Source: Botryllus schlosseri
Lineage: Eukaryota
Assembly (NCBI GenBank): GCA_051294905.1
Contig: CM119372.1
Coordinates: 4,094,001-4,158,000 of the forward strand
DNA: 64,000 nucleotides
Direction of reading: 5' to 3'
Positions 1 to 64,000 of this stretch are shown piece by piece. The position numbers and the translations under genes were made by a program. Positions within the stretch are counted from its first letter, which is position 1. Each line of letters opens with the position of its first letter. The notes beneath the pieces were generated by a model. That model saw only the letters and a list, made by a program, of their open reading frames with translations, had not been told where the DNA came from and did not search any database.

Positions 1-369
1 AAGAATCAATTTTAGTTCCTGCTCACAGTCAATTATGTGTGACTGGAATATCCACCCTTGGCCAGTGGATGTTAAGGGGGTTACTTCTGTAGTTGAGCCA
101 GTCAGGGATTTTTCGTGGGCTCAGAATAAGTCTGGGGTGTATGTGTGTCCTGCTTTCGTTGCTGCACCAGAATGCTTAGTGCCAGTTGTGGTTGAGAATG
201 ATTTGCCCTGCAGTCAACTTTCAGGATGTACATGGATGCCGTTCTGGCATTACCAGTATGAAGAAGAGTGAAGATGAAGAGGTGCCCCCGGGTGAAGCAA
301 AGTCCTATTTAGGTGAAGAATCAGAATTCCAGATGAAAGAATTTCCCGATCATCCGAGTTCCATATTAG

Positions 370-900
370 ATGGGGTTCAGGTCTTGCGGAAGAGCAGTGC
401 TGGATCTCTTGACTGAGTTCCAGGATGTTTTCATTGTTGCGGATGGTAAACTCGGACAGACACAAGTTTTGCAGCATAGAATCACTCTCACCACCGAACA
501 GCCTGTCAAAGTACGTCCTTGGCGCATGGGCTGGGAGACACGAAAGTTGGCTATTCAAGAAGTGGAAAAGCTGAGAGAACGGAACTTGATAGAGGAGTCT
601 GATTCACCTTTCAATGCACCAATCATGCTGGTTCCTGGAGGATTGTTCTAGATTACAGAAAACTGAATAGCGTAACGGTCATTACCTCGAATTGAAGATA
701 TTCTGGATTCGTTATGAGGCGCCTTGTGGTTTTCATGTTTGGACTTGGCTAGCGGGTTTTTCCAAGTCACAATAGATCCTAAGGATCGCCCCAAAACAGC
801 CTTTAGTGTTCCAGGTCATAACCATTACCAATTTACTGTACTTCCCATGGAATTGCCAAATTCGCCAGCTCTGTTTCAGAGATTGATGGAGAAAGTTACT
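370..900 (+). pseudogene. Gypsy-type pol (reverse transcriptase N-terminal part) remnant
   Basis: Broken ORFs LGQTQVLQHRITL..IEESDSPFNAPIMLV / DYRKLN / WFSCLDLASGFFQV..DRPKTAF..HYQFTVLPMELPNSPALFQRLM; stops and frameshifts; no LTRs seen. Confidence 0.85.
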
Positions 901-1959
901 ACTACTATGGTCATTTACACCAGGCCAATATTCTTAGTTTTGTTTCTATTCCGTAACTGCCGACTTGTAGCACCACCCTCTTCCAGGCTTTTTGTAAGAC
1001 ACTGTTTATGCGGCTGAGTCGAGCTCGGTCACTAAAACCCGCAACCCATTGGTGTTGCAGCTGTGGATTTGACCACTACGCTATCTCGCCAAGCGTGCCA
1101 GGGTTGCCGACCCCTGGCGTAGCCAATACTTCTCTTGCTGTGAAACCCAGCCAGTGACATTCGCTGTAGCGTAGCCAAGACTCTGGGTATGAACGTAAAC
1201 TGGTGACATTCGCTTATATTATGGCGTTAGTGTAGCCAATACTTAACGTAAATCGGTGACATTCGCTGGCACTATAGCGTAGCCAATATTTCTCAGGTTG
1301 TGAAGGTAGTCCAATGACATTCATCGGCTATCTATAAGAAATGACAATTCGGCGTCACAACGCGCTCAATTTGAGCCCGGTAAATACGATCGTGAATAGC
1401 GGTCAGTTGCGGGATAGTGGTTGCGCGAGCGGGTCGTGCGAGAGACGTCATAACTTCTGGTTGAATGGGGTTGATGACGTCATATTTGATGTGATATTCA
1501 TCCTTGCCAACTCTGCGTTTAGCTTCAGGTTTTCTTTTCGGCGTGAATCGCAACCTAACTGCTTTTTACACAGCAACTAGCAAAGAATATGATTGGATAT
1601 TTTAGCCAGATATGCATAGTCTTGACTGCCTGAACCCATTTACGATGAGAAAAGTTACATACACTCATTATGCATAGCCAAGTAGCCTTGTAGTTTTATT
1701 ACACTACACTCTTTTGCTGAAGCTCCAGCATTTGTTTTTCTGTCTCCATGACCAGGCACTGTCTGTAATAAAATACTTGAATTACTATGTTTTTGAATTA
1801 ATTATTATTCAATCTGCATGTGGCGTCTTTAGCCGAGCACCATTTTTTGTACTTCCAGGATAGCTAGCAGTCATATATGCTAGTGACACAAGCTGAGAAG
1901 CTGACTTTGACCATCTCTACAGTCTTCTAAAAGAAGTATCCAACCAATGGTGGCTTTTC

Positions 1960-2590
1960 AGACTTTTTCAGAACAATTTTGAAATACGAATCTTCAAAAC
2001 AGTATTGGTCAAACCATCCTGATTTTGATCTATTATATCTGGCTCCTGTCGGTCTCCCTTCTGTTCATGTGGTCCACACATGCTCGGCCTTGTAAACTAC
2101 ATAGAGAGGTAATATTTGCCCTTTAGCGTTTCCACACAACATCAAACTTGTGCTTGATTTTGATGTATCGAGAATGCGTTCAGAGTACTTCACACACCCC
2201 GTTTGCAGATTGCTTTTCTAGAACCTATGATTAAAAAGTCCTATTAATTGATGATATAAATATAGTATTATTGCGACGGTGGATTACCTGGGTCATCTGT
2301 AAGATAGGTTTCATCATAGCTCCATCAGGAGTACACCATCAAGCTCATTGGTTAGATCTCTGAGATATTCCTGCATATCTTCGGTTGTTACACCTGCACA
2401 TTTGTGTGTAATATTAGTACACAGCCTGATTTCTTCAAGAATCCCTTCACCCAGTCTGATCCGGGATAGTTTCCATTGAATTTGTCAACCGTCATGCCCA
2501 TGTATTATAGCAGGTCTTTGACATTTCTAAGACAAAATTCAAATCCAAAATCTGCCTGCGCCATAGAAGGGTCTGATGCAGATTGTTCCT
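1960..2590 (-). pseudogene. pogo/Tigger-like (Tc1/mariner superfamily) transposase remnant
   Basis: Manual minus-strand translation: FNGNYPGSDWVKGFLKK (CENP-B-type HTH end), SYDETYLTDDPG, then after an apparent short intron ERILDTSKSSTSLMLCGNAKGQILPLYVVYKAEHVW..ARYNRSKSGWFD; has stops and frameshifts. Confidence 0.75.
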
Positions 2591-2696
2591 AAACATTAGT
2601 AAAGTACCCATACATCGATATATTGTTTAATGTGTGCAATAGAAACAGATATTGGTTTTTGCAATATACTGGCTTCTGTTTCCAAAGTGCTGTCAA

Positions 2697-3093
2697 CAGG
2701 CGGTCCGCTTCTTGTGAATCCAATTCAGGAGTTTGCAGGCGGTCTGCTTCTTGTGAATCCAATTCAGTAATTTGCAGGCGTTCCGCTTCTTGTGAATCCA
2801 ATTCAGGAGTTTGCAGGCGGTCCGCTACTTGTGAATCCAATTCAGGAGTTTGCAGGCGGTCCGCTTCTTGTGAATCCAATTCAGGAGTTTGCAGGCGGTC
2901 CGCTTCTTGTGAATCCAATTCAGGAGTTTGCAGGCGGTCCGCTTCTTGTGAATCCAATTCAGGAGTTTGCAGGCGGTCCGCTTCTTGTGAATCCAATTCA
3001 GGAGTTTGCAGGCGGTCCGCTTCTTCTGAATCCAATTCAGGAGTTTGCAGGCGGTCCGCTTCTTGTGAATCCAATTCAGGAGTTCGCAGGCGG
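2697..3093. repeat. 39-bp minisatellite, about 10 copies (caggcggtccgcttcttgtgaatccaattcaggagtttg)
   Basis: gtgaatcc recurs at 2714, 2753, 2792 and onward with period 39. Confidence 0.95.
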
Positions 3094-3689
3094 TACGTCT
3101 GCTGTTTCCAAAGTGCTGTCAACAGGCAGTGCGCTTCTCCTGTTTCCAATTCAGAAGTTCTGTCCACAAAGTGCTGTCAACAGGCGGTGTCTGTAATAAA
3201 ATACATAAATTGCTATGTTTTTCAATTCATTATTATTATTATTATTCAATCTACATGCAATATACTGGCTTCTGAAATGCTGATGTCAACAGGCGGTGCT
3301 TCTGCTGCTTCGAGACTGCTGTCAACAGGCGGTGTCTGTAATAAAATACATACAGGAATAAGTATGTTCTTCAATCGACTATACTGGTCAACAAAATGCA
3401 AAAAAAAATTTTTAGAAGAACATTTGGAAGCTGTTTCTGAGGTTTTCGAGGTTGCTGATTACGAATATCACATTAGTTTTGCCAGATTAGCTTTTGTTCA
3501 AAAGATATTGATACCCCTAAAAAAGCCCAAATTAGTCCTACTTCATTACCCTTGAATATTTCACTTCGTAGGAAGAAAATCGTAGCTTTTTTCTGATTTT
3601 TATACTGCACATGAATAGATAATTGACTATGAAGACCCTCATGTCGTTCTCAGTCATTCACTCAATATTAACATGACCTGATGCGCCAC

Positions 3690-3900
3690 ATGCCACCTCA
3701 TTTTGTTGCTTGCGTCTTATAGTCGTCTCTGCATTACTTTTCATTCAGTGTGCAATGTGTATGCCTCTTATTTACTTCGCCTAGACTAAGGTGGGTGTCT
3801 GATCTTGAATGCTACTCCAAGTTGTTTCGACACCTTCCTATCTTTTCATTGTATTGCAGTCTTGTGATGTTTTGAAACGATGAAAATATTAATAAACCTG
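3690..3900 (+). mobile_element. 3' UTR fragment of a CR1/L2-group LINE (same family as 60900-61490; weaker copy at about 43050-43190)
   Basis: Shares ttcattcagtgtgcaatgtgtatgcctc..ggtgggtgtctgat..tactccaag..ttcattgtattgcagtc with 61323-61450. Confidence 0.6.
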
Positions 3901-3904
3901 ATTG

Positions 3905-4134
3905 ATATTTGTTTGTCAAAAAGCAGTTTGTTGGGCCTAACAATTGTGCTTTTGCACAACGGAAACACACATTCTCCTAGGTATCAATTGGTCATTCTAT
4001 CAAGATTGAAGAGGAGTATAAAGCTATAAAATTTGTCCTTGAAAAGCTGAACTACAATATTCATGTGTCTCATTCCTTGACTTGTAAATGGATAATTTCT
4101 CGCTGAGTCAACAAAGTGGGTATAGCTAGTATCC
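3905..4134 (+). pseudogene. Chapaev3-like (CMC) transposase remnant, left part; continues at about 10506-10620
   Basis: VLLHNGN..SIGHSIKIEEEYKAIKFVLEKLNY..SQQSGYS*YP; after the 4135-10496 insertion it reads LSNENLKSGIFDRFQIR, resembling the Chapaev3 KAGIFDGPQIR motif. Confidence 0.65.
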
Positions 4135-4993
4135 GGCCCTGTGGATATAAAGCTGTATCCGCTGTATCACCATAGTGTCCTATATGTTGTCGACACAGGC
4201 AAATCTAACGTCACAATTTCCATTTGGCTACAGGCAATTTGACGGTCATTTTTGACCTGCTTGCCGAGCATTAAATTTGGTAAAACGGGTATCAATCAAA
4301 AGCTGACTCTGCACTGATTACGAAAATATAAATTTTATTCCGCTCGTGGCCCTGGAACTCCCACAATCAGCCTCGAATTTTTCATTGTTATGGAGATTGG
4401 CAGTGGGACGCAACAATGCTGTCTGGCGAAACGAGAGAGTAGCTCAAGAGAAAAAGAACATTATCAAGACGCATTATAGCCAGGACCGTAACAGCACTTC
4501 GTCAGCCCTCCCCCAAAAAAATGTTGGTCTTGGGCCCCCTATAGGGTGATAAACCGACCCCCCTCAGGCTATACGCTGTTTATCGCTACATATCATCTAC
4601 ATTGGGTGTCCATTTAGTGAGTCAGCTCTTCTCGCCTAAACGCGCAAAGCAAAAGAAATTTCTATATTTCATGATTGAGTCGGTCAATATATGGTCGGGA
4701 ATTGCATATAGATTTCTATTAATTTTTTTCCTCTCGCTGCTCACGTAATCTGATTTAGGCTACCGACCGGTAGAGCTGAGTGAGGTGTGTTTTAAAAGGT
4801 AGGACCCCTCGAATAATAATTAATTACACATCTCTGGGTGTATACTAGGGTTATGACTAGAAAAAAAAATCGAAATTTTGTGTGTCCTGTAGTCACAAAC
4901 GATGAACTTTTGTGTCCTGATTTCAAAATTAATAAAATTTAGGACTGGTTAAACAAAAACCTCCCGCACAAAAATTTTCCAGTTTTCACTGTT

Positions 4994-7400
4994 TTCAATA
5001 CAACATCCATTGTAGCAGTATATTTAATAAACTCGAAGACTTTTCGGGTGCCTCTTTTCAAGAGTTATCGGCACACTAAAGGGATTTAAACAGATTTAAA
5101 AGCAAAACCAGAAAGGCAAAGTATGACGCAACAATCAAAATCACAGACCATGAAATTCGCATTGTATCAATGGCAACAATAACAAACTACGAAGTATACG
5201 GACATACGGTACTATAGTAGCAGCACAATTTGTAAATAAACAGTTACACGCACGGAACAACACGCACTAATGAGAAATTTGTAGGTTATAGAGGAAATCT
5301 TTCTGTCTGCATAAAATAGGTTTGCTCAACTGAATAATAGTAGACTCCAACACTTTTAAATGAAACACAGACCTACCACGCGCAATGACAGTGAACATTA
5401 GGGCTGTTCAAAAATAACTTTTTTTTCCCGATTCAAGCCGGTCACCTCTTAAATCGTCAGGTTGCAGTAGAAAACCTTGCTCACCAAATTTCATTCGATT
5501 CCAACCAGTAAAGGCCTCCGCAGATCAATTTATTATAGAAAATTGAAAAAAAAAATTTCCAAATTTTTCTGCCAACCCCATGAAATTGTTGAGCTGTCTT
5601 CAAAGACGTTGCAAAACAAATTTGAGTCAATTCCGACCAGTAGAAGCGGAGTTATGTGAGTTTTTCGATGATATTTCTCGGATTATCCTTGATTGGTGGA
5701 TAATCCGCGTTTTATCAACGAAAAACTTACATAACTCCGCTTATACTGGTCGGAATTGACTCAAATTTGTGTTGCAACGTCTTTGAAGACAGCTCAACAA
5801 TTTCATGGGGTTGGCAGAAAAATTTGGAAATTTTTTTTTTTTAATTTTTCATAATAAATTAAAAATTATAATTGGATCTGCGGAGGCCTTTACTGGTTGG
5901 AATCGAGTGAAATTTGGTGAGCAAGGTTTTCTACTGCAACCTGACGATTTAAGAGGTGACCGGCTTGAATCGGGAAAAAAAAGTTATTTTTGAACAGCCC
6001 TAGTGAACATAGTGCTGTGCAAAGAATGTATATGTAATTCTTTGGTGCTGTGCACAGGCAAGGTTTTCGCTCAGATGCTGACCGATTGACGAAGCATATG
6101 CTTGGTAATCATCATAGCAGTCTGTTTTTGCAGCCAATTTGCACTGACGTGCGAGCTCCGTGCGTTCATTTGCGCATGTTTTTGACCGAATCAATTTTGG
6201 GATATGCTGCTTGATACGCTCAAACAATCTTTGAGATGTACGTCCTACATACCTACTATCACAGTGGCACTTGTATTGGTAAACAACATTACTTGCATCA
6301 AAGGCAGGAAGTACATCTTTTCGAGAGTTAGGTAACAAGGGTTTCGTCGTGTACACTACATGCGTGTTAACGCTGTAGTAGCAACGGTGAACAGCCGATT
6401 TAATAAGCTTTTCAAATCGGCTAGACACGTTACCTAGCATAGGTAGGTGTAAAAATGCCGGACATTTTTCTGGGCCATATTTTGGAGCTGTATCCGATTT
6501 TTTCAATACCCTAGAGATGGAGCATTTTAATATGTGGTCCGGATAGCCATTTTTGGAGAGAATCAAGTGGATATCATCCAATTCGCGTGACAGTTTTTCC
6601 GGTGAGCAGAGGCGCAAGGCGCGATTAACAAGAGATGAAATGAGGTTTAATTTACGCCGCTTCGGGCAGAATGAATCCCAACGAATGTAATGACCAGTGA
6701 AAGTAGGTTTTCTGTACACCGACGTTAAAAACGTTTGTCCTGATCTCTCTACTAAGACGTCTAAAAAGGGAAGGGCAGCATCAGTTTCCTTTTCCACGGT
6801 AAATTGTAGAGCTGGATGGAGACAATTCAATTTTTCGAAGAAATTATTACACTCTCGCTCATTTTTAAAGGCAACAAAGGTGTCATCGACATATCTAAAA
6901 TAGAGGAGAGGTTTTGTGACGTTTTCAAACAATTTCTTTTCATGGTATCCCACGAATATATCGGCCAGACTAGGTCCCAACGGTGAACCCATCGAAATAC
7001 CATTGCATTGACGGAACATCGTGTCATTAAAGCTGAATTCAACGCTACTAGTAGCGGTTTGCAACAATTCAAGAAATATTTCACGCGGTAGTTTCGGAGG
7101 TTCAAGCGTGCCATCATAAAGCGCGTCTGCGCAGATTTCGAAAGTTTCCGACAATGGTACGTTAGTAAAAAGACTTTTCAAATCAAATGAGCTAAGAAAT
7201 ACATTGGACGGATTTAATTTGGCGCGTTTTAATTCGTCTACAAACGTGAACGAGTCGCGGACGCAGTGGTGCGTATACAAGGATCGAACTGGCTCAATGA
7301 CGGTGTTAAGAGGCACCCGAAAAGTCTTCGAGTTTATTAAATATACTGCTACAATGGATGTTGTATTGAAAGCTATATTCAAGTTCTGTACCACGAACCA
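4994..7400 (-). mobile_element. Penelope-like retroelement (RT + GIY-YIG endonuclease), 5'-truncated, with an inverted copy of its 3' tail
   Basis: ORF 6000-7394: SFDLKSLFTNVP, GISMGSPLGP, YFRYVDD, NVVYQYKCHCDSRYVGRT..RIKQH; C-terminus resumes at 5398-5267 beyond a MITE; 7308-7372 is the reverse complement of the tail at 4994-5056. Confidence 0.92.
5399..6002. mobile_element. hAT-type palindromic MITE (TAGGGCTGTTCAAAAATAA termini)
   Basis: Nearly perfect 600-bp hairpin; 8-bp TSD gtgaacat at 5391-5398 and 6003-6010; same family at 58716-59316 and a fragment from 43522. Confidence 0.92.
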
Positions 7401-8162
7401 GCTATTTAAGTTTTCACTGTATGAAGTATAGGCTTATTTTGTAGATACAGACTATATAATAGCGACTGATTTGATTGTAACTGACACAATTCCAATTGCG
7501 AAGATTTAGAATAGTATTTTGGTAAATTATGATTGCCCAGATTGAATTATTCCGATCGTTTTCTTGCGTACAGTAAAAATTAAGTAATTAATTATTAATT
7601 TCGATTTTAGATGTAGACTAGACTATATATCGTATAATTTCAATTTGTCTGACACAAATTGAACTGGTTGTTCGAAAAGGCGAAAGTAGAACAACTCAAC
7701 ATATTTTCAGCGGTCTATAAAACCGATAAGAGGAATATGATGAAAATGCCATATCATATGTGACTCAGCATCTGTTGATACTGGGCGGCGGTGTGACGTT
7801 ATTGTGAAACTGCAAAATGCAATGATAAGCAAGGGTTTTCATAAACCACAATACATTGGTTGCCAACATAATATCGATTCTTAAAGCATATGTCAGAGTT
7901 CTTCAATCCAACATCCTCAACAAATCCAACTCTCAGCTACAAATTTGGAGATGGATATGGTAAAACACTATGAAAACTTTGTACAATCCACTAAGCGAAA
8001 ATTTCAAATGAAAATATTAGAAAACCGAGGATGGAGGGAATATTTCAAGTTTATCTATGTGCTGTGCAGAGCATGCTGCTCTTTCAGAGAAAATAGTAGA
8101 TTACCACTAACCAAATGGCATAAACTTCCATCTCTATTCAATGCGAGATGAAGCTCAAGCTA

Positions 8163-8967
8163 CAGGGTTGGTGCGATGACATGCAAAATAAGGTCAAAAA
8201 CATGCAAAATAAGGTCAGTAGCGACATGCAAAATAAGGTCAGTCACATGCAAAATAAGGTCAGTCGCGACATGCAAAATAAGGTCAGTCCGCGCATGAAT
8301 CCAAATCTATACTTCAATTACAAATCCAACTTTCTTCTTATGAAAAATAAATTCAAAATATCTTTCCTGTATAGCAGCCTACTTTCAACATTGATATTCC
8401 TTATCTATATCCTAAATCCTGAGATGTTTCAATCAAAAGATATTCATGATTATCTTGATTACGAAGTCAGTCGCATGTATAATATCATTATCAGTCCGCG
8501 CATAAATCCAAATCCACACTTCAATTACAAATCCAATTCTTTTTTTTTATGAAAAATAAATTCAAAATATCTTTTCTATATAGTAATTTCATGATTGACA
8601 TTCCCCATCTATATCCTAAATCTGAAGATGTTTCAACAAAATGTAATCAGACGATTCTTACGATCACGGGGTGAGTCGCATGTAGAATATTAACAGTCCG
8701 CGTATAAATCCAAATATTTACTTCAAATCCTACTTTTTTCTTATGCCACTGACCTTATACTGCAATCTGCATGTCGCGACTGACCCTATTTCGCATGCCA
8801 CTGACCTTATTTTGCATGAGACTGACCTTATTTTGCATGTGGCGACTGACCTTATTTTGCATGCGACTGACCTTATTTTGCATGTGACTGACCTTATTTT
8901 GCATGTCGCGACTGACCTTATTTTGCATGTTTTTGACCTTATTTTGCATGTCATCGCACCAACCCTC
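8163..8967. mobile_element. MITE with CAGGGTTGGTGCGATGAC termini and subterminal 21-24-bp repeats (catgcaaaataaggtca)
   Basis: Inverted ends at 8163 and 8967; inverted repeat arrays at both ends; agctcaag duplicated nearby (8152-8159, 8971-8978). Confidence 0.85.
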
Positions 8968-9102
8968 CTCAGCTCAAGGGCTATAATTCCGTACTTCCAA
9001 GTCCCCAGATGGAGAATAACTCGTGAGATATCATGCTTATTCATCGCAAATGCGTGTCAGGAAGCCTGGTATTCTAACCAGATGTCTATAGACGGAATAT
9101 AC

Positions 9103-9826
9103 TGGAACCCGACCGATTATCGGTTCGCCGATATTATCGGGACGTTATCACACTTTGAAAGAATTATCGGTAATTTTCGTGACGTCACAACATGGCAGTA
9201 GGAAGTCAGAAAACTATATTCTTTGAACGCTAGACTGAGAATATTGACATATTTCATATAGCTTACACTTTACAGGTGTCCAGATGCAGCCTTTCTAGTT
9301 TATTTCATGTTCAAGTATAACTATGGCTGTAAAGATGTTCAAATAAATGCCCTGAAGCTTTGAAAATGTGCTATGTATACATCCAACTTCTTTTGAATAT
9401 CGGCTGAATGTATTGGGGTTGGTCCGTGGACATATGAGCATGCGACATTACAGCATGCGAGACTTCGGCATGCGGCAATTTAGCATGCGACACATGAGCA
9501 TGTGGGTTAAATTACGGGTTAGGGGTAGGTTAGGGTTGGATTTATGGTTGGGTTAGGGTTAGGGTTTAGGTTAGGTTAGGCTAGGTTAGGTTAGGTTAGG
9601 CTAGGTTAGGTTAGGTTAGGCTAGGTTAGGTTAGGCTATGTTTCAGGTTAGGGTAAGTTTTCGGGTTATACAGTCACATGCTGAAGTGACGCATGCTGAT
9701 GTGTTCCATGCTGAACTGTCGTTTTCCGTTGTGTCGCATGCTCATATGTCGGGCAACCATTGGGGTTATCGGTCAAGGTGTCAGATATCGGTATAGACTC
9801 AAAAATCCAATATCGGTCGAGCTCTA
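9103..9826. mobile_element. hAT-type MITE
   Basis: Imperfect TIRs tggaacccgaccgat / atcggtcgagctcta; 8-bp TSD gaatatac at 9095-9102 and 9827-9834. Confidence 0.75.
9421..9758. mobile_element. Small 9-bp-TSD MITE with an internal (TTAGG/TTAGGG)n tract
   Basis: TSD attggggtt at 9412-9420 and 9759-9767; inverted gacatatgagcatgcgaca / tgtcgcatgctcatatgtc; GTTAG array at about 9516-9655. Confidence 0.8.
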
Positions 9827-11284
9827 GAATATACCAAAGATTATTTGCTGATATCTTTGCGGTCGAATATCCTGCAGTGATAATGTACCTCAAAACCCCA
9901 TTGGAAGTCGGATATGTCCGTCGTAAATGTCCCTCGCACTAACATAATAACAGAAAGGGAAGTCAAATTGATATAAGAACTTTACAAGAAGTGCAAAAGG
10001 ACACATATTTGAAGATTAAATTTGTAGCAAAGAATATATTTGAATTTTAAATTTTTTCTATATTTGGACCAGTGTCGAAAATTGAAGTTAATTTGCGCGG
10101 GACATTTTTTTCGATTTGTACAAAATAACTATAATTTTATTAATTTATACCAAAATGTTCATCAATTCCTGCTTTTTAGTCATAACCCTAGTGTATACCC
10201 GTTGGCAGGAACGAAACAGCACTTCGTCAGGCTCCGCAAAAAAACTTGAGTCTTGGGCTCCTATAGGGTGATAAACCGTCCCCATCACGTTGTTCGCTTT
10301 TGCCATGAAATTATTGTTGAACTGTTTAATGAGCCAGCGTGAAGTGCTCAGCTTTATATCCACAGGGTGATACAGCTTTATATCCACAGGGTGATACAGC
10401 TGTATATCCATAGGCTGATACAGCTTTACATCCACAGGGTGATACTGCTGATACAGCTCACATCCATGAATGAAAAAAGACTCTCTCCACAGGGCCCTAG
10501 TATCCCTATCAAACGAGAATCTTAAATCTGGTATTTTTGATAGGTTTCAGATTCGAATACGGATGAAAGATTCTAATTTCATATTAGGAAGGAGTTCACT
10601 GCATGGAATTTCTCCAAAGGTGTAAATAATACTTTTTACGTGATCACAAAGCACCCAACTACAAACAGTTGGTCCGAAAATTCGTATCTGCATATGGAAA
10701 ACTTGGATCAAACACGATTCATGTTAATAACTAACCTGTGTAGCTTTGTACGACATGTTTCGTATGCTGTGATACGACCAATCGAGATTTCGAGGCTGGC
10801 ACAGTGGAAAATATTATCGAAACTATAATTATCGTTGATGCATAAACTATAGAACTCTAAACGCTAAACGGCGGAACGAGCGGACTGCGGAACTTGCGAT
10901 ACTAATCGGCGGACCGAGCGGACCATGACAAAATAGCTCAATACTAAACGGCGGACCGCGGAACAGCGGAACATGTAATAGACGATTTCCACTGGCTGCG
11001 CATGGGTGGCGCCATTGTTACGAAAGGCTGGCCGAGTGTCGGATCGGAGGTTTTGATACTCCATCACTTTTGAAGGGGCGTAACGTAGGTCATTATAGTT
11101 GTAGATCTCTATATGTGACGGTGCCTACCACCGTTATTCTATTAGAAAAAGTACGCGATATGGGAAACACTTGTTAATACGATGGGAACATTATATATTT
11201 CAGATTGGAAAAATTTCGAATATCACAAAAAGCGGTTGCCAGATAATTTTAACCTGCATTTATGTCGTTTTTACCGCATAATCG

Positions 11285-14200
11285 CCATAGTGGGAAGGAC
11301 TTAGTACCCTTTTATGAATTTAAGGGGCCCTAATAACATAATAATAGCCGTTTCTTACTTCGAAACCTATCAGGAGATGGGAACCATCGACTTATATTCA
11401 GTAGATAATTATGCCTGAAATTGCCAGATAGGCCTACACGAGTTCAGATGTACCTAGACTCGATGCCGATTTTAACATCTAATAGCCGAAGAAAGGATGA
11501 CTTCTTACCCTGTTATATATACAATGGGTACTAAATAACATGTTAAAAGCCATTTCAAACTTCGGAAGATGCGTGGAGCTGAGCACCTTTGAAATATATA
11601 TTGCCGCATAATTTGTCGGAAATTGCCTAATACTCCAATTCACATGTAACAGACTTGACGTCGTTTTTAACATATAATAGCCAAAGAAGGAAGGACTTCT
11701 TACCCTGTTATGAATAAAATGGGTCCTAAATAACATCTTAAAAGCAGTTTCAAACTTCGGAAGAGGACTGGAGCTGAGAACCATCAAAATATATATTGCC
11801 GCATATTGTGTCGGAAATTGCCCAATACTCCAATTCACATGTAGCAGACTTGACGTCGTTTTAAAGATATAATAGCCAAAGAAGGAAGGACTTCTTACCC
11901 TGTTATGAATAAATTGGGTCATACATAACATCTTAAAAGCCGTTTCAAACTTCGGAAGATGCCTGGAGCTGAGAACCATCAAAATATATATTGCCGCATA
12001 TTGTGTCGGAAATTGCCTAATACTCAAATTCACATGTAGCAGACTTGACGTCGTTTTAAAGATATAATAGCCAAAGAAGGAAGGACTTCTTACCCTGTTA
12101 TGAATAAAATGGGTCCTAAATAATATCTTAAAAGCCGTTTCAAACTTCGGAATATGCCTGGAGCTGAGAACCATCAAAATATATATTGCCGCATATTGTG
12201 TCGGAAATTGCCTAATACTCCAATTCACATGTAGCAGACTTGACGTCGTTTTAAAGATATAATAGCCAAAGAAGGAAGGACTTCTTACCCTGTTATGAAT
12301 AAATTGGGTCCTAAACAACATCTTAAAAGCCGTTTCAAACTTCGGAATATGCCTGGAGCTGAGAACCATCAAAATATATATTGCCGCATATTGTGTCGGA
12401 AATTGCCTAATACTCCAATTCACATGTAGCAGATTTGAAGTCGTTTTAATGATATAATAGCCAAAGAAGGAGAGACTTCTTACCCTGTTATATATACAAT
12501 GGGTACTAAATAACATGTTAAAAGCCATTTCAAACTTCGGAAGATGCATGGAGCTGAGCATCTTTGAAATATATATTGCCGCATAATTTGTCGGAAACTG
12601 CCTAATACTCAAATTCACATGTAGCAGACTTGACGTCGTTTTAAAGATGTAATAGCCAAAGAAGGAAAGACTTCTTACCCTGTTATATATACAATGGGTC
12701 CTAAATAACATCTTAAAAGCCATTTCAAACTTCGGAAGATGCTTGGAGCTGAGCATCTTTGAAATATATATTGCCGCATAATTTGTCGGAAACTGCCTAA
12801 TACTCAAATTCACATGTAGCAGACTTGACGTCGTTTTAAAGATGTAATAGCCAAAGAAGGAAAGACTTCTAACCCTGTTATATATACAATGGGTCCTAAA
12901 TAACATCTTAAAAGCCATTTCAAACTTCGTTATATGCGTGGAGCTGAGAACCATCTAAATATATATTGCCGTATATTGCGTCGGAAATTGCCCAATACTC
13001 AAATTCACATGTAGCAGACTTGACGTCGTTTTAAAGATATAATAGCCAAAGAAGGAAGGACTTCTTACCCTGTTATGAATAAAATGGGTCCTAAATAATA
13101 TCTTAAAAGCCGTTTCAAACTTCGGATGATGCATGGAGCTGAGAACCTTTGAAATATATATTGCCGCATATTGTGGCGGATATTGCCTAATAAACCAATC
13201 CACATGCAACAGTGTTGATGTTGTTTTTATGATATAATAGCCAAAGAAGGAGAGACTTCTTACTCTGTTATGAATAGAATGGGTCCTAAATAATATTTTA
13301 AAGGCCGTATCAAACTTCGAAAGATGCCTGGAGCTGAGAACGAACGAAATATATATTGCCGCATATTGTGTCGGAAATTGCCGAATACTCAAGTTCACAT
13401 TTACCAGACTTGACGTCGTTTTAAGATGTAATCGCTAAAGAAGGAAAGATTTCTTACCCTTTTGTGAATTGAATGCGTCCTAAATAATACATAATAAGTC
13501 GTTTCAAACTTCGGCACCTATCCGGAGAAGAGAACCATCGAAATATATTTGGCGGAATATTACGCCTGAAATTGCCTAATACACGAGTTCAGATGTACCA
13601 GACTCGATGTTAATTTTAGCAGGGTTGTAATGACTCGAGTCATGACTCGACTCGAGTCAGACTCGAGTCACGATTTTCAGATGACTCGACTCGAGTCATT
13701 TTCTCAAATTACGAAAATGACTCGACTCGACTCGAGTCAATCTGTGTATTGACTCGACTTGGACTCGAGTCATTGCGCATGACTCGAAGCAAGTCATTGA
13801 CTCGAGATTCAGACGGCCAAGACCGACATTTCATTGTAATTTCGAAGCCAACACACTATTGGGATTTCTTTTGTTGGTACTGGTGTACGAAAATGCGACC
13901 AGAAACTGCTAAAAGTTAGGAAAATTGATATATTATAAATGCGCACCATTCAATATCACCAAACAGAGTTAAAAAAAAGTGGGTTTAGGAAGACTTTAAC
14001 TGGAAACTGAGCAGTCAACACAAGGACTTGGACTCGAGTCATAATACCATGACTCGGACTCGATCCTCTGTTCGCTGACTTGGACTCGGTGGGAATTGAA
14101 AATGACTCGACTTAACTCGAGCCAAAAATATAAAAGTGAGATTGACTTGTGACTCGGAGCCTAGTGACTTGGTTACAACCCTGGATTTTAGCATCTAATA

Positions 14201-14865
14201 GCCAAAGAAGGAAGGACTTCTTACCCTTATACGAATAGAAGGGGTCCTAAATGGCATTTAAAACGTCGTTTCAAACTTCGGCGCATAACCGGAGAAGAGA
14301 ACCATCGAAATATATTTAGCGGAAAATTACGCCTGAAATTGCCTATTTCACAAGCTCAGATGTACCAGACTCGATGTCGATTTTAGCATCTAATAGCCAA
14401 AGAAGGAAGGACTTCTTACCCTTATACGAATAGAAGGGGTCCTAAATGGCATTTAAAACGTCGTTTCAAACTTCGGCGCATAACCGGAGAAGAGAACCAT
14501 CGAAATATATTTAGCGGAAAATTACGCCTGAAATTGCCTATTTCACAAGTTCAGATGTACCAGACTCGATGTCGATTTTAGTATCTAATAGCCAAAGAAG
14601 GAAGGACTTCTTACCCTTATACGAATAGAAGGGGTCCTAAATGGCATTTAAAACGTCGTTTCAAACTTCGGCGCATAACCGGAGAAGAGAACCATCGAAA
14701 TATATTTAGCGGAAAATTACGCCTGAAATTGCCTATTACACAAGCTCAGATGTACCAGATTCGATGTCGATTTTAGCTTCTAATAGTTAAAGAAGGAAGG
14801 ACTTCTTACCATCTTATAAATAAAATGAATTCTAAATAACATAATAGAAGCCATTTCAAACTTCG
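11285..14865. repeat. Left arm: 195-bp tandem repeat, about 15 units, outer and inner subfamilies
   Basis: aatagcc anchor at 11871, 12066, 12261 (outer type) and 14197, 14392 (inner type): period 195. Confidence 0.95.
13620..14183. mobile_element. hAT-type MITE (CAGGGTTGT termini, GACTCGAGTC-rich), left-arm copy
   Basis: cagggttgtaa...ttacaaccctg; imperfect 8-bp TSD aattttag/gattttag from the satellite unit. Confidence 0.9.
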
Positions 14866-14963
14866 TACAATATCAGGATATCAATGAAATATTATACGAA
14901 CTGATTATCCGTCGGTTTTGGTATACTATAGACAAGGAAGAAAGGACCACTCCCCATTTCATT

Positions 14964-15222
14964 GAGAGAGATAGAGAGAGGTATGATATTCTTTTCCGCC
15001 TGCACCACGAGGTGCTTTGAAGAAGGAGTTGCGATACGGTCGTGAGTTCATCTAGTCTGCGCCCCCGTTTTTTCTCCTCTATGCTATCCGTGATTGCTGA
15101 GTGCCTAGCTGGGTAGCTGTGGATACCAATTTTCGAGTCTTTGGTATGACCCGGCTGGGGATCGGACCCACGACCTACCGATCGAGAAGCCGGACGCATA
15201 ACCATTACACTCTCCTGCTCGG
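14964..15222 (-). mobile_element. tRNA-derived SINE (Meta-domain-like centre, (CT)n tail)
   Basis: A-box agtgtaatgg, B-box-like ggtccgatccc, central gggtcataccaaagactc..ccagctaggcactcagca; copies at 35268 and 57680. Confidence 0.85.
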
Positions 15223-15443
15223 TAAGAGTAAATGCTAAGTGAGAGAGAGTAAATACTAAGCATTTTGTAACCTATTTAAGTCTTCGGAGCCTATATCTGG
15301 GTCTGGCAATAATCAGCAATTAGCATACATATCCTGGCAGCAGATAATCGTCACCAATTAACGATCCAACGAATTTAATATGCATAATGTGCCAAAAGGA
15401 ACATGATTTTTTAAAAATCCTCAGCAGATTTCCAGTCTTCACT

Positions 15444-17036
15444 CATGTCTGACAAATAGGACATAAAATACTTCCATTAACTATGTCCCGTGCGCATGCC
15501 GAGTGATATTTTCGGTTGCATCCTTGGCACCTCTCCTGCAAAACATTTTATGGTATATATATAGAAATGGTCAATGTTTCGGACAGGTGTATTTCGTTTC
15601 AATTAATCTAGCAGAGTGAATTATGGAAGGGTCATACCCAGGATGAGTCAAGCTATGATGCGTCAGCACAAAAGCTGCAGATATCGGCGATTGGATCTGA
15701 ATGTGGAATGCATAAGATTTGTTGGCATAGCTATATTACTCTCATAACAATCGAACAAACCGATTCATTGCGTATGATGTTGATCGATACAAAACTACTG
15801 TTTCCATGTTTCTAATTCGATATAGATTTCCTCACCTGATTTGTCTAATATTTGTCTGCCGATTTCGTAGCGAAATCTCCGCAGGTCAGTTTCTTTATTC
15901 GGAATGCTGGCCAATGACGAAGTTGTGTTCTTCACAACTTGTTCTGCAAACTTTTGAAAACCTGATCTATGTCTGCCACTTTGTGAAATGAAATCCAGAA
16001 TTTAGTTACCTTCGAGACATAAACGCCGCAGTTGTAACCATCTTGTTGGATGGAATGGTCGTACATTCTGATAACCCATTTCTTAGACGTCATGGATCGG
16101 CAATCGACCAACTCGCTCCGGATTCGCAGATATGTCCTAGTAGAGAAGGAATACGGTAGTATATATATATCTCTTATGTGCAATTGTTACAAGTACGGTT
16201 AAGTAAATAAAATTAAATCAGTATTCGACCTCTTTCGAACTAGTAATGGGTTGAAGCCAAATCAAACTCTCATGTGAGTGAATTAACAATATTCAATATT
16301 CCGCTGACTTACTTGAATTTCTCTGCCGCAGCTATGGTGCTTTTTTTTGTACTCCCTAGTGGATTTATCAAAGCTATTTCGGAAACTGATGTATTAATTA
16401 CCTGTAAATACATAAATGTGATTTATTGGATTTGCCGAACGATCATATACAATTCGAAATTCGTGACCAACCAACAGCATCCAGTGCTGGAACTTATTCA
16501 CTGCACCGATGATCTTGTCGTAGTGATCAAGATTCACGTGTCAAACATGTAACTGATTGCAAAGAACCGACGATGCACAATGCATTGCGATGCCATCGTT
16601 GTCGTGCGTCCAAGATCACAACGGTGTCATTTCATATTGCCTTACTAATAATCATCGTCCTGGATTTATTAATTTATTGAAATAATAGGGCTGTGTACCT
16701 TTCGCAGTGACTGCCTTCGGATTAGCTTTTCATCCGAACCGGTAATGATAAGAGTCGCTAGGAAGCTATCCAGCACATAAGTTTTTGCGTCAGCGAGCAT
16801 ATGCAGATAGTAATCAATGACCTGTGTAGTAAATAATCACCATACGAGTATAAACTGAAGTATTAGCTTCTCTTAATACTAGATTTGCAGTAGTAAATTA
16901 CATTATGATGACTTACTCCACCGCTCAGCCATTCGTCTGGACGCAGGGTTCGCAAATCTCCCATGAAGAGCGTATTTGAGGAAACATAAGCAGCTACCAT
17001 TTCCACTTTTCCTTTACTCCAAAGCAATTCTAGTTC
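15444..17036 (-). pseudogene. Spliced 3' exons of the foldback core gene: Ulp1/C48-like protease plus PHD finger
   Basis: GT-AG exons: 17036-16917 (DLRTLRPDEWLSGG), 16821-16699 (VIDYYLHML), about 16540-16472 (GAVNKFQHWMLL), 16401-16313 (LINPLG), 16136-16010 (QQDGYNCGVYV); then CSFC..W/ERCQGCNRKYHSAC..YLCPIC with a stop and a frameshift. Confidence 0.75.
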
Positions 17037-17092
17037 CTAGGGTTATAAGGTATGTTAGACAAAAGTTATCTGAAATACTGCGACGAGCTTAC

Positions 17093-18685
17093 TTCATTTT
17101 CGCCTTCACCGGTCTTTGTAGGCCTACTAGGCTCGTTATCGAATTTCAATGTTTTTGATATTTCGCCGGAGGTGAAGCAGCCAGTCTGCCTTCTTTTTCT
17201 TTTTTTGAAAGTCGACTTTACCAATTGTTGTGTTTCCTTTATCAATTTTGTTTTTCTTCTTCTTTTAAAACCGCGATGCAATAAACTATCCGCAAATATT
17301 TTAGATGAAGTCATTATTTCTTTGTGGTATTTCAAAATGAATTTGTCAATTTTACTACATCTTGTATTGTCCAAATAGATGTTTTTCAGCTCATAAAAAT
17401 GCTGCTCTATAATCCCCTGCGTGCGGTTACGATCACAAATTGATTGCAAATTATTTTTTATTCTGGCAGAGCGGATTTTCTCAAATTCACTGCCGAATTT
17501 TTGATAGGCAGCATTTGGGTAGTCGGTTCTTTTGGTGTGGCGATCAAGATTACCAAGTAAAAGTCCAGAAGTAGCACCAAGCCTTGGAAATATTACGTTT
17601 TCAATTTTGGTAAAAAAGGACTCTGAAAAATATTTGTTGGTTGTTGGCCATAATCCGCGGTCATTTCCTTCTTGATAGGTTATAGATTTTTTAAATAAAT
17701 CAAGTTTGTTCTTGTACCTCAGATGAAACGGGGATTTGTATTCTTGACTCTTGTCATGTATGATAAAATTCGCAAAGACGTCATCGTCCTTTTGATATTC
17801 ATAAAACTGATCCGGTAAATTTTTGAGGCTTTCATTTTTAGTCATATGGGATTGTAGCGCTTTGAAACTTTTTTCAACCTGGGGGGAATTTTGTCGCAGT
17901 AAGAGCACAACAAATAAGTGGCTAATGATGAGATCCATTTCATGAATAGTTGAGGCTAGAAACATCATTGCAATCCAATGCATAGCATCGCGGTAGTACT
18001 TCTTGATGTAATATCTTTTGCACATAGTGGACGCGGCCTTCATGCAGTGGCTCAAGCAGTTAACAATTAGGGTTAAACTCAAGTCACTACCCGACGCTTC
18101 ACCCGTGACTATCCGGTACACGCGATGATAGCCTAATATTGGAGTCTGGTCTCACTGCAAAAGACGGAGAGAAAAGCGTTCCATAGGGCGACAGCACCGT
18201 CAAGTATTACCAATCTCGGCACCAACTTCGTCGAGCATGCATCTCTAAAACACCCGAGAAAATATTTTATGCTCTCGGTCGTATGGCACGTTGTAACGTA
18301 GCTTGCTACCGGTATTCCTGGCAGATCTTTGTAAGGACTTCGGACCAAAATCGAATATATTTGAAAAGCTTTTCCTCCGTCCGACCGAATAATTGTCCCA
18401 GTTGAATCAAAATACAAAATGTCTTTCTGGCACAAGTCTTTGAATAATTCCAATTGAAAGGTAGTGAATAATGTCACGCTTAAAGGGCAGCCTTGCCAAC
18501 CTCTAATGAAATGTGTGCCATCTTGCTCAAATATTTTCCTCAACAACTCAATGTTTTGAAAAACATCGGAGGTCCAGCCACAAGGTAGACCAAACTTTGA
18601 GTTTATTTTTCTTAAGACATCCAATGACGGAACATATGTATGGGCTCCGGAAATCCGTTCCCTTTCGGTTTGGGCAACTTTAATC
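17093..18685 (-). pseudogene. Mutator/NOF-type DDE transposase (N-terminus apparently missing; frame broken at about 18133)
   Basis: LYFDSTGTII (D1), PGIPVA, PRLVILDGAVALWNAF (D2), NCLSHCMK (CxxH), RTQGIIEQHFYELK (E); splice donor gtaagc at 17092 links to the Ulp1 exons. Confidence 0.8.
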
Positions 18686-18809
18686 TATGGATCTATCGAG
18701 TGTACACCATCTTTGGAAAGGTTTTTGGCCCCCTCAATAACATATGCCCCAGTACAAAAATACCATGTTGAACTGATAAATTAGCAAATAATATAAGATT
18801 CATGTGTGT

Positions 18810-20418
18810 ATTCAGAAAAGGGTAAGAAGTCCTTCCTTCTTTGGCTATTAGATGTTAAAATCGACATCGAGTCTGGTACACCTGAACTCGTGTAATAGGC
18901 AATTTCAGGCGCAATTTTCTAATAAATATAATTCGATGGTTCTCTTCTCCGGATAGGTGCCGAAATTAGAAACGACGTTTTAAATGCCATTTAGGACCCC
19001 TTCTATTCGTAGAAGGGTAAGAAGTCCTTCCTTCTTTGGCTATTAGATGCTAAAATCGGCATCGAGTCTGGTACATCTGAACTCGTGTAATAGGCAATTT
19101 CAGGCGTAATATTCTAATAAATATAATTCGATCGTTCTTTTCTCCGGGTTGGTGCCGAAGTTTGAAACGAATTGTTATGTCATACTTATGACGCCTTCTC
19201 TGCATAAAAGGGTAAGACGTCCTTCCCTCTTTGGCTATTAGATGTTAAAATCGACATTGAGTCTGGTACACCTGAACTCGTGTAATAGGCAATTTCAGGC
19301 GTAATTTCCTAATAAATATAATTCGATGGTTCTCTTCTCCGGGTAGGTGCCGAAGTTTGAAACGACGTTTTAAATGCCATTTAGGACCCCTTCTATTCGT
19401 ATAAGGGTAAGAAGTCCTTCCTTCTTTGGCTATTTGATGCTAAAATCGGCATCGAGTCTGGTACATCTGAACTCGTGTAATAGGCAATTTCAGGCGTAAT
19501 ATTCTAATAAATATAATTGGATGGTTCTCTTCTCCGGGTAGGTGCCGAAGTTTGAAACGACGTTTTAAATGCCATTTCGTACCCCTTCTATTCGTATAAG
19601 GGTAAGAAGTCCTTCCTTCTTTGGCTATTAGATGCTAAAATCCAGGGTTGTTACCAAGTCACTAGGCTCCGAGTCACATGTCAATCTCACTTTTATATTT
19701 TTGACTCGAGTCAAGTCGAGTCATTTTCAATTCCCACCGAGTCAAGTCCGAGTCCAAGTCAGCGAACAGAGGATCGAGTCCGAGTCATGGTATTATGACT
19801 CGAGTCCGAGTCCAAGTCATTGTGTTGACTGCTCAGTTTCCAGTTAAAGTCTTCCTAAACCCACATTTTTAACTCTGTTTGGTGATATTGAATGGTGCGC
19901 ATTTATAATATATCAATTTTCCTAATTTTTAGCAGTTTCTGGTCGCATTTTCGAACACTAGTACCAACAAACGAAATCCCAATAGTGTGTTGGCTTCGAA
20001 ATTGCAATGAAATGTCGGTGTTGGCCGTCTGAATCTCGAGGCAATGACTTGCTTCGAGTCATGCGCAATGACTCGAGTCCAAGTCGAGTCAATACACAGA
20101 TTGACTCGAGTCGAGTCGAGTCATTTTCGTATTTTGAGAAAATGACGCGAGTCGAGTCGAGTCATCTGAAAATCGTGACTCGAGTCTGACTCGAGTCGAG
20201 TCATGACTCGAGTCATTACAACCCTGCTAGAATCGACATCGAGTCTGGTACATCTGAACTCGTGCATTAGGAAATTTCAGGCGTAATATTCCGCCAAATA
20301 TATTTCGATGGTTCTCTTCTCCGGATAGGTGCCGAACTTTGAAACGACTTATTATGTATTATTTAGGACGCCTTCTATTCACAAAAGGGTAAGAAGTCTT
20401 TCCTTCTTTAGCGATTAC
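18810..20418. repeat. Right arm, inner segment: 195-bp repeat (inner subfamily), inverted relative to the left arm
   Basis: Units are reverse complements of those at 13430-14865. Confidence 0.92.
19643..20226. mobile_element. hAT-type MITE, right-arm mirror copy of 13620-14183
   Basis: cagggttgttacc...attacaaccctg; TSD ctaaaatc/ctagaatc; same position in the arm, opposite orientation. Confidence 0.9.
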
Positions 20419-20640
20419 GGGTGGATTGCACAGATGTCGATTAATTCCTAATCGCCGATTATACGTCAGTAATCGGCTGGCTTCCGTGGCACAGATGCCG
20501 ATCTGCCACTAATCGGTGAATTTTAATCGGCCAAATGTTATCCGCCGAGCGAGGTGTCTAGAAAGTTAATCGGCTGTGTGCTTCGCGTTGACTGCGGTCT
20601 GGGCTGGCTACAGGTACACTAGTATTTGGTATTGAGATGG

Positions 20641-20792
20641 TGTAGTATTATCACTTAGCTTCTAGCTGTCTACTTAGACAGATACCTTTACAAGTCGGAT
20701 TCGAAGTGTATTCCCCACAGACCACATGCTTGTCTGTCATCAAAACAATACGGAACCCATCGCTGCTCAATCAAGCATATAATAACACCACA
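20641..20792 (-). repeat. 3' LTR, preceded on the minus strand by the polypurine tract aaaaaagggaga (20793-20804)
   Basis: Identical by eye to 25103-25254. Confidence 0.95.
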
Positions 20793-21014
20793 TCTCCCTT
20801 TTTTAGGGGAAGAGACATCGACACTACTTACATTATATACAAGTCACAATACAGCAGCGATAACAATATATACAAGGTGACACTACCCCTGCAAGGTTAG
20901 CAAGAGCAGGGCATTTACACTTAACAGACAGAGTCACCAGGGAGGTAGACTACTCCCAAGGTGTACAACAGGTTAGGGGATTATTCTGCCCCTGATCTTG
21001 AAACCTGTGTGTGA

Positions 21015-23651
21015 TCAATATTGCTCAATAAATCGTTGTGGCGGATTTCTAATTCTCGAGGATCGTCTCGCGGGGTTCTCTCCAGCAGGTTCAGTTGAAC
21101 CGTTGGCTTCTTGATGGTGTCCTGGTTTCTTCGACGCTACAAGACAATATTCGACCGGTTTATTCTGATGCGGAACAGATGGTTTTGGTTCCTCCGGAGG
21201 GTTGTACTTCCGTAAGTGTTTTCGGTTACGCCTCATTAGTCCATTGTTCGTCTCAACGATGATCGCTCTAGGATTTTCATGCATCTCCTTGATGATACCC
21301 ATCCTTTCGCAATCAGGAATGTATACATGGTCTCCAATTCCGAATCTATCATTCTCAACCACACGATGTCTTTTATTGTAACTCGCAGCCATTTTCTGTC
21401 TATACTCCGTCTCCCTTTTTCGAAGATCTTCGACATCAACAGTCTGTGGCCGTAGCTGGTCAGGATGACAAATCACCTTTGTCTTCAATCTGCGTCCCAT
21501 GCTCAATTGGGCGGGCGATAATCCGGAGTGCAAGGGCGTGTTCCTATAGTTCAGTAGCGTCAGATAGACATCATCTGTTTTCTTGAGCAGGGCCTTTATA
21601 GTTTGCACTCCTCTCTCGATGAAGCCATTACCCTGGCTATATTTTGGAGAAGAGGTTAGGTGCTGAAAATTCCAGGCTCTGGAGAACTGAGAAAATTCAG
21701 AGGAAACGAAGACCGAAGCATTGTCCGTAAGCAAGACATCACAGATGCCATGATGAGAGAACACATTCTTGAAGTGAGAAATTGTGTCCCGTGACGAGAT
21801 CGTTTTCTTTACTGAGAACAGTTCTATGTCTCTGGAGTAGTAATCCATGATCAAAAGGTAGTACTTGTCCTCCAGTTGGAAAAAATCAGCGGCAATTCTA
21901 GCCCATGGGCGTGTCGGAAATTCGGTCCCCATCGTCGGTTCAGTTCGATCTCGTCGATGCTTTTCACAGCGGTTGCAGTTGAGTACTGCATGTTCAATGT
22001 CTTTTGAATAACCCGGCCACCAGCAAGCTTGTGCTGCAAGTTGTCTGGTCTTGGTTATTCCAAGGTGCGATTGGTGAAGGTGCTTCAGAACATCTTCGCG
22101 CAACGGCGGTGGTATGACGAGTCTGTTGCTTTTCAGCAAGAGATTGTCATGTACTGTTAACACGTCTCTGAGATTCCAGAAGATACGCATCGGTCCATTT
22201 AAAGTTTCTTTGTTCTTTGGCCATCCTCCAACAACATATGTCATAACAGTCGACAGTGTCTTGTCTTCTTTAAGAGCATTCTTTATTTCTTCCAGGCGTC
22301 GGTCAGTAGCAGACAGCCCGCTGACCAGAGCACGCACACATGCTTCCGCTTCCTTGTGAAGATCGGTGTCTTCGATGCCATACGTTGTCGGCAAAGGGCA
22401 TCGTGATAGCGCGTCTGCTGTGTACATCGACTTTCCTGGCGTGTGGAAAATTGCGAAGTTATAGGACATCAGCCTAATTTTGAATCTTTGAATTCTGACA
22501 GGTAATTCGTCAAGCGATTTCGTTGAGAGCAGAGGCACTAGTGGCTTGTGGTCAGTTTCAACTTTCAGATCTTCAATACCCAGTAAGAGTTCTCTCCAGT
22601 ACTCCATTGCCCAAGTGATTGCCAAGGCCTCTTTTTCTATCTGGGCGTACCGTTGTTCAGTGTCGCTCATTGATCTGCTGGCATATGCGACCGGGCGAAG
22701 GTTATTGTCATCTTGTCTTTGCATCAGAACGGCACCAAGGCCGTAACTGCTGGAGTCAGCTGAGAGCACAGTTTCCCTGTCTGGGCAATACATGGCTAAT
22801 GTAACATCGGAAGACAGATCGCGTTTCACTCTTGCAAACGATTCCTCTTGTGACGGGCCCCAGTACCACTCAACCTTCTTCGCCAACAATTCTCGTAACG
22901 GCTTGGTCAGTTCCGCTAGGTTGGAGCTAAACTTCATGAGCTGGTTTGCCATTCCCAAGAACCTGCGAAGTTCAGTCTTATCAGTAGGAGCAGCATAATT
23001 CACAATAGCCTGCACCTTCTTTGGATCTTTGCTGATACCATCTTGGCCGATGACCTGACCGAGATATTCAAGTTCAGTTGCAGCAACGATGCATTTCTTC
23101 TCATTTAGAGTCATGCCAGAGCATTTTAGACGGTCCAATACAGCCTTCAGCGTCTCATCGTGCGTAGTTTGAGTGCCAACTACTAGGATGTCATCCATAT
23201 GGCAAATCACGTTTGGGATTCCTTGCAGGATTTCACTGATACGTTTTTGGAACGCTTCCGGTGCGCTCGAGATGCCAAATGGTAAGCGACGAAATTGATA
23301 TCTCCCAAACGGTGTGATAAACGTTGTCAACTTTCGACTTTCAGGGGCGAGCTCAATTTGATAAAATCCAGAGTTTGCGTCCAGCTTAGTGAAGACCGTC
23401 CCCTTTGACAGTTGCCCCAAAGTGCTTTCGACTGTAGGCATAGGGTACAGCTCCCTTTTTACCCCATTATTGAGCTTGGTTAGGTCTACACACAGTCGCA
23501 CCTTTCCGTCTGGTTTGGCTACGACTACGATTGGAGCACACCAATCTGTAGGTCCCGTCACTTCTTCTATGATACCGAGCTCTTCAAGCTTATCTATCTC
23601 CTCTTTGAGTTTCTGGCGCAATGGGATTGGCACACGACGTGGCAAATTCAA
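21015..23651 (-). CDS. pol: Gypsy pol: reverse transcriptase, RNase H, integrase
   Basis: VRLCVDLTKLN, KLDANSGF, LPFGISSAPE, HMDDILV, ADSSSYGLGAVL, YAQIEKEALA, TDHKPL, HQSHLG..CNRC, DFF..TDN..SQGNGFIERGVQT. Confidence 0.95.
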   Translation of the reverse strand: MNLPRRVPIPLRQKLKEEIDKLEELGIIEEVTGPTDWCAPIVVVAKPDGKVRLCVDLTKLNNGVKRELYPMPTVESTLGQLSKGTVFTKLDANSGFYQIELAPESRKLTTFITPFGRYQFRRLPFGISSAPEAFQKRISEILQGIPNVICHMDDILVVGTQTTHDETLKAVLDRLKCSGMTLNEKKCIVAATELEYLGQVIGQDGISKDPKKVQAIVNYAAPTDKTELRRFLGMANQLMKFSSNLAELTKPLRELLAKKVEWYWGPSQEESFARVKRDLSSDVTLAMYCPDRETVLSADSSSYGLGAVLMQRQDDNNLRPVAYASRSMSDTEQRYAQIEKEALAITWAMEYWRELLLGIEDLKVETDHKPLVPLLSTKSLDELPVRIQRFKIRLMSYNFAIFHTPGKSMYTADALSRCPLPTTYGIEDTDLHKEAEACVRALVSGLSATDRRLEEIKNALKEDKTLSTVMTYVVGGWPKNKETLNGPMRIFWNLRDVLTVHDNLLLKSNRLVIPPPLREDVLKHLHQSHLGITKTRQLAAQACWWPGYSKDIEHAVLNCNRCEKHRRDRTEPTMGTEFPTRPWARIAADFFQLEDKYYLLIMDYYSRDIELFSVKKTISSRDTISHFKNVFSHHGICDVLLTDNASVFVSSEFSQFSRAWNFQHLTSSPKYSQGNGFIERGVQTIKALLKKTDDVYLTLLNYRNTPLHSGLSPAQLSMGRRLKTKVICHPDQLRPQTVDVEDLRKRETEYRQKMAASYNKRHRVVENDRFGIGDHVYIPDCERMGIIKEMHENPRAIIVETNNGLMRRNRKHLRKYNPPEEPKPSVPHQNKPVEYCLVASKKPGHHQEANGSTEPAGENPARRSSRIRNPPQRFIEQY

Positions 23652-25060
23652 CAGAAGGGCTCAACGCCGTCTTTCATGTGAATAGTAAACGGCTCACCCA
23701 GTTTGCCAATGCCTTTGAATAGCTCTGGGTATGCTTTCTTGACGTCATCTTTGCTCCGCAAACGAGTCTCAGGGGTAAGTTTGACTGCCCTGATGGATAC
23801 TTGAACATCCTGGCACTCTTGAAGAAGTCCAAGTTCCAGTATAGCAGGAGCGCCAAGGAGTAGCTTATCCGCATCCGATACAATGTAGACTTTCTCTGTT
23901 AACGCCTTGAAGTCGGAGCTGAGTTTCATCCGTACAAAACCAACAGTATTGAGAGGTTGTCGATTAACTCCAATGAGCCGTCTATCAGATTTCTGTATAG
24001 GCCCATATTGTCTCTTGTACAATCGCCGCGGCATGACAGACACTTCTGCTCCAGAGTCAACAATCCATTTCAGAGTGTTGTTAACGACTCTCAACATGAT
24101 AGTCCACTGGATAGTCTTAGTAGCCTGTGCTGAACCTACCGATGCTTCTGCTTCCTGGGTTTCGCCCACACTTCCACACATTGCGTCTGGAAGTTCTTCC
24201 TCGTCATAACACTCAGCGCTTGTTTCTTCCTCAATCGTTTCGCTATCCAGCACGCATACATTTCTACTTCTGCACCTTTCCTTATAATGGCCCGTTCTAC
24301 CACATCTGTAGCATTTTACTGAGGCTGCTGGACAGAACCCTCTGCCTCTTTTGTGCCGTCGACCGCAAAATGTGCAGTTTATTATAGGCACAGTTTCAAC
24401 TGCAGGCTTCTTAAAAGTTTGAGGTCTCGCTTTGTTGGCCACCGCTTCTATTGCTGTAGGTGCAGATCTCCGATCAGCATAGCTCCTTCTCGTCTCCTGT
24501 GTAGTCACAACGTCGATAATCTTCTGAGACGTTAGCTTGTCAAAGTCGATTTCCGATAGCTTGTACAACATCTCAGAATCATCTACGCACCCGACAATAA
24601 GTTTAGCCCGAACGGTTGCGTCGTACACTGCTGGAGGAAATTGGCATTTTCGTGCAGCCTTTCTGACTGCATGTACCCAAGATGCAAATGATTCACCCTC
24701 TTTGCGTTGTAAGAAATGGAAGAATTGAAGGTGTGCTTCAAACCTGCCATCCCGAACCTTGAAACGTTCATCAAACTTCTTCAAGACGGTATCAAGGTCA
24801 GTTTTGTCTTCTGCTGCAACTGCTTCCACACCGTCTGATTCTGCGACTGCTTCAGCAAACACGAAATCCTCGTATATTTCCTTTCCTTCATTGCCTATGA
24901 ATTGCTGTAATAATCCAACTTTCTGGCGCCCAGGTGATTCAGCATGACCTGCTGCATCGATAAAGATCAGGAATTTCTTTTTCCATTCCAGCCAGGCTTC
25001 TGCCTCATTCACGGCGCCTATTATTGTGAGATCCCCCGGACCTAATACATAGGCCGCCAT
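23648..25060 (-). CDS. gag: Gypsy gag (two Zn knuckles) plus aspartic protease
   Basis: CTFCGRRH..C, CYRCGRTGHYKERC, WIVDSGAEVSV; starts at ATG just downstream of the PBS. Confidence 0.93.
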   Translation of the reverse strand: MAAYVLGPGDLTIIGAVNEAEAWLEWKKKFLIFIDAAGHAESPGRQKVGLLQQFIGNEGKEIYEDFVFAEAVAESDGVEAVAAEDKTDLDTVLKKFDERFKVRDGRFEAHLQFFHFLQRKEGESFASWVHAVRKAARKCQFPPAVYDATVRAKLIVGCVDDSEMLYKLSEIDFDKLTSQKIIDVVTTQETRRSYADRRSAPTAIEAVANKARPQTFKKPAVETVPIINCTFCGRRHKRGRGFCPAASVKCYRCGRTGHYKERCRSRNVCVLDSETIEEETSAECYDEEELPDAMCGSVGETQEAEASVGSAQATKTIQWTIMLRVVNNTLKWIVDSGAEVSVMPRRLYKRQYGPIQKSDRRLIGVNRQPLNTVGFVRMKLSSDFKALTEKVYIVSDADKLLLGAPAILELGLLQECQDVQVSIRAVKLTPETRLRSKDDVKKAYPELFKGIGKLGEPFTIHMKDGVEPFC

Positions 25061-25090
25061 AATCTAGTAATTAGGCTAGTTCGAAGTTAT

Positions 25091-25102
25091 CCGCTGCCAC
25101 CA
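25091..25102 (-). promoter_or_regulatory. Primer-binding site TGGTGGCAGCGG, complementary to a tRNA-Leu 3' end
   Basis: Directly follows the 5' LTR on the minus strand; matches the recalled ...CCGCTGCCA-CCA end of tRNA-Leu(AAG/TAG). Confidence 0.8.
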
Positions 25103-25254
25103 TGTAGTATTATCACTTAGCTTCTAGCTGTCTACTTAGACAGATACCTTTACAAGTCGGATTCGAAGTGTATTCCCCACAGACCACATGCTTGTCTGTC
25201 ATCAAAACAATACGGAACCCATCGCTGCTCAATCAAGCATATAATAACACCACA
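25103..25254 (-). repeat. 5' LTR
   Basis: Identical to 20641-20792. Confidence 0.95.
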
Positions 25255-25449
25255 GATGGTGTTAACTGGATGCTCTGACGTGCAGTTGCGGTATTAGCTG
25301 AAAACACTGTACTCAGACACTACTACAACTATTATGGGCGTGGCCCTACCACAGCCGATAGTACCTTATGCTATGATTACCGGTATGACATTTTTACAGA
25401 CTGTACTGTACACTGTACAGAATTCGATAGTATACTTTGGAAATAAAAT

Positions 25450-27177
25450 ACGAGGACGGAAAATTGCAACAGACAGGAAAAGTTTAGAATAATTGAATTG
25501 ATAGAAGAATATATTGAAACCAAAGAAGACAAAAAGACTGACGGCAAAACAAAAAGACGCGGCCTGAGATGTAATCAGTAAGAAATATGCAGCTATGAAT
25601 ACCGGTCCTGCGCGTGCAGCCGTACAACTGGCCAAATCCAGAATGTATTGAAAAATTTGAAACGAAAAGCAAAAAAGTTGTATGCATCACGACGCGTCGA
25701 ACGGGCCAAAACTGGCCCACCTCCAGTTGACGAACTCCTTGGAAAAGGTTTTCGATAGGTAATTTTACTGACAATTCTTTAAAATTCGCAGTAGGAGATG
25801 TATTGTTTCCATCTGTGTTTATCGTGACTCTCTGCGTGCTTCATACTCACGTTTTAACTCTCGTTTTGAACTGAATAGACAAATTTTGATGATCATGAGA
25901 AACATTTATTGTCTTTTTGCAATTCCCAACTAACTAACCATATCCAGAGACTGCTGCACGTCATCAGCTATACGAAAACGACACATGGGGAACACTGCTC
26001 AGCAAATTCCTAATCTGAACCGCTCCTTGATCAATCTGCAATTGATTTTTATAGCACTGGTATATTTATTATCACTTTTCAGACCTTATTCCATCTCAAA
26101 TTGAATGTTTGAAACATCGGTATGACTACGATTGCGTATTCGATAGTCACACGAACAATGGTGAGTGCATTTAGGACATAAACTTTTTTAATATGTTACA
26201 ACCAACGACAGAGGAACTTGCATCCAATTTAACTTGCAACAGTCTGGCTTTGCTACAGTGCAGGTGCCTGAGCAGTCTCGTTGGCCATATTATTGTTAGG
26301 CTTGCAACTTGACTTGAAGATTTGATTTCGAGTCAGGATTTCTCATACCGTATGTCATATTGAAGCAGTGACTCGAGTCAAATCCATTCATCCTATTCCA
26401 ACTCGAGTCAAGTCATGATTTTAGTCATCCATCCTTCCTATGTGTCGCGAGGTTAAGATAAACCGTGAAAAAATAATTTGAAAGTAACTTTTCTAATGTA
26501 TTTCTTACTAAAATTTTTAAATAAAATGTTTATTCAGATGCATATTCCGAAGATTCAGTTTGCATCTTCATCATCGACGAGGATGTGAACACAGAGGCTG
26601 GTTCTTCATGTCACAACAGCGATGGTAAGTTGAGGTACTAATTTGAAATCCATATGAATCGTGTTGGTACTAACATAGCCACACGAATACTTCAAATAGA
26701 ACATTGCTGGTTGTTTAACATTGCTCTATTGAATTTGAACTCTATTGAATCAATACAACTGTTGTTAACCATAGTTTTCTTGCAGCAAATGAAATTGCTG
26801 CCTATTTCGTTGTTGATGGCGATGTGACGCTTTCTTCAGTTCCCTCGACAGACTTCAGGATGGAACACCAGACCGGTAAGTGTTAGCATACAATGATGGT
26901 GATGCAACCCACAGTTTATTCATTGCTACATTCAGATATGCAAGATAAAACAGAGAACACAAAAAGCTCAACGCCAATTGTCTCGAAAAAGAGAGCCAGG
27001 TGTGTTGATGAAAAAAATCATATTTTAACTATAATGTTGGTGATCAAAATGTGGTGTTCGGAAATGAGCGTCCTGGAAATGGCAAAGGAGCAACATGATA
27101 TCAGAATGAAATATTTTAAATTACAGATGCATGTCAAGTACCAGAAACTGGAAATGGAAAAAGAACTGCAAAATTGA
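25450..27177 (+). pseudogene. Harbinger Myb/SANT-like DNA-binding protein, spliced and degenerate
   Basis: QEKFRIIELIEEYIETKEDKKTD..AA*DVISKKY..R..VQL..Y*KNLKRKAKK..KTGPPP (W codons mutated to stops); putative small exons near 26538 and 26786; coiled-coil C-terminus EMAKEQHDIRMKYFKLQM. Confidence 0.75.
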
Positions 27178-27599
27178 GAAAATACAGCAACGAATCGAAA
27201 TAGCACAAAAACCAGACTTGGACAACTAGTTAATTGGCTGTATAATTAGAATAGTAAGTGCAAAATGCCAGTAATATAATTCTAACTTAATTTCTGGTTT
27301 TGCTGAAAATTCTACGGTAGAACTCTACAATACTAAGCGAGTTGTGCAGATTCAATTTCCAAATTTTCACATATTCAGTAATCCCTATTCTAATTTAATT
27401 GAAAAATAACTACTGTCTATAATTCTATTCTAATTTGGAAAAATATGCAGCCATAATTATCATTATAGTCTAATTTTGAAAAGCTGATTTACTAGTTGTC
27501 CAATTCTGACTACAGCATGGGCTACTGGATCTCGTAATAAAAATAATTGACGAGGAATTGAATGTGTGGTTATTGGTGTTCAAACACGAGATGAAATAC

Positions 27600-27770
27600 T
27601 CAAGACATTCCAGAGAAGTGATTTTGAACAATCTGTCTGCGCTGAAGTCGTGCTCGGTTGTGTTGTGCCGTCATGTTATCGGTGTCTTTGACCAATCTTC
27701 TTGGCACTCTCTCTTCTGCTAGGCTCTCTAACATCTGGAGGGTAGCAAGAACATTGAGGTATGGATCCAT
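27600..27770 (-). pseudogene. Internally deleted Harbinger transposase (N-terminus fused to C-terminus)
   Basis: MDPYLNVLATLQMLESLAEERVPRRLVKD joined to RARLQRRQIVQNHF*, resembling HARBI1-type termini; convergent with the Myb gene. Confidence 0.55.
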
Positions 27771-28666
27771 TGTTATTCTCAGTCGATATTGCACTATATT
27801 AATGTAGCTCTCTATTCTATAAAACAGGTTGTATTGAATTTTATGGTTGACCAAATTCTTGATAAACTGAAGTGAGGTTTGGCTGTCAACAAACAAGATT
27901 ACTCAACTGGGTAACAGCAGATAACTTTGCATTGCAAAATTGTAACATAAATGCATTACTGTTTGTACAGCACTTGAGCACATTGCACAACAGTTAGATC
28001 CTTGCAATGGCTGAAATTTACTTCTACATTCCTGCAGAGCCAATTGTCATTGGTATGGAGAAATCAAAATCGTATGCAAATGTGCGTGTATGAACTCAAT
28101 TTGTATATCTTCACATTGGTGAAGCGGCTATCATGACTAATGCACCAATAAACGGAAAATATAATTATATCTGAAAAGTATCTATCTAGTTCTAGATATC
28201 CCTGAGTAATGAGATAAATGTCCTGCAATATACGAAATTTGTGATAGAGTTTCTGGCATAGCAATACCGGTAGACGATGATTTTGGTACGCTATTCCTAC
28301 AACACCTCTTTTCATAACCTCAAAACGTTTGTTCTGACGCGTTCTGGCGTTCATAACCTTACACTGTGCAGTAGCAACAGTTTAGTTGGCTGCTATACGC
28401 ACATGACATCAACTAAACATACATATCTATGAAGAGCGCATCTCTCCCTCATGACGACACAGTTCATATCGCCACCGACCGAAAACAGCTGATTGCTAAC
28501 GTACGTCATTTGCGTCGATTTGCGTCAGTAATCCGCGATAAGATAACTCACAGGCGAATCCGTATCTGTACCACAGAGTCACCAGGTGACCTTGCTCGCT
28601 GATTAAATTATCGCCGATTAAGGCAATCGGTGATTACTTTTCAATCGGCATCCGTGCAATCCACCC

Positions 28667-30410
28667 TACATCTTAAAAACGACGTCAAGTCTGGTAAATG
28701 TGAACTGGAGTATTCGGAAATTTCCGACACAATATGCGGCAATATATATTTCGTTCGTTCTCAGCTCCAGGCATCTTTCGAAGTTTGATACGGCCTTTAA
28801 CATATTATTGAGGACCCATTCTATTCATAACAGAGTAAGAAGTCCCTCGTTCTTTGGCTATTATACCATAAAAACAACATCAACTCTGGTGCATGTGGAT
28901 TGGTTTATTAGGCAATATCCGACACAATATGCGGCAATATATATTTCGATGGTTCTCAGCTCCAGGCATCTTCCGAAGTTTGAAACGGCTTTTAAGATGT
29001 TGTTTAGGACCCAATTTATTCATAACAGGGTAAGAAGTCTCTCCTTCTTTGGCTATTATATCTTTAAAACGACGTCAAGTCTGTGAATTGGAGTATTGCG
29101 CGATTTCCGACACAATATGCAGCAATATATATTTTGATGGTTCTCAGCTCCAGGCATCTTCCGAAGTTTGAAACGGCTTTTAAGATGTTATTTAGGACTC
29201 ATTTTATTCATAACAGGGTAAGAAGTCCTTCCTTCTTTGGCTATTAAATCTTTTAAACGACGTCAAGTCTGCTACATGTGAATTGGAGTATATTAGGCAA
29301 TTTCCGACACAATATGCGGGAATATATATTTTGATGGTTCTCAGCTCCAGGCATCTTCCGAAGTTTGAAACGGCTTTTAAGATGTTGTTTAGGACCCAAT
29401 TTATTCATAACAGGGTAAGATGTCTCTCCTTCTTTGGCTATTATATCTTTAAAGCGACGTCAAGTCGGTGAATTGGAGTATTGCGCGATTTCCGACACAA
29501 TATGCGGCAATATATATTTTGCTGGTTCTCAGCTCCAGGCATATTCCGAAGTTTGAAACGGCTTTTAAGATGTTGTTTAGGACCCAATTTATTCATAACA
29601 GGGTAAGAAGTCTCTCCTTCTTTGGCTATTATATCTTTAAAACGACGTCAAGTCTGCTACATGTGAATTGGAGTATTAGGCAATTTCCGACACAATATGC
29701 GGCAATATATATTTTGATGGTTCTCAGCTCCAGGCATATTCCGAAGTTTGAAACGGCTTTTAAGATGTTATTTAGGACCCATTTTATTCATAACAGGGTA
29801 AGAAGTCCTTCCTTCTTTGGCTATTATATCTTTAAAACGACGTCAAGTCTGCTACATGTGAATTTGAGTATTAGGCAATTTCCGACACAATATGCGACAA
29901 TATATATTTTGATGGTTCTCAGCTCCAGGCATCTTCCGAAGTTTGAAACGGCTTTTAAGATGTTATGTAGGACCCAATTTATTCATAACAGGGTAAGAAG
30001 TCCTTCCTTCTTTGGTTATTATATCTTTAAAACGACGTCAAGTCTGCTACATGTGAATTTGAGTATTAGGCAATTTCCGACACAATATGCGGCAATATAT
30101 ATTTTGATGGTTCTCAGCTCCAGGCATATTCCGAAGATTGAAATGACTTTGTAAATGTTAGCTAAGACCCTTTTCATCCATAACAGGGCAGGAAGTCATC
30201 CCTACTTCGGCTATTAGATGTTAAAATCGGCATCGAGTCTAGGTACATCTGAACTCGTGTAGGCCTATTTGGCAATTTCAGGCATAATTATCTACTGAAT
30301 ATATGTCGATGGTTCCCATCTCCTGATAGGTTTCGAAGTTTGAAACGGCTATTATTATGTTATTAGGGCCCCTTAAATTCATAAAAGGGTACTAAGTCCT
30401 TCCCACAATG
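28667..30410. repeat. Right arm, outer segment: 195-bp repeat, about 9 units
   Basis: Reverse complement of the 11285-13430 units; two units carry the same short deletion (near 29082 and 29467). Confidence 0.93.
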
Positions 30411-32289
30411 GCGATCATGCGGTAAAAACGACATAAATGCAGGTTAAAATTATCTGGCAACCGCTTTTTGTGATATTTGAAAATTTTCCAATCTTAAATA
30501 TATAATGTTCCCATCGTAATAACAAGTGTTTCTCATATCGCGTACTTTTTCTAATAGAATCACGGTGGTCGGTGCCTGCATATAGCATGTAAAAACGAAG
30601 CCGAATGGTGTCTAACATCTTCATTGCTGCGTCCCTATGAGCATTATGCAGTAATCAGAGAATGGTGAATGGTACCGGTAGCTTCCATCGCAAAGGACAA
30701 GAAGCTATAAAGAAAGATTGTATTACCGTACGTTGGAACTGTGAAAAGGATTTTATTTTAGGTTTGTGTAACACTGGCATATTTGTGAGAAACTTGTTAT
30801 TTATAACATTGATTTCCATCTACTTTTATCATAAACGTTATATTATTATGACAATCTGCATATTATTATTGCCTCGACTCCTATTTGTGTTTCTTCTTCT
30901 GTTACCTCCACTGAGCTATATCCTCTGAGTGCACTGTATTAGTCCGCTGCGATAATTGCGACGAGTAGTATAAGACCTGTACATGTGATTTCATGATTCC
31001 CAGTCAAATTTGTTTATTTTTGACGAAGTAATAAATTGTCAATACGGTATGTCTGTAGTTTGTGATTTACATTTCTAGATCACTCAGAGAATATAAGAGT
31101 CTGTGAAAGATATTTCCACAATAGTGATATCAGGCTTGTCTCAGTCAGTGATTTACATTACTAGAGCTCTCGGAATACAAAAGTATATCACAAGACAATT
31201 CCACGATAATAACATCAGGCTAACGCATTGCTGCAGACAGAATACGAGATATGGCTGTGTCCCATCTAAATTTACGTGGCAAAAGATTTCAGTCGAGCAA
31301 CACCAAGTGAAGAGAATATCAGACAGCTTGTGTGTTGACGTGGATATTTTTCTATATACTCATAGAGGCAGATGATCCAACCAGTTTGTACAGCAGGGTT
31401 CGCCAACTCAATACCAGTCTCAAGGCAACATCGAGACGAAATATGTCACACATAGTTACCACAAAAGAACTAGTATTTTATTGAAGGAATACAAATACAA
31501 CAAAGAATATCGGGATAATGAATATCATTTTATTCTACAGTATGAGCTGCGTACGATACCTGACAACAGTTTGCATAACAGTACTATCTGAAAGACATCT
31601 CTTAATCTTGTGGGAATCCCTAAGTGGTTTTCTAAGACTCTCAGTCTTGGCAGTATCTCGATCCGCCGTCACACGTCAAGCCAAGATACCCCACCCATTC
31701 ATATCAGCTGGTTCTGTCTCGATTAAATGCTGTTACCATCGCCGAAGCTGTTTCAGCTAGCGAGACAGGCCACCCCTGGGGTTTTCCACCCAGATCTGGG
31801 GTTTTCGGGCATCCCCTGGGTCATCAGAGTGTTCGTCAGGTCAATTTCACGCTCGAAAATCAATTATTAGACCAGTAAGATCATAATGTCGTGAAATGTA
31901 CGTCCTTCAGTTCGAGTTCGCCATTGTCGATGGATTCAGCTGTTACTGTAACGGGAGAGTCTTGAGAGACTGTTTACATTCGATAGTTTCACTACTAAAA
32001 TGAGATGCCTTGCGATACGATGGAGCTTCATTGAATGCTGACAGTCAGGTACTTGGCTGCAATCATGTATGTCTTCATCTTTCCAAACTAAAGATTGAAT
32101 GAGCATATAGGAGTCAATATTGTTACGCCGTTTTGGGTATGCTACATCAAGATAGTCAATCATCTCCAAATAAGTTTCATGCAGCATTAATGCCAATAAA
32201 CGAACACAGTAAATTAATATGTACCGGTACTGTGTCTGAGAAAATGAGAATAATCCATGTATTCTACAAACGTTTTGTAGCCTAATAAT

Positions 32290-32799
32290 CAATGTTCCCT
32301 CTAATTCAGTGGTTCCCAACGTGGGCGATATCGCCCCTGGGGGCGATTTGGCGATCTAGGGGGGGCGAAAATAGCGAAGGGGGCGATGACACGTCAATAC
32401 GGCTGACCTTTTGTTTTTTAGTCAACCCACGGAAATTTAGTTACAAAAGTGTGTCAAATTAGACGTCGAGCCGAAAATGTGACCATTTTTTTAGTCAACC
32501 CGCCGGATAATTATAGTTTGTACGCCCAATTTACGGTACACAAAATTTGGGGGGCGATGATCGGTGTCGACCTTGAAAAGGGGGCGATGGGTCGAAAAAG
32601 GTTGGGACCCACTGCAGTCTAATTTTTGATGAGTCTGCGCACACTCACCAACCAACTGCGCAGAGCCTTGGACATGGACAACAGTGGGTAACGACTAAAA
32701 AAATGGTCCTCACTTCAGATTTTTTGTGCGCAACTTGAATTTTCTGTGCGAAGAGACAGTGTAAGCACTGCGCACGTGCGAAGCTTAGAGGTAACATTG
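32290..32799. mobile_element. hAT MITE (CAATGTTCCCTCTAA termini) containing a Charlie-like MITE at 32307-32614
   Basis: TSD ctaataat at 32282-32289 and 32800-32807; inner element cagtggttcccaac...gttgggacccactg. Confidence 0.8.
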
Positions 32800-33176
32800 C
32801 TAATAATCTATTATTTCCAGATCAAGTGAATTTCAGTGCAAGCGTTTCAATGTCCACAAACGTAAAAACTGTTGAATATGCATAGGCTACACAGGTAGCC
32901 ATACATCCGTTCGCGACAATAAGAAGCCAAGAACTACGTTCTTTACAGTTCCAAGCTGAACTTCTTACAAGAAATTAGCATAAAATAATATTAAATCACC
33001 TTATATATACGCGGCTTCCTTACATTCCAATGGCGAGGTATTCAGAAACGTCGGCGAATAACCTCGTCAGGGGAGCAAAATGTGGCTGGTTCTAATCTTG
33101 GCCAGTCATACACTACTGGCGCCAGAGCGCTGGAAATCGTCTATACTAAACAGCGGACCATAACAAGATAGCTCAT

Positions 33177-34310
33177 TAGTGCGATTTTTTTGACATGTCA
33201 ATAAAAGTCAAAATTAGGTCAAATTGTTTACAAAATCAAACATTTTTTGACCTCTACATTTAGTTTATATCGTATATTTTGCGCTGTCTGTGAACTTATC
33301 ATTTGATAATTTACAGCCTGTAGCCTACTTTATAGGCCTACCGTTGTAAACGGTCCATCGTCTGCTTATTGTGAATCATAAACCGTCTAATGAAACAAAT
33401 AGTGACATGGTTTTATGGTCAACGTACCGCAATATCCTAACTGAAGCAAGACTGCTTGGGCATTGCATGGTTCTTGCATCGAGAAGCGCAAGCTGAAAAA
33501 TTGTGATATAGACAACATTGTCAGAATGAAGCAACATGGTGCATCACCAGCAAGCAGTGTGCAGTGCACACAACTTCAGTGTTGTCAGCTAATAACTGCT
33601 GCTGTTGAACGTTCTTTCTCCATTCTTGACAAGCTACTCAGTAAGAACAGACACTTTCTACCCGAGATAGCGCAGTGGTATAATCCGGGGCTGTAACACC
33701 AATGGGTGTGGGTTCGATTCCGACCGAGGTTGACTTCATAATTCCGATAGCTAAGTGTTGGAGGTTTACCTAGGCTCCTCGTCGCCACCTCATCCGCGTA
33801 AGCGGTGTCTTACAAAAAAGCCTAGAGGTGGGCCGTGCTATATGTTGGCAGTTACGGAAAATAATGAAGAACATCGGCCTGGTGTAAATGACCATAGTAG
33901 TTGACAAACACCATGAATACCGCAAAACAAACACTTTCTACCCGAGAATGTAGGAAAGTATCTTTCGTTGTACTACCACAAATTTTAATTATTCCACCAT
34001 AATACGTAATGTAACTACTGCAATTCTTCATAGGGCCAGATTTCGTTAAAATACTAGTTTTTTCATGTGAAAATTTGTCAGTTTTTGAGCCAAAAACGTT
34101 CTTTCAGGCCAATCTACTTTGTAAGGACATACAGTTCCAACCAGAAATGAAGATAGGCAGTACAATTTTAACATTATGTGCGAAAACACCTAATTTGCAT
34201 GCGTGAGGTCAAAATTTGGTCAAATTTCAGTTTTTTTAGGTCAAAAAAGTCAAAATTTAGATTTTTTAGGTCAAAATCTTCCGTGTTTAAGGCCAAAAAA
34301 AATCGCCCTA
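33177..34310 (+). mobile_element. Non-autonomous hAT element with 5-bp TSD and a C-terminal transposase remnant
   Basis: TIR tagtgcgattttttt / aaaaaaatcgcccta; TSD ctcat (33172-33176, 34311-34315); QCCQLITAAVERSFSILDKLLSKNRHFLPENVGKY once the SINE is removed; related copy at about 44285-44670. Confidence 0.75.
33668..33930 (+). mobile_element. Second tRNA-derived SINE family
   Basis: A-box tagcgcagtgg, B-box ggttcgattcc; 17-bp TSD acactttctacccgaga (33651-33667, 33931-33947); 3' tail also at 51003-51068. Confidence 0.85.
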
Positions 34311-35267
34311 CTCATTACTAAAGGGCGGAGAGCGGAAAAGCGGAACATGTAATACTAAACGGCGGACCGGCGGACTATCACAAAATTTACAATGTAAACG
34401 GCGGAACGCGGATCAGGCGCGTCTCGTAATTTTCTCAAGTGATCTTTTCCTGGACTTTGTTGAAGCTTATATTTTGTTGAAAATTTTGTCAAGTAATGTA
34501 ATTCTTCAACATCTAGTTATGAGTTACGACACAATTTTACTTTATTCCATGTCGTTTTGTACTTTATATGTTTTGTATTTCTAAAATGTAGTAAACTTTT
34601 ATTGGTCATGACATTGTAATCTGTTGACACCGGATCACAGTGTCAGTTCTATAATAGAACTTCTATTAACAATTTCAACAATAACAATCATTTCAAAAGA
34701 CTACAACACTGCGATACAATGAAAAGATAATAATAAGATCTTGGTTGCTTTCACACCTTATTTAACGTCCACTTGCAAAGTAATAATTATATTTATGTTT
34801 ATTATTGTCGAATGGACGGGGAAAAGCGTAGTGGTAACGATAAAGCGCCCACCAATGTGGCGGATCCAGCGCGATTCCCGTCGGAGGTCTATTTGGGCTC
34901 CTCTTCCCCCGCCGTTGCCGTTCTTACGGCGACAAAAAAGCAGAGGTGGTCAGTAACGAAGTACTTCTATTTTTTTCAAGTACTCAAGTAGTTTTACTCA
35001 ACTTCTGGTACTTACTCTGATCATTTTTTCGCTACTTCTACTTCGTAATATTTTGTGAACTACTTATTTAATTTTCGCTATTTTCAGTTTGTCAAGTAGA
35101 AGTAGTTTATTCCCCCAATAAGAAAGATAGCCTACAGAATTTTGGGGCTCTTTTCACGTAGTACCAACATTTAATTTCCATAAAAGTCAAGTAATACCCA
35201 GAATTTTCGTTGCACTTCGTGCACAGTAGATATGGAGTGACAAATATGTTTTAACGAAAGTATCGCT

Positions 35268-35531
35268 GAGAGAGAGAGAGAGAGATATGATATTCTTTCT
35301 CGCCTGCACCATCGAGATGCTTCGGCGACGGAGTTGAGATACGGCCCCATGAGGTCATCTAGTCTGCGCCCCCGTTTTTTTTTCTCCTCCATGCTATCCG
35401 TGATTGCTGAGCGCCTAGCAGGATAGCTGCGGATACCATTTTTCGAGTCTTTGGTATGACCCGGCCGGGGATCGAACCCACGACCTACCGCTCGAGAAGC
35501 CGGACGCATAACCATTACACTATCTCGCTCG
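35268..35531 (-). mobile_element. tRNA-derived SINE (Meta-domain-like), second copy
   Basis: Colinear with 14964-15222; B-box ggttcgatccc; (CT)n tail. Confidence 0.87.
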
Positions 35532-38234
35532 CTGAATATAACTTAGATACCAGTTGCGTCGTTCCGTTCACATCGCATTTGTCGCCTATATCAAATATTT
35601 CATCACAGTAAGTATATGGCCCCCATAACGTTTGAAAATATTGTTTCGCAATCTTGCAATTACCTATTATACCTAGCAGCCCATGACGTGTTGTAAGATC
35701 CGTCCCAGCAGGGTGCCAGTAATCTTCCCGCGCAACCCCGCACCTAACCTCATTTCCCACAACCTTAATCTTATATCGATAAAGTAGTCTGCGAAGCACG
35801 TGCTTTGAGAGATCGCCAGTGTAGCGCCGTAGCGGACGTGCTCGCGCTTAAGTCACAGAGTCGTATACAGACAATTAGATACATCTAAATTTGTTCTTTC
35901 TATTCGTTATTGCAGTATGATTTGATCCTGGTAAATCTACAAATTTTGACCACTAATTACTACTATTTTGGCTGTTCTGTGCTATAAAAGAAAGCTCCTT
36001 GGATCTGCGTGTGTGATCAGGATTGCAAGAGTACTCAGAGCGGTCATTAGTCAGTCGACTTAGTGCGTACAACGGGAACCGTAGCTGTAGCGTCGACTCC
36101 AATCAAGCACTATACCAGCGTTTCTTGCAACAAGTCGTTGCAGCAACCGCTACACGTGTCCTAATCTGAAAAAGTGGAACTATGACTTTTTTAACGTTAG
36201 ACCTGTTTTAGCAGACCGCTGTTGAAACTTTCTGGACAAAAGACATGAAATATATTTTCCACTTTTTAGAAGTATTATTTGTATTTTACTTCCAATTACG
36301 AGTATTATACGTTGAGATCCAATTACAGTTTCAGTTCTTTTGTCTGGAGAACACGTGTTGAAGTATAAAAGCAAGTGTATAGTAATGCCTTATTTTCCGA
36401 AAATAGAGCTATACACTATATGGCATTTTTACAATCCGCCATATTTTTAATTACCGTACCGTATCGTGCAAAGTGTTTAAGTCGTATATGACACAACTTC
36501 TCCGTATTGCTCTTCGACTGAACTAGAGGCCTTATGATGGAGGAAGGCGCCATGACATGATATTCTCTAAAATGGGGTGTTCGAGTAAACAAAGGATTAG
36601 TATCGCATTTCCATATCAATACTTTATCATTTACATCCCATGATGTGGACGACTGCGTATTCTGTCGAAAATTGACACCTCTTGGTATGCATCAATATGA
36701 ATCAAACTCTCTACACCTTCTGCATAGCTCCATTTGCAGCTTTTGACAGTCCATGCGAACGAATTACGATCGTTTTTACAACTACTGCTTTTACTGGAGT
36801 AGATTTCAAGTCAGTCAGTTCTACTTCTACTTCAAGTAGTTTTAGGTTGCTTATGTAAGAAGTACTTCTACTGGTACTTGAGTAGATTTTTTTCGTCGCT
36901 TCTTCTTCTTGAGTAGCCTTTTTAGACTACTAAGCCCAGATAAAGACCCGACGAAAGAATAGCACTCACAAGGAATGGAAAGAACTAGTAGAAATGGGCC
37001 GCGGCTTCAACAAGATCAACTTCGAAAAGAACTGCGACATGGGGCACTCTAGGCCAAGGGGGATGTTAGAATAAAAGGATCGCAACTGCATGCGTGTCGT
37101 CCGACATCCTCCTATCTGTTCATTACATCGCATCGTGACTTCTTATCGCATTGTACATGATGTGTGACTTGCCCATATGAAAAATATAACCCAACGATTA
37201 TCCTCTTATTATCCTGCACTGCGGGAGCAGTTATAATCAGTTTACACCAGAATACACAGATCAAAGGTACTTCATCTGATGTGCCCGTGGGAACATTAAG
37301 TCTTTTTCAACTAAGACTGTGACAACAATAAAAGAAGTTAACCAGCGTAGTAGTAAGGTGACATCCATAATCTGACATATCTTCAAGCACTGATTTAATG
37401 AGCCGTTCTCAGTTTCACTTTACGTTCAGTTCGTACTTACACCTGCATGGCTTAATCTTTGAGACAATCATATCCATCTTAGTCTGCTATCAAATTGTTC
37501 AGTCAGTCCACGATTTGCGTTTGTGTAATCTGTCGTCTGGCCCGTCGTTGTCATTGAGAAATCCTTCTGGAATTTGTATCGGAAGTTGTTATAGTTTTTC
37601 CTTGCCAAATTATCGTGTTCGGGCAAAAAAATAACTACTTTCTACATGTCAGAAAGTAAACAGTTCGTATTTCAGCTTTAAACTAATCGGTTAATTTGGA
37701 TATAGTCCAGAAACGTAACCACTAGCTGAAAACCTACTGGCATATTACAAAATAAAAATTGCGTTCCTTATTGAGCTAGATAGACTAAGAGCACCATCAC
37801 CGACGTGATGGAAACATCCATCGAAAAGAGAGCATCAGAGTTAGCTAGTTACATTTCATTACAATTACTACTCAAGTAGAAACATACATAGAAATTTCTC
37901 CTCGATCAGAGATAGTCGTTATATACCATGTCTGTGATGTGTTAGTAGAGTACTGCATTGCAACCAGGACATCATATCTGGGGTAGGTTTGGGGTGTGTT
38001 CGTACTGTGTTACAACCCGGATATCATGTCTGAGGTGTGTTTGTACTGCATTGCAACCTGGACATCAAGCCTGGGGTATGTTTGGGGTGTGTTGGTACTA
38101 CGTTGCCACACTTGGAGACACCCCATAGTTACCCTAGGCAAGATGTCCTTATGTTCGGTATGCTCCTTATTTCCAAAATGAAAGGCACCCTTTCAGAAAT
38201 TTGGAGTATTGCGACATTTGCGAGTTACGCCTGA

Positions 38235-38543
38235 TCCGCGGTCCGCTGTTTACATTGTGGTATTTGTAGTAGTCCGCTCGGTCCGCTGTTCCGCTCGGTC
38301 CGCCATTTAGTATTGCAAGTTCCGCTAGTTCCGCGGTCCGCTCGTTCTGCCGTTTAGTATTGAGCTATTTTGTTATGGTCCCCTCGGTCCGCAGTTCCGC
38401 TCGGTCCGCCGTTTAGTATTGCAAGTTCCGCTAGTTCCACGGTCCGCTCGTTCCGCCGTTTAGTATTGAGCTATTTTCTTATGGTCCGCTCGGTCCGCCG
38501 TTTAGTATTACATGTTCCGCGGTCCGCCGTTTAGAGTTGCCCA
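38235..38543. repeat. GC-rich short-motif array (ggtccgccgtttag / gttccgct), probably the end of a MITE family also seen at 10850-10980 and 34315-34420
   Basis: Repeated aaacggcggaccg-type motifs; ends with gtttagagttgccca. Confidence 0.55.
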
Positions 38544-39864
38544 TGGAATGGCAATGACCGATTTTGCAATGACCGACAGCTTCTTTCCGCTTCACTGAGG
38601 CTGGATTCAGAATTGTTTTGCGTGAGCGACTGTAGGATTTCTGGCAATCTCAAAGTTATCTTCCAGAGCGCAGAATTCGCTGAATCTGGTCTCGATCGAA
38701 AGCTACTTCCGCACCGATTCCGACTTCGGAAATCAAGTCAATCAGCGCTCTTGATTACCAGTCATCATCATCATCCATAGACGATGAATGGGCGGTCATG
38801 TCAAAAAACTAAGGTAAGGGACGACGGCCGAAATTCAAACAATATCGGAGCACCTCATTCGGCGGTTCAAATTTAGCCGATTAAAATTCCCCGATTAGTT
38901 GCTAATCGTCATCTGTGCAACAGAATAAGGTCAATTACTGGCGTTTATTCGGCGATCACGGACTAATCGGCAAATTGGTATCGGGACAAAAAAAAACGTG
39001 AAGCCAGACACTCGGCTAAGTGGAGGCGAATTTCGTAAGCACTGCTAGTTTCCATCTAACAACAATGCTATTTCACTAACCTGCACACACTGCTCGAGAG
39101 GCAGCGACCAAGACAAGCGTCGTAGTATCCTAAATACATTTTACTGTCTTGGAAAACGTGTCTGTGGATTAAAAAGATTCAAAATGTATAGTGTTTACCA
39201 TTGTTTTGAATTATGGCGGCAAATAAATATAATTTTTGTTAATTCACCGTCAATTTCCCATTGCATTATATCAATACATTAAATGACCAGCATGTATATT
39301 GACAATGGCATTCACTGCTTTCAATTAAGTAGTACAATTATTACGCTGCAGAATATAGTGGCCCGCCAACGTATTTTCTGCTATTCATTTGGCCCGCGGG
39401 GGAAATAACTGCACATCCTTGTTGCATAGTAACTACATTGCTACGTTACATATTACATACATATTAAAAGGTCCTCCTGGTGCCGTCACGATCCAAAATT
39501 AGACCCTTTGCGACCTGTATTTTGGGGAAAGGGTCTGTACATTCGCCCAGACGTACTCATCACCCGGCCTATTTCGGTGCCTCCATGGGGCGGGGGCGTG
39601 GGAAACGGGCTAAAATTACTGCACTGTATGAAAGCCTTATGCGATAGCATCATGTGTACTTTTTTCCCCGGCCCAAAATACGTGACCAGTGTTTTTCCAC
39701 AAGACAACTGATGTGACAAGACATTTTTACACCTATTTTTACTATAGTGTTTTGCTTGGGCTAATACTCTCATAATATTGTTGATGGACTGTCCTGTTCA
39801 GTGTTCATATGTTATGAACGTTGCTGAATAAACCCTATTTTCAGAAATGTAAGATACAACAGAC

Positions 39865-40379
39865 CAGTGTTGGGATCAAGTCACTACCTTCGAGTCACGA
39901 GTCATTTCACATTTTGACTCGAGTCAAAAGTCAAGTCACAATTCAAGTCAAGTTGCCTTTTCGAAGTATGAGGCATGATTACGTGATTGCATTTTGCTAG
40001 CTGTCTGAAACACAGATTGAATGGTCATTGATTCTGATATGAATATTTTGCTATTATATTACTTTACTACTAGTTTACGACAACGTAAGCTTCGATCACT
40101 TCGTTTGCGGTCAATTTATTTATGTGAGAACAATGAAGGCTCAGTAAAACACACCATCATTGAATGATAGGTCTCTCACGGGTTACAAGAGCGTTTCGCG
40201 AACAATCCGAACATACGGAAGAAAGTGATTTTTATCGACACCGATTACTTGAAATTGACTCGTGAATTTTGCTCCGAGTCAATCCGGATTTCTGATGTGC
40301 CGGGTCAAGTCATTTTAGCAAAGTGACTCGAGTCAAGTCAAGTCATACGAAAACGGTGATTCGAGTCATCCCAACACTG
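39865..40379. mobile_element. hAT MITE (CAGTGTTGGGAT termini, GAGTC-rich ends)
   Basis: cagtgttgggat / atcccaacactg; TSD caacagac / caacagag. Confidence 0.8.
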
Positions 40380-41741
40380 CAACAGAGCCACATAAAAGTG
40401 GTGATCGCTGTTCTCTAAATAAATAGGCCTACCTGAACACAAGTATAGTAACTCCTACAAACTTCATCCTTCAACATAAGGTCCATTTTGGTCACGCGTC
40501 TGCGCTACTAATTAAAATACATGAAATGACTAAAACCGTTCACCAAGAGGATGCAAACTCGGTCAAACCGGTAATATATATTTATTGTTTAATCAGAGAA
40601 AGACCATGTAACGGGCCTCAAAGAAATTGCGAACGGAGAGCGAGGCACTTTTGCAAAACAAAACAGATCCAGCACATGAAATCAGCCTGCACAAGGTAAA
40701 AAAATGAACAAACAAAGGCACACCGCAGTACAGAAATGGTACAGATAATCCAGTCCACAAATGCATATAAAAAAAGCTTATCGGAATCGAAAATGAAGCA
40801 CAAGTCAATGCAATAGCTTTTGGACAACCTGAGCTATCGACGGTAAGAGCAACAAATGCTAGTCATATGCTATTGACAATATATCACTTGAAATATAGGA
40901 GTTGTTAACTATATTGCGGCTGACTTTACTGATATGGCAAAGTGAGTGAATGAAGATAAAACAAACCGAACAGCTTGCTAAAATCCCATCAAAAGAGAAA
41001 AAGAACACTGGTAACAGCAATAAAAACATATAGCATTAGAATAACGAAGAAGTTTCAATAATTCACAGAAAGTAAAGTTATCATTGGAAGTACTATTGAG
41101 TTGATCGTCTACAGCTGATGTGCTTCAAAACGACATGTACTGCGCCTAATGAACAGGTGATTTATATGCTTTATTTACCAAAGCAGTCATGCCCATAGAG
41201 CTCAATTATCAGAGATTGCAACGAGGCAATCTACGATTCCAGCATACATTACCGATAATAGGCTGTATGATGTAGTGATATGAAGAGGAATAGGGACGAT
41301 GCCACCGAGAGACTGGTAAGGCTATCAGCTCGACCAAACGGTATGATTTGTAGATATCGTGTCTGTAATCTTAACAACCAAGACTGCCAACTCCAGGCAT
41401 GGTTAGTCACACATGATAAGAGCCCAGTACGTATCATTTTGTGATATCAAATGCTGATATCGTATGATAATTTGGAATATGAAGCGCATGTATATGTAAC
41501 ATGCGTTTTGCTATCGCTAGTTTGGCAAAACAGTAACTGCACGTAAATTATACGTCAAGTCTACTAAACATCACTTTCAAAATTGCAGGGTGTTATTGCG
41601 CACCGATAATGAACTCAGATAAAATTATGCTCAGCGATAGATAGAATAAGCACAATTGCGATGCCAATTTCGTGCCCGAACATGGAACTAGCTATACAGC
41701 AAGCTGAAAACGGAGACCACTCCTCGGGAGGCATGAGCTCT

Positions 41742-44700
41742 TCAAGGTTCGTCTGGTATGTCTTCGAATTTCGCCTTCGCCAGTCGCAGATGCCCGGCAA
41801 TGCCTTCGTAGAACTCGATTTGACTTGTCAACATCTCCGTCATCATGTGCTTGAAGTCCAGGACTCTTTCTTTATGGAAATGTGTCACTTCGGCCTGGAA
41901 TAGTTCAGGAAAGTGTGTCACATACACATAAAAGTAACAAAAAATGAGCACTCACGATAAATGCCAGTATCTATACTTAAATAATATGGTCGTATTAAAA
42001 TAAGCCCAAATAATTTTGGCTGTCACTCGTCAGGGCTAGAGATATCAAAATAACTTTGTTGTATCACCACATATGAGGTCATTGGCATAAAAATTCAAAC
42101 ATAAGAGACATTTCACTCATGGGAATTTCAGTTCCCTTTCTAATTATGTTCTATTAAGCATTAACAGCTTATATTAGCTTGTGCTATAAAACATGGATAC
42201 CATCTTGTAAGCATGCCACAAGCGCTAATATGTTTTACATACAATATAACTATACACAGAGTCCAGATATGTCTCTAAAATATATGTCATCTCTGACGAC
42301 CTACACCGGAGAAGTTAACAAAATATCATTAGTTGGAATTGGGTGCTGAGCTGTCGCAATAAGGTTGCTGACAACAACTATCTGTCAATGCTTGTACCCA
42401 TTCGACTCGAACTACTTCAGAACATCACCAATGGCAAATCAAGTTGACCACAAACCTGCATGCAGCTAGTCACTCTCTGCGCCCTCTCCTCAACAGAGTC
42501 CACGTCGGCAGCGGACATGCGACCTTCTTCCTGCAGCTTCTTGCATTCGCGTACTTTCCTCAAAGCGCCGGATTGCATCTAAAACAGAAATGGAGCGTGA
42601 GCATTGACCACAATCATCGCCATTCAATTAAGCGCGAATTACGAGACGACATCGCTCTAACAAATACCACGACTGTAAAACAGTATTCCGTCGGCGTTCA
42701 GAGAGCCGTAGAGTATGTGCAATCCAAGTTGAAATACAAACAGATTCTACTGTGCTTCTTGAGATTACCGGACCTCCATCTGCCACATCAACTTTGCCTA
42801 CAGACATATGCCAAATTATTTTTATCGATTGACCTTTATATGCTATGTTCAAAGTAGACATATTCATTCTGTATCTGAAGAGACCCTTCAAGATACGGAA
42901 TTTCAATATACAATTGAACGTCTACTTTGAAAATATAACTGTAATAATATACCATATTCATACCGACACTCGTCAATGGTAATCGTCAGCGTGCAGTAGA
43001 GATTTCGGGTGTGTTTCAATATCAATATAATATTCAAATGTATATTTTCATTCGGTGTACATGCCTCTTATATTTACATGAGCCAGACCGAGATGGGTGT
43101 TTGATTGAAAGACTACTCCAAGCAGCTTAGACTCCTCCCTATCTTTTCATTTTTCACAATCTTGTGGTGTTTTGAACTTTTTAAATAATACTATTGCGTT
43201 GAACTGCACACGGTGACCAATAGTCGACTTACGTGCCACACGTCCGGAAACACTTCCAGTACTCCCTTGTAGAGCCACAAATTGTGAAGAAGAGGCCTCA
43301 TGTCGTTCTTGGGCTGTTCTCCGAAGAGGTCGCCGACCTTTTCGTAAGTTTGACCTGGATAGTAATGTCACATTGAAAAGCAGCCAAGTCAGTTAGCCCC
43401 TGCTTATATTCACGTGAACGAATTGATAAAAGATGTCACTAGGATGAATAAGAATATGCGGATAATAGTCAGAAAGACGACTGCATGTCAATCACACAGT
43501 GCTTCAAACAGAGATGGTCAGTAGGGCCGTTCAAAAACAACTTGTTTCTCAAATTTTACTGGCTAGCCTACTTGATAAAATTGTTAGGTTGCCTACTAGT
43601 ACGCTGCACACCAATTTTGGCTCAATTCCAACCTATAGAAGCATTGCTACATAAGAAAAAATGTTGAACAAAGATAAATATAAAAAATTTTCAAATTTTA
43701 CCGGCTACCCCATGAAATTGTTGATTCACAACAGATTTAGCTCAATTCCAAGCCGTCGAAGCAAAGTGATTGATGTTCAAAATCTAGGATTTCCAATCAT
43801 ATTATTTACGGTGGTTAGTTTAATCAGTATTAATTCGCCGCCGTAAATACTATTGTTTTTAAAAGCTAAAATTTTATACAAACCAGCAAACACACACACC
43901 TGTGAATCGTACGGCTTCCGTCAACGCTTGCGACTCCAGCGTCTGATGTTGGTTGAAGGCGTTGGACAGCGTCGTAAATGATTTGCTCATCGACAGAAAC
44001 TCCTTCTTAAAAGTCGTTATGTGTTTATTCGCCATCTCCCGGGAAGTGGTGGTCAACTGTGACACTCCTTCCTCCATACCTTTGTGGTGAGAAAGAGTTG
44101 ATAATGTACAATTGTTACTAGACAGAGTGGTCAGAAAAGCCCCCACAATCAACTGAAACGATTTCATTCGAGCAGTGACAGTGGATCTTATTGAGCAATG
44201 AAATTTCATCTACGAAAAATGTAGTTTCAATAGTTTGTTATCACTAAGCCGAATTTTCTTTTAAACATGTCAAAATTGTAGCGTTAGGTCAGGAATTGTC
44301 AAAATTGCTCGCCGAATCCATTTTTTTGGTACCTGCATTTCGTTTGTATCGTAGATGTTTGCACTGTCGGTGAACTTATCATTTGACATTTTACAGCTTG
44401 TAGCCTACTTTATACGCCTAACCGTTGTGGACGGCCCATTATCTTTTGTTGTACTACAACAAATTTTAGATATTTCTACTATAATGTGTGATTTTGATAA
44501 AATCGCGATTTCGCTAAAATAAAGTTTTTTCTTGTAAAACTACTTCGTGAGAACAGACCGTTCCAACCAGAAATGAAGATAAGCAGTACAATTCTAACAT
44601 TATGTGGGAAAGCACCTAATTTACATACATTAGGTCAAAATTAAGTTTTTTAAGTGCGAAAAATGTCTTCAAAGCTTCACTTCATGAAATAATCAAGAGT

Positions 44701-47700
44701 ACGGTTGGGTGTGACAATCTGCTCAATTATATCGAGCCGAGCAGTCGGAGTAGATCCTGCCGATTGATGAAAATATACAACTTCAAGCTGAGAGTCAAAC
44801 TTTAACTGATAAAAGCATAGTTTCAATACATTGTCCGTCCTGGGAACTTTTAAACCAGGATTGGTCATAACTCAGCATCCAAATTTTGTTGCACCACTAG
44901 AATATTTTTTAGCTTTACAAAACAGGATTGGAAATAGAATTACAGAATTTGCAAAAACTTGGAAATCGAAATAATCCAGAATTAGGAAGAAATGCAACAA
45001 AAATCAAGTCCATATCAAATCATAGTTCAATTACTTAAGCATGAGAATGGCAGATGTCAGTACCGGTACGGAAAGCTTGGGTCGTTTCGCGCGGTACAGT
45101 TCTCCTATACAATTTTCAGGAACACCAGGACTTGAGGGGACTAGCAACCCAAAAACCTAAATTTCGGATGGCCACCCCCATCACCATGAAATTTTCACAG
45201 TTGCTAGATGTCGCTATGCTATAAACAAAAAACCAAAAACTTTCGTTCTCCCCTGCAGATTGTGGATTTTTTTGTATTTCAATGACAGAAAATGCACAGA
45301 CACGGGGAATGCAAAATCTCGATATTGTGAAGCATTACATGCAACCCACCTAGGATAAATTTCATTTCGAAATTCAAAAAAATTTAACTTTTTATCATAA
45401 ATTTGCTGTAAGTTTACCCAGACATTCTGTACCTCTTTACATGATACCTATGACTAAGAACTTTTAGCATAGCACAGGTATGAATCTCAGCTTTTCAAAA
45501 AACCTTGAGTGATGCATTTACGACAAATATTTCAAACAAAGTTTTGGTTTGCCGTGATGCAACTCAACAAAATTTTACAATTGAGAAAACGACTATCAAA
45601 CACTTGAAACGTAAAAAGTCAATGAAGAACTGTTACCAATGTTACCGATACGAACGAGTGCCAGAATGCTAGAATGCCAACTGACAACAATCAAACAAAT
45701 TTGTACCCGGAGATAATACAGATAGATATATTTTATAACTGTCAAATCATATATTTCATAAAGTCATCGGACGAAACATGATATCTTTTGGTTGGAACTT
45801 GAAAAAAACTACCCCCCCCAATTATCAAAGGAAAATAAAATCGAAATATTGCAGTTTTTTGTTATTGTTTTGGTGAAAAATGGACATGAGGTGACAGCAG
45901 AGATTAAATGTTGATATTTCTTACACGAAAAAAAATCATCAAAAATTTTGATTTTTTTGGGTTGCTAGTCCCCTTAAATTGGAATTAAAATTAGAGCATA
46001 GATAAATGTCACAAATTAGACTACAATTAGACCACCGGCATTTCGCTCTAAATCAGTCTAATTATACAACTAGAATTATCTAGTTGTCCAAGTCCGCTAG
46101 TCACGAGGACTCACATTTCACGAAACGTTTGAAATGTTCCAGCCGCACTTCGGCGTCGCGGCCGTCAAAGTGCGAGGGTTGAGACGAGATGTCTACGGTC
46201 AAAAAGAAATTGGCTCCCAACAGCTCGTCTTTTTCCGCTTTCCGCTTCGCCATTTTCCACGCTTTTTGCTCCGTCAGCGTTATGTAATTTCGGAACACGC
46301 TCGACATAGACAGCACCGGGTGCTTGCATATATGGAACATCTGCGCAATACGGCGATGGATAAGTACCAATGAAGAGACTGGCAGAGAAACAGAACTTTA
46401 ATATCCAATTGAATACCGGTAATATATTTATGTTGAAATACACCCGAAGATTTTCGACTGACACTCGTCAGGGGTAATAGTCGGCAACTACCAGAGATTT
46501 CAAAATGACTTTGCATAGACTGTTGGAGGTTCAGAACTTCAATAGACTATTGAATAACATGTTGATATCGCAATGTAACTGAATATTATTGGCCGTCACT
46601 TGTCATGGGTAATCGTCAGCAACTAGTAGAGAATTGAAAAGATCATTGTATATCGACAATCGTATCAATTCTCTCCTAATTGCTGGCGATTAGGCCTGAC
46701 GAGTGTCAGTCGAAAATATTTAACTTCATGTCAATACAAATATGTTATTCCAAATAACTTTATACCAGTATATCAAGAGTCGTATCACTAAAGATCACGT
46801 CACTGCCATAAACAATCAGCTAAAGCCATCAACTCGCCTCGATTATACGATTTTTTTTATATATATATACAATGAAGATAGCTTTCAATCCAACATCCAT
46901 TGTAGTAAAATATTTATTCAACTCGAAGACTTTTCGGGTGCCTCTTTTCAAGAGTTAACGGCACACTGAAGGGATTTAAACAGAATGAAGAGCAGAACCA
47001 GAAAGGCGAAGTATGACGCAACAATCAGAAATTACATACCATGAAGTCCGCAATGTAACGATGGCAACAATAACAAACTTGAAGAGTACGATACAAGTAA
47101 CATAGCATTTTGAAACCAAACAATAACAAACACGAATTAGAACGCTCTAATGGGAAATTTGTAAGTTATACAGAAAATCTTTTTGTCTACATAAAATAGG
47201 CTTGGTCAATTGGATGATTGCTGATTCTAGGGCTTTCAAATGAAACAGGGATCTGCCTCGCGCAATGACAGTAAACATTTGGTCATTATAGTTTTGAGCA
47301 CAAGAAGGGTTCTCACTTAAACTCTGGTTTATCGGGCCTTGCGTATCTGTTCGCCAGAAAAATTGCCACGTGAATTGGATGAGATCCATTCTATCTTATC
47401 AAAAAATGGCTATCCTGAGCATATATTGAAATGCTCCTTCGCAAGAGTGTTAAAACGTTCGGATCAACCTCCCAATTATGGACCGGAAAAATGCCCGGCA
47501 TTTTTACATCTACCTTGGCTAGGCAATGTGTCGAATCGGTTTGAAAAGTTGATCAAATCGGCCGTGCACCGTTGTTATTATAGTGTAAATGCGCATGTGG
47601 TGTATACAACCAAACCACTTTTGCCAAACTTCCGAAAGGATGTACTTCCTGCTTTAAATGCAAGTAACGTCGTCTACGAATTTAAGTGCCACTGTGATAG

Positions 47701-50700
47701 TAGGTATGTGGGACGTACATGACAAAGATTGTTTGAACGGATAACGCAACACATTCCCAAATTGATTCGCTCAAAAACTTGCGCAAATGACCGTACGGAA
47801 TTCGCACGACAATGCAAATCAGCCGCCAAAACCGACTGTTACGACGATTACCAAGCATATGCTTCGGCAATTGGCCAACATTTAAGTGAGAACCCTTCTT
47901 GTGATCAAAACTATAATGACCAAATGTTTACTGTCATTGCGCGAGGCAGATCCTTGTTTCATTTGAAAGCCCTAGAATCAACAATCATCCAATAGGGTCC
48001 ACCAAACCACTAGGTGTCGCCAGACTTTAGGTGGTAATCGCCTTTGTTACGTACGCGGTTGCCGTATTCAGAAACCTGTAGGTGACTTTCTCGATTGTGT
48101 AAGGGTATTTTATATGGAAAAAATGGCTACAACATATTCGACGGGGACCGTGAGCTCGCTATAAAATGAACTAAAGCTTCGGAAAGCTTCTACGTAAGGA
48201 AATAAGGCCGATTTGATAACTAGGTGAGAATGTGAAATTATCAACTAAATATCGGCTACCAGCTCAGCACAAGAAGTTTTCGAAGTTTTAGTTCATTTTA
48301 TAGCGAGCTCACGGTCCACGTAGAATATGTTGTAGCCATTATTTCCATATAAAATACCCTTACACAATCGAGAAGTAACCTACAGGTTTCTGATAACGGC
48401 AACCGCGTACGTAACAACGGCGGTTACCACCTAAAGTCTGGCGACACCTAGTGGTTTGATGGACCCTATTGACCAAGCCTATTTTATGTAGACAAAAAGA
48501 TTTTCTGTATAACTTACAAATTTCCCATTAGTGCGTTCTAATTCGTGTTTGTTATTGTTTGGTTTCAAAATGCTATGTTACTTGTATCGTACTCTTCAAG
48601 TTTGTTATTGTTGCCATCGTTACATTGCGGACTTCATGGTATGTAACTTCTGATTGTTGCGTCATATTTCGCCTTTCTGCTCTTCATTCTGTTTAAATCC
48701 CTTTAGTGTGCCGTTAACTCTTGAAAAGAGGCACCCGAAAAGTCTTCGAGTTGAATAAATATTTTACTACAATGGATGTTGTATTGAAAACTATCTTCAA
48801 GTTCTGTACCACAAACCAACTGTTCATATATACAATGTTCTTTCCAGATCTAGTTACTGACAAGTGATAATCACCACCCCTGACGAAAGTCGGGCTAAAT
48901 ATTCAGGGCTACTTGGCTACTTCAATATAAATATAATATAGTCACTGTTATCAGTCACAAAGAACGAGGTAATGTAACGTAATACCACCTACCCATAGTT
49001 TCAGTCTCGACATTCTGGATTCGATAAAATCTTCCTCGAACCGACCGGACGCCTGCTTTTCAGGTAACCGCGGCACCACCAACATCGGATACCTCTGCAC
49101 CAATCGGTCATACAACCAATCGAAATGTTTGTACCTCCTCTCGACACTGACGTTGGTATCGCTGGGGGTGAGTTTGTATGCGACGAAACTCTTTAAACCT
49201 GAACGTAATTGGAAGCGACCATTAAGAATTGGCTGCCTCACTAAAATATAATGTAATAAACAACTAATTTCTTCCATCCTAGGTGAAGTCAGAAAGTCAT
49301 TCTGTTTGTAACAGTGCCTTATTTCTACTGCCACAGAGCGGGTTTCAGGCTCAAGGCATCAAGACTTCTTACAAGTATTTTTATCCAACTTCCGCCTAAA
49401 CTATTCATGTGATGTGACTCATCGATGCCCACTGGCCAGTAACGAAGTTAAAACATACTGGGGTACTCCGAGAACATAATTTCAAAGAAGTAGAGAAAAT
49501 TGTCTATTTGTAGGCCTACTACTTACTCAATCGGTAACGTTTTTAGAATACTGATAGATAACTTTCGGCAGGACAACTTACATTTTGCAGTTTGGATTTT
49601 GTAAAATGCAAATTAATTTCATCTAGGGATATGCATGCTGGTGTGACAAACTATAAATTGTGATGTTTGTGGAAAAGGATCGTACTGATAATAAGCATAG
49701 TGGCATAAAAATAATAATCGTTAGGCGGTTAGGCCCTTGTATATCAAACAGTCAGCTTAACGTCATATTATAAATATTCATGCATCACATGTATGAGTGA
49801 TAATGTCATAACAACTGGGTGAAAAACCATTTGTATCAGTGTATATTTGTATATTTATCAAGATTCTACCGATAATTCGTAGAGTCATCAGTCATTTTGC
49901 GTTAGTCACGGAGAGGCACCCTGCTATTTCAAAACCAGACACCTCTGATTACAAGCTCAAAGTATCAGTCCCGGTCAACCAAATCTAAGTTTCAAAACTA
50001 CGTACTTGAAAACTTTTGCTACCTTCGTTATCTGCTCCTACTTGAATTATTTTTGACGTGACACTGAAATTGCAACTTCCAATTGCAATTGAACTAGAAA
50101 TTTTATGCCTGAACTTCCAGTTCACCTCTCATTTTGCTTTTGACAGACGGATCTTCGATGGCGCAAGAAAACGTATGTCCGCTTGTTTTCCAGTATGCTG
50201 TGCCGTCGCCCGTGTACGTGATATGGACCTGAAAAAGCAGCACCTCGTAATCTTTCCGGTTCAATGTAAGGGTGGTCAATTGGCGGTTGTAATGGGTTGC
50301 TGTATTAAGCACCATACACTTGCATTGTCTGTTCTACATTTTGAACACAATCTGTAACTAGAACTGGGCAAAATGATTCAGGGTTGTAAGTTACAACTTG
50401 TAACCAAGTCACAAGGTTCCGAGTCACAAGTCAATCTCACTTTTACAATTTTGACTCGAGTCAAGTCGAGTCATTTTCAATTCACCACCGAGTCCGAGTC
50501 CGCTAGTAGAGTGCCGAGTCTGAGTCATAGCATTTTGACTCGAGCCTGAGTTCAAGTAATTGTGTTCAGTTTTCAGTTCACTCCGGTTCAACCCATATTT
50601 TTTAACTCTGCTCGAGTGATATCCAATGGCTCGCATTCATAATATCGTAATTTTCCTAACTCTTCAACAGTTTCTGGCCCTATTTTCCAAGTATCAGGAC

Positions 50701-53700
50701 TGATTGACGAAGTACCAATGATGTGGTAACTTTACTACTCTTCGAAGTTATAAGGAAATGTCTGTCATGGCCGTCCTAGTCTAGAGTCATATGACTTGGT
50801 CTGAGTCACGATCGATGACTCGAGTTCATGTAGAGTTAATACATTTGAAACAATGAATCGAGTCAAGTCGAGTCACCAGAATATAATGACTCGAGTCGGA
50901 ATCAGATCGAGTCATGACTCGAGTTATTACAACCCCGTGAGAGATACGCGAAGACTGGACTCGACTCGTAAGTCAAATATTCGATTCAGAAATGAAGAAA
51001 ATTGGCCAGGTGTAAATGACCATAGTAGTTGACAAAGCTATGAATACCATAAACAGCAACAACAACAAGTTCACTGAGGTTATTATTGGTTATTGCTTTC
51101 ACTTTCATTACAACATCTATTAAGCACGAATACATTACATACTCGAAGACCGTTCAGGTGCCTCTTACCAAGGGTTATCGGAACACTAATGTGATTCAAA
51201 ACAGATTCAAAAGTGAAACCAACATACGAAAGTATCATGTTACAATCAGAATTACAATCCATGAAATTCACATTGTGACAATGGTAACGACTTTTCAAGC
51301 ATATGGTACATGGTGAACAAGGATAAACAGAATGTGCTACTAATCATGTAGAATTGAAACTCTATTGGAGAGCTGCGAAAATTGATTCTCTCTCACACAT
51401 GGAAACTCTATTTATGATGCCTATTCCAGCAGTGAGGAAGAACCCAAGAAACTACACGGAACACAATAGTCATTTCCATAACATCCGTGATATGAGTTGC
51501 CTGAGCCAACAATTGAATAATAGTAAACATAATACACCAGAATTCACCATAGGCTAACGATTATAAAGCATAATATGGAGGCGATTCCGTGTAACTTTAT
51601 TAGCAAGAATATCACTGTGGCAATGTAACCGAGTACGCCTAGTGCTTAAAATAAGGACAGTCAATGTTTACACTTTACACACATCGATGAGAGGGTATTT
51701 TTAGATCATTCCGAGTTCTCAAATCACTGACAATTGCCTTACTTGGTCTGATTGGCGAACTCTGGCATCTGCCTTCCCTAGGATGTACGCTTCCCCTCCG
51801 TGTTTAACAAACGATGAGAAACGATTGAAGTTTTTCCCCACAGTTCCTGTTACTTTGCTGGAACCCCCAGATCGGTTGCTATCTTCCACATTAGTGACAC
51901 TGACGGTAGCCCTTCTGCCGAGCATGACAGGCTGCTATGAGAAAACAGAGGTTAACAACCGGAGTTGAAAAGCAGAATGAATGGAGTCCAACCCAAATCA
52001 CATTGTGTAATCAATTTGATCAAGTGCCGCATGCAAAAATGGCTGAAATTGGGCTGCACTTACGGTACGCACCATGGCAAGAGTGTATTTTACAATCAAA
52101 CACATGACTAATTGCAATTTTCAATTGAATCTCAATAAATTTTGATTCAGACACCAACAGACAAAGCTTCTCTCTACAAATCACGGGCAATGACTGTGCA
52201 CTTGTGCAGCTCTAAATCTGTGATGCATAATATTTACATATGCTGTCAAGCACACAATGCTGCATAGGGATAGAGGAATAGAATGTGATGTTGGTATCAT
52301 TCCATCTTACTACACTAACTGGGTTATATTACACAAATTTTGTTGGTCACAGCACACTCCATTGTCTACACAGTCAAATGTTAGCAAAAAGACCACACAC
52401 AAGACAGGTAATGAGCACACAATTAGAGCAAGATCACTCCAGACAAACTATAGCTAGTATATTTCAGTGTCATTCAAAATGGGTCATTTCATAGTAAATG
52501 GTATGGTTACGAGATATTAGGCCTACTATTCATCAAAGAGACCAATGGAATTTGATATACAGGCGGTCCTACAACTGTGGTAACTTCATTGTGATCTACT
52601 GGTACTATTTCAGATATATTACCGTAGACCTTATTGTGGCGTTTTGGGTAAGTAAGCGGCATATTCTGGGGTTATTGTATAAGGGTAGGTACCAGTTGGC
52701 CTATTCAACTTGTAGATGATACACACGACACCAACATCAGTAGGTGAGCCTTGCAATAAATCACAAATATAGTTACTGAATATAATAAATTATCATTAAC
52801 GTCATTGATTTGCAGAAGAGGAACAAAAACAAAGGACTATTTTCTTTGTGTGGGAATATCTGTCACATATGAAATCTTTGTGTGGAAGACAATAAACCTC
52901 CTCAAACAACAAACTAAAATCAGATAAAGAGACTTCATCAATACCCGTGAAAGCCTATTGAGGAATCTTTATGAATATCTGAACAGTACAGATCTGGTTA
53001 AATTCTAGTACAAAGACATTACAGGCACTATCTTGTCTTCTGTTAAGCAAGTTACGTAAGAAGCACAGGGATAATATCACATCATTGACTTTGAGAAGAT
53101 TCATTGCAGTCCTAGTGACAAAATGGCCCATACTCTACTATAACAAATATCATATGTTCAATATCATGAAGGATATTTTTAGTTTTATACTGACACATGG
53201 GAACATGATATATTCAATTCAATTCAGCCAATTTGAGAATATACACTACTAAGTTCCTAAATTTATGAGTTACATTACAAACCAAGCCTTTGTTGACAAA
53301 TTTCATAACTATGATGGGGATGGTTATCATGGAACAGGACACTGATTACTTATGGTCACAATCGGCGTTGGTTGAGTAAATATTGATAGCAACATGTCGA
53401 ATTATTTTGGTATAGTTTATAGCTATAGATTATAGCTCCTTTGAAAAACAAAAGCAGTCCCGAGAACAAAGCAAGAAGCAACAGCGTTTTGAGAAACAAA
53501 AAGACAACTTTGCATCAGAAAATCTGGAAGTGTCGCAACAGGCCTCAGGCAAAATAAGATACATAATTTTTGACTACTCATAGGGAATGTTTCCTTTCAA
53601 AACGTGACACACCGGCAGGGTTTACTCGACAGCATATTGTCATAAAGAAACATTTTGCACGTGTCATGACATCATTTGATACTTCCTGCTATAGGAATCA

Positions 53701-56155
53701 ACTGCGAACAATGCGAGCTGTGATATTTGCATCGTAATCCAAGTTTTGGAGTTTTGTGTTTTGATGATATCACACAAGTCCTGAGCGAGATTCCGGCACT
53801 ATTGATTAAATTTGCACATTACAGCACGACATTCTATGTATGAGAGATGATAAAACACGACAAAAAGTAAACACAGGTGATAAATCAACAATCAAAATTT
53901 GTACACGGGTCTGATTAGTATCTACCAATTTCTACATTCATAACCTCATCTTTCTGATGTCTTTGGCTATTTTTTCTACCCCCATATGAATATACGGTAG
54001 TCGATGTTGAAAACCTTCTCGTCTGTACATGAAGAAACACATCCCCCTATTGTGATATACTGATTCAAAAACACCCGCCACTTAAACATACTCACATTAT
54101 CAATTGCAGTTACATCTGATTGTCCGTCATCCCAATCTTCAGACCATGTATCCGTATTGTCATAGTTTTGTGGCTGATCACCGTAACCTTGATTATTTGT
54201 TTCACTTTGGTAATAACCGTCTGTGGCTGTGTCTTGATATGTATCAGCGTGCGGTGGTGCAGGGTAATCGTTATAGGAATTTTGTTGCTGAAATATAAGG
54301 CATCACAATCAATTTTGAGAATCAATTCCAAAGGCTACAGCTGTGTTTGAGTAATTTTCGATGACAATTTATAATAATTTTGACATGAAATCAGAGAATA
54401 TAAGGATATATCCTGGACATATTGTGGTCTCAAAACCATCATGCCCACAAAACTTTTGATGAACGCATTCAAAAGCATCCTAGTGCCTTAGGTAGGAAGT
54501 AATCAAAAATATACTCAAAGCCACTCTGAATTACGAATATTGGAATCAGGAATCAATTGCTGGCAGATTTCGCAAAATTGTCGCATCATTGAAGCCTTGA
54601 TGGAAGAAATCAATTTTGTTTTGGTACAAAATAATACATTACACTACAATAGTGCTCATGTATTGAGTAAGCCTGGAAAATTTGAAATAAAATCGGACTG
54701 ACTAATTTTGTTGAATGTTGTGGATTATAATAAAGAAACTTGATTGACTCAACCTTATACACTCGCTAAAACTATGGAATCAAGAAAATATCACGGCCAA
54801 GGGTCTATCTGTGACCCGAGAGTTGACATGCCAGCCTCAACTGTGTCCTTCATACAACAGGACGGACAGTTCCAAAACTTTTTGAGACATTTCCCCCTTG
54901 ATAATATTCCAAAATTACGTGCCCGGCTTATTGCTCAAATCGTAAGATATGAAGAATCAATTGCAACCTACCATGATATGCTAGTATGTAACTGTTTTGA
55001 GGAACCAGGCTTTACTAGATACATATGTCTTCGACTGGTCACTGGATATACACACTAGCACTCAAGGTTGGTACCGGTAACAGGTTTTTATCAGTTTCAA
55101 ATCAGCATAGATTTTTATCAAACAAGTAGGCCTATTTTTTTTCTTCTATTTTTTTAGAGAAACTCAGTTCCAACGTTATCGAATTTGCACAGAGTACAAG
55201 AATCATTGGATTAATTTCTATTATGGATAAAAGGAAATTTTCAGTCAGAGAATTTGTCCTCCACCATGTCAAATAGCTTTAAATATCTCAAAGATGAACA
55301 GAGCCTAACCCCCACTGCCTAATATAAGGTGAGCAGCGATGATTCTACAAGTTAAAGTATGTTAGTAAAAAGATAAAAACATAGTGTGAGCACAGGACAC
55401 CGATTCCATACAGGAGCCTAACAGTTTCATCTAGCATTCAATCAATGAAGACAATGAAACTTCTCAGTTCATTACCAGTAACAATTAGCTCCGTTTCACA
55501 TTGAGAGTAGGCCTTATGTTTCGGTAAAGACTATAGCCTACTGCTGGTCACAATAATTCCTTTGAATATGGTACTGAAATTAAAATTATGCGCTCGTTGC
55601 AACTAAGACAGACAGACAGACAGACACAGACAGAAGTTTATTTTCATGTGTAAGAAAGTAATGCTGTGAAATGGTGGCCAGCGATACGACCTTCAGGCCT
55701 TCAAGTCAGCTGGTCACAAAGTTGGTTTATCAACGGAAATTATATTTTTGATAGTATTTTCCACTGTAGGCTATTCCACGGTTTCGTGAAACCTCGATCG
55801 CACGCATCACAGCATATAAAACATATAATTTTAAGCCACGACCCTTAGTGGAAATAACATATCTGTGAAATAGTGATCACATAGCGTTGTCACAAAATGC
55901 AATGAAATGGGTATGGTCGATATAAAATACAAAATTATCTTAAATTCAACTTACCGCGATCTCATTTTGTTCGACAGTCATTTCAACATACGATTCCGGG
56001 AAGAGACCCGTTTCCCCACTTGGAGTTGTCCCTTCCCACCAACCATCTCCGACATCAGTTTTTAATACTGTCACAACATCACCTTCTCGTAAGCATATTT
56101 CTCCATTACCGGGTATTCCGTCAAAATCATATATCGCAGTAGCTCTTTGGGTCAT
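41742..56155 (-). CDS. SNX18/33-like: Sorting nexin SNX9/18/33 family (SH3-LC-PX-BAR). Exons: 56155-55955, 54287-54096, 51934-51743, 50228-50126, 49198-48993, 46340-46115, 44079-43900, 43354-43233, 42578-42456, 41894-41742
   Basis: SH3 (AIYDFDG..GDGWWEG..GLFPESYV), acidic WSEDWDD, TVGKNFNRFSSFVKHGGEAYILG, PX (RRYKHFDWLYDRL..LPEKQASGRFEEDFI), BAR (WKMAKRKAEKDELLGANFF..AEVTHFHKERVLDFK); all introns GT-AG with consistent phases. Confidence 0.93.
45136..45973. mobile_element. MITE at a TTAA-like site (Kolobok-like)
   Basis: TIR ggggactagcaacccaaaaa / tttttgggttgctagtcccc; flanks ttga and ttaa. Confidence 0.7.
46420..46745. repeat. Short palindromic interspersed element (fragments also near 42960 and 48850)
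   Basis: attttcgactgacactcgtcagg / cctgacgagtgtcagtcgaaaat inverted pair. Confidence 0.55.
46873..48822. mobile_element. Second Penelope-like insertion: inverted 3' fragment (46873-47320, minus) fused to a truncated copy (47321-48822, plus)
   Basis: ORFs 47339-47722 and 47729-47995 match the GIY-YIG region of the 6000-7394 element; 46873-47320 is the reverse complement of its own 3' end; a decayed third tail at about 51100-51340. Confidence 0.9.
47994..48467. mobile_element. Palindromic MITE with apparent 2-bp AT duplication (ISL2EU/Harbinger-like)
   Basis: agggtcca...tggaccct ends, about 190-bp inverted arms; empty site ccaattgacc is seen in the inverted Penelope copy (47204-47213). Confidence 0.8.
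50379..50937. mobile_element. Diverged copy of the CAGGGTTGT GACTCGAGTC-rich MITE (fragments also near 26300-26430 and 59740-59862)
   Basis: Colinear with 19643-20226. Confidence 0.8.
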
Positions 56156-57679
56156 AATCGAGTGCCTTCGGTAACTTGAGAATAATATGTCACTATACGT
56201 AAACTTTCAACTTATATATATAATTCTACAATATAAAATCTGACACAAAACAACATCATTAATAATGAAATAATCAGCTGATGTATGATGACAAATCCAC
56301 AGAATGAATAAGCAAAATACATTAAACAATTTATCAAGGTTTTGGTAATCTTTTCCCCCAGTCGTATCGTGCATCATGAACGGCAATCGACAAATGACTT
56401 GCAGAAACCGTAGCACATTGTAAGAAAGGATGGTTCATTTCATTCTATACTGCATTTCACACCCATCAGATTATTATTCACGCAATAGTTACCCACGGTG
56501 CGCAATCAATTACCTCACCTTATACCCAGGAAATATGTTATAATGCAGAATTTCTAGTGCATTACTTCAACCGTCGAGACTACCGATATAAATATAGTGC
56601 ACGAAACTAATATCTCAAGACTCGTAAGCAATCTTTATGTAGCATTTCGCGTTTGTTTATTTCGTCCTGCAGTGGCGCAATTTTTAGTTCGCCTGATAAA
56701 TCCCATTCTTATAACGCCGACTGAAGCGGCTGGTCTTTGTTGAATAGTTTTTCTACTTTCGCAGAAAGAGTAAGTTATTCAATCAGGTTTCACCACGATG
56801 ATAAAGGTGGATTATGTGTAGCCCTTTGTATTGGCTATGAAAATATATAGTAGTCTGTATCCGATCAATAATCGGCGGTACTATTATTCTCAGCCGATAA
56901 ACACATTGTAATAACCGTCAAATTATATATTTTCATCCGAAAAGCACCCAATGTACAATGCCACACACAAGGCGATGTAACGAACAGGGCGGATGACGAA
57001 ACGACCAGTTGCTGTCTTAGGCATCCACCTCGGCGTAGTGTCCGGCAGTCACTCGATGTTAATCTTTATTCAGCGATGCACATGTGGTATAATGCGATGT
57101 AATGAACAAAATGAGAATGCGAAACGGCCATGAGACCACGACCATGTGCGGTGTATCAAGGTAACAACCACCTGGGCTTACTGATATTAGCGCCCCGTCC
57201 GACAACACGATATTTGACGCTTCCTCGCTCTTCCCTTGTATGTTGTATGCGTTCTTCGTGAGGAGGGTTGGTGTTCTTGCCTTGCAAATATAGTCAAAGA
57301 TTGAATTAAGTGGCGGTCGAAACCGCGGTTAGTGTGGATTCCTCTCCATCAATTTCGCCAGCTCCCAAATTTTGTTCATGCCAGCTGTTGTGTTCAGATG
57401 GATCATACCCACGCGTGGCCTCGTCCACCTATCCCTGTCCTTGTGCCGCGGGCCAAATCAGATCTACAGAGAAAACTTTACGACTAGTGAAGAAATGTAT
57501 ATTCGGAATACATGAAGGCCCTTCATGAAGGGTCGTGATGATGCATCCCACTCTTTTAAAACCACAATCCTTAGTGAGGTTCCTCTATTGCGCAGCGTTT
57601 GTCATCTCGGGCGGTAAATTTGTGTAGTTTGGATATTATACAATATAAATCGTTGGCCCTGGTGAACAAAATAATACGG

Positions 57680-57867
57680 TGAGCGAGATAGTGTAATGGT
57701 TATGCGTCCGGCTTCTCGAGCGGTAGGTCGTAGGTTCGATCTTCGGCCGGGTCATACCAAAGACTAGGGGTGCAGACTAGATGAGCTCATGGGGACGTAT
57801 CGCAACTTCGTCGCCAAAGCATCTCAATGGTGCAGGCGAGAAAGAATATCATATCTCTCTCTCTCTC
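57680..57867 (+). mobile_element. tRNA-derived SINE (Meta-like), internally deleted third copy
   Basis: tagtgtaatggttatgcgtccggcttctcgagcgg..gggtcataccaaagact, then jumps to the 3' part and (CT)n tail. Confidence 0.85.
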
Positions 57868-58409
57868 GGCACAGGGAAATATGGACCACTTGGGTTACTA
57901 CTAATAAATAGAATACACTGGTATAACTGTATAGTGTATACCTTTCGCCATGGTGTAAAAAGAATAGCTGCGGCGTCAGAGCACTCAGCATTCCAATTTT
58001 TTTTCTATAATACTGTTTTTCGGTTATGACTAAATAATTGGAAGAAACACGGTTGCTCTCGGAGATTTCTTCGTCCTCTTTTCATGGCCTACGGTTTTTT
58101 CGCCTTTACTTACAGAGCTCTCGTCACTATCGACGTCACTTCACAGTTCGGACGTCCTGTAGATACTACCATAGCACAGTAACCACGGTCGATTCACTGA
58201 TCTGCGGTATTTCTGTAGTTATCTAGCATACCGTAGGTTACTTATCCATAATGGAATACCTGCTTCTGTTTTGTGCTATGAAATGATCTTCTGTAGGCTA
58301 CTTTTATGACAACTTCTGGTCTCAGTTTTCCTATGTCTAGTTCAATGACAATCGTTCTTTTCTCAAGCACGTTATGTTATAAGGCACCAATCAAGAAGGA
58401 ACTTTGGAA

Positions 58410-60643
58410 ATGGGATTTAGCGTCGAGGAATTCACATCAACTCTGAAAGAGATTGATTCACCACTCCTCCACGAATATGAATTCTTTGTGCAAAGTCACA
58501 ATGTAAAAGTATACCGAAAGTACTCGAACGTACGTATGTAATAACGCACACTGTTTACAATTAATATAGCACTATACTGCTGAACTATTTTCCTCGAAAT
58601 AATCATATATGAATATTTATATGATATGCCACTCTTTTACATGATTTTTTTTGTATTTTGTTACCACACATCGGAGTCGATGCCTCTTTTTAAAATCTAA
58701 AATCATGCTGTATAGTAGGGCTGTTCAAAAATAACCTTTTTTCCTGAATCTTGCAGGTTACTTGATTAAATCGTTAGGTTGCCTTAAAAAACGACCCACA
58801 CCAAATTTGAATTCATTCCAACCAATATTCACGGATTTCGTAGAGTTTGAAAATTTTGAATTTGCCTAAAAATGTTTCAAATTTTTCTGCCAACCCCATG
58901 AAATTGTTGCGCTGTCTTCAAAAACGATGCAGAACAAATTTGACTCAATTTGAAGCCGTACAAGTGGATTTATTTCAGTTTTTCTTTGATAATTCTGGGA
59001 TTATCCTTGATTGGTGGATCATCCCAGAATTATCATCAAAAAACTTGAATAACCCAACTTCTACAGCTTGGAATTGAGTCAAATTTGTTTTCCATTGTTT
59101 TTGAAGACAGCGCAACAATTTCATAAGGTTGGAAGGAAAATTTGAAATTTTTTTTTGCATTTTTAGGCAAATTCAAAATTTTCAAACTCTACGAAATCCG
59201 CGAATATTGGTTGGAATGAATTGAAATTTGGTGTGCGTCGTTTTTTAAGGCAACCTAACGATTTAATCAAGTAACCCGCTAGATTCAAGAAAAAAGCTTA
59301 TTTTTGAACAGCCCTTCTGTATAGTCATTTAACCCAGGTCCCAGGATATTATAATAGGCAACAGACGCAGGAATGCGAGGCGGGTTGTTGCTCGCTCGTA
59401 CCTTGGCGAAGAATTTGAGTCTGAGTTATAGTGTTCACATTTCATTAACTAGTTCTACTCATGTTTTTGAAACTCTTGGGTGATATCGAAGGCCTCACAA
59501 TCATAATATACTCATTTTTTCTTGAACTCTTAACATGTTTGTTCACACAGATAAAGGACAGTTTTTGCGTGTGTGTGCCTAGATATTCAATTCAATTTAT
59601 TGCTAAAAATTTTATTATTTCAATACACCACGATATCTTAGGTCATGGTCCGGTAAACTAGAGGGCTAACTATTGTATATTTCAAAGTATCCGTCCTGAT
59701 ACACTAAGACCTGAATGAATTCGCATAGAAGGTCTTGAGTTGAATGACTCGAGTACAAGTCGAGTCAAGTCAATGCACAAGCTGACTCAAGTCGAGTCAT
59801 TTTCCAGTTTTATAGAAAGGCTCGAGTCAGCAAAATTTGCGACTCGAGTTATTACAACCCTGCCTAATACACCTAATATTTTGTAGGAGTCTGGTTTGTA
59901 TCAGTACAAAGTGATTGGCGAGATAGAAGTTGAACCAGAAACATGCGCCGAGGTATATATGGATCTTGAATACCGGAAGACTTGGGATAAATATGTATCA
60001 GGTATCTTGTCATTGTCAAAGTAATTTCCTAGTATGAAACTATTATACGTATTTTTTACAGAATTGAAACACTTGTCCAACGGAGAAACGGAGTATATCT
60101 ATTGGGACGTTGCGTATCCCTGGCCTATGTCACACAGAGATGTATCCTTTTGCAGGCAACATTTCACAAAACGTTTTTTGTACTACGTTAACTGATTTAC
60201 ATTATCAATATTTTGATTGCGATTAGCCCCTTGACTTACGTCATTTAGTATGTTTATCGAAGACAAAAAATGCAGTTCAATGAAAATGGGACACCAAGCT
60301 GGGTAATTCTTGGATGCTCGACAACCGAAGACGATATGAAAGCCCTTGGAGAGATCCCCGAGAAGTCCGGTGTCATTAGAGTTGATGACTTCATTCAAGG
60401 GCTTGCGCTTACCAGCAATGGAAAAGGAGGCACTAAGGGTAAGTTTGCCTTTTTTGCGTATATTACAATGGCATTGCCAGGAACTATTCTTTTCTTTTAG
60501 CCTTCATGCATTATTACGATAATCCGAAAGGTAATATACCGACGATGCTCATAAACTGGGCTGCTAGCACTGGTGTTCCGGATTTTCTCAGTAAGATGGA
60601 AGCGGCCTGCAAGGGCTACAAAGATTATAAAGCGTCATTGTAA
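58410..60643 (+). CDS. PCTP: Phosphatidylcholine transfer protein (START domain, STARD2). Exons: 58410-58529, 59887-60001, 60062-60141, 60249-60438, 60501-60643
   Basis: MGFSVEEF..VKVYRK / SGLYQYKVIG..YMDLEYRKTWDKYV / IYWDVAYPWPMSHRD / YVYRR..EKSGVIRVDDF..GKGGTK / AFMHYYDNPKGNIPTMLINWAASTGVPDFL, colinear with vertebrate PCTP from memory. Confidence 0.93.
58716..59316. mobile_element. hAT-type palindromic MITE (family of 5399-6002) in PCTP intron 1
   Basis: tagggctgttcaaaaataa ends; TSD ctgtatag at 58708-58715 and 59317-59324. Confidence 0.9.
60142..60248 (+). other. U12-type (minor spliceosome) GT-AG intron in PCTP
   Basis: 5' splice site GTATCCTTTT; branch-point-like CCCCTTGAC 13 nt before the intron end; joins ..SHRD|YVYRR in frame. 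Confidence 0.85.
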
Positions 60644-60899
60644 CAGTTTCTTACATTTTGTGAACTGTTTTCACATCAATCTGGTTAAATATGTTAATTG
60701 CATGGTTCTGTAGCACATTGCATTGTTTAGAATGTTAGACGCTCGTTGTGTGTTGTCATTGCTATTTTCAAAATATATCTCTATGCACGTTTTCTTTCTA
60801 TATAATAATGCCGAATCATACAATAAATGATTCTGTCTTTTAACTTGTGCCTTTCTGGTATGGGATGTTTAGCAGAAGAACGTATATTGTGTACAATTG

Positions 60900-61490
60900 T
60901 ACATGTGTTGGAAGAGTTACGAGCAGTTGCATCCCGCCTATTCTGGGTTTTGTTTATACTCTTCAACTATCGGTTCCTCTGTGGTCACGGTCCCACAAAT
61001 TTCCACGACTGCTTCACATCGGAATCAAAAGCGCACAACTGCAACACGCGGAATACAAGAAAACGCATCGCTCTATCAAGTATGCCGACCGTGCCAGGCC
61101 TGTAGATTGGAACGCATCTCGCCGGCTATCCGACAGTCGTCGAGCATGTCCATTGCCCAGATTGTCTACATTCAAATCGAAATATAAGCATTGAGCAATT
61201 TATTTCGACTGAATCAATACTGGTCAGCCATCAAGATTACCGGACCTGACATATCGATCTCTCATTCCGACACATGCCACCCCTTTTTGCCACCTGTCCT
61301 TTACATTATCTCCTTTTACATGTTCATTCAGTGTGCAATGTGTATGCCTCCTTTTTACATCGCTTAGGCAAGGTGGGTGTCTGATTTGAAAGACTACTCC
61401 AAGTCGTTTCTTCATCTTCCTTCCTATCTATTCATTGTATTGCAGTCGTGTGGTGTCTTGAAATAATGAAATTGAATTGAATCATAAACA
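60900..61490 (+). mobile_element. 5'-truncated CR1/L2-group LINE 3' end
   Basis: Fragments HNCNTRN..RSIKY..WNA..LSTFKSKYK resemble ORF2 C-termini of this group; followed by the UTR shared with 3690-3900. Confidence 0.6.
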
Positions 61491-62599
61491 AGCAACAAGT
61501 CAAAATAATCGCGAAAAAAGATATCTCGTCGAAGTATGCTGATTTAGCTGATATGGTTCTGATATTTGGACGTATTGGCATGGGCAATAGACCTACCAGG
61601 CCACCGAGGCGACACATATATTTATCTCTAGAGCAGGGGCGGTCGACTTATCCGGTCGACGGGCCATCTCGTTTGGAATGCAGCATTGTCTTGTCAACGT
61701 TCATGATCGGAAATTTCGATGAGAAAAGTGCTAGTTTTTGAAAGGATTAAATATATATACTCAACTCAACTACGCCTGGATATTCTTCGACGTCGTTTTC
61801 AGTATCGAGTGTGGCATTCGATATTTTCTGGTTGGCAAGCGTGAACTTATTGAGTGTCGCAAAAATCCGTTTATGGCTTGATATTCCTCCGAATATTTAT
61901 AATACCACATTTCGTGTGTGAAACAAGAAACTGTCTACAGGCCACACAAAATCGCGACGAGCCAAATATCTACATAATGATAATTATCCTGATACATATT
62001 ACATATATCATTTCGCCGAGCGGAGTAGTTTCCTTGCCCTGTTTTGGGAAAAAGTGATACATTTATAGTTGTGTGCACTCAGGCATGTAATGGATCAATC
62101 ATTTCGCCGAGAATTATTTGTTGCATTTGTTTTGTACGGAGGCAAGCAGGCAACTTATGTTATCAGCAAGGACTGGACTGGGCACCTAGGTGAATTCAGA
62201 CTCAAGTTAGATCTGCTCTAGCTTGACTTATATCAAATCTATAGTAACATAGCATTATGGATCTATAGTAAATCTATTGTAACATAGCATTTACGACTCT
62301 AGTATAGCCATAACCACACCGCACTTACGGACCGAGCAGAAGTTGGCCTACAAATTCTCAGCCTACAAATTACCAAACGTTACCATCGGGTTAGTCACCA
62401 CAAAGGCCATGGCAGCTACATTACAGCCACAAATATATTCGATAAATACTATCATTATGATCAGCTAAATATATTTATTTGATTGATCTCGACACGGAAT
62501 AATCTATAACGCCCTGCAGTATGCGACATCACGGGCCCAACTCAATAAACAGAATTGCAAAATGTGGCCGCTATACTACTATCCTGGTTCGCATATAGG

Positions 62600-64000
62600 G
62601 AATTACTTCCAGTCAGGATGCAATCCTTAAAGCGTGCCACTTTTTTTTAACGTCATAAGCTTATATCATTCAATTGGACAAATCCTAGAAACACTTAATA
62701 TTTGATCAAAAATCCTGGATGATGTCGAAATTAGAAGATGAATGTCCCCGTATATAGAGAATCCTCATACAATGGGGATGCAGGATGGATACAATCCTTG
62801 GGATTCGCAACTTTTCAACGTTACAAGGTTAAATAACAGCACTAGACCAATACTAGAAACACTTTATGGTGGATGAAACGATCCCGGGCGATGTCCAAAT
62901 TAAAAGATGAATACCCCCATATATAGAGAATCCTTCCAAAATAGGGATGCAGGATGGATACAATCCTTGAGATGCGCAACTTTTTAACGTCACATGGTTA
63001 TACAACAACACTAGGCCAATACTAGAAACACTTTATGGTGGATGATACGATCCCGGGCGATGTCCGAATTACAAGATGAATACCCCCATATATAGAGAAT
63101 CCTTCCAAAATAGGGATGCAGAATGGATACAATCCTTGAGACGCGCAACTTTTCAACGTTACAAAGTTGTACAACAGCACTAGACAAATGCTAGAAACAC
63201 TTTATGGTGGATGAAACGATCCCGGGCGATGTCCAAATTACAAGATGAATACCCCCATATATAGAGAATCCTTCCAAAATAGGGATGCAGGATGGATACA
63301 ATCCTTGAGACGCGCAACTTTTCAACGTTACAAAGTTGTACAACAGCACTAGACAAATGCTAGAAACACTTTATGGTGGATGAAACGATCCCGGGCGATG
63401 TCCAAATTACAAGATGAATACCCCGTATATAGGGAATCCTTCTAAAATAAGGATGCAGGATGAATACAATCCTTGAGACGCGCAACTTTTCAACGTTACA
63501 AGGTTATATAACAGCACTAAACAAATACTAGAAACACTTTACGGTGGATGATACGATCCCGGGCGATGTCCAAATTACAAGATGAATACCCCGTATATAG
63601 GGAATCCTTCTAAAATAAGGATGCAGGATGAATACAATCCTTGAGACGCGCAACTTTTCAACGTCACAAGGTTATACAACAACACTAAGCCAATACTAGA
63701 AACACTTTATGGTGGATGATACGATCCCGGGCGATGTCCGAATTACAAGATGAATACCCCCATATATAGAGAATCCTTCCAAAATAGGGATGCAGGATGG
63801 ATACAATCCTTGAGACGCGCAACTTTTCAACGTTACAAAGTTGTACAACAGCACTAGACAAATGCTAGAAACACTTTATGGTGGATGAAACGATCCCGGG
63901 CGATGTCCAAATTACAAGATGAATACCCCGTATATAGGGAATCCTTCTAAAATAAGGATGCAGGATGAATACAATCCTTGTGACGCGCAACTTTTCAACG
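62600..64000. repeat. 168-169-bp tandem satellite, at least 7 units, runs off the window
   Basis: gatcccggg at 62880, 63049, 63218, 63387, 63555, 63723, 63892; first units are diverged. Confidence 0.95.

Follow-up and report, generated by a model that had tools for sequence, protein, structure and literature searches.

Probable arm-to-arm copying of a nested MITE

A 64,000-nucleotide stretch of Botryllus schlosseri DNA (contig CM119372.1, positions 4,094,001 to 4,158,000; the window) contains a Mutator-like foldback transposon with the same hAT-type MITE at mirrored positions of its two inverted arms. The sequence supports well a history in which the MITE was inserted once and was then copied between the arms, to which a probability of roughly 90% is assigned. 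The two copies occupy the identical site, share a common descent and stand in mirrored flanks, and the copied stretch has a definable inner limit.

The left copy (13620..14183, forward strand; 564 bp) is flanked by a duplicated target at 13612-13619 and 14184-14191, and the right copy (19643..20226, reverse strand; 584 bp) by one at 20227-20234 and 19635-19642. In inverted orientation they are 93.5% identical over 586 columns, which bears out the exact coordinates of the original prediction. A global alignment yielded 14 substitutions among 562 aligned bases (2.5%, 95% CI 1.4-4.1) and four indels, in line with the several substitutions and short indels that had been claimed. The 11-bp terminal inverted repeats (CAGGGTTGTAA) match fully in the left copy and at 10/11 in the right one; those of hAT MITEs measure 5-27 bp (available text of PMC3517528). 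No open reading frame of at least 120 amino acids was found in the MITE (564-584 bp).

When all inserts were removed in silico, both MITEs occupied the identical base of the first inner-type unit of their arm (L12 and R10), as had been predicted, with identical orientation relative to the arm. These two units are each other's nearest relatives (eight differences). The target duplication is of the 8-bp hAT type, 7 of 8 letters agreeing across each copy. Its inner side reads GATTTTAG at both copies and its outer side AATTTTAG in the left and GATTCTAG in the right arm, with one distinct change in each; the earlier claim of a same target duplication thus holds for the site but not for the letters. 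A third, distant family member, used as an outgroup (50379..50937, reverse strand), differs from the arm copies by 79/503 and 87/517 substitutions (15.7% and 16.8%) and 18-19 indels. The comparison that had been proposed, arm-to-arm divergence against divergence from this copy, thus gave 2.5% versus about 16%, the arm MITEs being far closer to each other. The 14 substitutions were polarised, 13 by the 50379 copy and one by the family majority, into seven private to the left and seven private to the right copy.

The host foldback element

The host (11127..30569) has symmetric ends (ACCACCG...CGGTGGT) and a perfect 8-bp target duplication (CGGTGCCT; 11119-11126 and 30570-30577), beyond which the outer flanks differ; a 4-bp TATA or ATAT duplication considered for these ends was dropped in their favour. 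Its left arm (11127..14880, forward strand) consists of a 224-bp unique tip and 15 whole 195-bp-type units, namely an outer unit (L01), the A type (L02-L09), boundary units (L10-L11) and the inner B type (L12-L15). The right arm (18807..30569, reverse strand) comprises the tip and units R01-R14, an array interrupted by the MITE and a Harbinger-like insert, with R14 truncated at about 18807. Unit numbers and unit types are unlike between the arms. Long inverted ends with tandem repeats are the layout of Rehavkus/MULE hosts. The duplication has 8 bp instead of the 9 bp of Rehavkus, and falls inside the 8-11 bp range of MULEs (available text of PMC6446971).

A remnant of the host transposase gene (17066..18753, reverse strand) is frameshifted near 18140 and lacks the part matching residues 1-867 of a 2074-aa relative, the match starting at residue 868. 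The cut in R14 lies at most about 55 bp from that start. Look-alikes of the transposase in the atlas were MULE clusters, the best at 0.94, in which 19% of members carry the family, and 95 relatives were found at E<=0.001. Relatives bear UCH and Ulp1 domains, Peptidase_C48 among them; weak PHD matches that stay under the Pfam cut-off occur in three of the nine relatives scanned, and the corresponding part is absent from the window copy. No Pfam MULE match was obtained on the window pieces or on the nine relatives, and word-index protein searches with two host transposase pieces returned nothing. Downstream coding pieces (15300..17060, reverse strand) carry motifs that, read by eye, look Ulp1-protease-like and that Pfam did not confirm. 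Pfam over 16 small pieces and nine read-through frames of the window gave no meaningful match.

Extent of the copied stretch

The MITE lies within a mirrored boundary block, of which the left part (L10, L11 and L12 with the MITE; 13113..14268, forward strand) has the nearest relative of each unit in the opposite arm. Its right counterpart begins with an inner part (inner R09 and the MITE-bearing R10; 19558..20418, reverse strand) and resumes at 28670-28985. Divergence over L10, L11 and L12 is 6.2%, 2.6% and 3.9%, respectively, with 12 differences between L10 and R08 and five between L11 and R09. In two columns the letters of L12 and R10 match and differ from those of all seven other inner units. 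The MITE-bearing units thus combine a shared insertion with co-transferred flanking markers, as gene conversion leaves behind.

The inner limit of the copied tract falls between 14184 and 14283 (27/956 versus 14/195 differences, p=0.005). Beyond it, each of L13-L15 has at least 14 mismatches in 195 bases to its closest right-arm unit, and 25-29 differences separate R12 and R14 from the remaining right units. Outwards, no edge was seen between the MITE tract and the arm tips (27/956 versus 8/222, p=0.51; 2.5-2.8% versus 3.6%). Since the MITE copies do not significantly exceed the arm tips in similarity, a conversion tract confined to this locus is not shown; copying of a whole arm, or a donor already bearing both MITEs, fits the divergence equally well. 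The six mirrored segments were heterogeneous (p=0.002), and homogeneity (p=0.62) was reached only by a post hoc trim of two stretches, after which divergence from tip to MITE was roughly uniform, near 3%. Both trimmed stretches resemble exchange with tandem neighbours. The original prediction had one arm templated from the other by gene conversion or foldback repair; a single, copied insertion is upheld, while conversion, template switch and flip-plus-crossover leave the same picture and no local tract is seen.

The MITE family in public contigs

Four of the nine contig runs listed were used (X1, X2, X5 and X6), all consisting of short contigs; X1 and X2 represent one sample, perhaps the window's own source. 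Allele shares are summed contig depths at the 40 of 100 places listed, and some MITE places sit in its internal repeats, where contigs may be misplaced. Among the places listed, 23 fall in the MITE: the arm copies agree at 18 and differ at four, and one was dropped (indel). At 15 of the 18 agreeing places, the majority of the X1 family depth has a different letter, in five of them at least 92% of it. At place 13944 the other letter accounts for 99.75% (X1), 99.96% (X5) and 99.87% (X6) of the depth, so that the allele common to both arm MITEs is held by at most 0.25%. Similarly, a 10-bp stretch near 13847 is absent from both arm copies and present in the 50379 copy and in loose ends of all four runs. 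Such sharing might also stem from a rare sub-lineage that carries these alleles elsewhere in the genome.

The family is of high copy number, X1 depth being 0.6-4.6 million over the MITE versus 208-28349 over its flanks. Each MITE end had 255-466 loose-end contigs (X1, X2 and X5), whose flanks agree at only 0.34-0.37, indicating many different insertion sites. No sister foldback with zero or one MITE was demonstrated in the short contigs of the four runs. A joint from 13611 to 14184 that skips the MITE (two contigs in X1, one each in X2 and X6) is equally well explained by ordinary inner units, which also fit X5 record 18, an empty unit with 18 other letters considered as an empty boundary unit. 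X5 record 17 overlaps the Harbinger-like site by 17 letters, too few for a call. In X1, the two letters private to L12 and R10 reach a depth of about 191, the range among single listed contigs being 42-136. The number of such arms may accordingly be small; since depth does not equal copy number and the X2 counts are incomplete, the figure was not used as evidence.

Target-site preference

The occupied site matches the rough flank consensus of the family at 7 of 8 positions, and the empty homologous A-type sites score likewise. Positions scoring at least as well number 101 in the left arm, 82 in the right arm and 366 in the whole element. The homologous site is present in every unit and empty everywhere except in the mirrored pair. 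The idea that the site is disfavoured was dropped, as its score of 5/8 came from a one-sided consensus and both the other strand and a symmetric consensus give 7/8. Compared with the hAT Buster target consensus nnnTAnnn, the flank consensuses are AT-rich centred at 0.35 agreement, and the occupied site has TT at its centre. A strong genome-wide preference for this site had been named as a possible objection to copying; given hundreds of different flanks and 82-101 equal targets per arm, there is no strong one as far as the contigs allow.

In the neighbouring unit, the Harbinger-like insert is offset from the MITE's unit phase by no more than about 6 bp (roughly 7% by chance), hinting at a mild hot spot. 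A bolder version, which we regard as improbable, would make one phase of the nucleosome-sized 195-bp unit an insertion hot spot and whole-arm re-copying the process that renders guests heritable in both ends; Mutator-like foldback arms would then trap and duplicate such guests, and an element with two MITEs would have passed through at least one host transposition.

Alternative explanations

Two separate insertions could have produced the pair if the MITE hopped locally into the mirrored site, or if two members of one young sub-lineage entered a phase-specific hot spot. Local hopping is well established for hAT elements and would account for the rare alleles common to both copies; the loose target match of the occupied site and the near-coincident phase of the Harbinger-like insert would suit a hot spot. 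Against this stand the hundreds of equally good targets in the element and the vacancy of the homologous site in all other units. A local hop must additionally hit the mirrored orientation, for a chance of about 1 in 160-200 if confined to the arm, and of about 1 in 28 if only the homologous phase in 14 units was open to it. We consider two insertions very unlikely. Marginally less so is a composite element, in which the right arm came from the same-side arm of another MITE-bearing copy, or arose when a foldback duplicate of the left arm was joined to the interior at 18807, one event duplicating the MITE and removing the front of the transposase. Such an event would explain why the last right unit is cut so close to the start of the transposase match (residue 868 of 2074) and why trimmed divergence is so even from tip to MITE, and a TIR1-F1-F1-TIR2 model exists (available text of PMC3573991). 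It sits poorly with the arm-specific inner units past the MITE: their diversity predates the 3% event, which gives the right inner array a native look, and an extra turnover step is required in the left arm.

A palindromic chimera of assembly or library, doubling one arm, is scarcely credible. Long inverted and tandem repeats are difficult to assemble, and no contig piece among those listed covers the whole stretch; yet the MITEs are separated by 14 evenly polarised substitutions and four indels, the arms differ in unit numbers and types, and the host has a perfect target duplication between unlike outer flanks.

Other insertions and proposed history

Only the right arm carries the Harbinger-like insert (20419..28666), at a distance of 189 bases outward from the right MITE and with a 3-bp duplication (TAC), ends GGGTGGATTGCAC (13 bp perfect, 22 of the first 24 letters alike) and a decayed interior. 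The left arm represents its empty site, with a single TAC, confirming the claim that this insertion was not copied. A 3-bp target duplication with terminal inverted repeats is the pattern of PIF/Harbinger elements; these usually prefer TWA targets, which TAC does not match. By eye, the interior bears some likeness to Harbinger DDE transposase and Myb-like protein motifs, and the class found no support in Pfam, the atlas or a homolog search (one frame, word index). Nested within it is an LTR retrotransposon with Gypsy-like domain order (20641..25254, reverse strand; 5-bp duplication GATGG), whose LTRs (20641-20792 and 25103-25254) are identical (152/152). The Harbinger-like insert, said to give an order of events, probably postdates the MITE copying, an order that is likely rather than proven.

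Based on these data, a hAT-type MITE would have landed once in one arm of the Mutator-like foldback, in the first 195-bp unit of inner type. Homology-based copying between the inverted arms would then have brought the MITE to the mirrored position together with the duplicated target and the flanking unit, most likely when a break in the arm without a MITE was repaired from the MITE-bearing arm, or through a replication template switch; conversion, template switch and flip-plus-crossover are indistinguishable here. On the inner side of the MITE the copied stretch would stop after at most about 100 bp, and outward it may reach as far as the arm tip. With divergence in the arm tips about equal to that of the MITE, the odds are about even that copying took place in the window's own copy or in its donor element. 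As to its direction, diagnostic columns point both ways. Afterwards, each MITE would have mutated independently (seven changes each) and the arrays would have been rearranged by tandem exchange; the Harbinger-like element probably followed, with the LTR element last.

Comparison with known foldback elements

Comparisons in this section refer to the available sections of the papers cited. In Galileo of Drosophila willistoni, the third pattern of TIR extension is a transposable element that was inserted in one long TIR and became part of both (PMC4168063); the copying process is thus already published, and no new mechanism is proposed here. The elements shared by both Galileo arms are P, 1360 and Mar (PMC4168063), the last being a hAT MITE whose ends measure 11 bp and whose duplications measure 8 bp (PMC3517528). 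Galileo arms also contain tandem repeats, as do those of the present host, but Galileo is classed in the P-superfamily (PMC4168063) and the host is Mutator-like. Furthermore, the Galileo pieces are fragments of 36-202 bp reported within transposing copies (PMC4168063), whereas the window has a whole MITE of 564-584 bp with both target copies, which makes site and age readable, in a pair that may or may not have moved with its host. For Galileo of D. mojavensis, repair of a broken TIR from the opposite TIR by non-allelic recombination or conversion has been proposed, the same mechanism as that considered here, except that internal sequence was recruited into the TIR instead of a nested MITE (PMC3573991).

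The Mutator-related Rehavkus group shares with the host the foldback layout and the tandem repeats in long inverted ends (PMC6446971; bioRxiv 10.1101/2024.12.02.626372). The host differs in its 8-bp instead of 9-bp duplication, arms of more than 3 kb and missing transposase front. The foldback Tetris of D. virilis has arms of about 220-bp tandem units with signs of homogenisation (PMC4079207), and in ISWpi1 one TIR was converted into the other (PMC3004938); the available text of neither paper reports a nested element copied between arms. A literature search of partial coverage found no report of such copying in a Rehavkus-like host.

The window provides an unusually readable record of the way in which foldback transposons keep their long inverted ends similar. 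Copying carried a complete 0.57-kb guest and its target duplication over several kilobases, and the mutations in both MITE copies date the copying relative to three other insertions. The Galileo pattern, described for a P-type element, is now extended to a Mutator-like host. It also calls for caution, as arm-to-arm divergence dates the last copying and not necessarily the insertion of the element.

The host foldback transposon and neighbouring repeats

The host of the two MITE copies is a foldback DNA transposon (11127-30569), of which the symmetric ends (ACCACCG...CGGTGGT) and the perfect flanking 8-bp duplication CGGTGCCT indicate that it entered its present site as a single unit. Both arms start with a unique tip of 224 bp and continue as tandem units of 195 bp, namely 15 whole units in the left arm (L01-L15, numbered tip inward) and 14 in the right arm (R01-R14), later inserts set aside. 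The unit corresponds to 65 codons, and one frame is open over 491 codons at 11479-12954 (minus strand) and 233 codons at 29453-30154 (plus strand), probably as a by-product of tandem repetition. A broken transposase gene lies on the minus strand between the arms. One piece of it grouped with MULE clusters in the atlas, and a full HMMER search retrieved 95 relatives; among nine relatives scanned, five contained UCH, three Ulp1, and three a weak PHD finger. The match with a 2074-aa relative begins at residue 868, residues 1-867 being without counterpart. At 18753-18807, the last unit of the right arm is cut short and abuts the middle of the transposase gene almost directly; the distance between this cut end and the start of the match is about 55 bp. 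The element behaves like a Rehavkus-type Mutator element but, set against Rehavkus by descriptions only, it was not filed as a member, as its target duplication is 8 bp instead of 9 bp.

Just inside the left arm, a dispersed repeat of about 300 bp (about 14930-15235; relatives at 35267-35531, 88% alike, and 57681-57867) looks by eye like a tRNA-derived SINE. Elsewhere in the window, a 477-aa reverse-transcriptase frame (6000-7433, minus strand; Pfam RVT_1), with a GIY-YIG-like tail by eye and a second copy at 47312-47903 (79% alike), suggests a Penelope-like element, and a PX-domain exon (48951-49358, minus strand) likely belongs to a host sorting-nexin gene. Hairpin-like repeats of 0.5-0.8 kb were found at 5396-6005, 47990-48471, 58708-59324, and 8163-8967 (halves 4.5-13% diverged), besides 25 telomere-like GGTTA copies (9517-9652), a 169-bp satellite (62677-64000) continuing past the window end, and a 39-bp minisatellite (2697-3094).

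Common origin of the two MITE copies

As originally noted, inverted MITE copies (13620-14183, plus strand; 19643-20226, minus strand) lie at an identical base of the first inner-type unit in both arms (L12 and R10). Both have 11-bp ends and the 8-bp target GATTTTAG; the target duplications are identical apart from one differing change per arm in the outer copy. Judged by ends, target length, size, and abundance, the criteria being those in an excerpt of PMC3517528, the MITE can be assigned to the hAT type; no transposase partner was detected. The substitutions and short indels between the arm copies amounted to 14 per 562 bases (2.5%) and four, respectively, versus 15.7% and 16.8%, with 18-19 indels, towards the third copy (50379-50937, minus strand). 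Short related remnants occur at 59743-59862, 39865-39938, 40309-40367, and 26369-26414, one of them inside the Harbinger-like insert of the right arm.

Contigs from four of nine listed public runs were aligned to 13250-14290, two of these runs (X1 and X2) representing one sample, possibly of the same source as the window. The MITE family is very abundant, depth in X1 being 0.6-4.6 million over the MITE versus 208-28349 over its flanks, and 255-466 contigs ran off each end in X1, X2, and X5, with a flank agreement of only 0.34-0.37. Of 23 positions listed within the MITE, 18 have the same letter in both arm copies and four do not; one, located in an indel, was dropped. The X1 family majority has another letter at 15 of the 18 agreed places, at five of them by at least 92%, and at position 13944, in the unique middle, the other letter makes up 99.75-99.96% of the depth in X1, X5, and X6, shares that are rough because they are summed contig depths over 40 of 100 places. 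Similarly, a 10-bp stretch near 13847 is absent from both arm copies and present in the third copy and the loose ends of all four runs. These features nevertheless show that both copies descend from one unusual family member, each having gained seven private changes since.

Extent of the copied stretch

Around the MITE, each unit of the mirrored pairs L10/R08, L11/R09, and L12/R10 has its closest relative in its partner, and L12 and R10 have two letters in common that none of the other seven inner units contains. Divergence is 27/956 (2.8%) over L11, L12, and the MITE and rises to 7-16% inward from 14283 (p = 0.005 for the next unit), indicating that copying stopped no more than about 100 bp inward of the MITE. 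No outward limit was seen, the unique tips differing at 8/222 positions (3.6%, p = 0.51). Two outer units diverge more (18/201 and 12/195), much of the excess lying where their sequence resembles tandem neighbours; L01, for instance, has an end that matches L06 at every column tested. Once these stretches are trimmed, post hoc, a single rate near 3.2% fits all six segments (p = 0.62, versus p = 0.002 untrimmed). Most simply, a single event would have rendered the two arms identical between the tip and a point just inward of the MITE; it may have been a long repair tract within the present copy or birth from a donor with the MITE in both arms, the data favouring neither. Further outward, L04/R03 and L05/R04 (11943-12332 versus 29559-29948) each differ at 2/195 positions, less than from units of their own arm, possibly through a later, smaller inter-arm exchange.

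Alternative origins and mechanism

Two insertions at the mirrored site, by a local hop or a mild hot spot, are highly improbable. A local hop could account for the alleles common to both copies, but would need mirrored unit, base, and orientation all to match. A mild hot spot is favoured by the position of the Harbinger-like insert, within about 6 bp of the unit phase of the MITE in the neighbouring unit (13428 / 20416-20418 versus 13612-13619; about 7% by chance), and a phase-specific hot spot in the 195-bp unit is possible. The MITE flank consensus, from contig loose ends, forms a loose, AT-rich palindrome. On its symmetric version the occupied site reaches 7/8, a score shared by the empty homologous sites in the A-type units (L02-L09). 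Since scores at least as high occur at 101 positions of the left arm, 82 of the right arm, and 366 of the whole element, the site is acceptable to the MITE, not special. Also attractive is a composite origin, by which the element would have acquired a left-type arm at 18807 and lost the transposase front; the inner units of the right arm, which are old and arm-specific, contradict it and make it very unlikely.

One insertion followed by arm-to-arm copying is well supported, as predicted; the route may have been gene conversion or foldback repair. A break in one arm may have been repaired with the opposite arm as template; copying over the 0.57-kb heterology requires flanking homology on both sides, which the 195-bp units provide. 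A replicative template switch would yield the same product, as would a crossover that inverts the interior and is then followed by allelic exchange. For Galileo, an excerpt of Marzo et al. (PMC3573991) proposes repair of a broken long inverted repeat from its partner.

Order of events

The Harbinger-like insert (20419-28666; 3-bp duplication TAC, short inverted ends) is located outward of the right MITE at a distance of 189 bp, and the left arm holds its empty site. The arms are closely alike on either side of the insert (2/120 and 3/71 differences), so that it most likely postdates the copying. Alternatively, the copied tract stopped within the 189-bp gap, or the insert was cleanly excised from the left arm, clean excision being known for the Harbinger class. 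Its interior is strongly decayed, without an ORF of 120 aa, and the insert could thus be older than assumed; Pfam, atlas, and homolog protein searches gave no support for the Harbinger class. The predicted order, copying before insertion, is probable. The youngest event is the LTR element nested in the insert (20641-25254, minus strand): its 152-bp LTRs are identical, its target duplication is 5 bp, and its open frames are long.

Relation to known cases

The well-supported arm-to-arm copying of the MITE is a further instance of a process already known. For Galileo, Goncalves et al. (PMC4168063) describe other TEs that, having inserted in one long terminal inverted repeat, came to belong to both, their examples including the hAT MITE Mar. 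In contrast with Galileo, the present host is Mutator-like, and the whole MITE and its target duplications were kept, making this case a tidy example.

Follow-up and report, generated by a model that had tools for sequence, protein, structure and literature searches.

Structure of the Element and Its Ends

The window, that is, the whole stretch of 64,000 nucleotides of Botryllus schlosseri DNA that was analysed, contains a gene remnant situated inside a foldback DNA transposon of 19.4 kb (11127–30569), for which both the ends and the target-site duplication were mapped. The duplication on the left (11119–11126) is the 8-bp sequence CGGTGCCT, identical to the 8 bases that follow position 30569 (right copy, 30570–30577), and the terminal motif found at 11127 recurs inverted at 30569, with a chance expectation of 0. 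The inverted arms are about 3.7 kb long, about 91% identical and made of 195-bp repeats. The left arm (11127–14865, plus strand) is composed of the terminal motif (11127–11151), a 195-bp tandem array (11443–13604), a unique segment and a second 195-bp array (14184–14810); the right arm (minus strand) is divided into an inner part (18961–20418), with 91% identity to 13428–14865 and a 195-bp array at 18818–19642, and an outer part (28667–30569), with a 195-bp array at 28670–30403 and the terminal motif at 30545–30569. The two parts are separated by an 8.25-kb Ty3/gypsy-type LTR retroelement (20419–28666, minus strand; 881-aa pol frame at 21015–23660), nested precisely at the arm breakpoint, 20418|28667. 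The inner repeat by itself (13428–14865 and 18961–20418) was considered as the whole element and was ruled out by the terminal motif and the duplication, which extend the element to 11127–30569. A tRNA-like stretch near 15040–15220 gave no match by ARAGORN or Rfam.

The terminal motif occurs at 32 sites genome-wide, and among the ends that could be paired an exact 8-bp direct repeat flanks each of the 11 pairs, an equal 9-mer being present in none of the 11.

The Transposase Exon and Its Fold

The largest coding portion of the remnant is a transposase exon on the minus strand (17093–18684), which retains the motifs D (FDSTG), D (LDGA), C-x2-H (CLSH) and E (NRTQGIIE). The open reading frame, 18684–17066, reads as far as GEGENE and then meets a GTAAGC donor, with the GT at 17092–17091. 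Upstream of the exon, a degenerate 5′ remnant (18685–18808, minus strand) lies ahead of the TAG at 18687–18685, and a further 1.5 kb or so of the 5′ coding sequence found in the sister copies is missing.

The transposase core falls outside the current Pfam families: neither MULE (PF10551) nor Transposase_mut (PF00872) gave a match, whether with frames of the window and the sisters or with the 104 relatives, and among these relatives the core matched no Pfam transposase family of any kind. An AlphaFold model of the 536-aa transposase frame of a sister copy (pLDDT 81.3) has as its top solved-structure match the ISCth4 transposase (Foldseek E 4.6e-5; Z 12.5, rmsd 5.6, 256 aligned residues), with Hermes (Z 10.3) next and then the P element (Z 8.6). 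As modelled, it resembles ISCth4 (6xgx, 6xg8, 6xgw) in having an RNase H-like catalytic domain with an inserted helical domain, and differs from it in that the identity is only about 9–11% and in that ISCth4 is a bacterial insertion sequence without protease or PHD modules. The family of ISCth4, IS256, is bacterial and is regarded as kin of the eukaryotic Mutator transposases. A comparison by hhalign with PF10551-positive MULE frames from the same genome aligned the two D and the C-x2-H (P 1.9e-4, probability 47%; P 0.55 for an unrelated profile used as control), a moderate link, and the closest named protein-atlas clusters are PF10551 MULE clusters with scores of 0.85–0.91, to be taken as a lead only.

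It seems rather unlikely that the element belongs outside the Mutator/Rehavkus kind, in a superfamily with 8-bp duplications (hAT or Zisupton/KDZ, for example). The duplication length of all 11 end pairs is shared with Zisupton and most hAT elements, as these are described in PMC12730594, and Hermes is the second-best structural match; nevertheless, ISCth4 ranks above Hermes in both structure searches, no KDZ (PF18758) or hAT family of Pfam was matched by any frame of the window or the sisters or by any of the 104 relatives, and both the hhalign alignment to MULE frames and, as a lead, the atlas neighbours point to the Mutator side.

Exon Model of the Protease and Finger Modules

Downstream of the transposase exon, a series of small exons on the minus strand encodes a Ulp1-like protease of the C48 family and a PHD-type finger. 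The first C48 exon (16917–17036) runs from ELELLW to WLSGG and is followed by an exon beginning with VIDYYLHML (16699–16821), by the exon carrying the catalytic His (HW) and Asp (YDRS) (16402–16552), by a small exon (16313–16355) that includes STKKSTIAAAEKF, and by the exon with the Gln and Cys of the motif QQDGYNCG together with the C-terminal helices (15836–16136). The finger is encoded by an exon with the first Cys pair, CSFC (15638–15696), and by the last exon (15443–15535), which contains the second half, C-x2-C-x4-H-x2-C-x10-C-x2-C, and the stop at 15445–15443. All seven junctions of this model are bounded by GT..AG and have compatible phases, in accordance with the original prediction of splicing from the donor after GEGENE (17092) into small exons encoding WLSGG-VID, HW and QQDGYNCG. 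At the first intron (17093|17036), both donor and acceptor are in phase 0, and the GT and AG are kept in six of the six copies compared. That prediction also proposed that the reading is in frame throughout, which is true of the junction phases and not of the frame itself, interrupted by a TGA (16543–16541), a frameshift near 16001 and a TAG (15655–15653).

The junction between the HW exon and the small exon (E4/E5) admits two candidate acceptors in the window, in the same phase and 18 nt apart, giving an intron of either 28 or 46 nt, and both acceptor AGs are missing in five of five sisters. The minimum intron size in animals is about 40 nt or more, and the 28-nt model was dropped as too short, its acceptor being in addition absent from the sister copies; the 46-nt intron, with its acceptor AG at 16357–16356, was retained. 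A copy from a third lineage, L009, is a rearranged fragment and was discarded as an arbiter of this junction. The tetrapeptide NPLG, previously read as an exon (16362–16354 region), most likely lies inside the 46-nt intron. The accompanying proposal that the catalytic Asp had been replaced by the Asn of NPLG does not hold, the Asp being present in YDRS: in the alignment, the D of IVYDRS falls on that of VVDPARNP in the anchovy relative P0093 and on that of LADPARS in P0063, from an Antarctic fish, and the Asn found after this Asp is Ile in the sister copies.

The catalytic His, Asp, Gln and Cys are all present in canonical order (HW, YDRS, QQDGYNCG) and aligned with both relatives, as expected from the C48/Ulp1 signature first noticed in the sequence; from established knowledge of the C48 family, we take HW, the Asp of YDRS and the Gln and Cys of QQDGYNCG to be the catalytic positions. 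The order His-Trp, Asp, Gln-x5-Cys is that of SENP, Ulp1 and NEDP1 (Peptidase_C48, clan CE), from which the window domain differs in its longer loop after the Asp, in its fusion to a transposase and in being broken; compared with the P0093 protease, its His–Asp hairpin is three residues shorter. Against a profile built from the C48 domains of seven relatives, the spliced window translation reaches 39.4 bits, and by BLASTP all of its 296 residues align with P0093 across every exon junction (E 7e-26; E 2.5e-24 when 107 proteins were searched).

The two finger exons (15696–15638 and 15535–15446) combine into C-x2-C-x13-C-x2-C-x4-H-x2-C-x10-C-x2-C, with all eight ligands of the C4HC3 pattern expected after the protease exons, although the TAG interrupts the first finger loop in the window copy. 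These ligands are kept in five of the six copies compared and align with the finger of P0093. The exon motifs and the C4HC3 pattern are far above chance. On its own, the 30-aa last exon reaches 20.3 bits with zf-RING_2 and 14.5 bits with PHD, both below the cut-offs, whereas the finger homologous to it in P0093 reaches 27.3 bits with Pfam PHD (cut-off 24) and matches the solved PHD fingers 5y20 (E 4.7e-4) and 5vab. The sister copies carry an N-terminal PHD-like finger too (19.6 bits, under the Pfam cut-off).

The results of the domain searches depend on whether single exons or whole proteins are considered. P0093 is above the cut-offs for both C48 (Peptidase_C48, 28.7 bits; cut-off 20.7) and PHD, and PF02902 is passed by P0093, P0063 and the seven relatives used for the profile; the window exons taken singly, in pieces of 40–84 aa, gave no C48 or PHD match at E <= 1, their shortness putting every Pfam threshold out of reach. 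For the same reason, tblastn of 16 relatives against the window recovered the transposase exon and none of the small C48 and PHD exons. The structural model of P0093 is of low confidence (pLDDT 51.8), and its 25 matches at E <= 0.001 are all C48 or clan CE proteases. This same model (pLDDT 51.8) matches the structures of NEDP1, SENP1/2/5 and Ulp1 with Foldseek E of 1e-5 to 1e-3 and a TM of about 0.5 on the target, and since these include the NEDD8 protease NEDP1 besides SENP/Ulp1, the modifier could be other than SUMO.

Decay of the Locus, Sister Copies and Transcripts

The window locus is a truncated pseudogene and thus cannot make the protein. The N-terminus is short by about 500 residues; the transposase exon has a 5-bp insertion near 18133, which throws it out of frame; the HW exon contains an in-frame TGA (16543–16541) or else has lost its splice acceptor, since the acceptor used by the sisters just before 16537 is AC in this copy and the upstream CAG acceptor adds the TGA; the QQDGYNCG exon carries a 1-nt frameshift near 16001; and TAG stops are found at 15655–15653, where the sisters have Thr or Lys, and at 18687–18685. 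The sister copies, with identities of 88–89%, each have their own lesions. Two of them keep open transposase frames of 1041 and 1054 aa, and none of the six copies compared has an intact C48 part, so that the protease may be dispensable for mobilisation, or not needed in cis for the spread of the element.

Mapping of RNA at 85% likeness, with about 37 million records representing 6–13% of each run, recovered 56 reads (20, 2, 11 and 23) from four runs of the same species, with no splice joints; the depth did not exceed about 3, which is uninformative on splicing either way. Most of these reads were less than 95% alike to the window, and one of the 56 was at least 99% alike.

Relatives and Coding Constraint

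The transposase has 104 relatives at E <= 1e-3, among which the Pfam domains found are C48 in 9, UCH in 8 and PHD in 4, and no other Pfam family. The nine in which transposase and C48 form one predicted protein come from other genomes, including those of fish and a sea cucumber as well as metagenome records, and are gene predictions rather than proven transcripts. Some relatives add a UCH deubiquitinase; P0105, the sole match in a search for longer proteins, combines UCH and PHD. The spliced exon model is colinear with the single-chain relatives P0093 and P0063, in both of which the motif E-L-x-x-L-W found at the junction follows an acidic linker within one chain, and the domain order is common to the Botryllus schlosseri copy and the anchovy protein. 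The predicted transposase + Ulp1/C48 + PHD protein is accordingly borne out as an architecture, through these colinear chains and the 9 of 104 relatives with C48, and not as a product of this locus, which is a truncated pseudogene.

Between the window copy and three sisters, dN/dS is 0.11–0.12 for the transposase exon, 0.35–0.39 for the C48 exons (236 codons) and 0.28–0.42 for the finger, and the p-distance of the introns is 0.17. Judged from these substitution patterns, the C48 exons are under coding constraint between the two element lineages.

A different arrangement can be conceived, in which the C48–PHD exons constitute a separate second gene (ORF2) with its own start, unspliced to the transposase, the in-frame donor and acceptor being coincidental. 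Several features would fit it, namely the lack of RNA joints among the 56 reads, the in-frame Met within the first C48 exon, the stop met eight codons after reading through the donor, which makes exon 1 alone a complete frame, and the two sisters that combine long open transposase frames with a broken C48 part. Such an arrangement is nonetheless quite improbable, given the phase-0 donor and acceptor with GT and AG kept in all six copies, the continuity of acidic linker and E-L-x-x-L-W in P0093 and P0063, and the nine relatives with both domains in a single predicted protein. It is highly improbable that a host SENP-like fragment was captured passively and gave rise to a protease and finger without a role for the element (transduplication in the Pack-MULE style). 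In favour of such a capture, Mutator-like elements are well known to take host fragments (PMC6446971) and each of the six copies has a broken C48 part; against it, none of the catalytic H, D, Q and C has been lost, the ratio of 0.35–0.39 over 236 codons between two lineages stands against an intron p-distance of 0.17, C48 recurs in the same transposase family of fish, sea cucumber and metagenome records, and the domain order is equal in Botryllus schlosseri and anchovy.

Comparison with Known Elements and Possible Role

The gene inside the foldback element is most probably the coding remnant of an old, dead foldback-type cut-and-paste transposon, with an N-terminal PHD-like finger and a Cys-rich region (both in the sisters only), a Mutator/IS256-like DDE transposase, a Ulp1/C48 protease and a C-terminal PHD finger. 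To our knowledge, the purpose of DDE–Ulp1–PHD fusions, catalogued since 2010, has never been tested. In an intact element of this kind, the transposase would bind the repeated subterminal units of both arms and would then excise and reinsert the element. At the donor or the target site, the protease might free proteins of chromatin, repair or silencing from SUMO or from a different ubiquitin-like modifier, and the PHD fingers might anchor the enzyme to the tails of histone H3. Countering SUMO-dependent silencing and guiding targeting are the possible roles that the original prediction put forward for such a protein. The proposed steps are all impossible from the window locus.

By its described features, the nearest known group is Rehavkus, a Mutator-like group known mainly from Repbase and placed either within the Mutator/MULE superfamily or beside it as a sister (PMC6446971; bioRxiv 10.1101/2024.12.02.626372). 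Long inverted termini, subterminal tandem repeats, a single PHD-bearing transposase gene and an animal host are common to Rehavkus and the window element, and the subterminal tandem repeats of Rehavkus vary in number and can expand into satellite arrays, according to the same two sources (PMC6446971; bioRxiv 10.1101/2024.12.02.626372). The target duplication, however, has a length of 8 bp in all 11 pairs examined here and of 9 bp in Rehavkus (PMC6446971, Table 1), so that the element can be regarded as a candidate member of this group. For Rehavkus, the main text of PMC6446971 names a "PHD finger" and a "minisatellite" as the features, and it mentions Ulp1 or C48 0 times. Zisupton, similar in its 8-bp duplication (PMC12730594), is distinguished by its KDZ domain (PF18758), for which no match was found.

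The combination of transposase, Ulp1 and PHD was published in 2010 for Ginger1 and Mutator elements by Bao, Kapitonov and Jurka (PMC2836005), who note that some Mutator elements, in hydra, lancelet and plants, carry Ulp1, and who propose a link of transposition with the ubiquitin/SUMO pathways. The original prediction was right in stating that several groups of DNA transposons have captured Ulp1 (PMC2836005), and the layout is for this reason already known: the present observation is sound and does not represent a new kind of thing. The Ulp1- and PHD-bearing transposases described in PMC2836005 share with the window gene a DDE core, a C-terminal Ulp1 (pfam02902) and then a PHD, in genes with 0–4 introns. 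The Gypsy-integrase-like core of Ginger1 is absent here, with no rve or integrase Pfam match in the transposase of the window and sister frames, and the window family further departs from the Ulp1-bearing elements of PMC2836005 in its foldback arms with satellite repeats, in the second, N-terminal PHD-like finger of the sisters and in the UCH of relatives.

More tentatively, and with the odds rather against it, these elements may constitute a distinct Mutator/IS256-like foldback lineage of animals not covered by Pfam (arthropod-like genomes, fish, sea cucumber), with 8-bp duplications and with transposases that systematically carry C48, UCH or both between PHD fingers, and that would read histone tails and strip SUMO or ubiquitin at their own insertion or excision site. 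If this were true, the link between transposition and SUMO/ubiquitin would become testable with natural intact members. The dead locus adds annotation and no new biology beyond it; what it contributes is a family with clear limits, for which the exact ends, the 8-bp duplication, an exon model and relatives across phyla are now available.

Exon Structure of the Transposase Gene and Translation of Its Small Exons

On the minus strand, the transposase exon combines a 183-aa frame (18684-18133) with a 361-aa open frame (18151-17066), the latter ending in ..GEGENE at the donor GTAAGC, whose GT lies at 17092-17091, as originally predicted. Downstream, a series of exons bounded by GT..AG was traced: those of the C48 protease lie at 17036-16917 (ending in ..WLSGG), 16821-16699 (beginning with VIDYY..), 16552-16402 (exon 4, with ..HW..IVYDRS..), 16355-16313, and 16136-15836 (with ..QQDGYNCG..), followed by the finger exon at 15696-15638 and the last exon at 15535-15446, with its stop codon at 15445-15443. 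The encoded C4HC3 finger reads C-x2-C-x13-C-x2-C-x4-H-x2-C-x10-C-x2-C, and the introns measure, in order, 56, 95, 146, 46, 176, 139, and 102 nt, every junction being GT..AG with compatible phases. Not every detail of the original prediction held: its exon piece encoding NPLG needs an acceptor that leaves an intron of just 28 nt, and the sister copies have ATTT at that site. With the alternative AG 18 nt downstream, used for the 16355-16313 exon, the intron is 46 nt long, the phase is unchanged, and NPLG would probably be intronic, although this AG, too, is missing in 5/5 sisters. Nor is the catalytic Asp replaced by Asn, as had been proposed, since IVYDRSANP aligns with VVDPARNP of the relative P0093 so that the two Asp residues match, as do the two NP pairs, the Asn itself being Ile in sisters.

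Four lines of evidence place this exon pattern beyond chance. The spliced translation scores 39.4 bits against a scripted C48 profile, for which seven relatives, each passing Pfam PF02902, supplied the domains, with His-Trp and Gln..Cys-Gly aligned. The 296-residue C-terminal translation matches P0093, an uncharacterised anchovy protein, over its whole length (BLASTP, E 7e-26), spanning all exon junctions and the finger, and also P0063 from an Antarctic fish (E 1e-21). P0093 has the same domain order and passes Pfam for both Peptidase_C48 (28.7 bits, cut-off 20.7) and PHD (27.3, cut-off 24), its finger resembling solved PHD fingers. Finally, dN/dS between the window copy and three sisters is 0.11-0.12 in the transposase exon, 0.35-0.39 over the 236 codons of the C48 exons, and about 0.3 in the finger, with 17% of intron sites differing in the same comparison; ancestors of the element therefore translated the small exons in these frames. 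The original observation is sound, and its reading of the exons skilful.

Lesions of the Window Copy

The frame, at first read as continuous, is not open: five lesions were found along the gene, namely a TAG stop at 18687-18685; a frameshift near 18133, due to a 5-bp insertion absent in five sisters; AC in place of the sisters' acceptor upstream of the 16402-16552 exon, where splicing at the CAG further upstream includes a TGA stop (16543-16541); a 1-nt frameshift near 16001; and a TAG stop at 15655-15653, where sisters encode Thr or Lys. In the sisters the coding sequence extends ~1.5 kb further in the 5' direction and there encodes a PHD-like C-x-C..C-x2-C..H..C finger; this part is absent from the window because its 195-bp array starts at 18809. 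The window locus is a dead, truncated copy of the transposon.

Ends, Arms, and Nested Insertion

The terminal motif known from sister ends occurs at 11127 (plus, one mismatch) and 30569 (minus, exact), with 0 expected by chance, and the 8 bases flanking each end are identical (CGGTGCCT). Across the 495-Mb genome (32 motif sites), 11/11 pairable end pairs carry exact 8-bp duplications, 0/11 reaching 9 bp. The left arm (11124-14865) is inverted relative to the right arm, which lies in two pieces (18961-20418 and 28667-30572), interrupted at 20418|28667 by an 8.25-kb Ty3/gypsy-type LTR retroelement (20419-28666); the latter has an 881-aa open pol frame on the minus strand (21015-23660; Pfam RVT_1, RNase H, and integrase) and, upstream of it, a frame of 471 aa (23648-25063). 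The arms consist largely of 195-bp tandem units, in arrays of 3 to 11 at 11443-13604, 14184-14810, 18818-19642, and 28670-30403, and are ~91% identical to each other, compared with 98-99% in sister elements, which indicates that the window copy is older. In one sister (G000:C14:7515427-7532290) such arrays lengthen the element to ~16.9 kb, the same passage from transposon to satellite that has been described in Tribolium for Rehavkus. At G000:C1:33343804-33347757, two family termini flanked by an exact 8-bp duplication are separated by only ~3.95 kb and probably mark a short non-autonomous derivative.

Kinship of the Transposase

No Pfam family matches the transposase core in the window, the sisters, or the 104 relatives, among which the complete list of families is Peptidase_C48 (9), UCH (8), PHD (4), and UCH_1 (3). 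For the 536-aa transposase frame of a sister, AlphaFold gives a confident model (pLDDT 81.3, pTM 0.79), whose closest solved structure is the bacterial ISCth4 transposase (E 4.6e-5; Z 12.5), with Hermes and the P element next (Z 10.3 and 8.6, respectively). In hhalign against same-genome frames passing PF10551, the first and second Asp as well as C-x2-H are aligned (P 1.9e-4, probability 47%; P 0.55 for an unrelated control profile), and the nearest protein-atlas clusters are MULE (0.85-0.91, a lead only). Taken together, structure matches, hhalign, and atlas point to a Mutator/IS256-like core. The element resembles Rehavkus as described in print in its long inverted termini, its subterminal tandem repeats, and its PHD finger, whereas the duplication reported for Rehavkus is 9 bp and here 8 bp; since this differs, and the likeness is to the printed description and not to a Rehavkus sequence, the element is named Rehavkus-like and not a member.

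The domain layout is of an already known kind: Ginger1 transposases with C-terminal Ulp1, one having Ulp1 and PHD, were described by Bao, Kapitonov and Jurka (2010, PMC2836005). The same authors noted that Mutator elements from hydra, lancelet, and plants bear Ulp1 and that a further transposase has a C19 ubiquitin hydrolase, and proposed that ubiquitin and SUMO pathways participate in transposition. Among papers mentioning Rehavkus, the three searched for Ulp1/C48 hold no statement of Ulp1 in Rehavkus, a detail that may be unpublished outside Repbase. Four relatives (P0024, P0039, P0089, and P0102) combine a C48 protease with a deubiquitinase of the UCH (C19) type in a single predicted chain, P0024 and P0102 with an additional N-terminal PHD; the Ginger paper (PMC2836005) reports transposases with either OTU or Ulp1, never both.

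Possible Role of the Protease

The element was inserted by cut-and-paste with 8-bp duplications and has one multi-exon gene, in which the motif sets of protease and finger are complete. The transposase would bind the repeated units of both arms, the C48 domain would strip a ubiquitin-like modifier, and the PHD fingers would dock on histone H3; stronger transposase binding with more repeats in foldback termini is reported in work cited in a Tribolium preprint (bioRxiv 10.1101/2024.12.02.626372). That such a protein could counter SUMO-dependent silencing or guide targeting, as originally proposed, is a reasonable hypothesis, with the modifier left general because the model of P0093, a poor one, has the NEDD8 protease NEDP1 as top structural match, before SENP1/2/5 and Ulp1.

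Two sisters, L004 (G000:C16:21339365-21344744) and one at G000:C13 near 10.36 Mb, have open first exons of 1041 and 1054 aa with an N-terminal PHD-like finger, and the same frameshifts and splice-site losses affect the C48 exons of both. In 6/6 copies compared the C48 part is broken, and the sisters L002-L005, ~99% alike, carry identical lesions; copies lacking a working protease have therefore still been amplified, which suggests that spread does not depend on the protease or that such copies are mobilised in trans.

Other Features

Between the stop codon of the gene and the left arm, 15040-15220 resembles a tRNA or SINE on visual inspection; neither ARAGORN nor Rfam found a tRNA or RNA family there. 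At 9517-9652, Tandem Repeats Finder reports the unit GGTTA in about 25 imperfect copies; as rotating it yields TTAGG, the usual telomere unit of arthropods, the tract may be interstitial and telomere-like.
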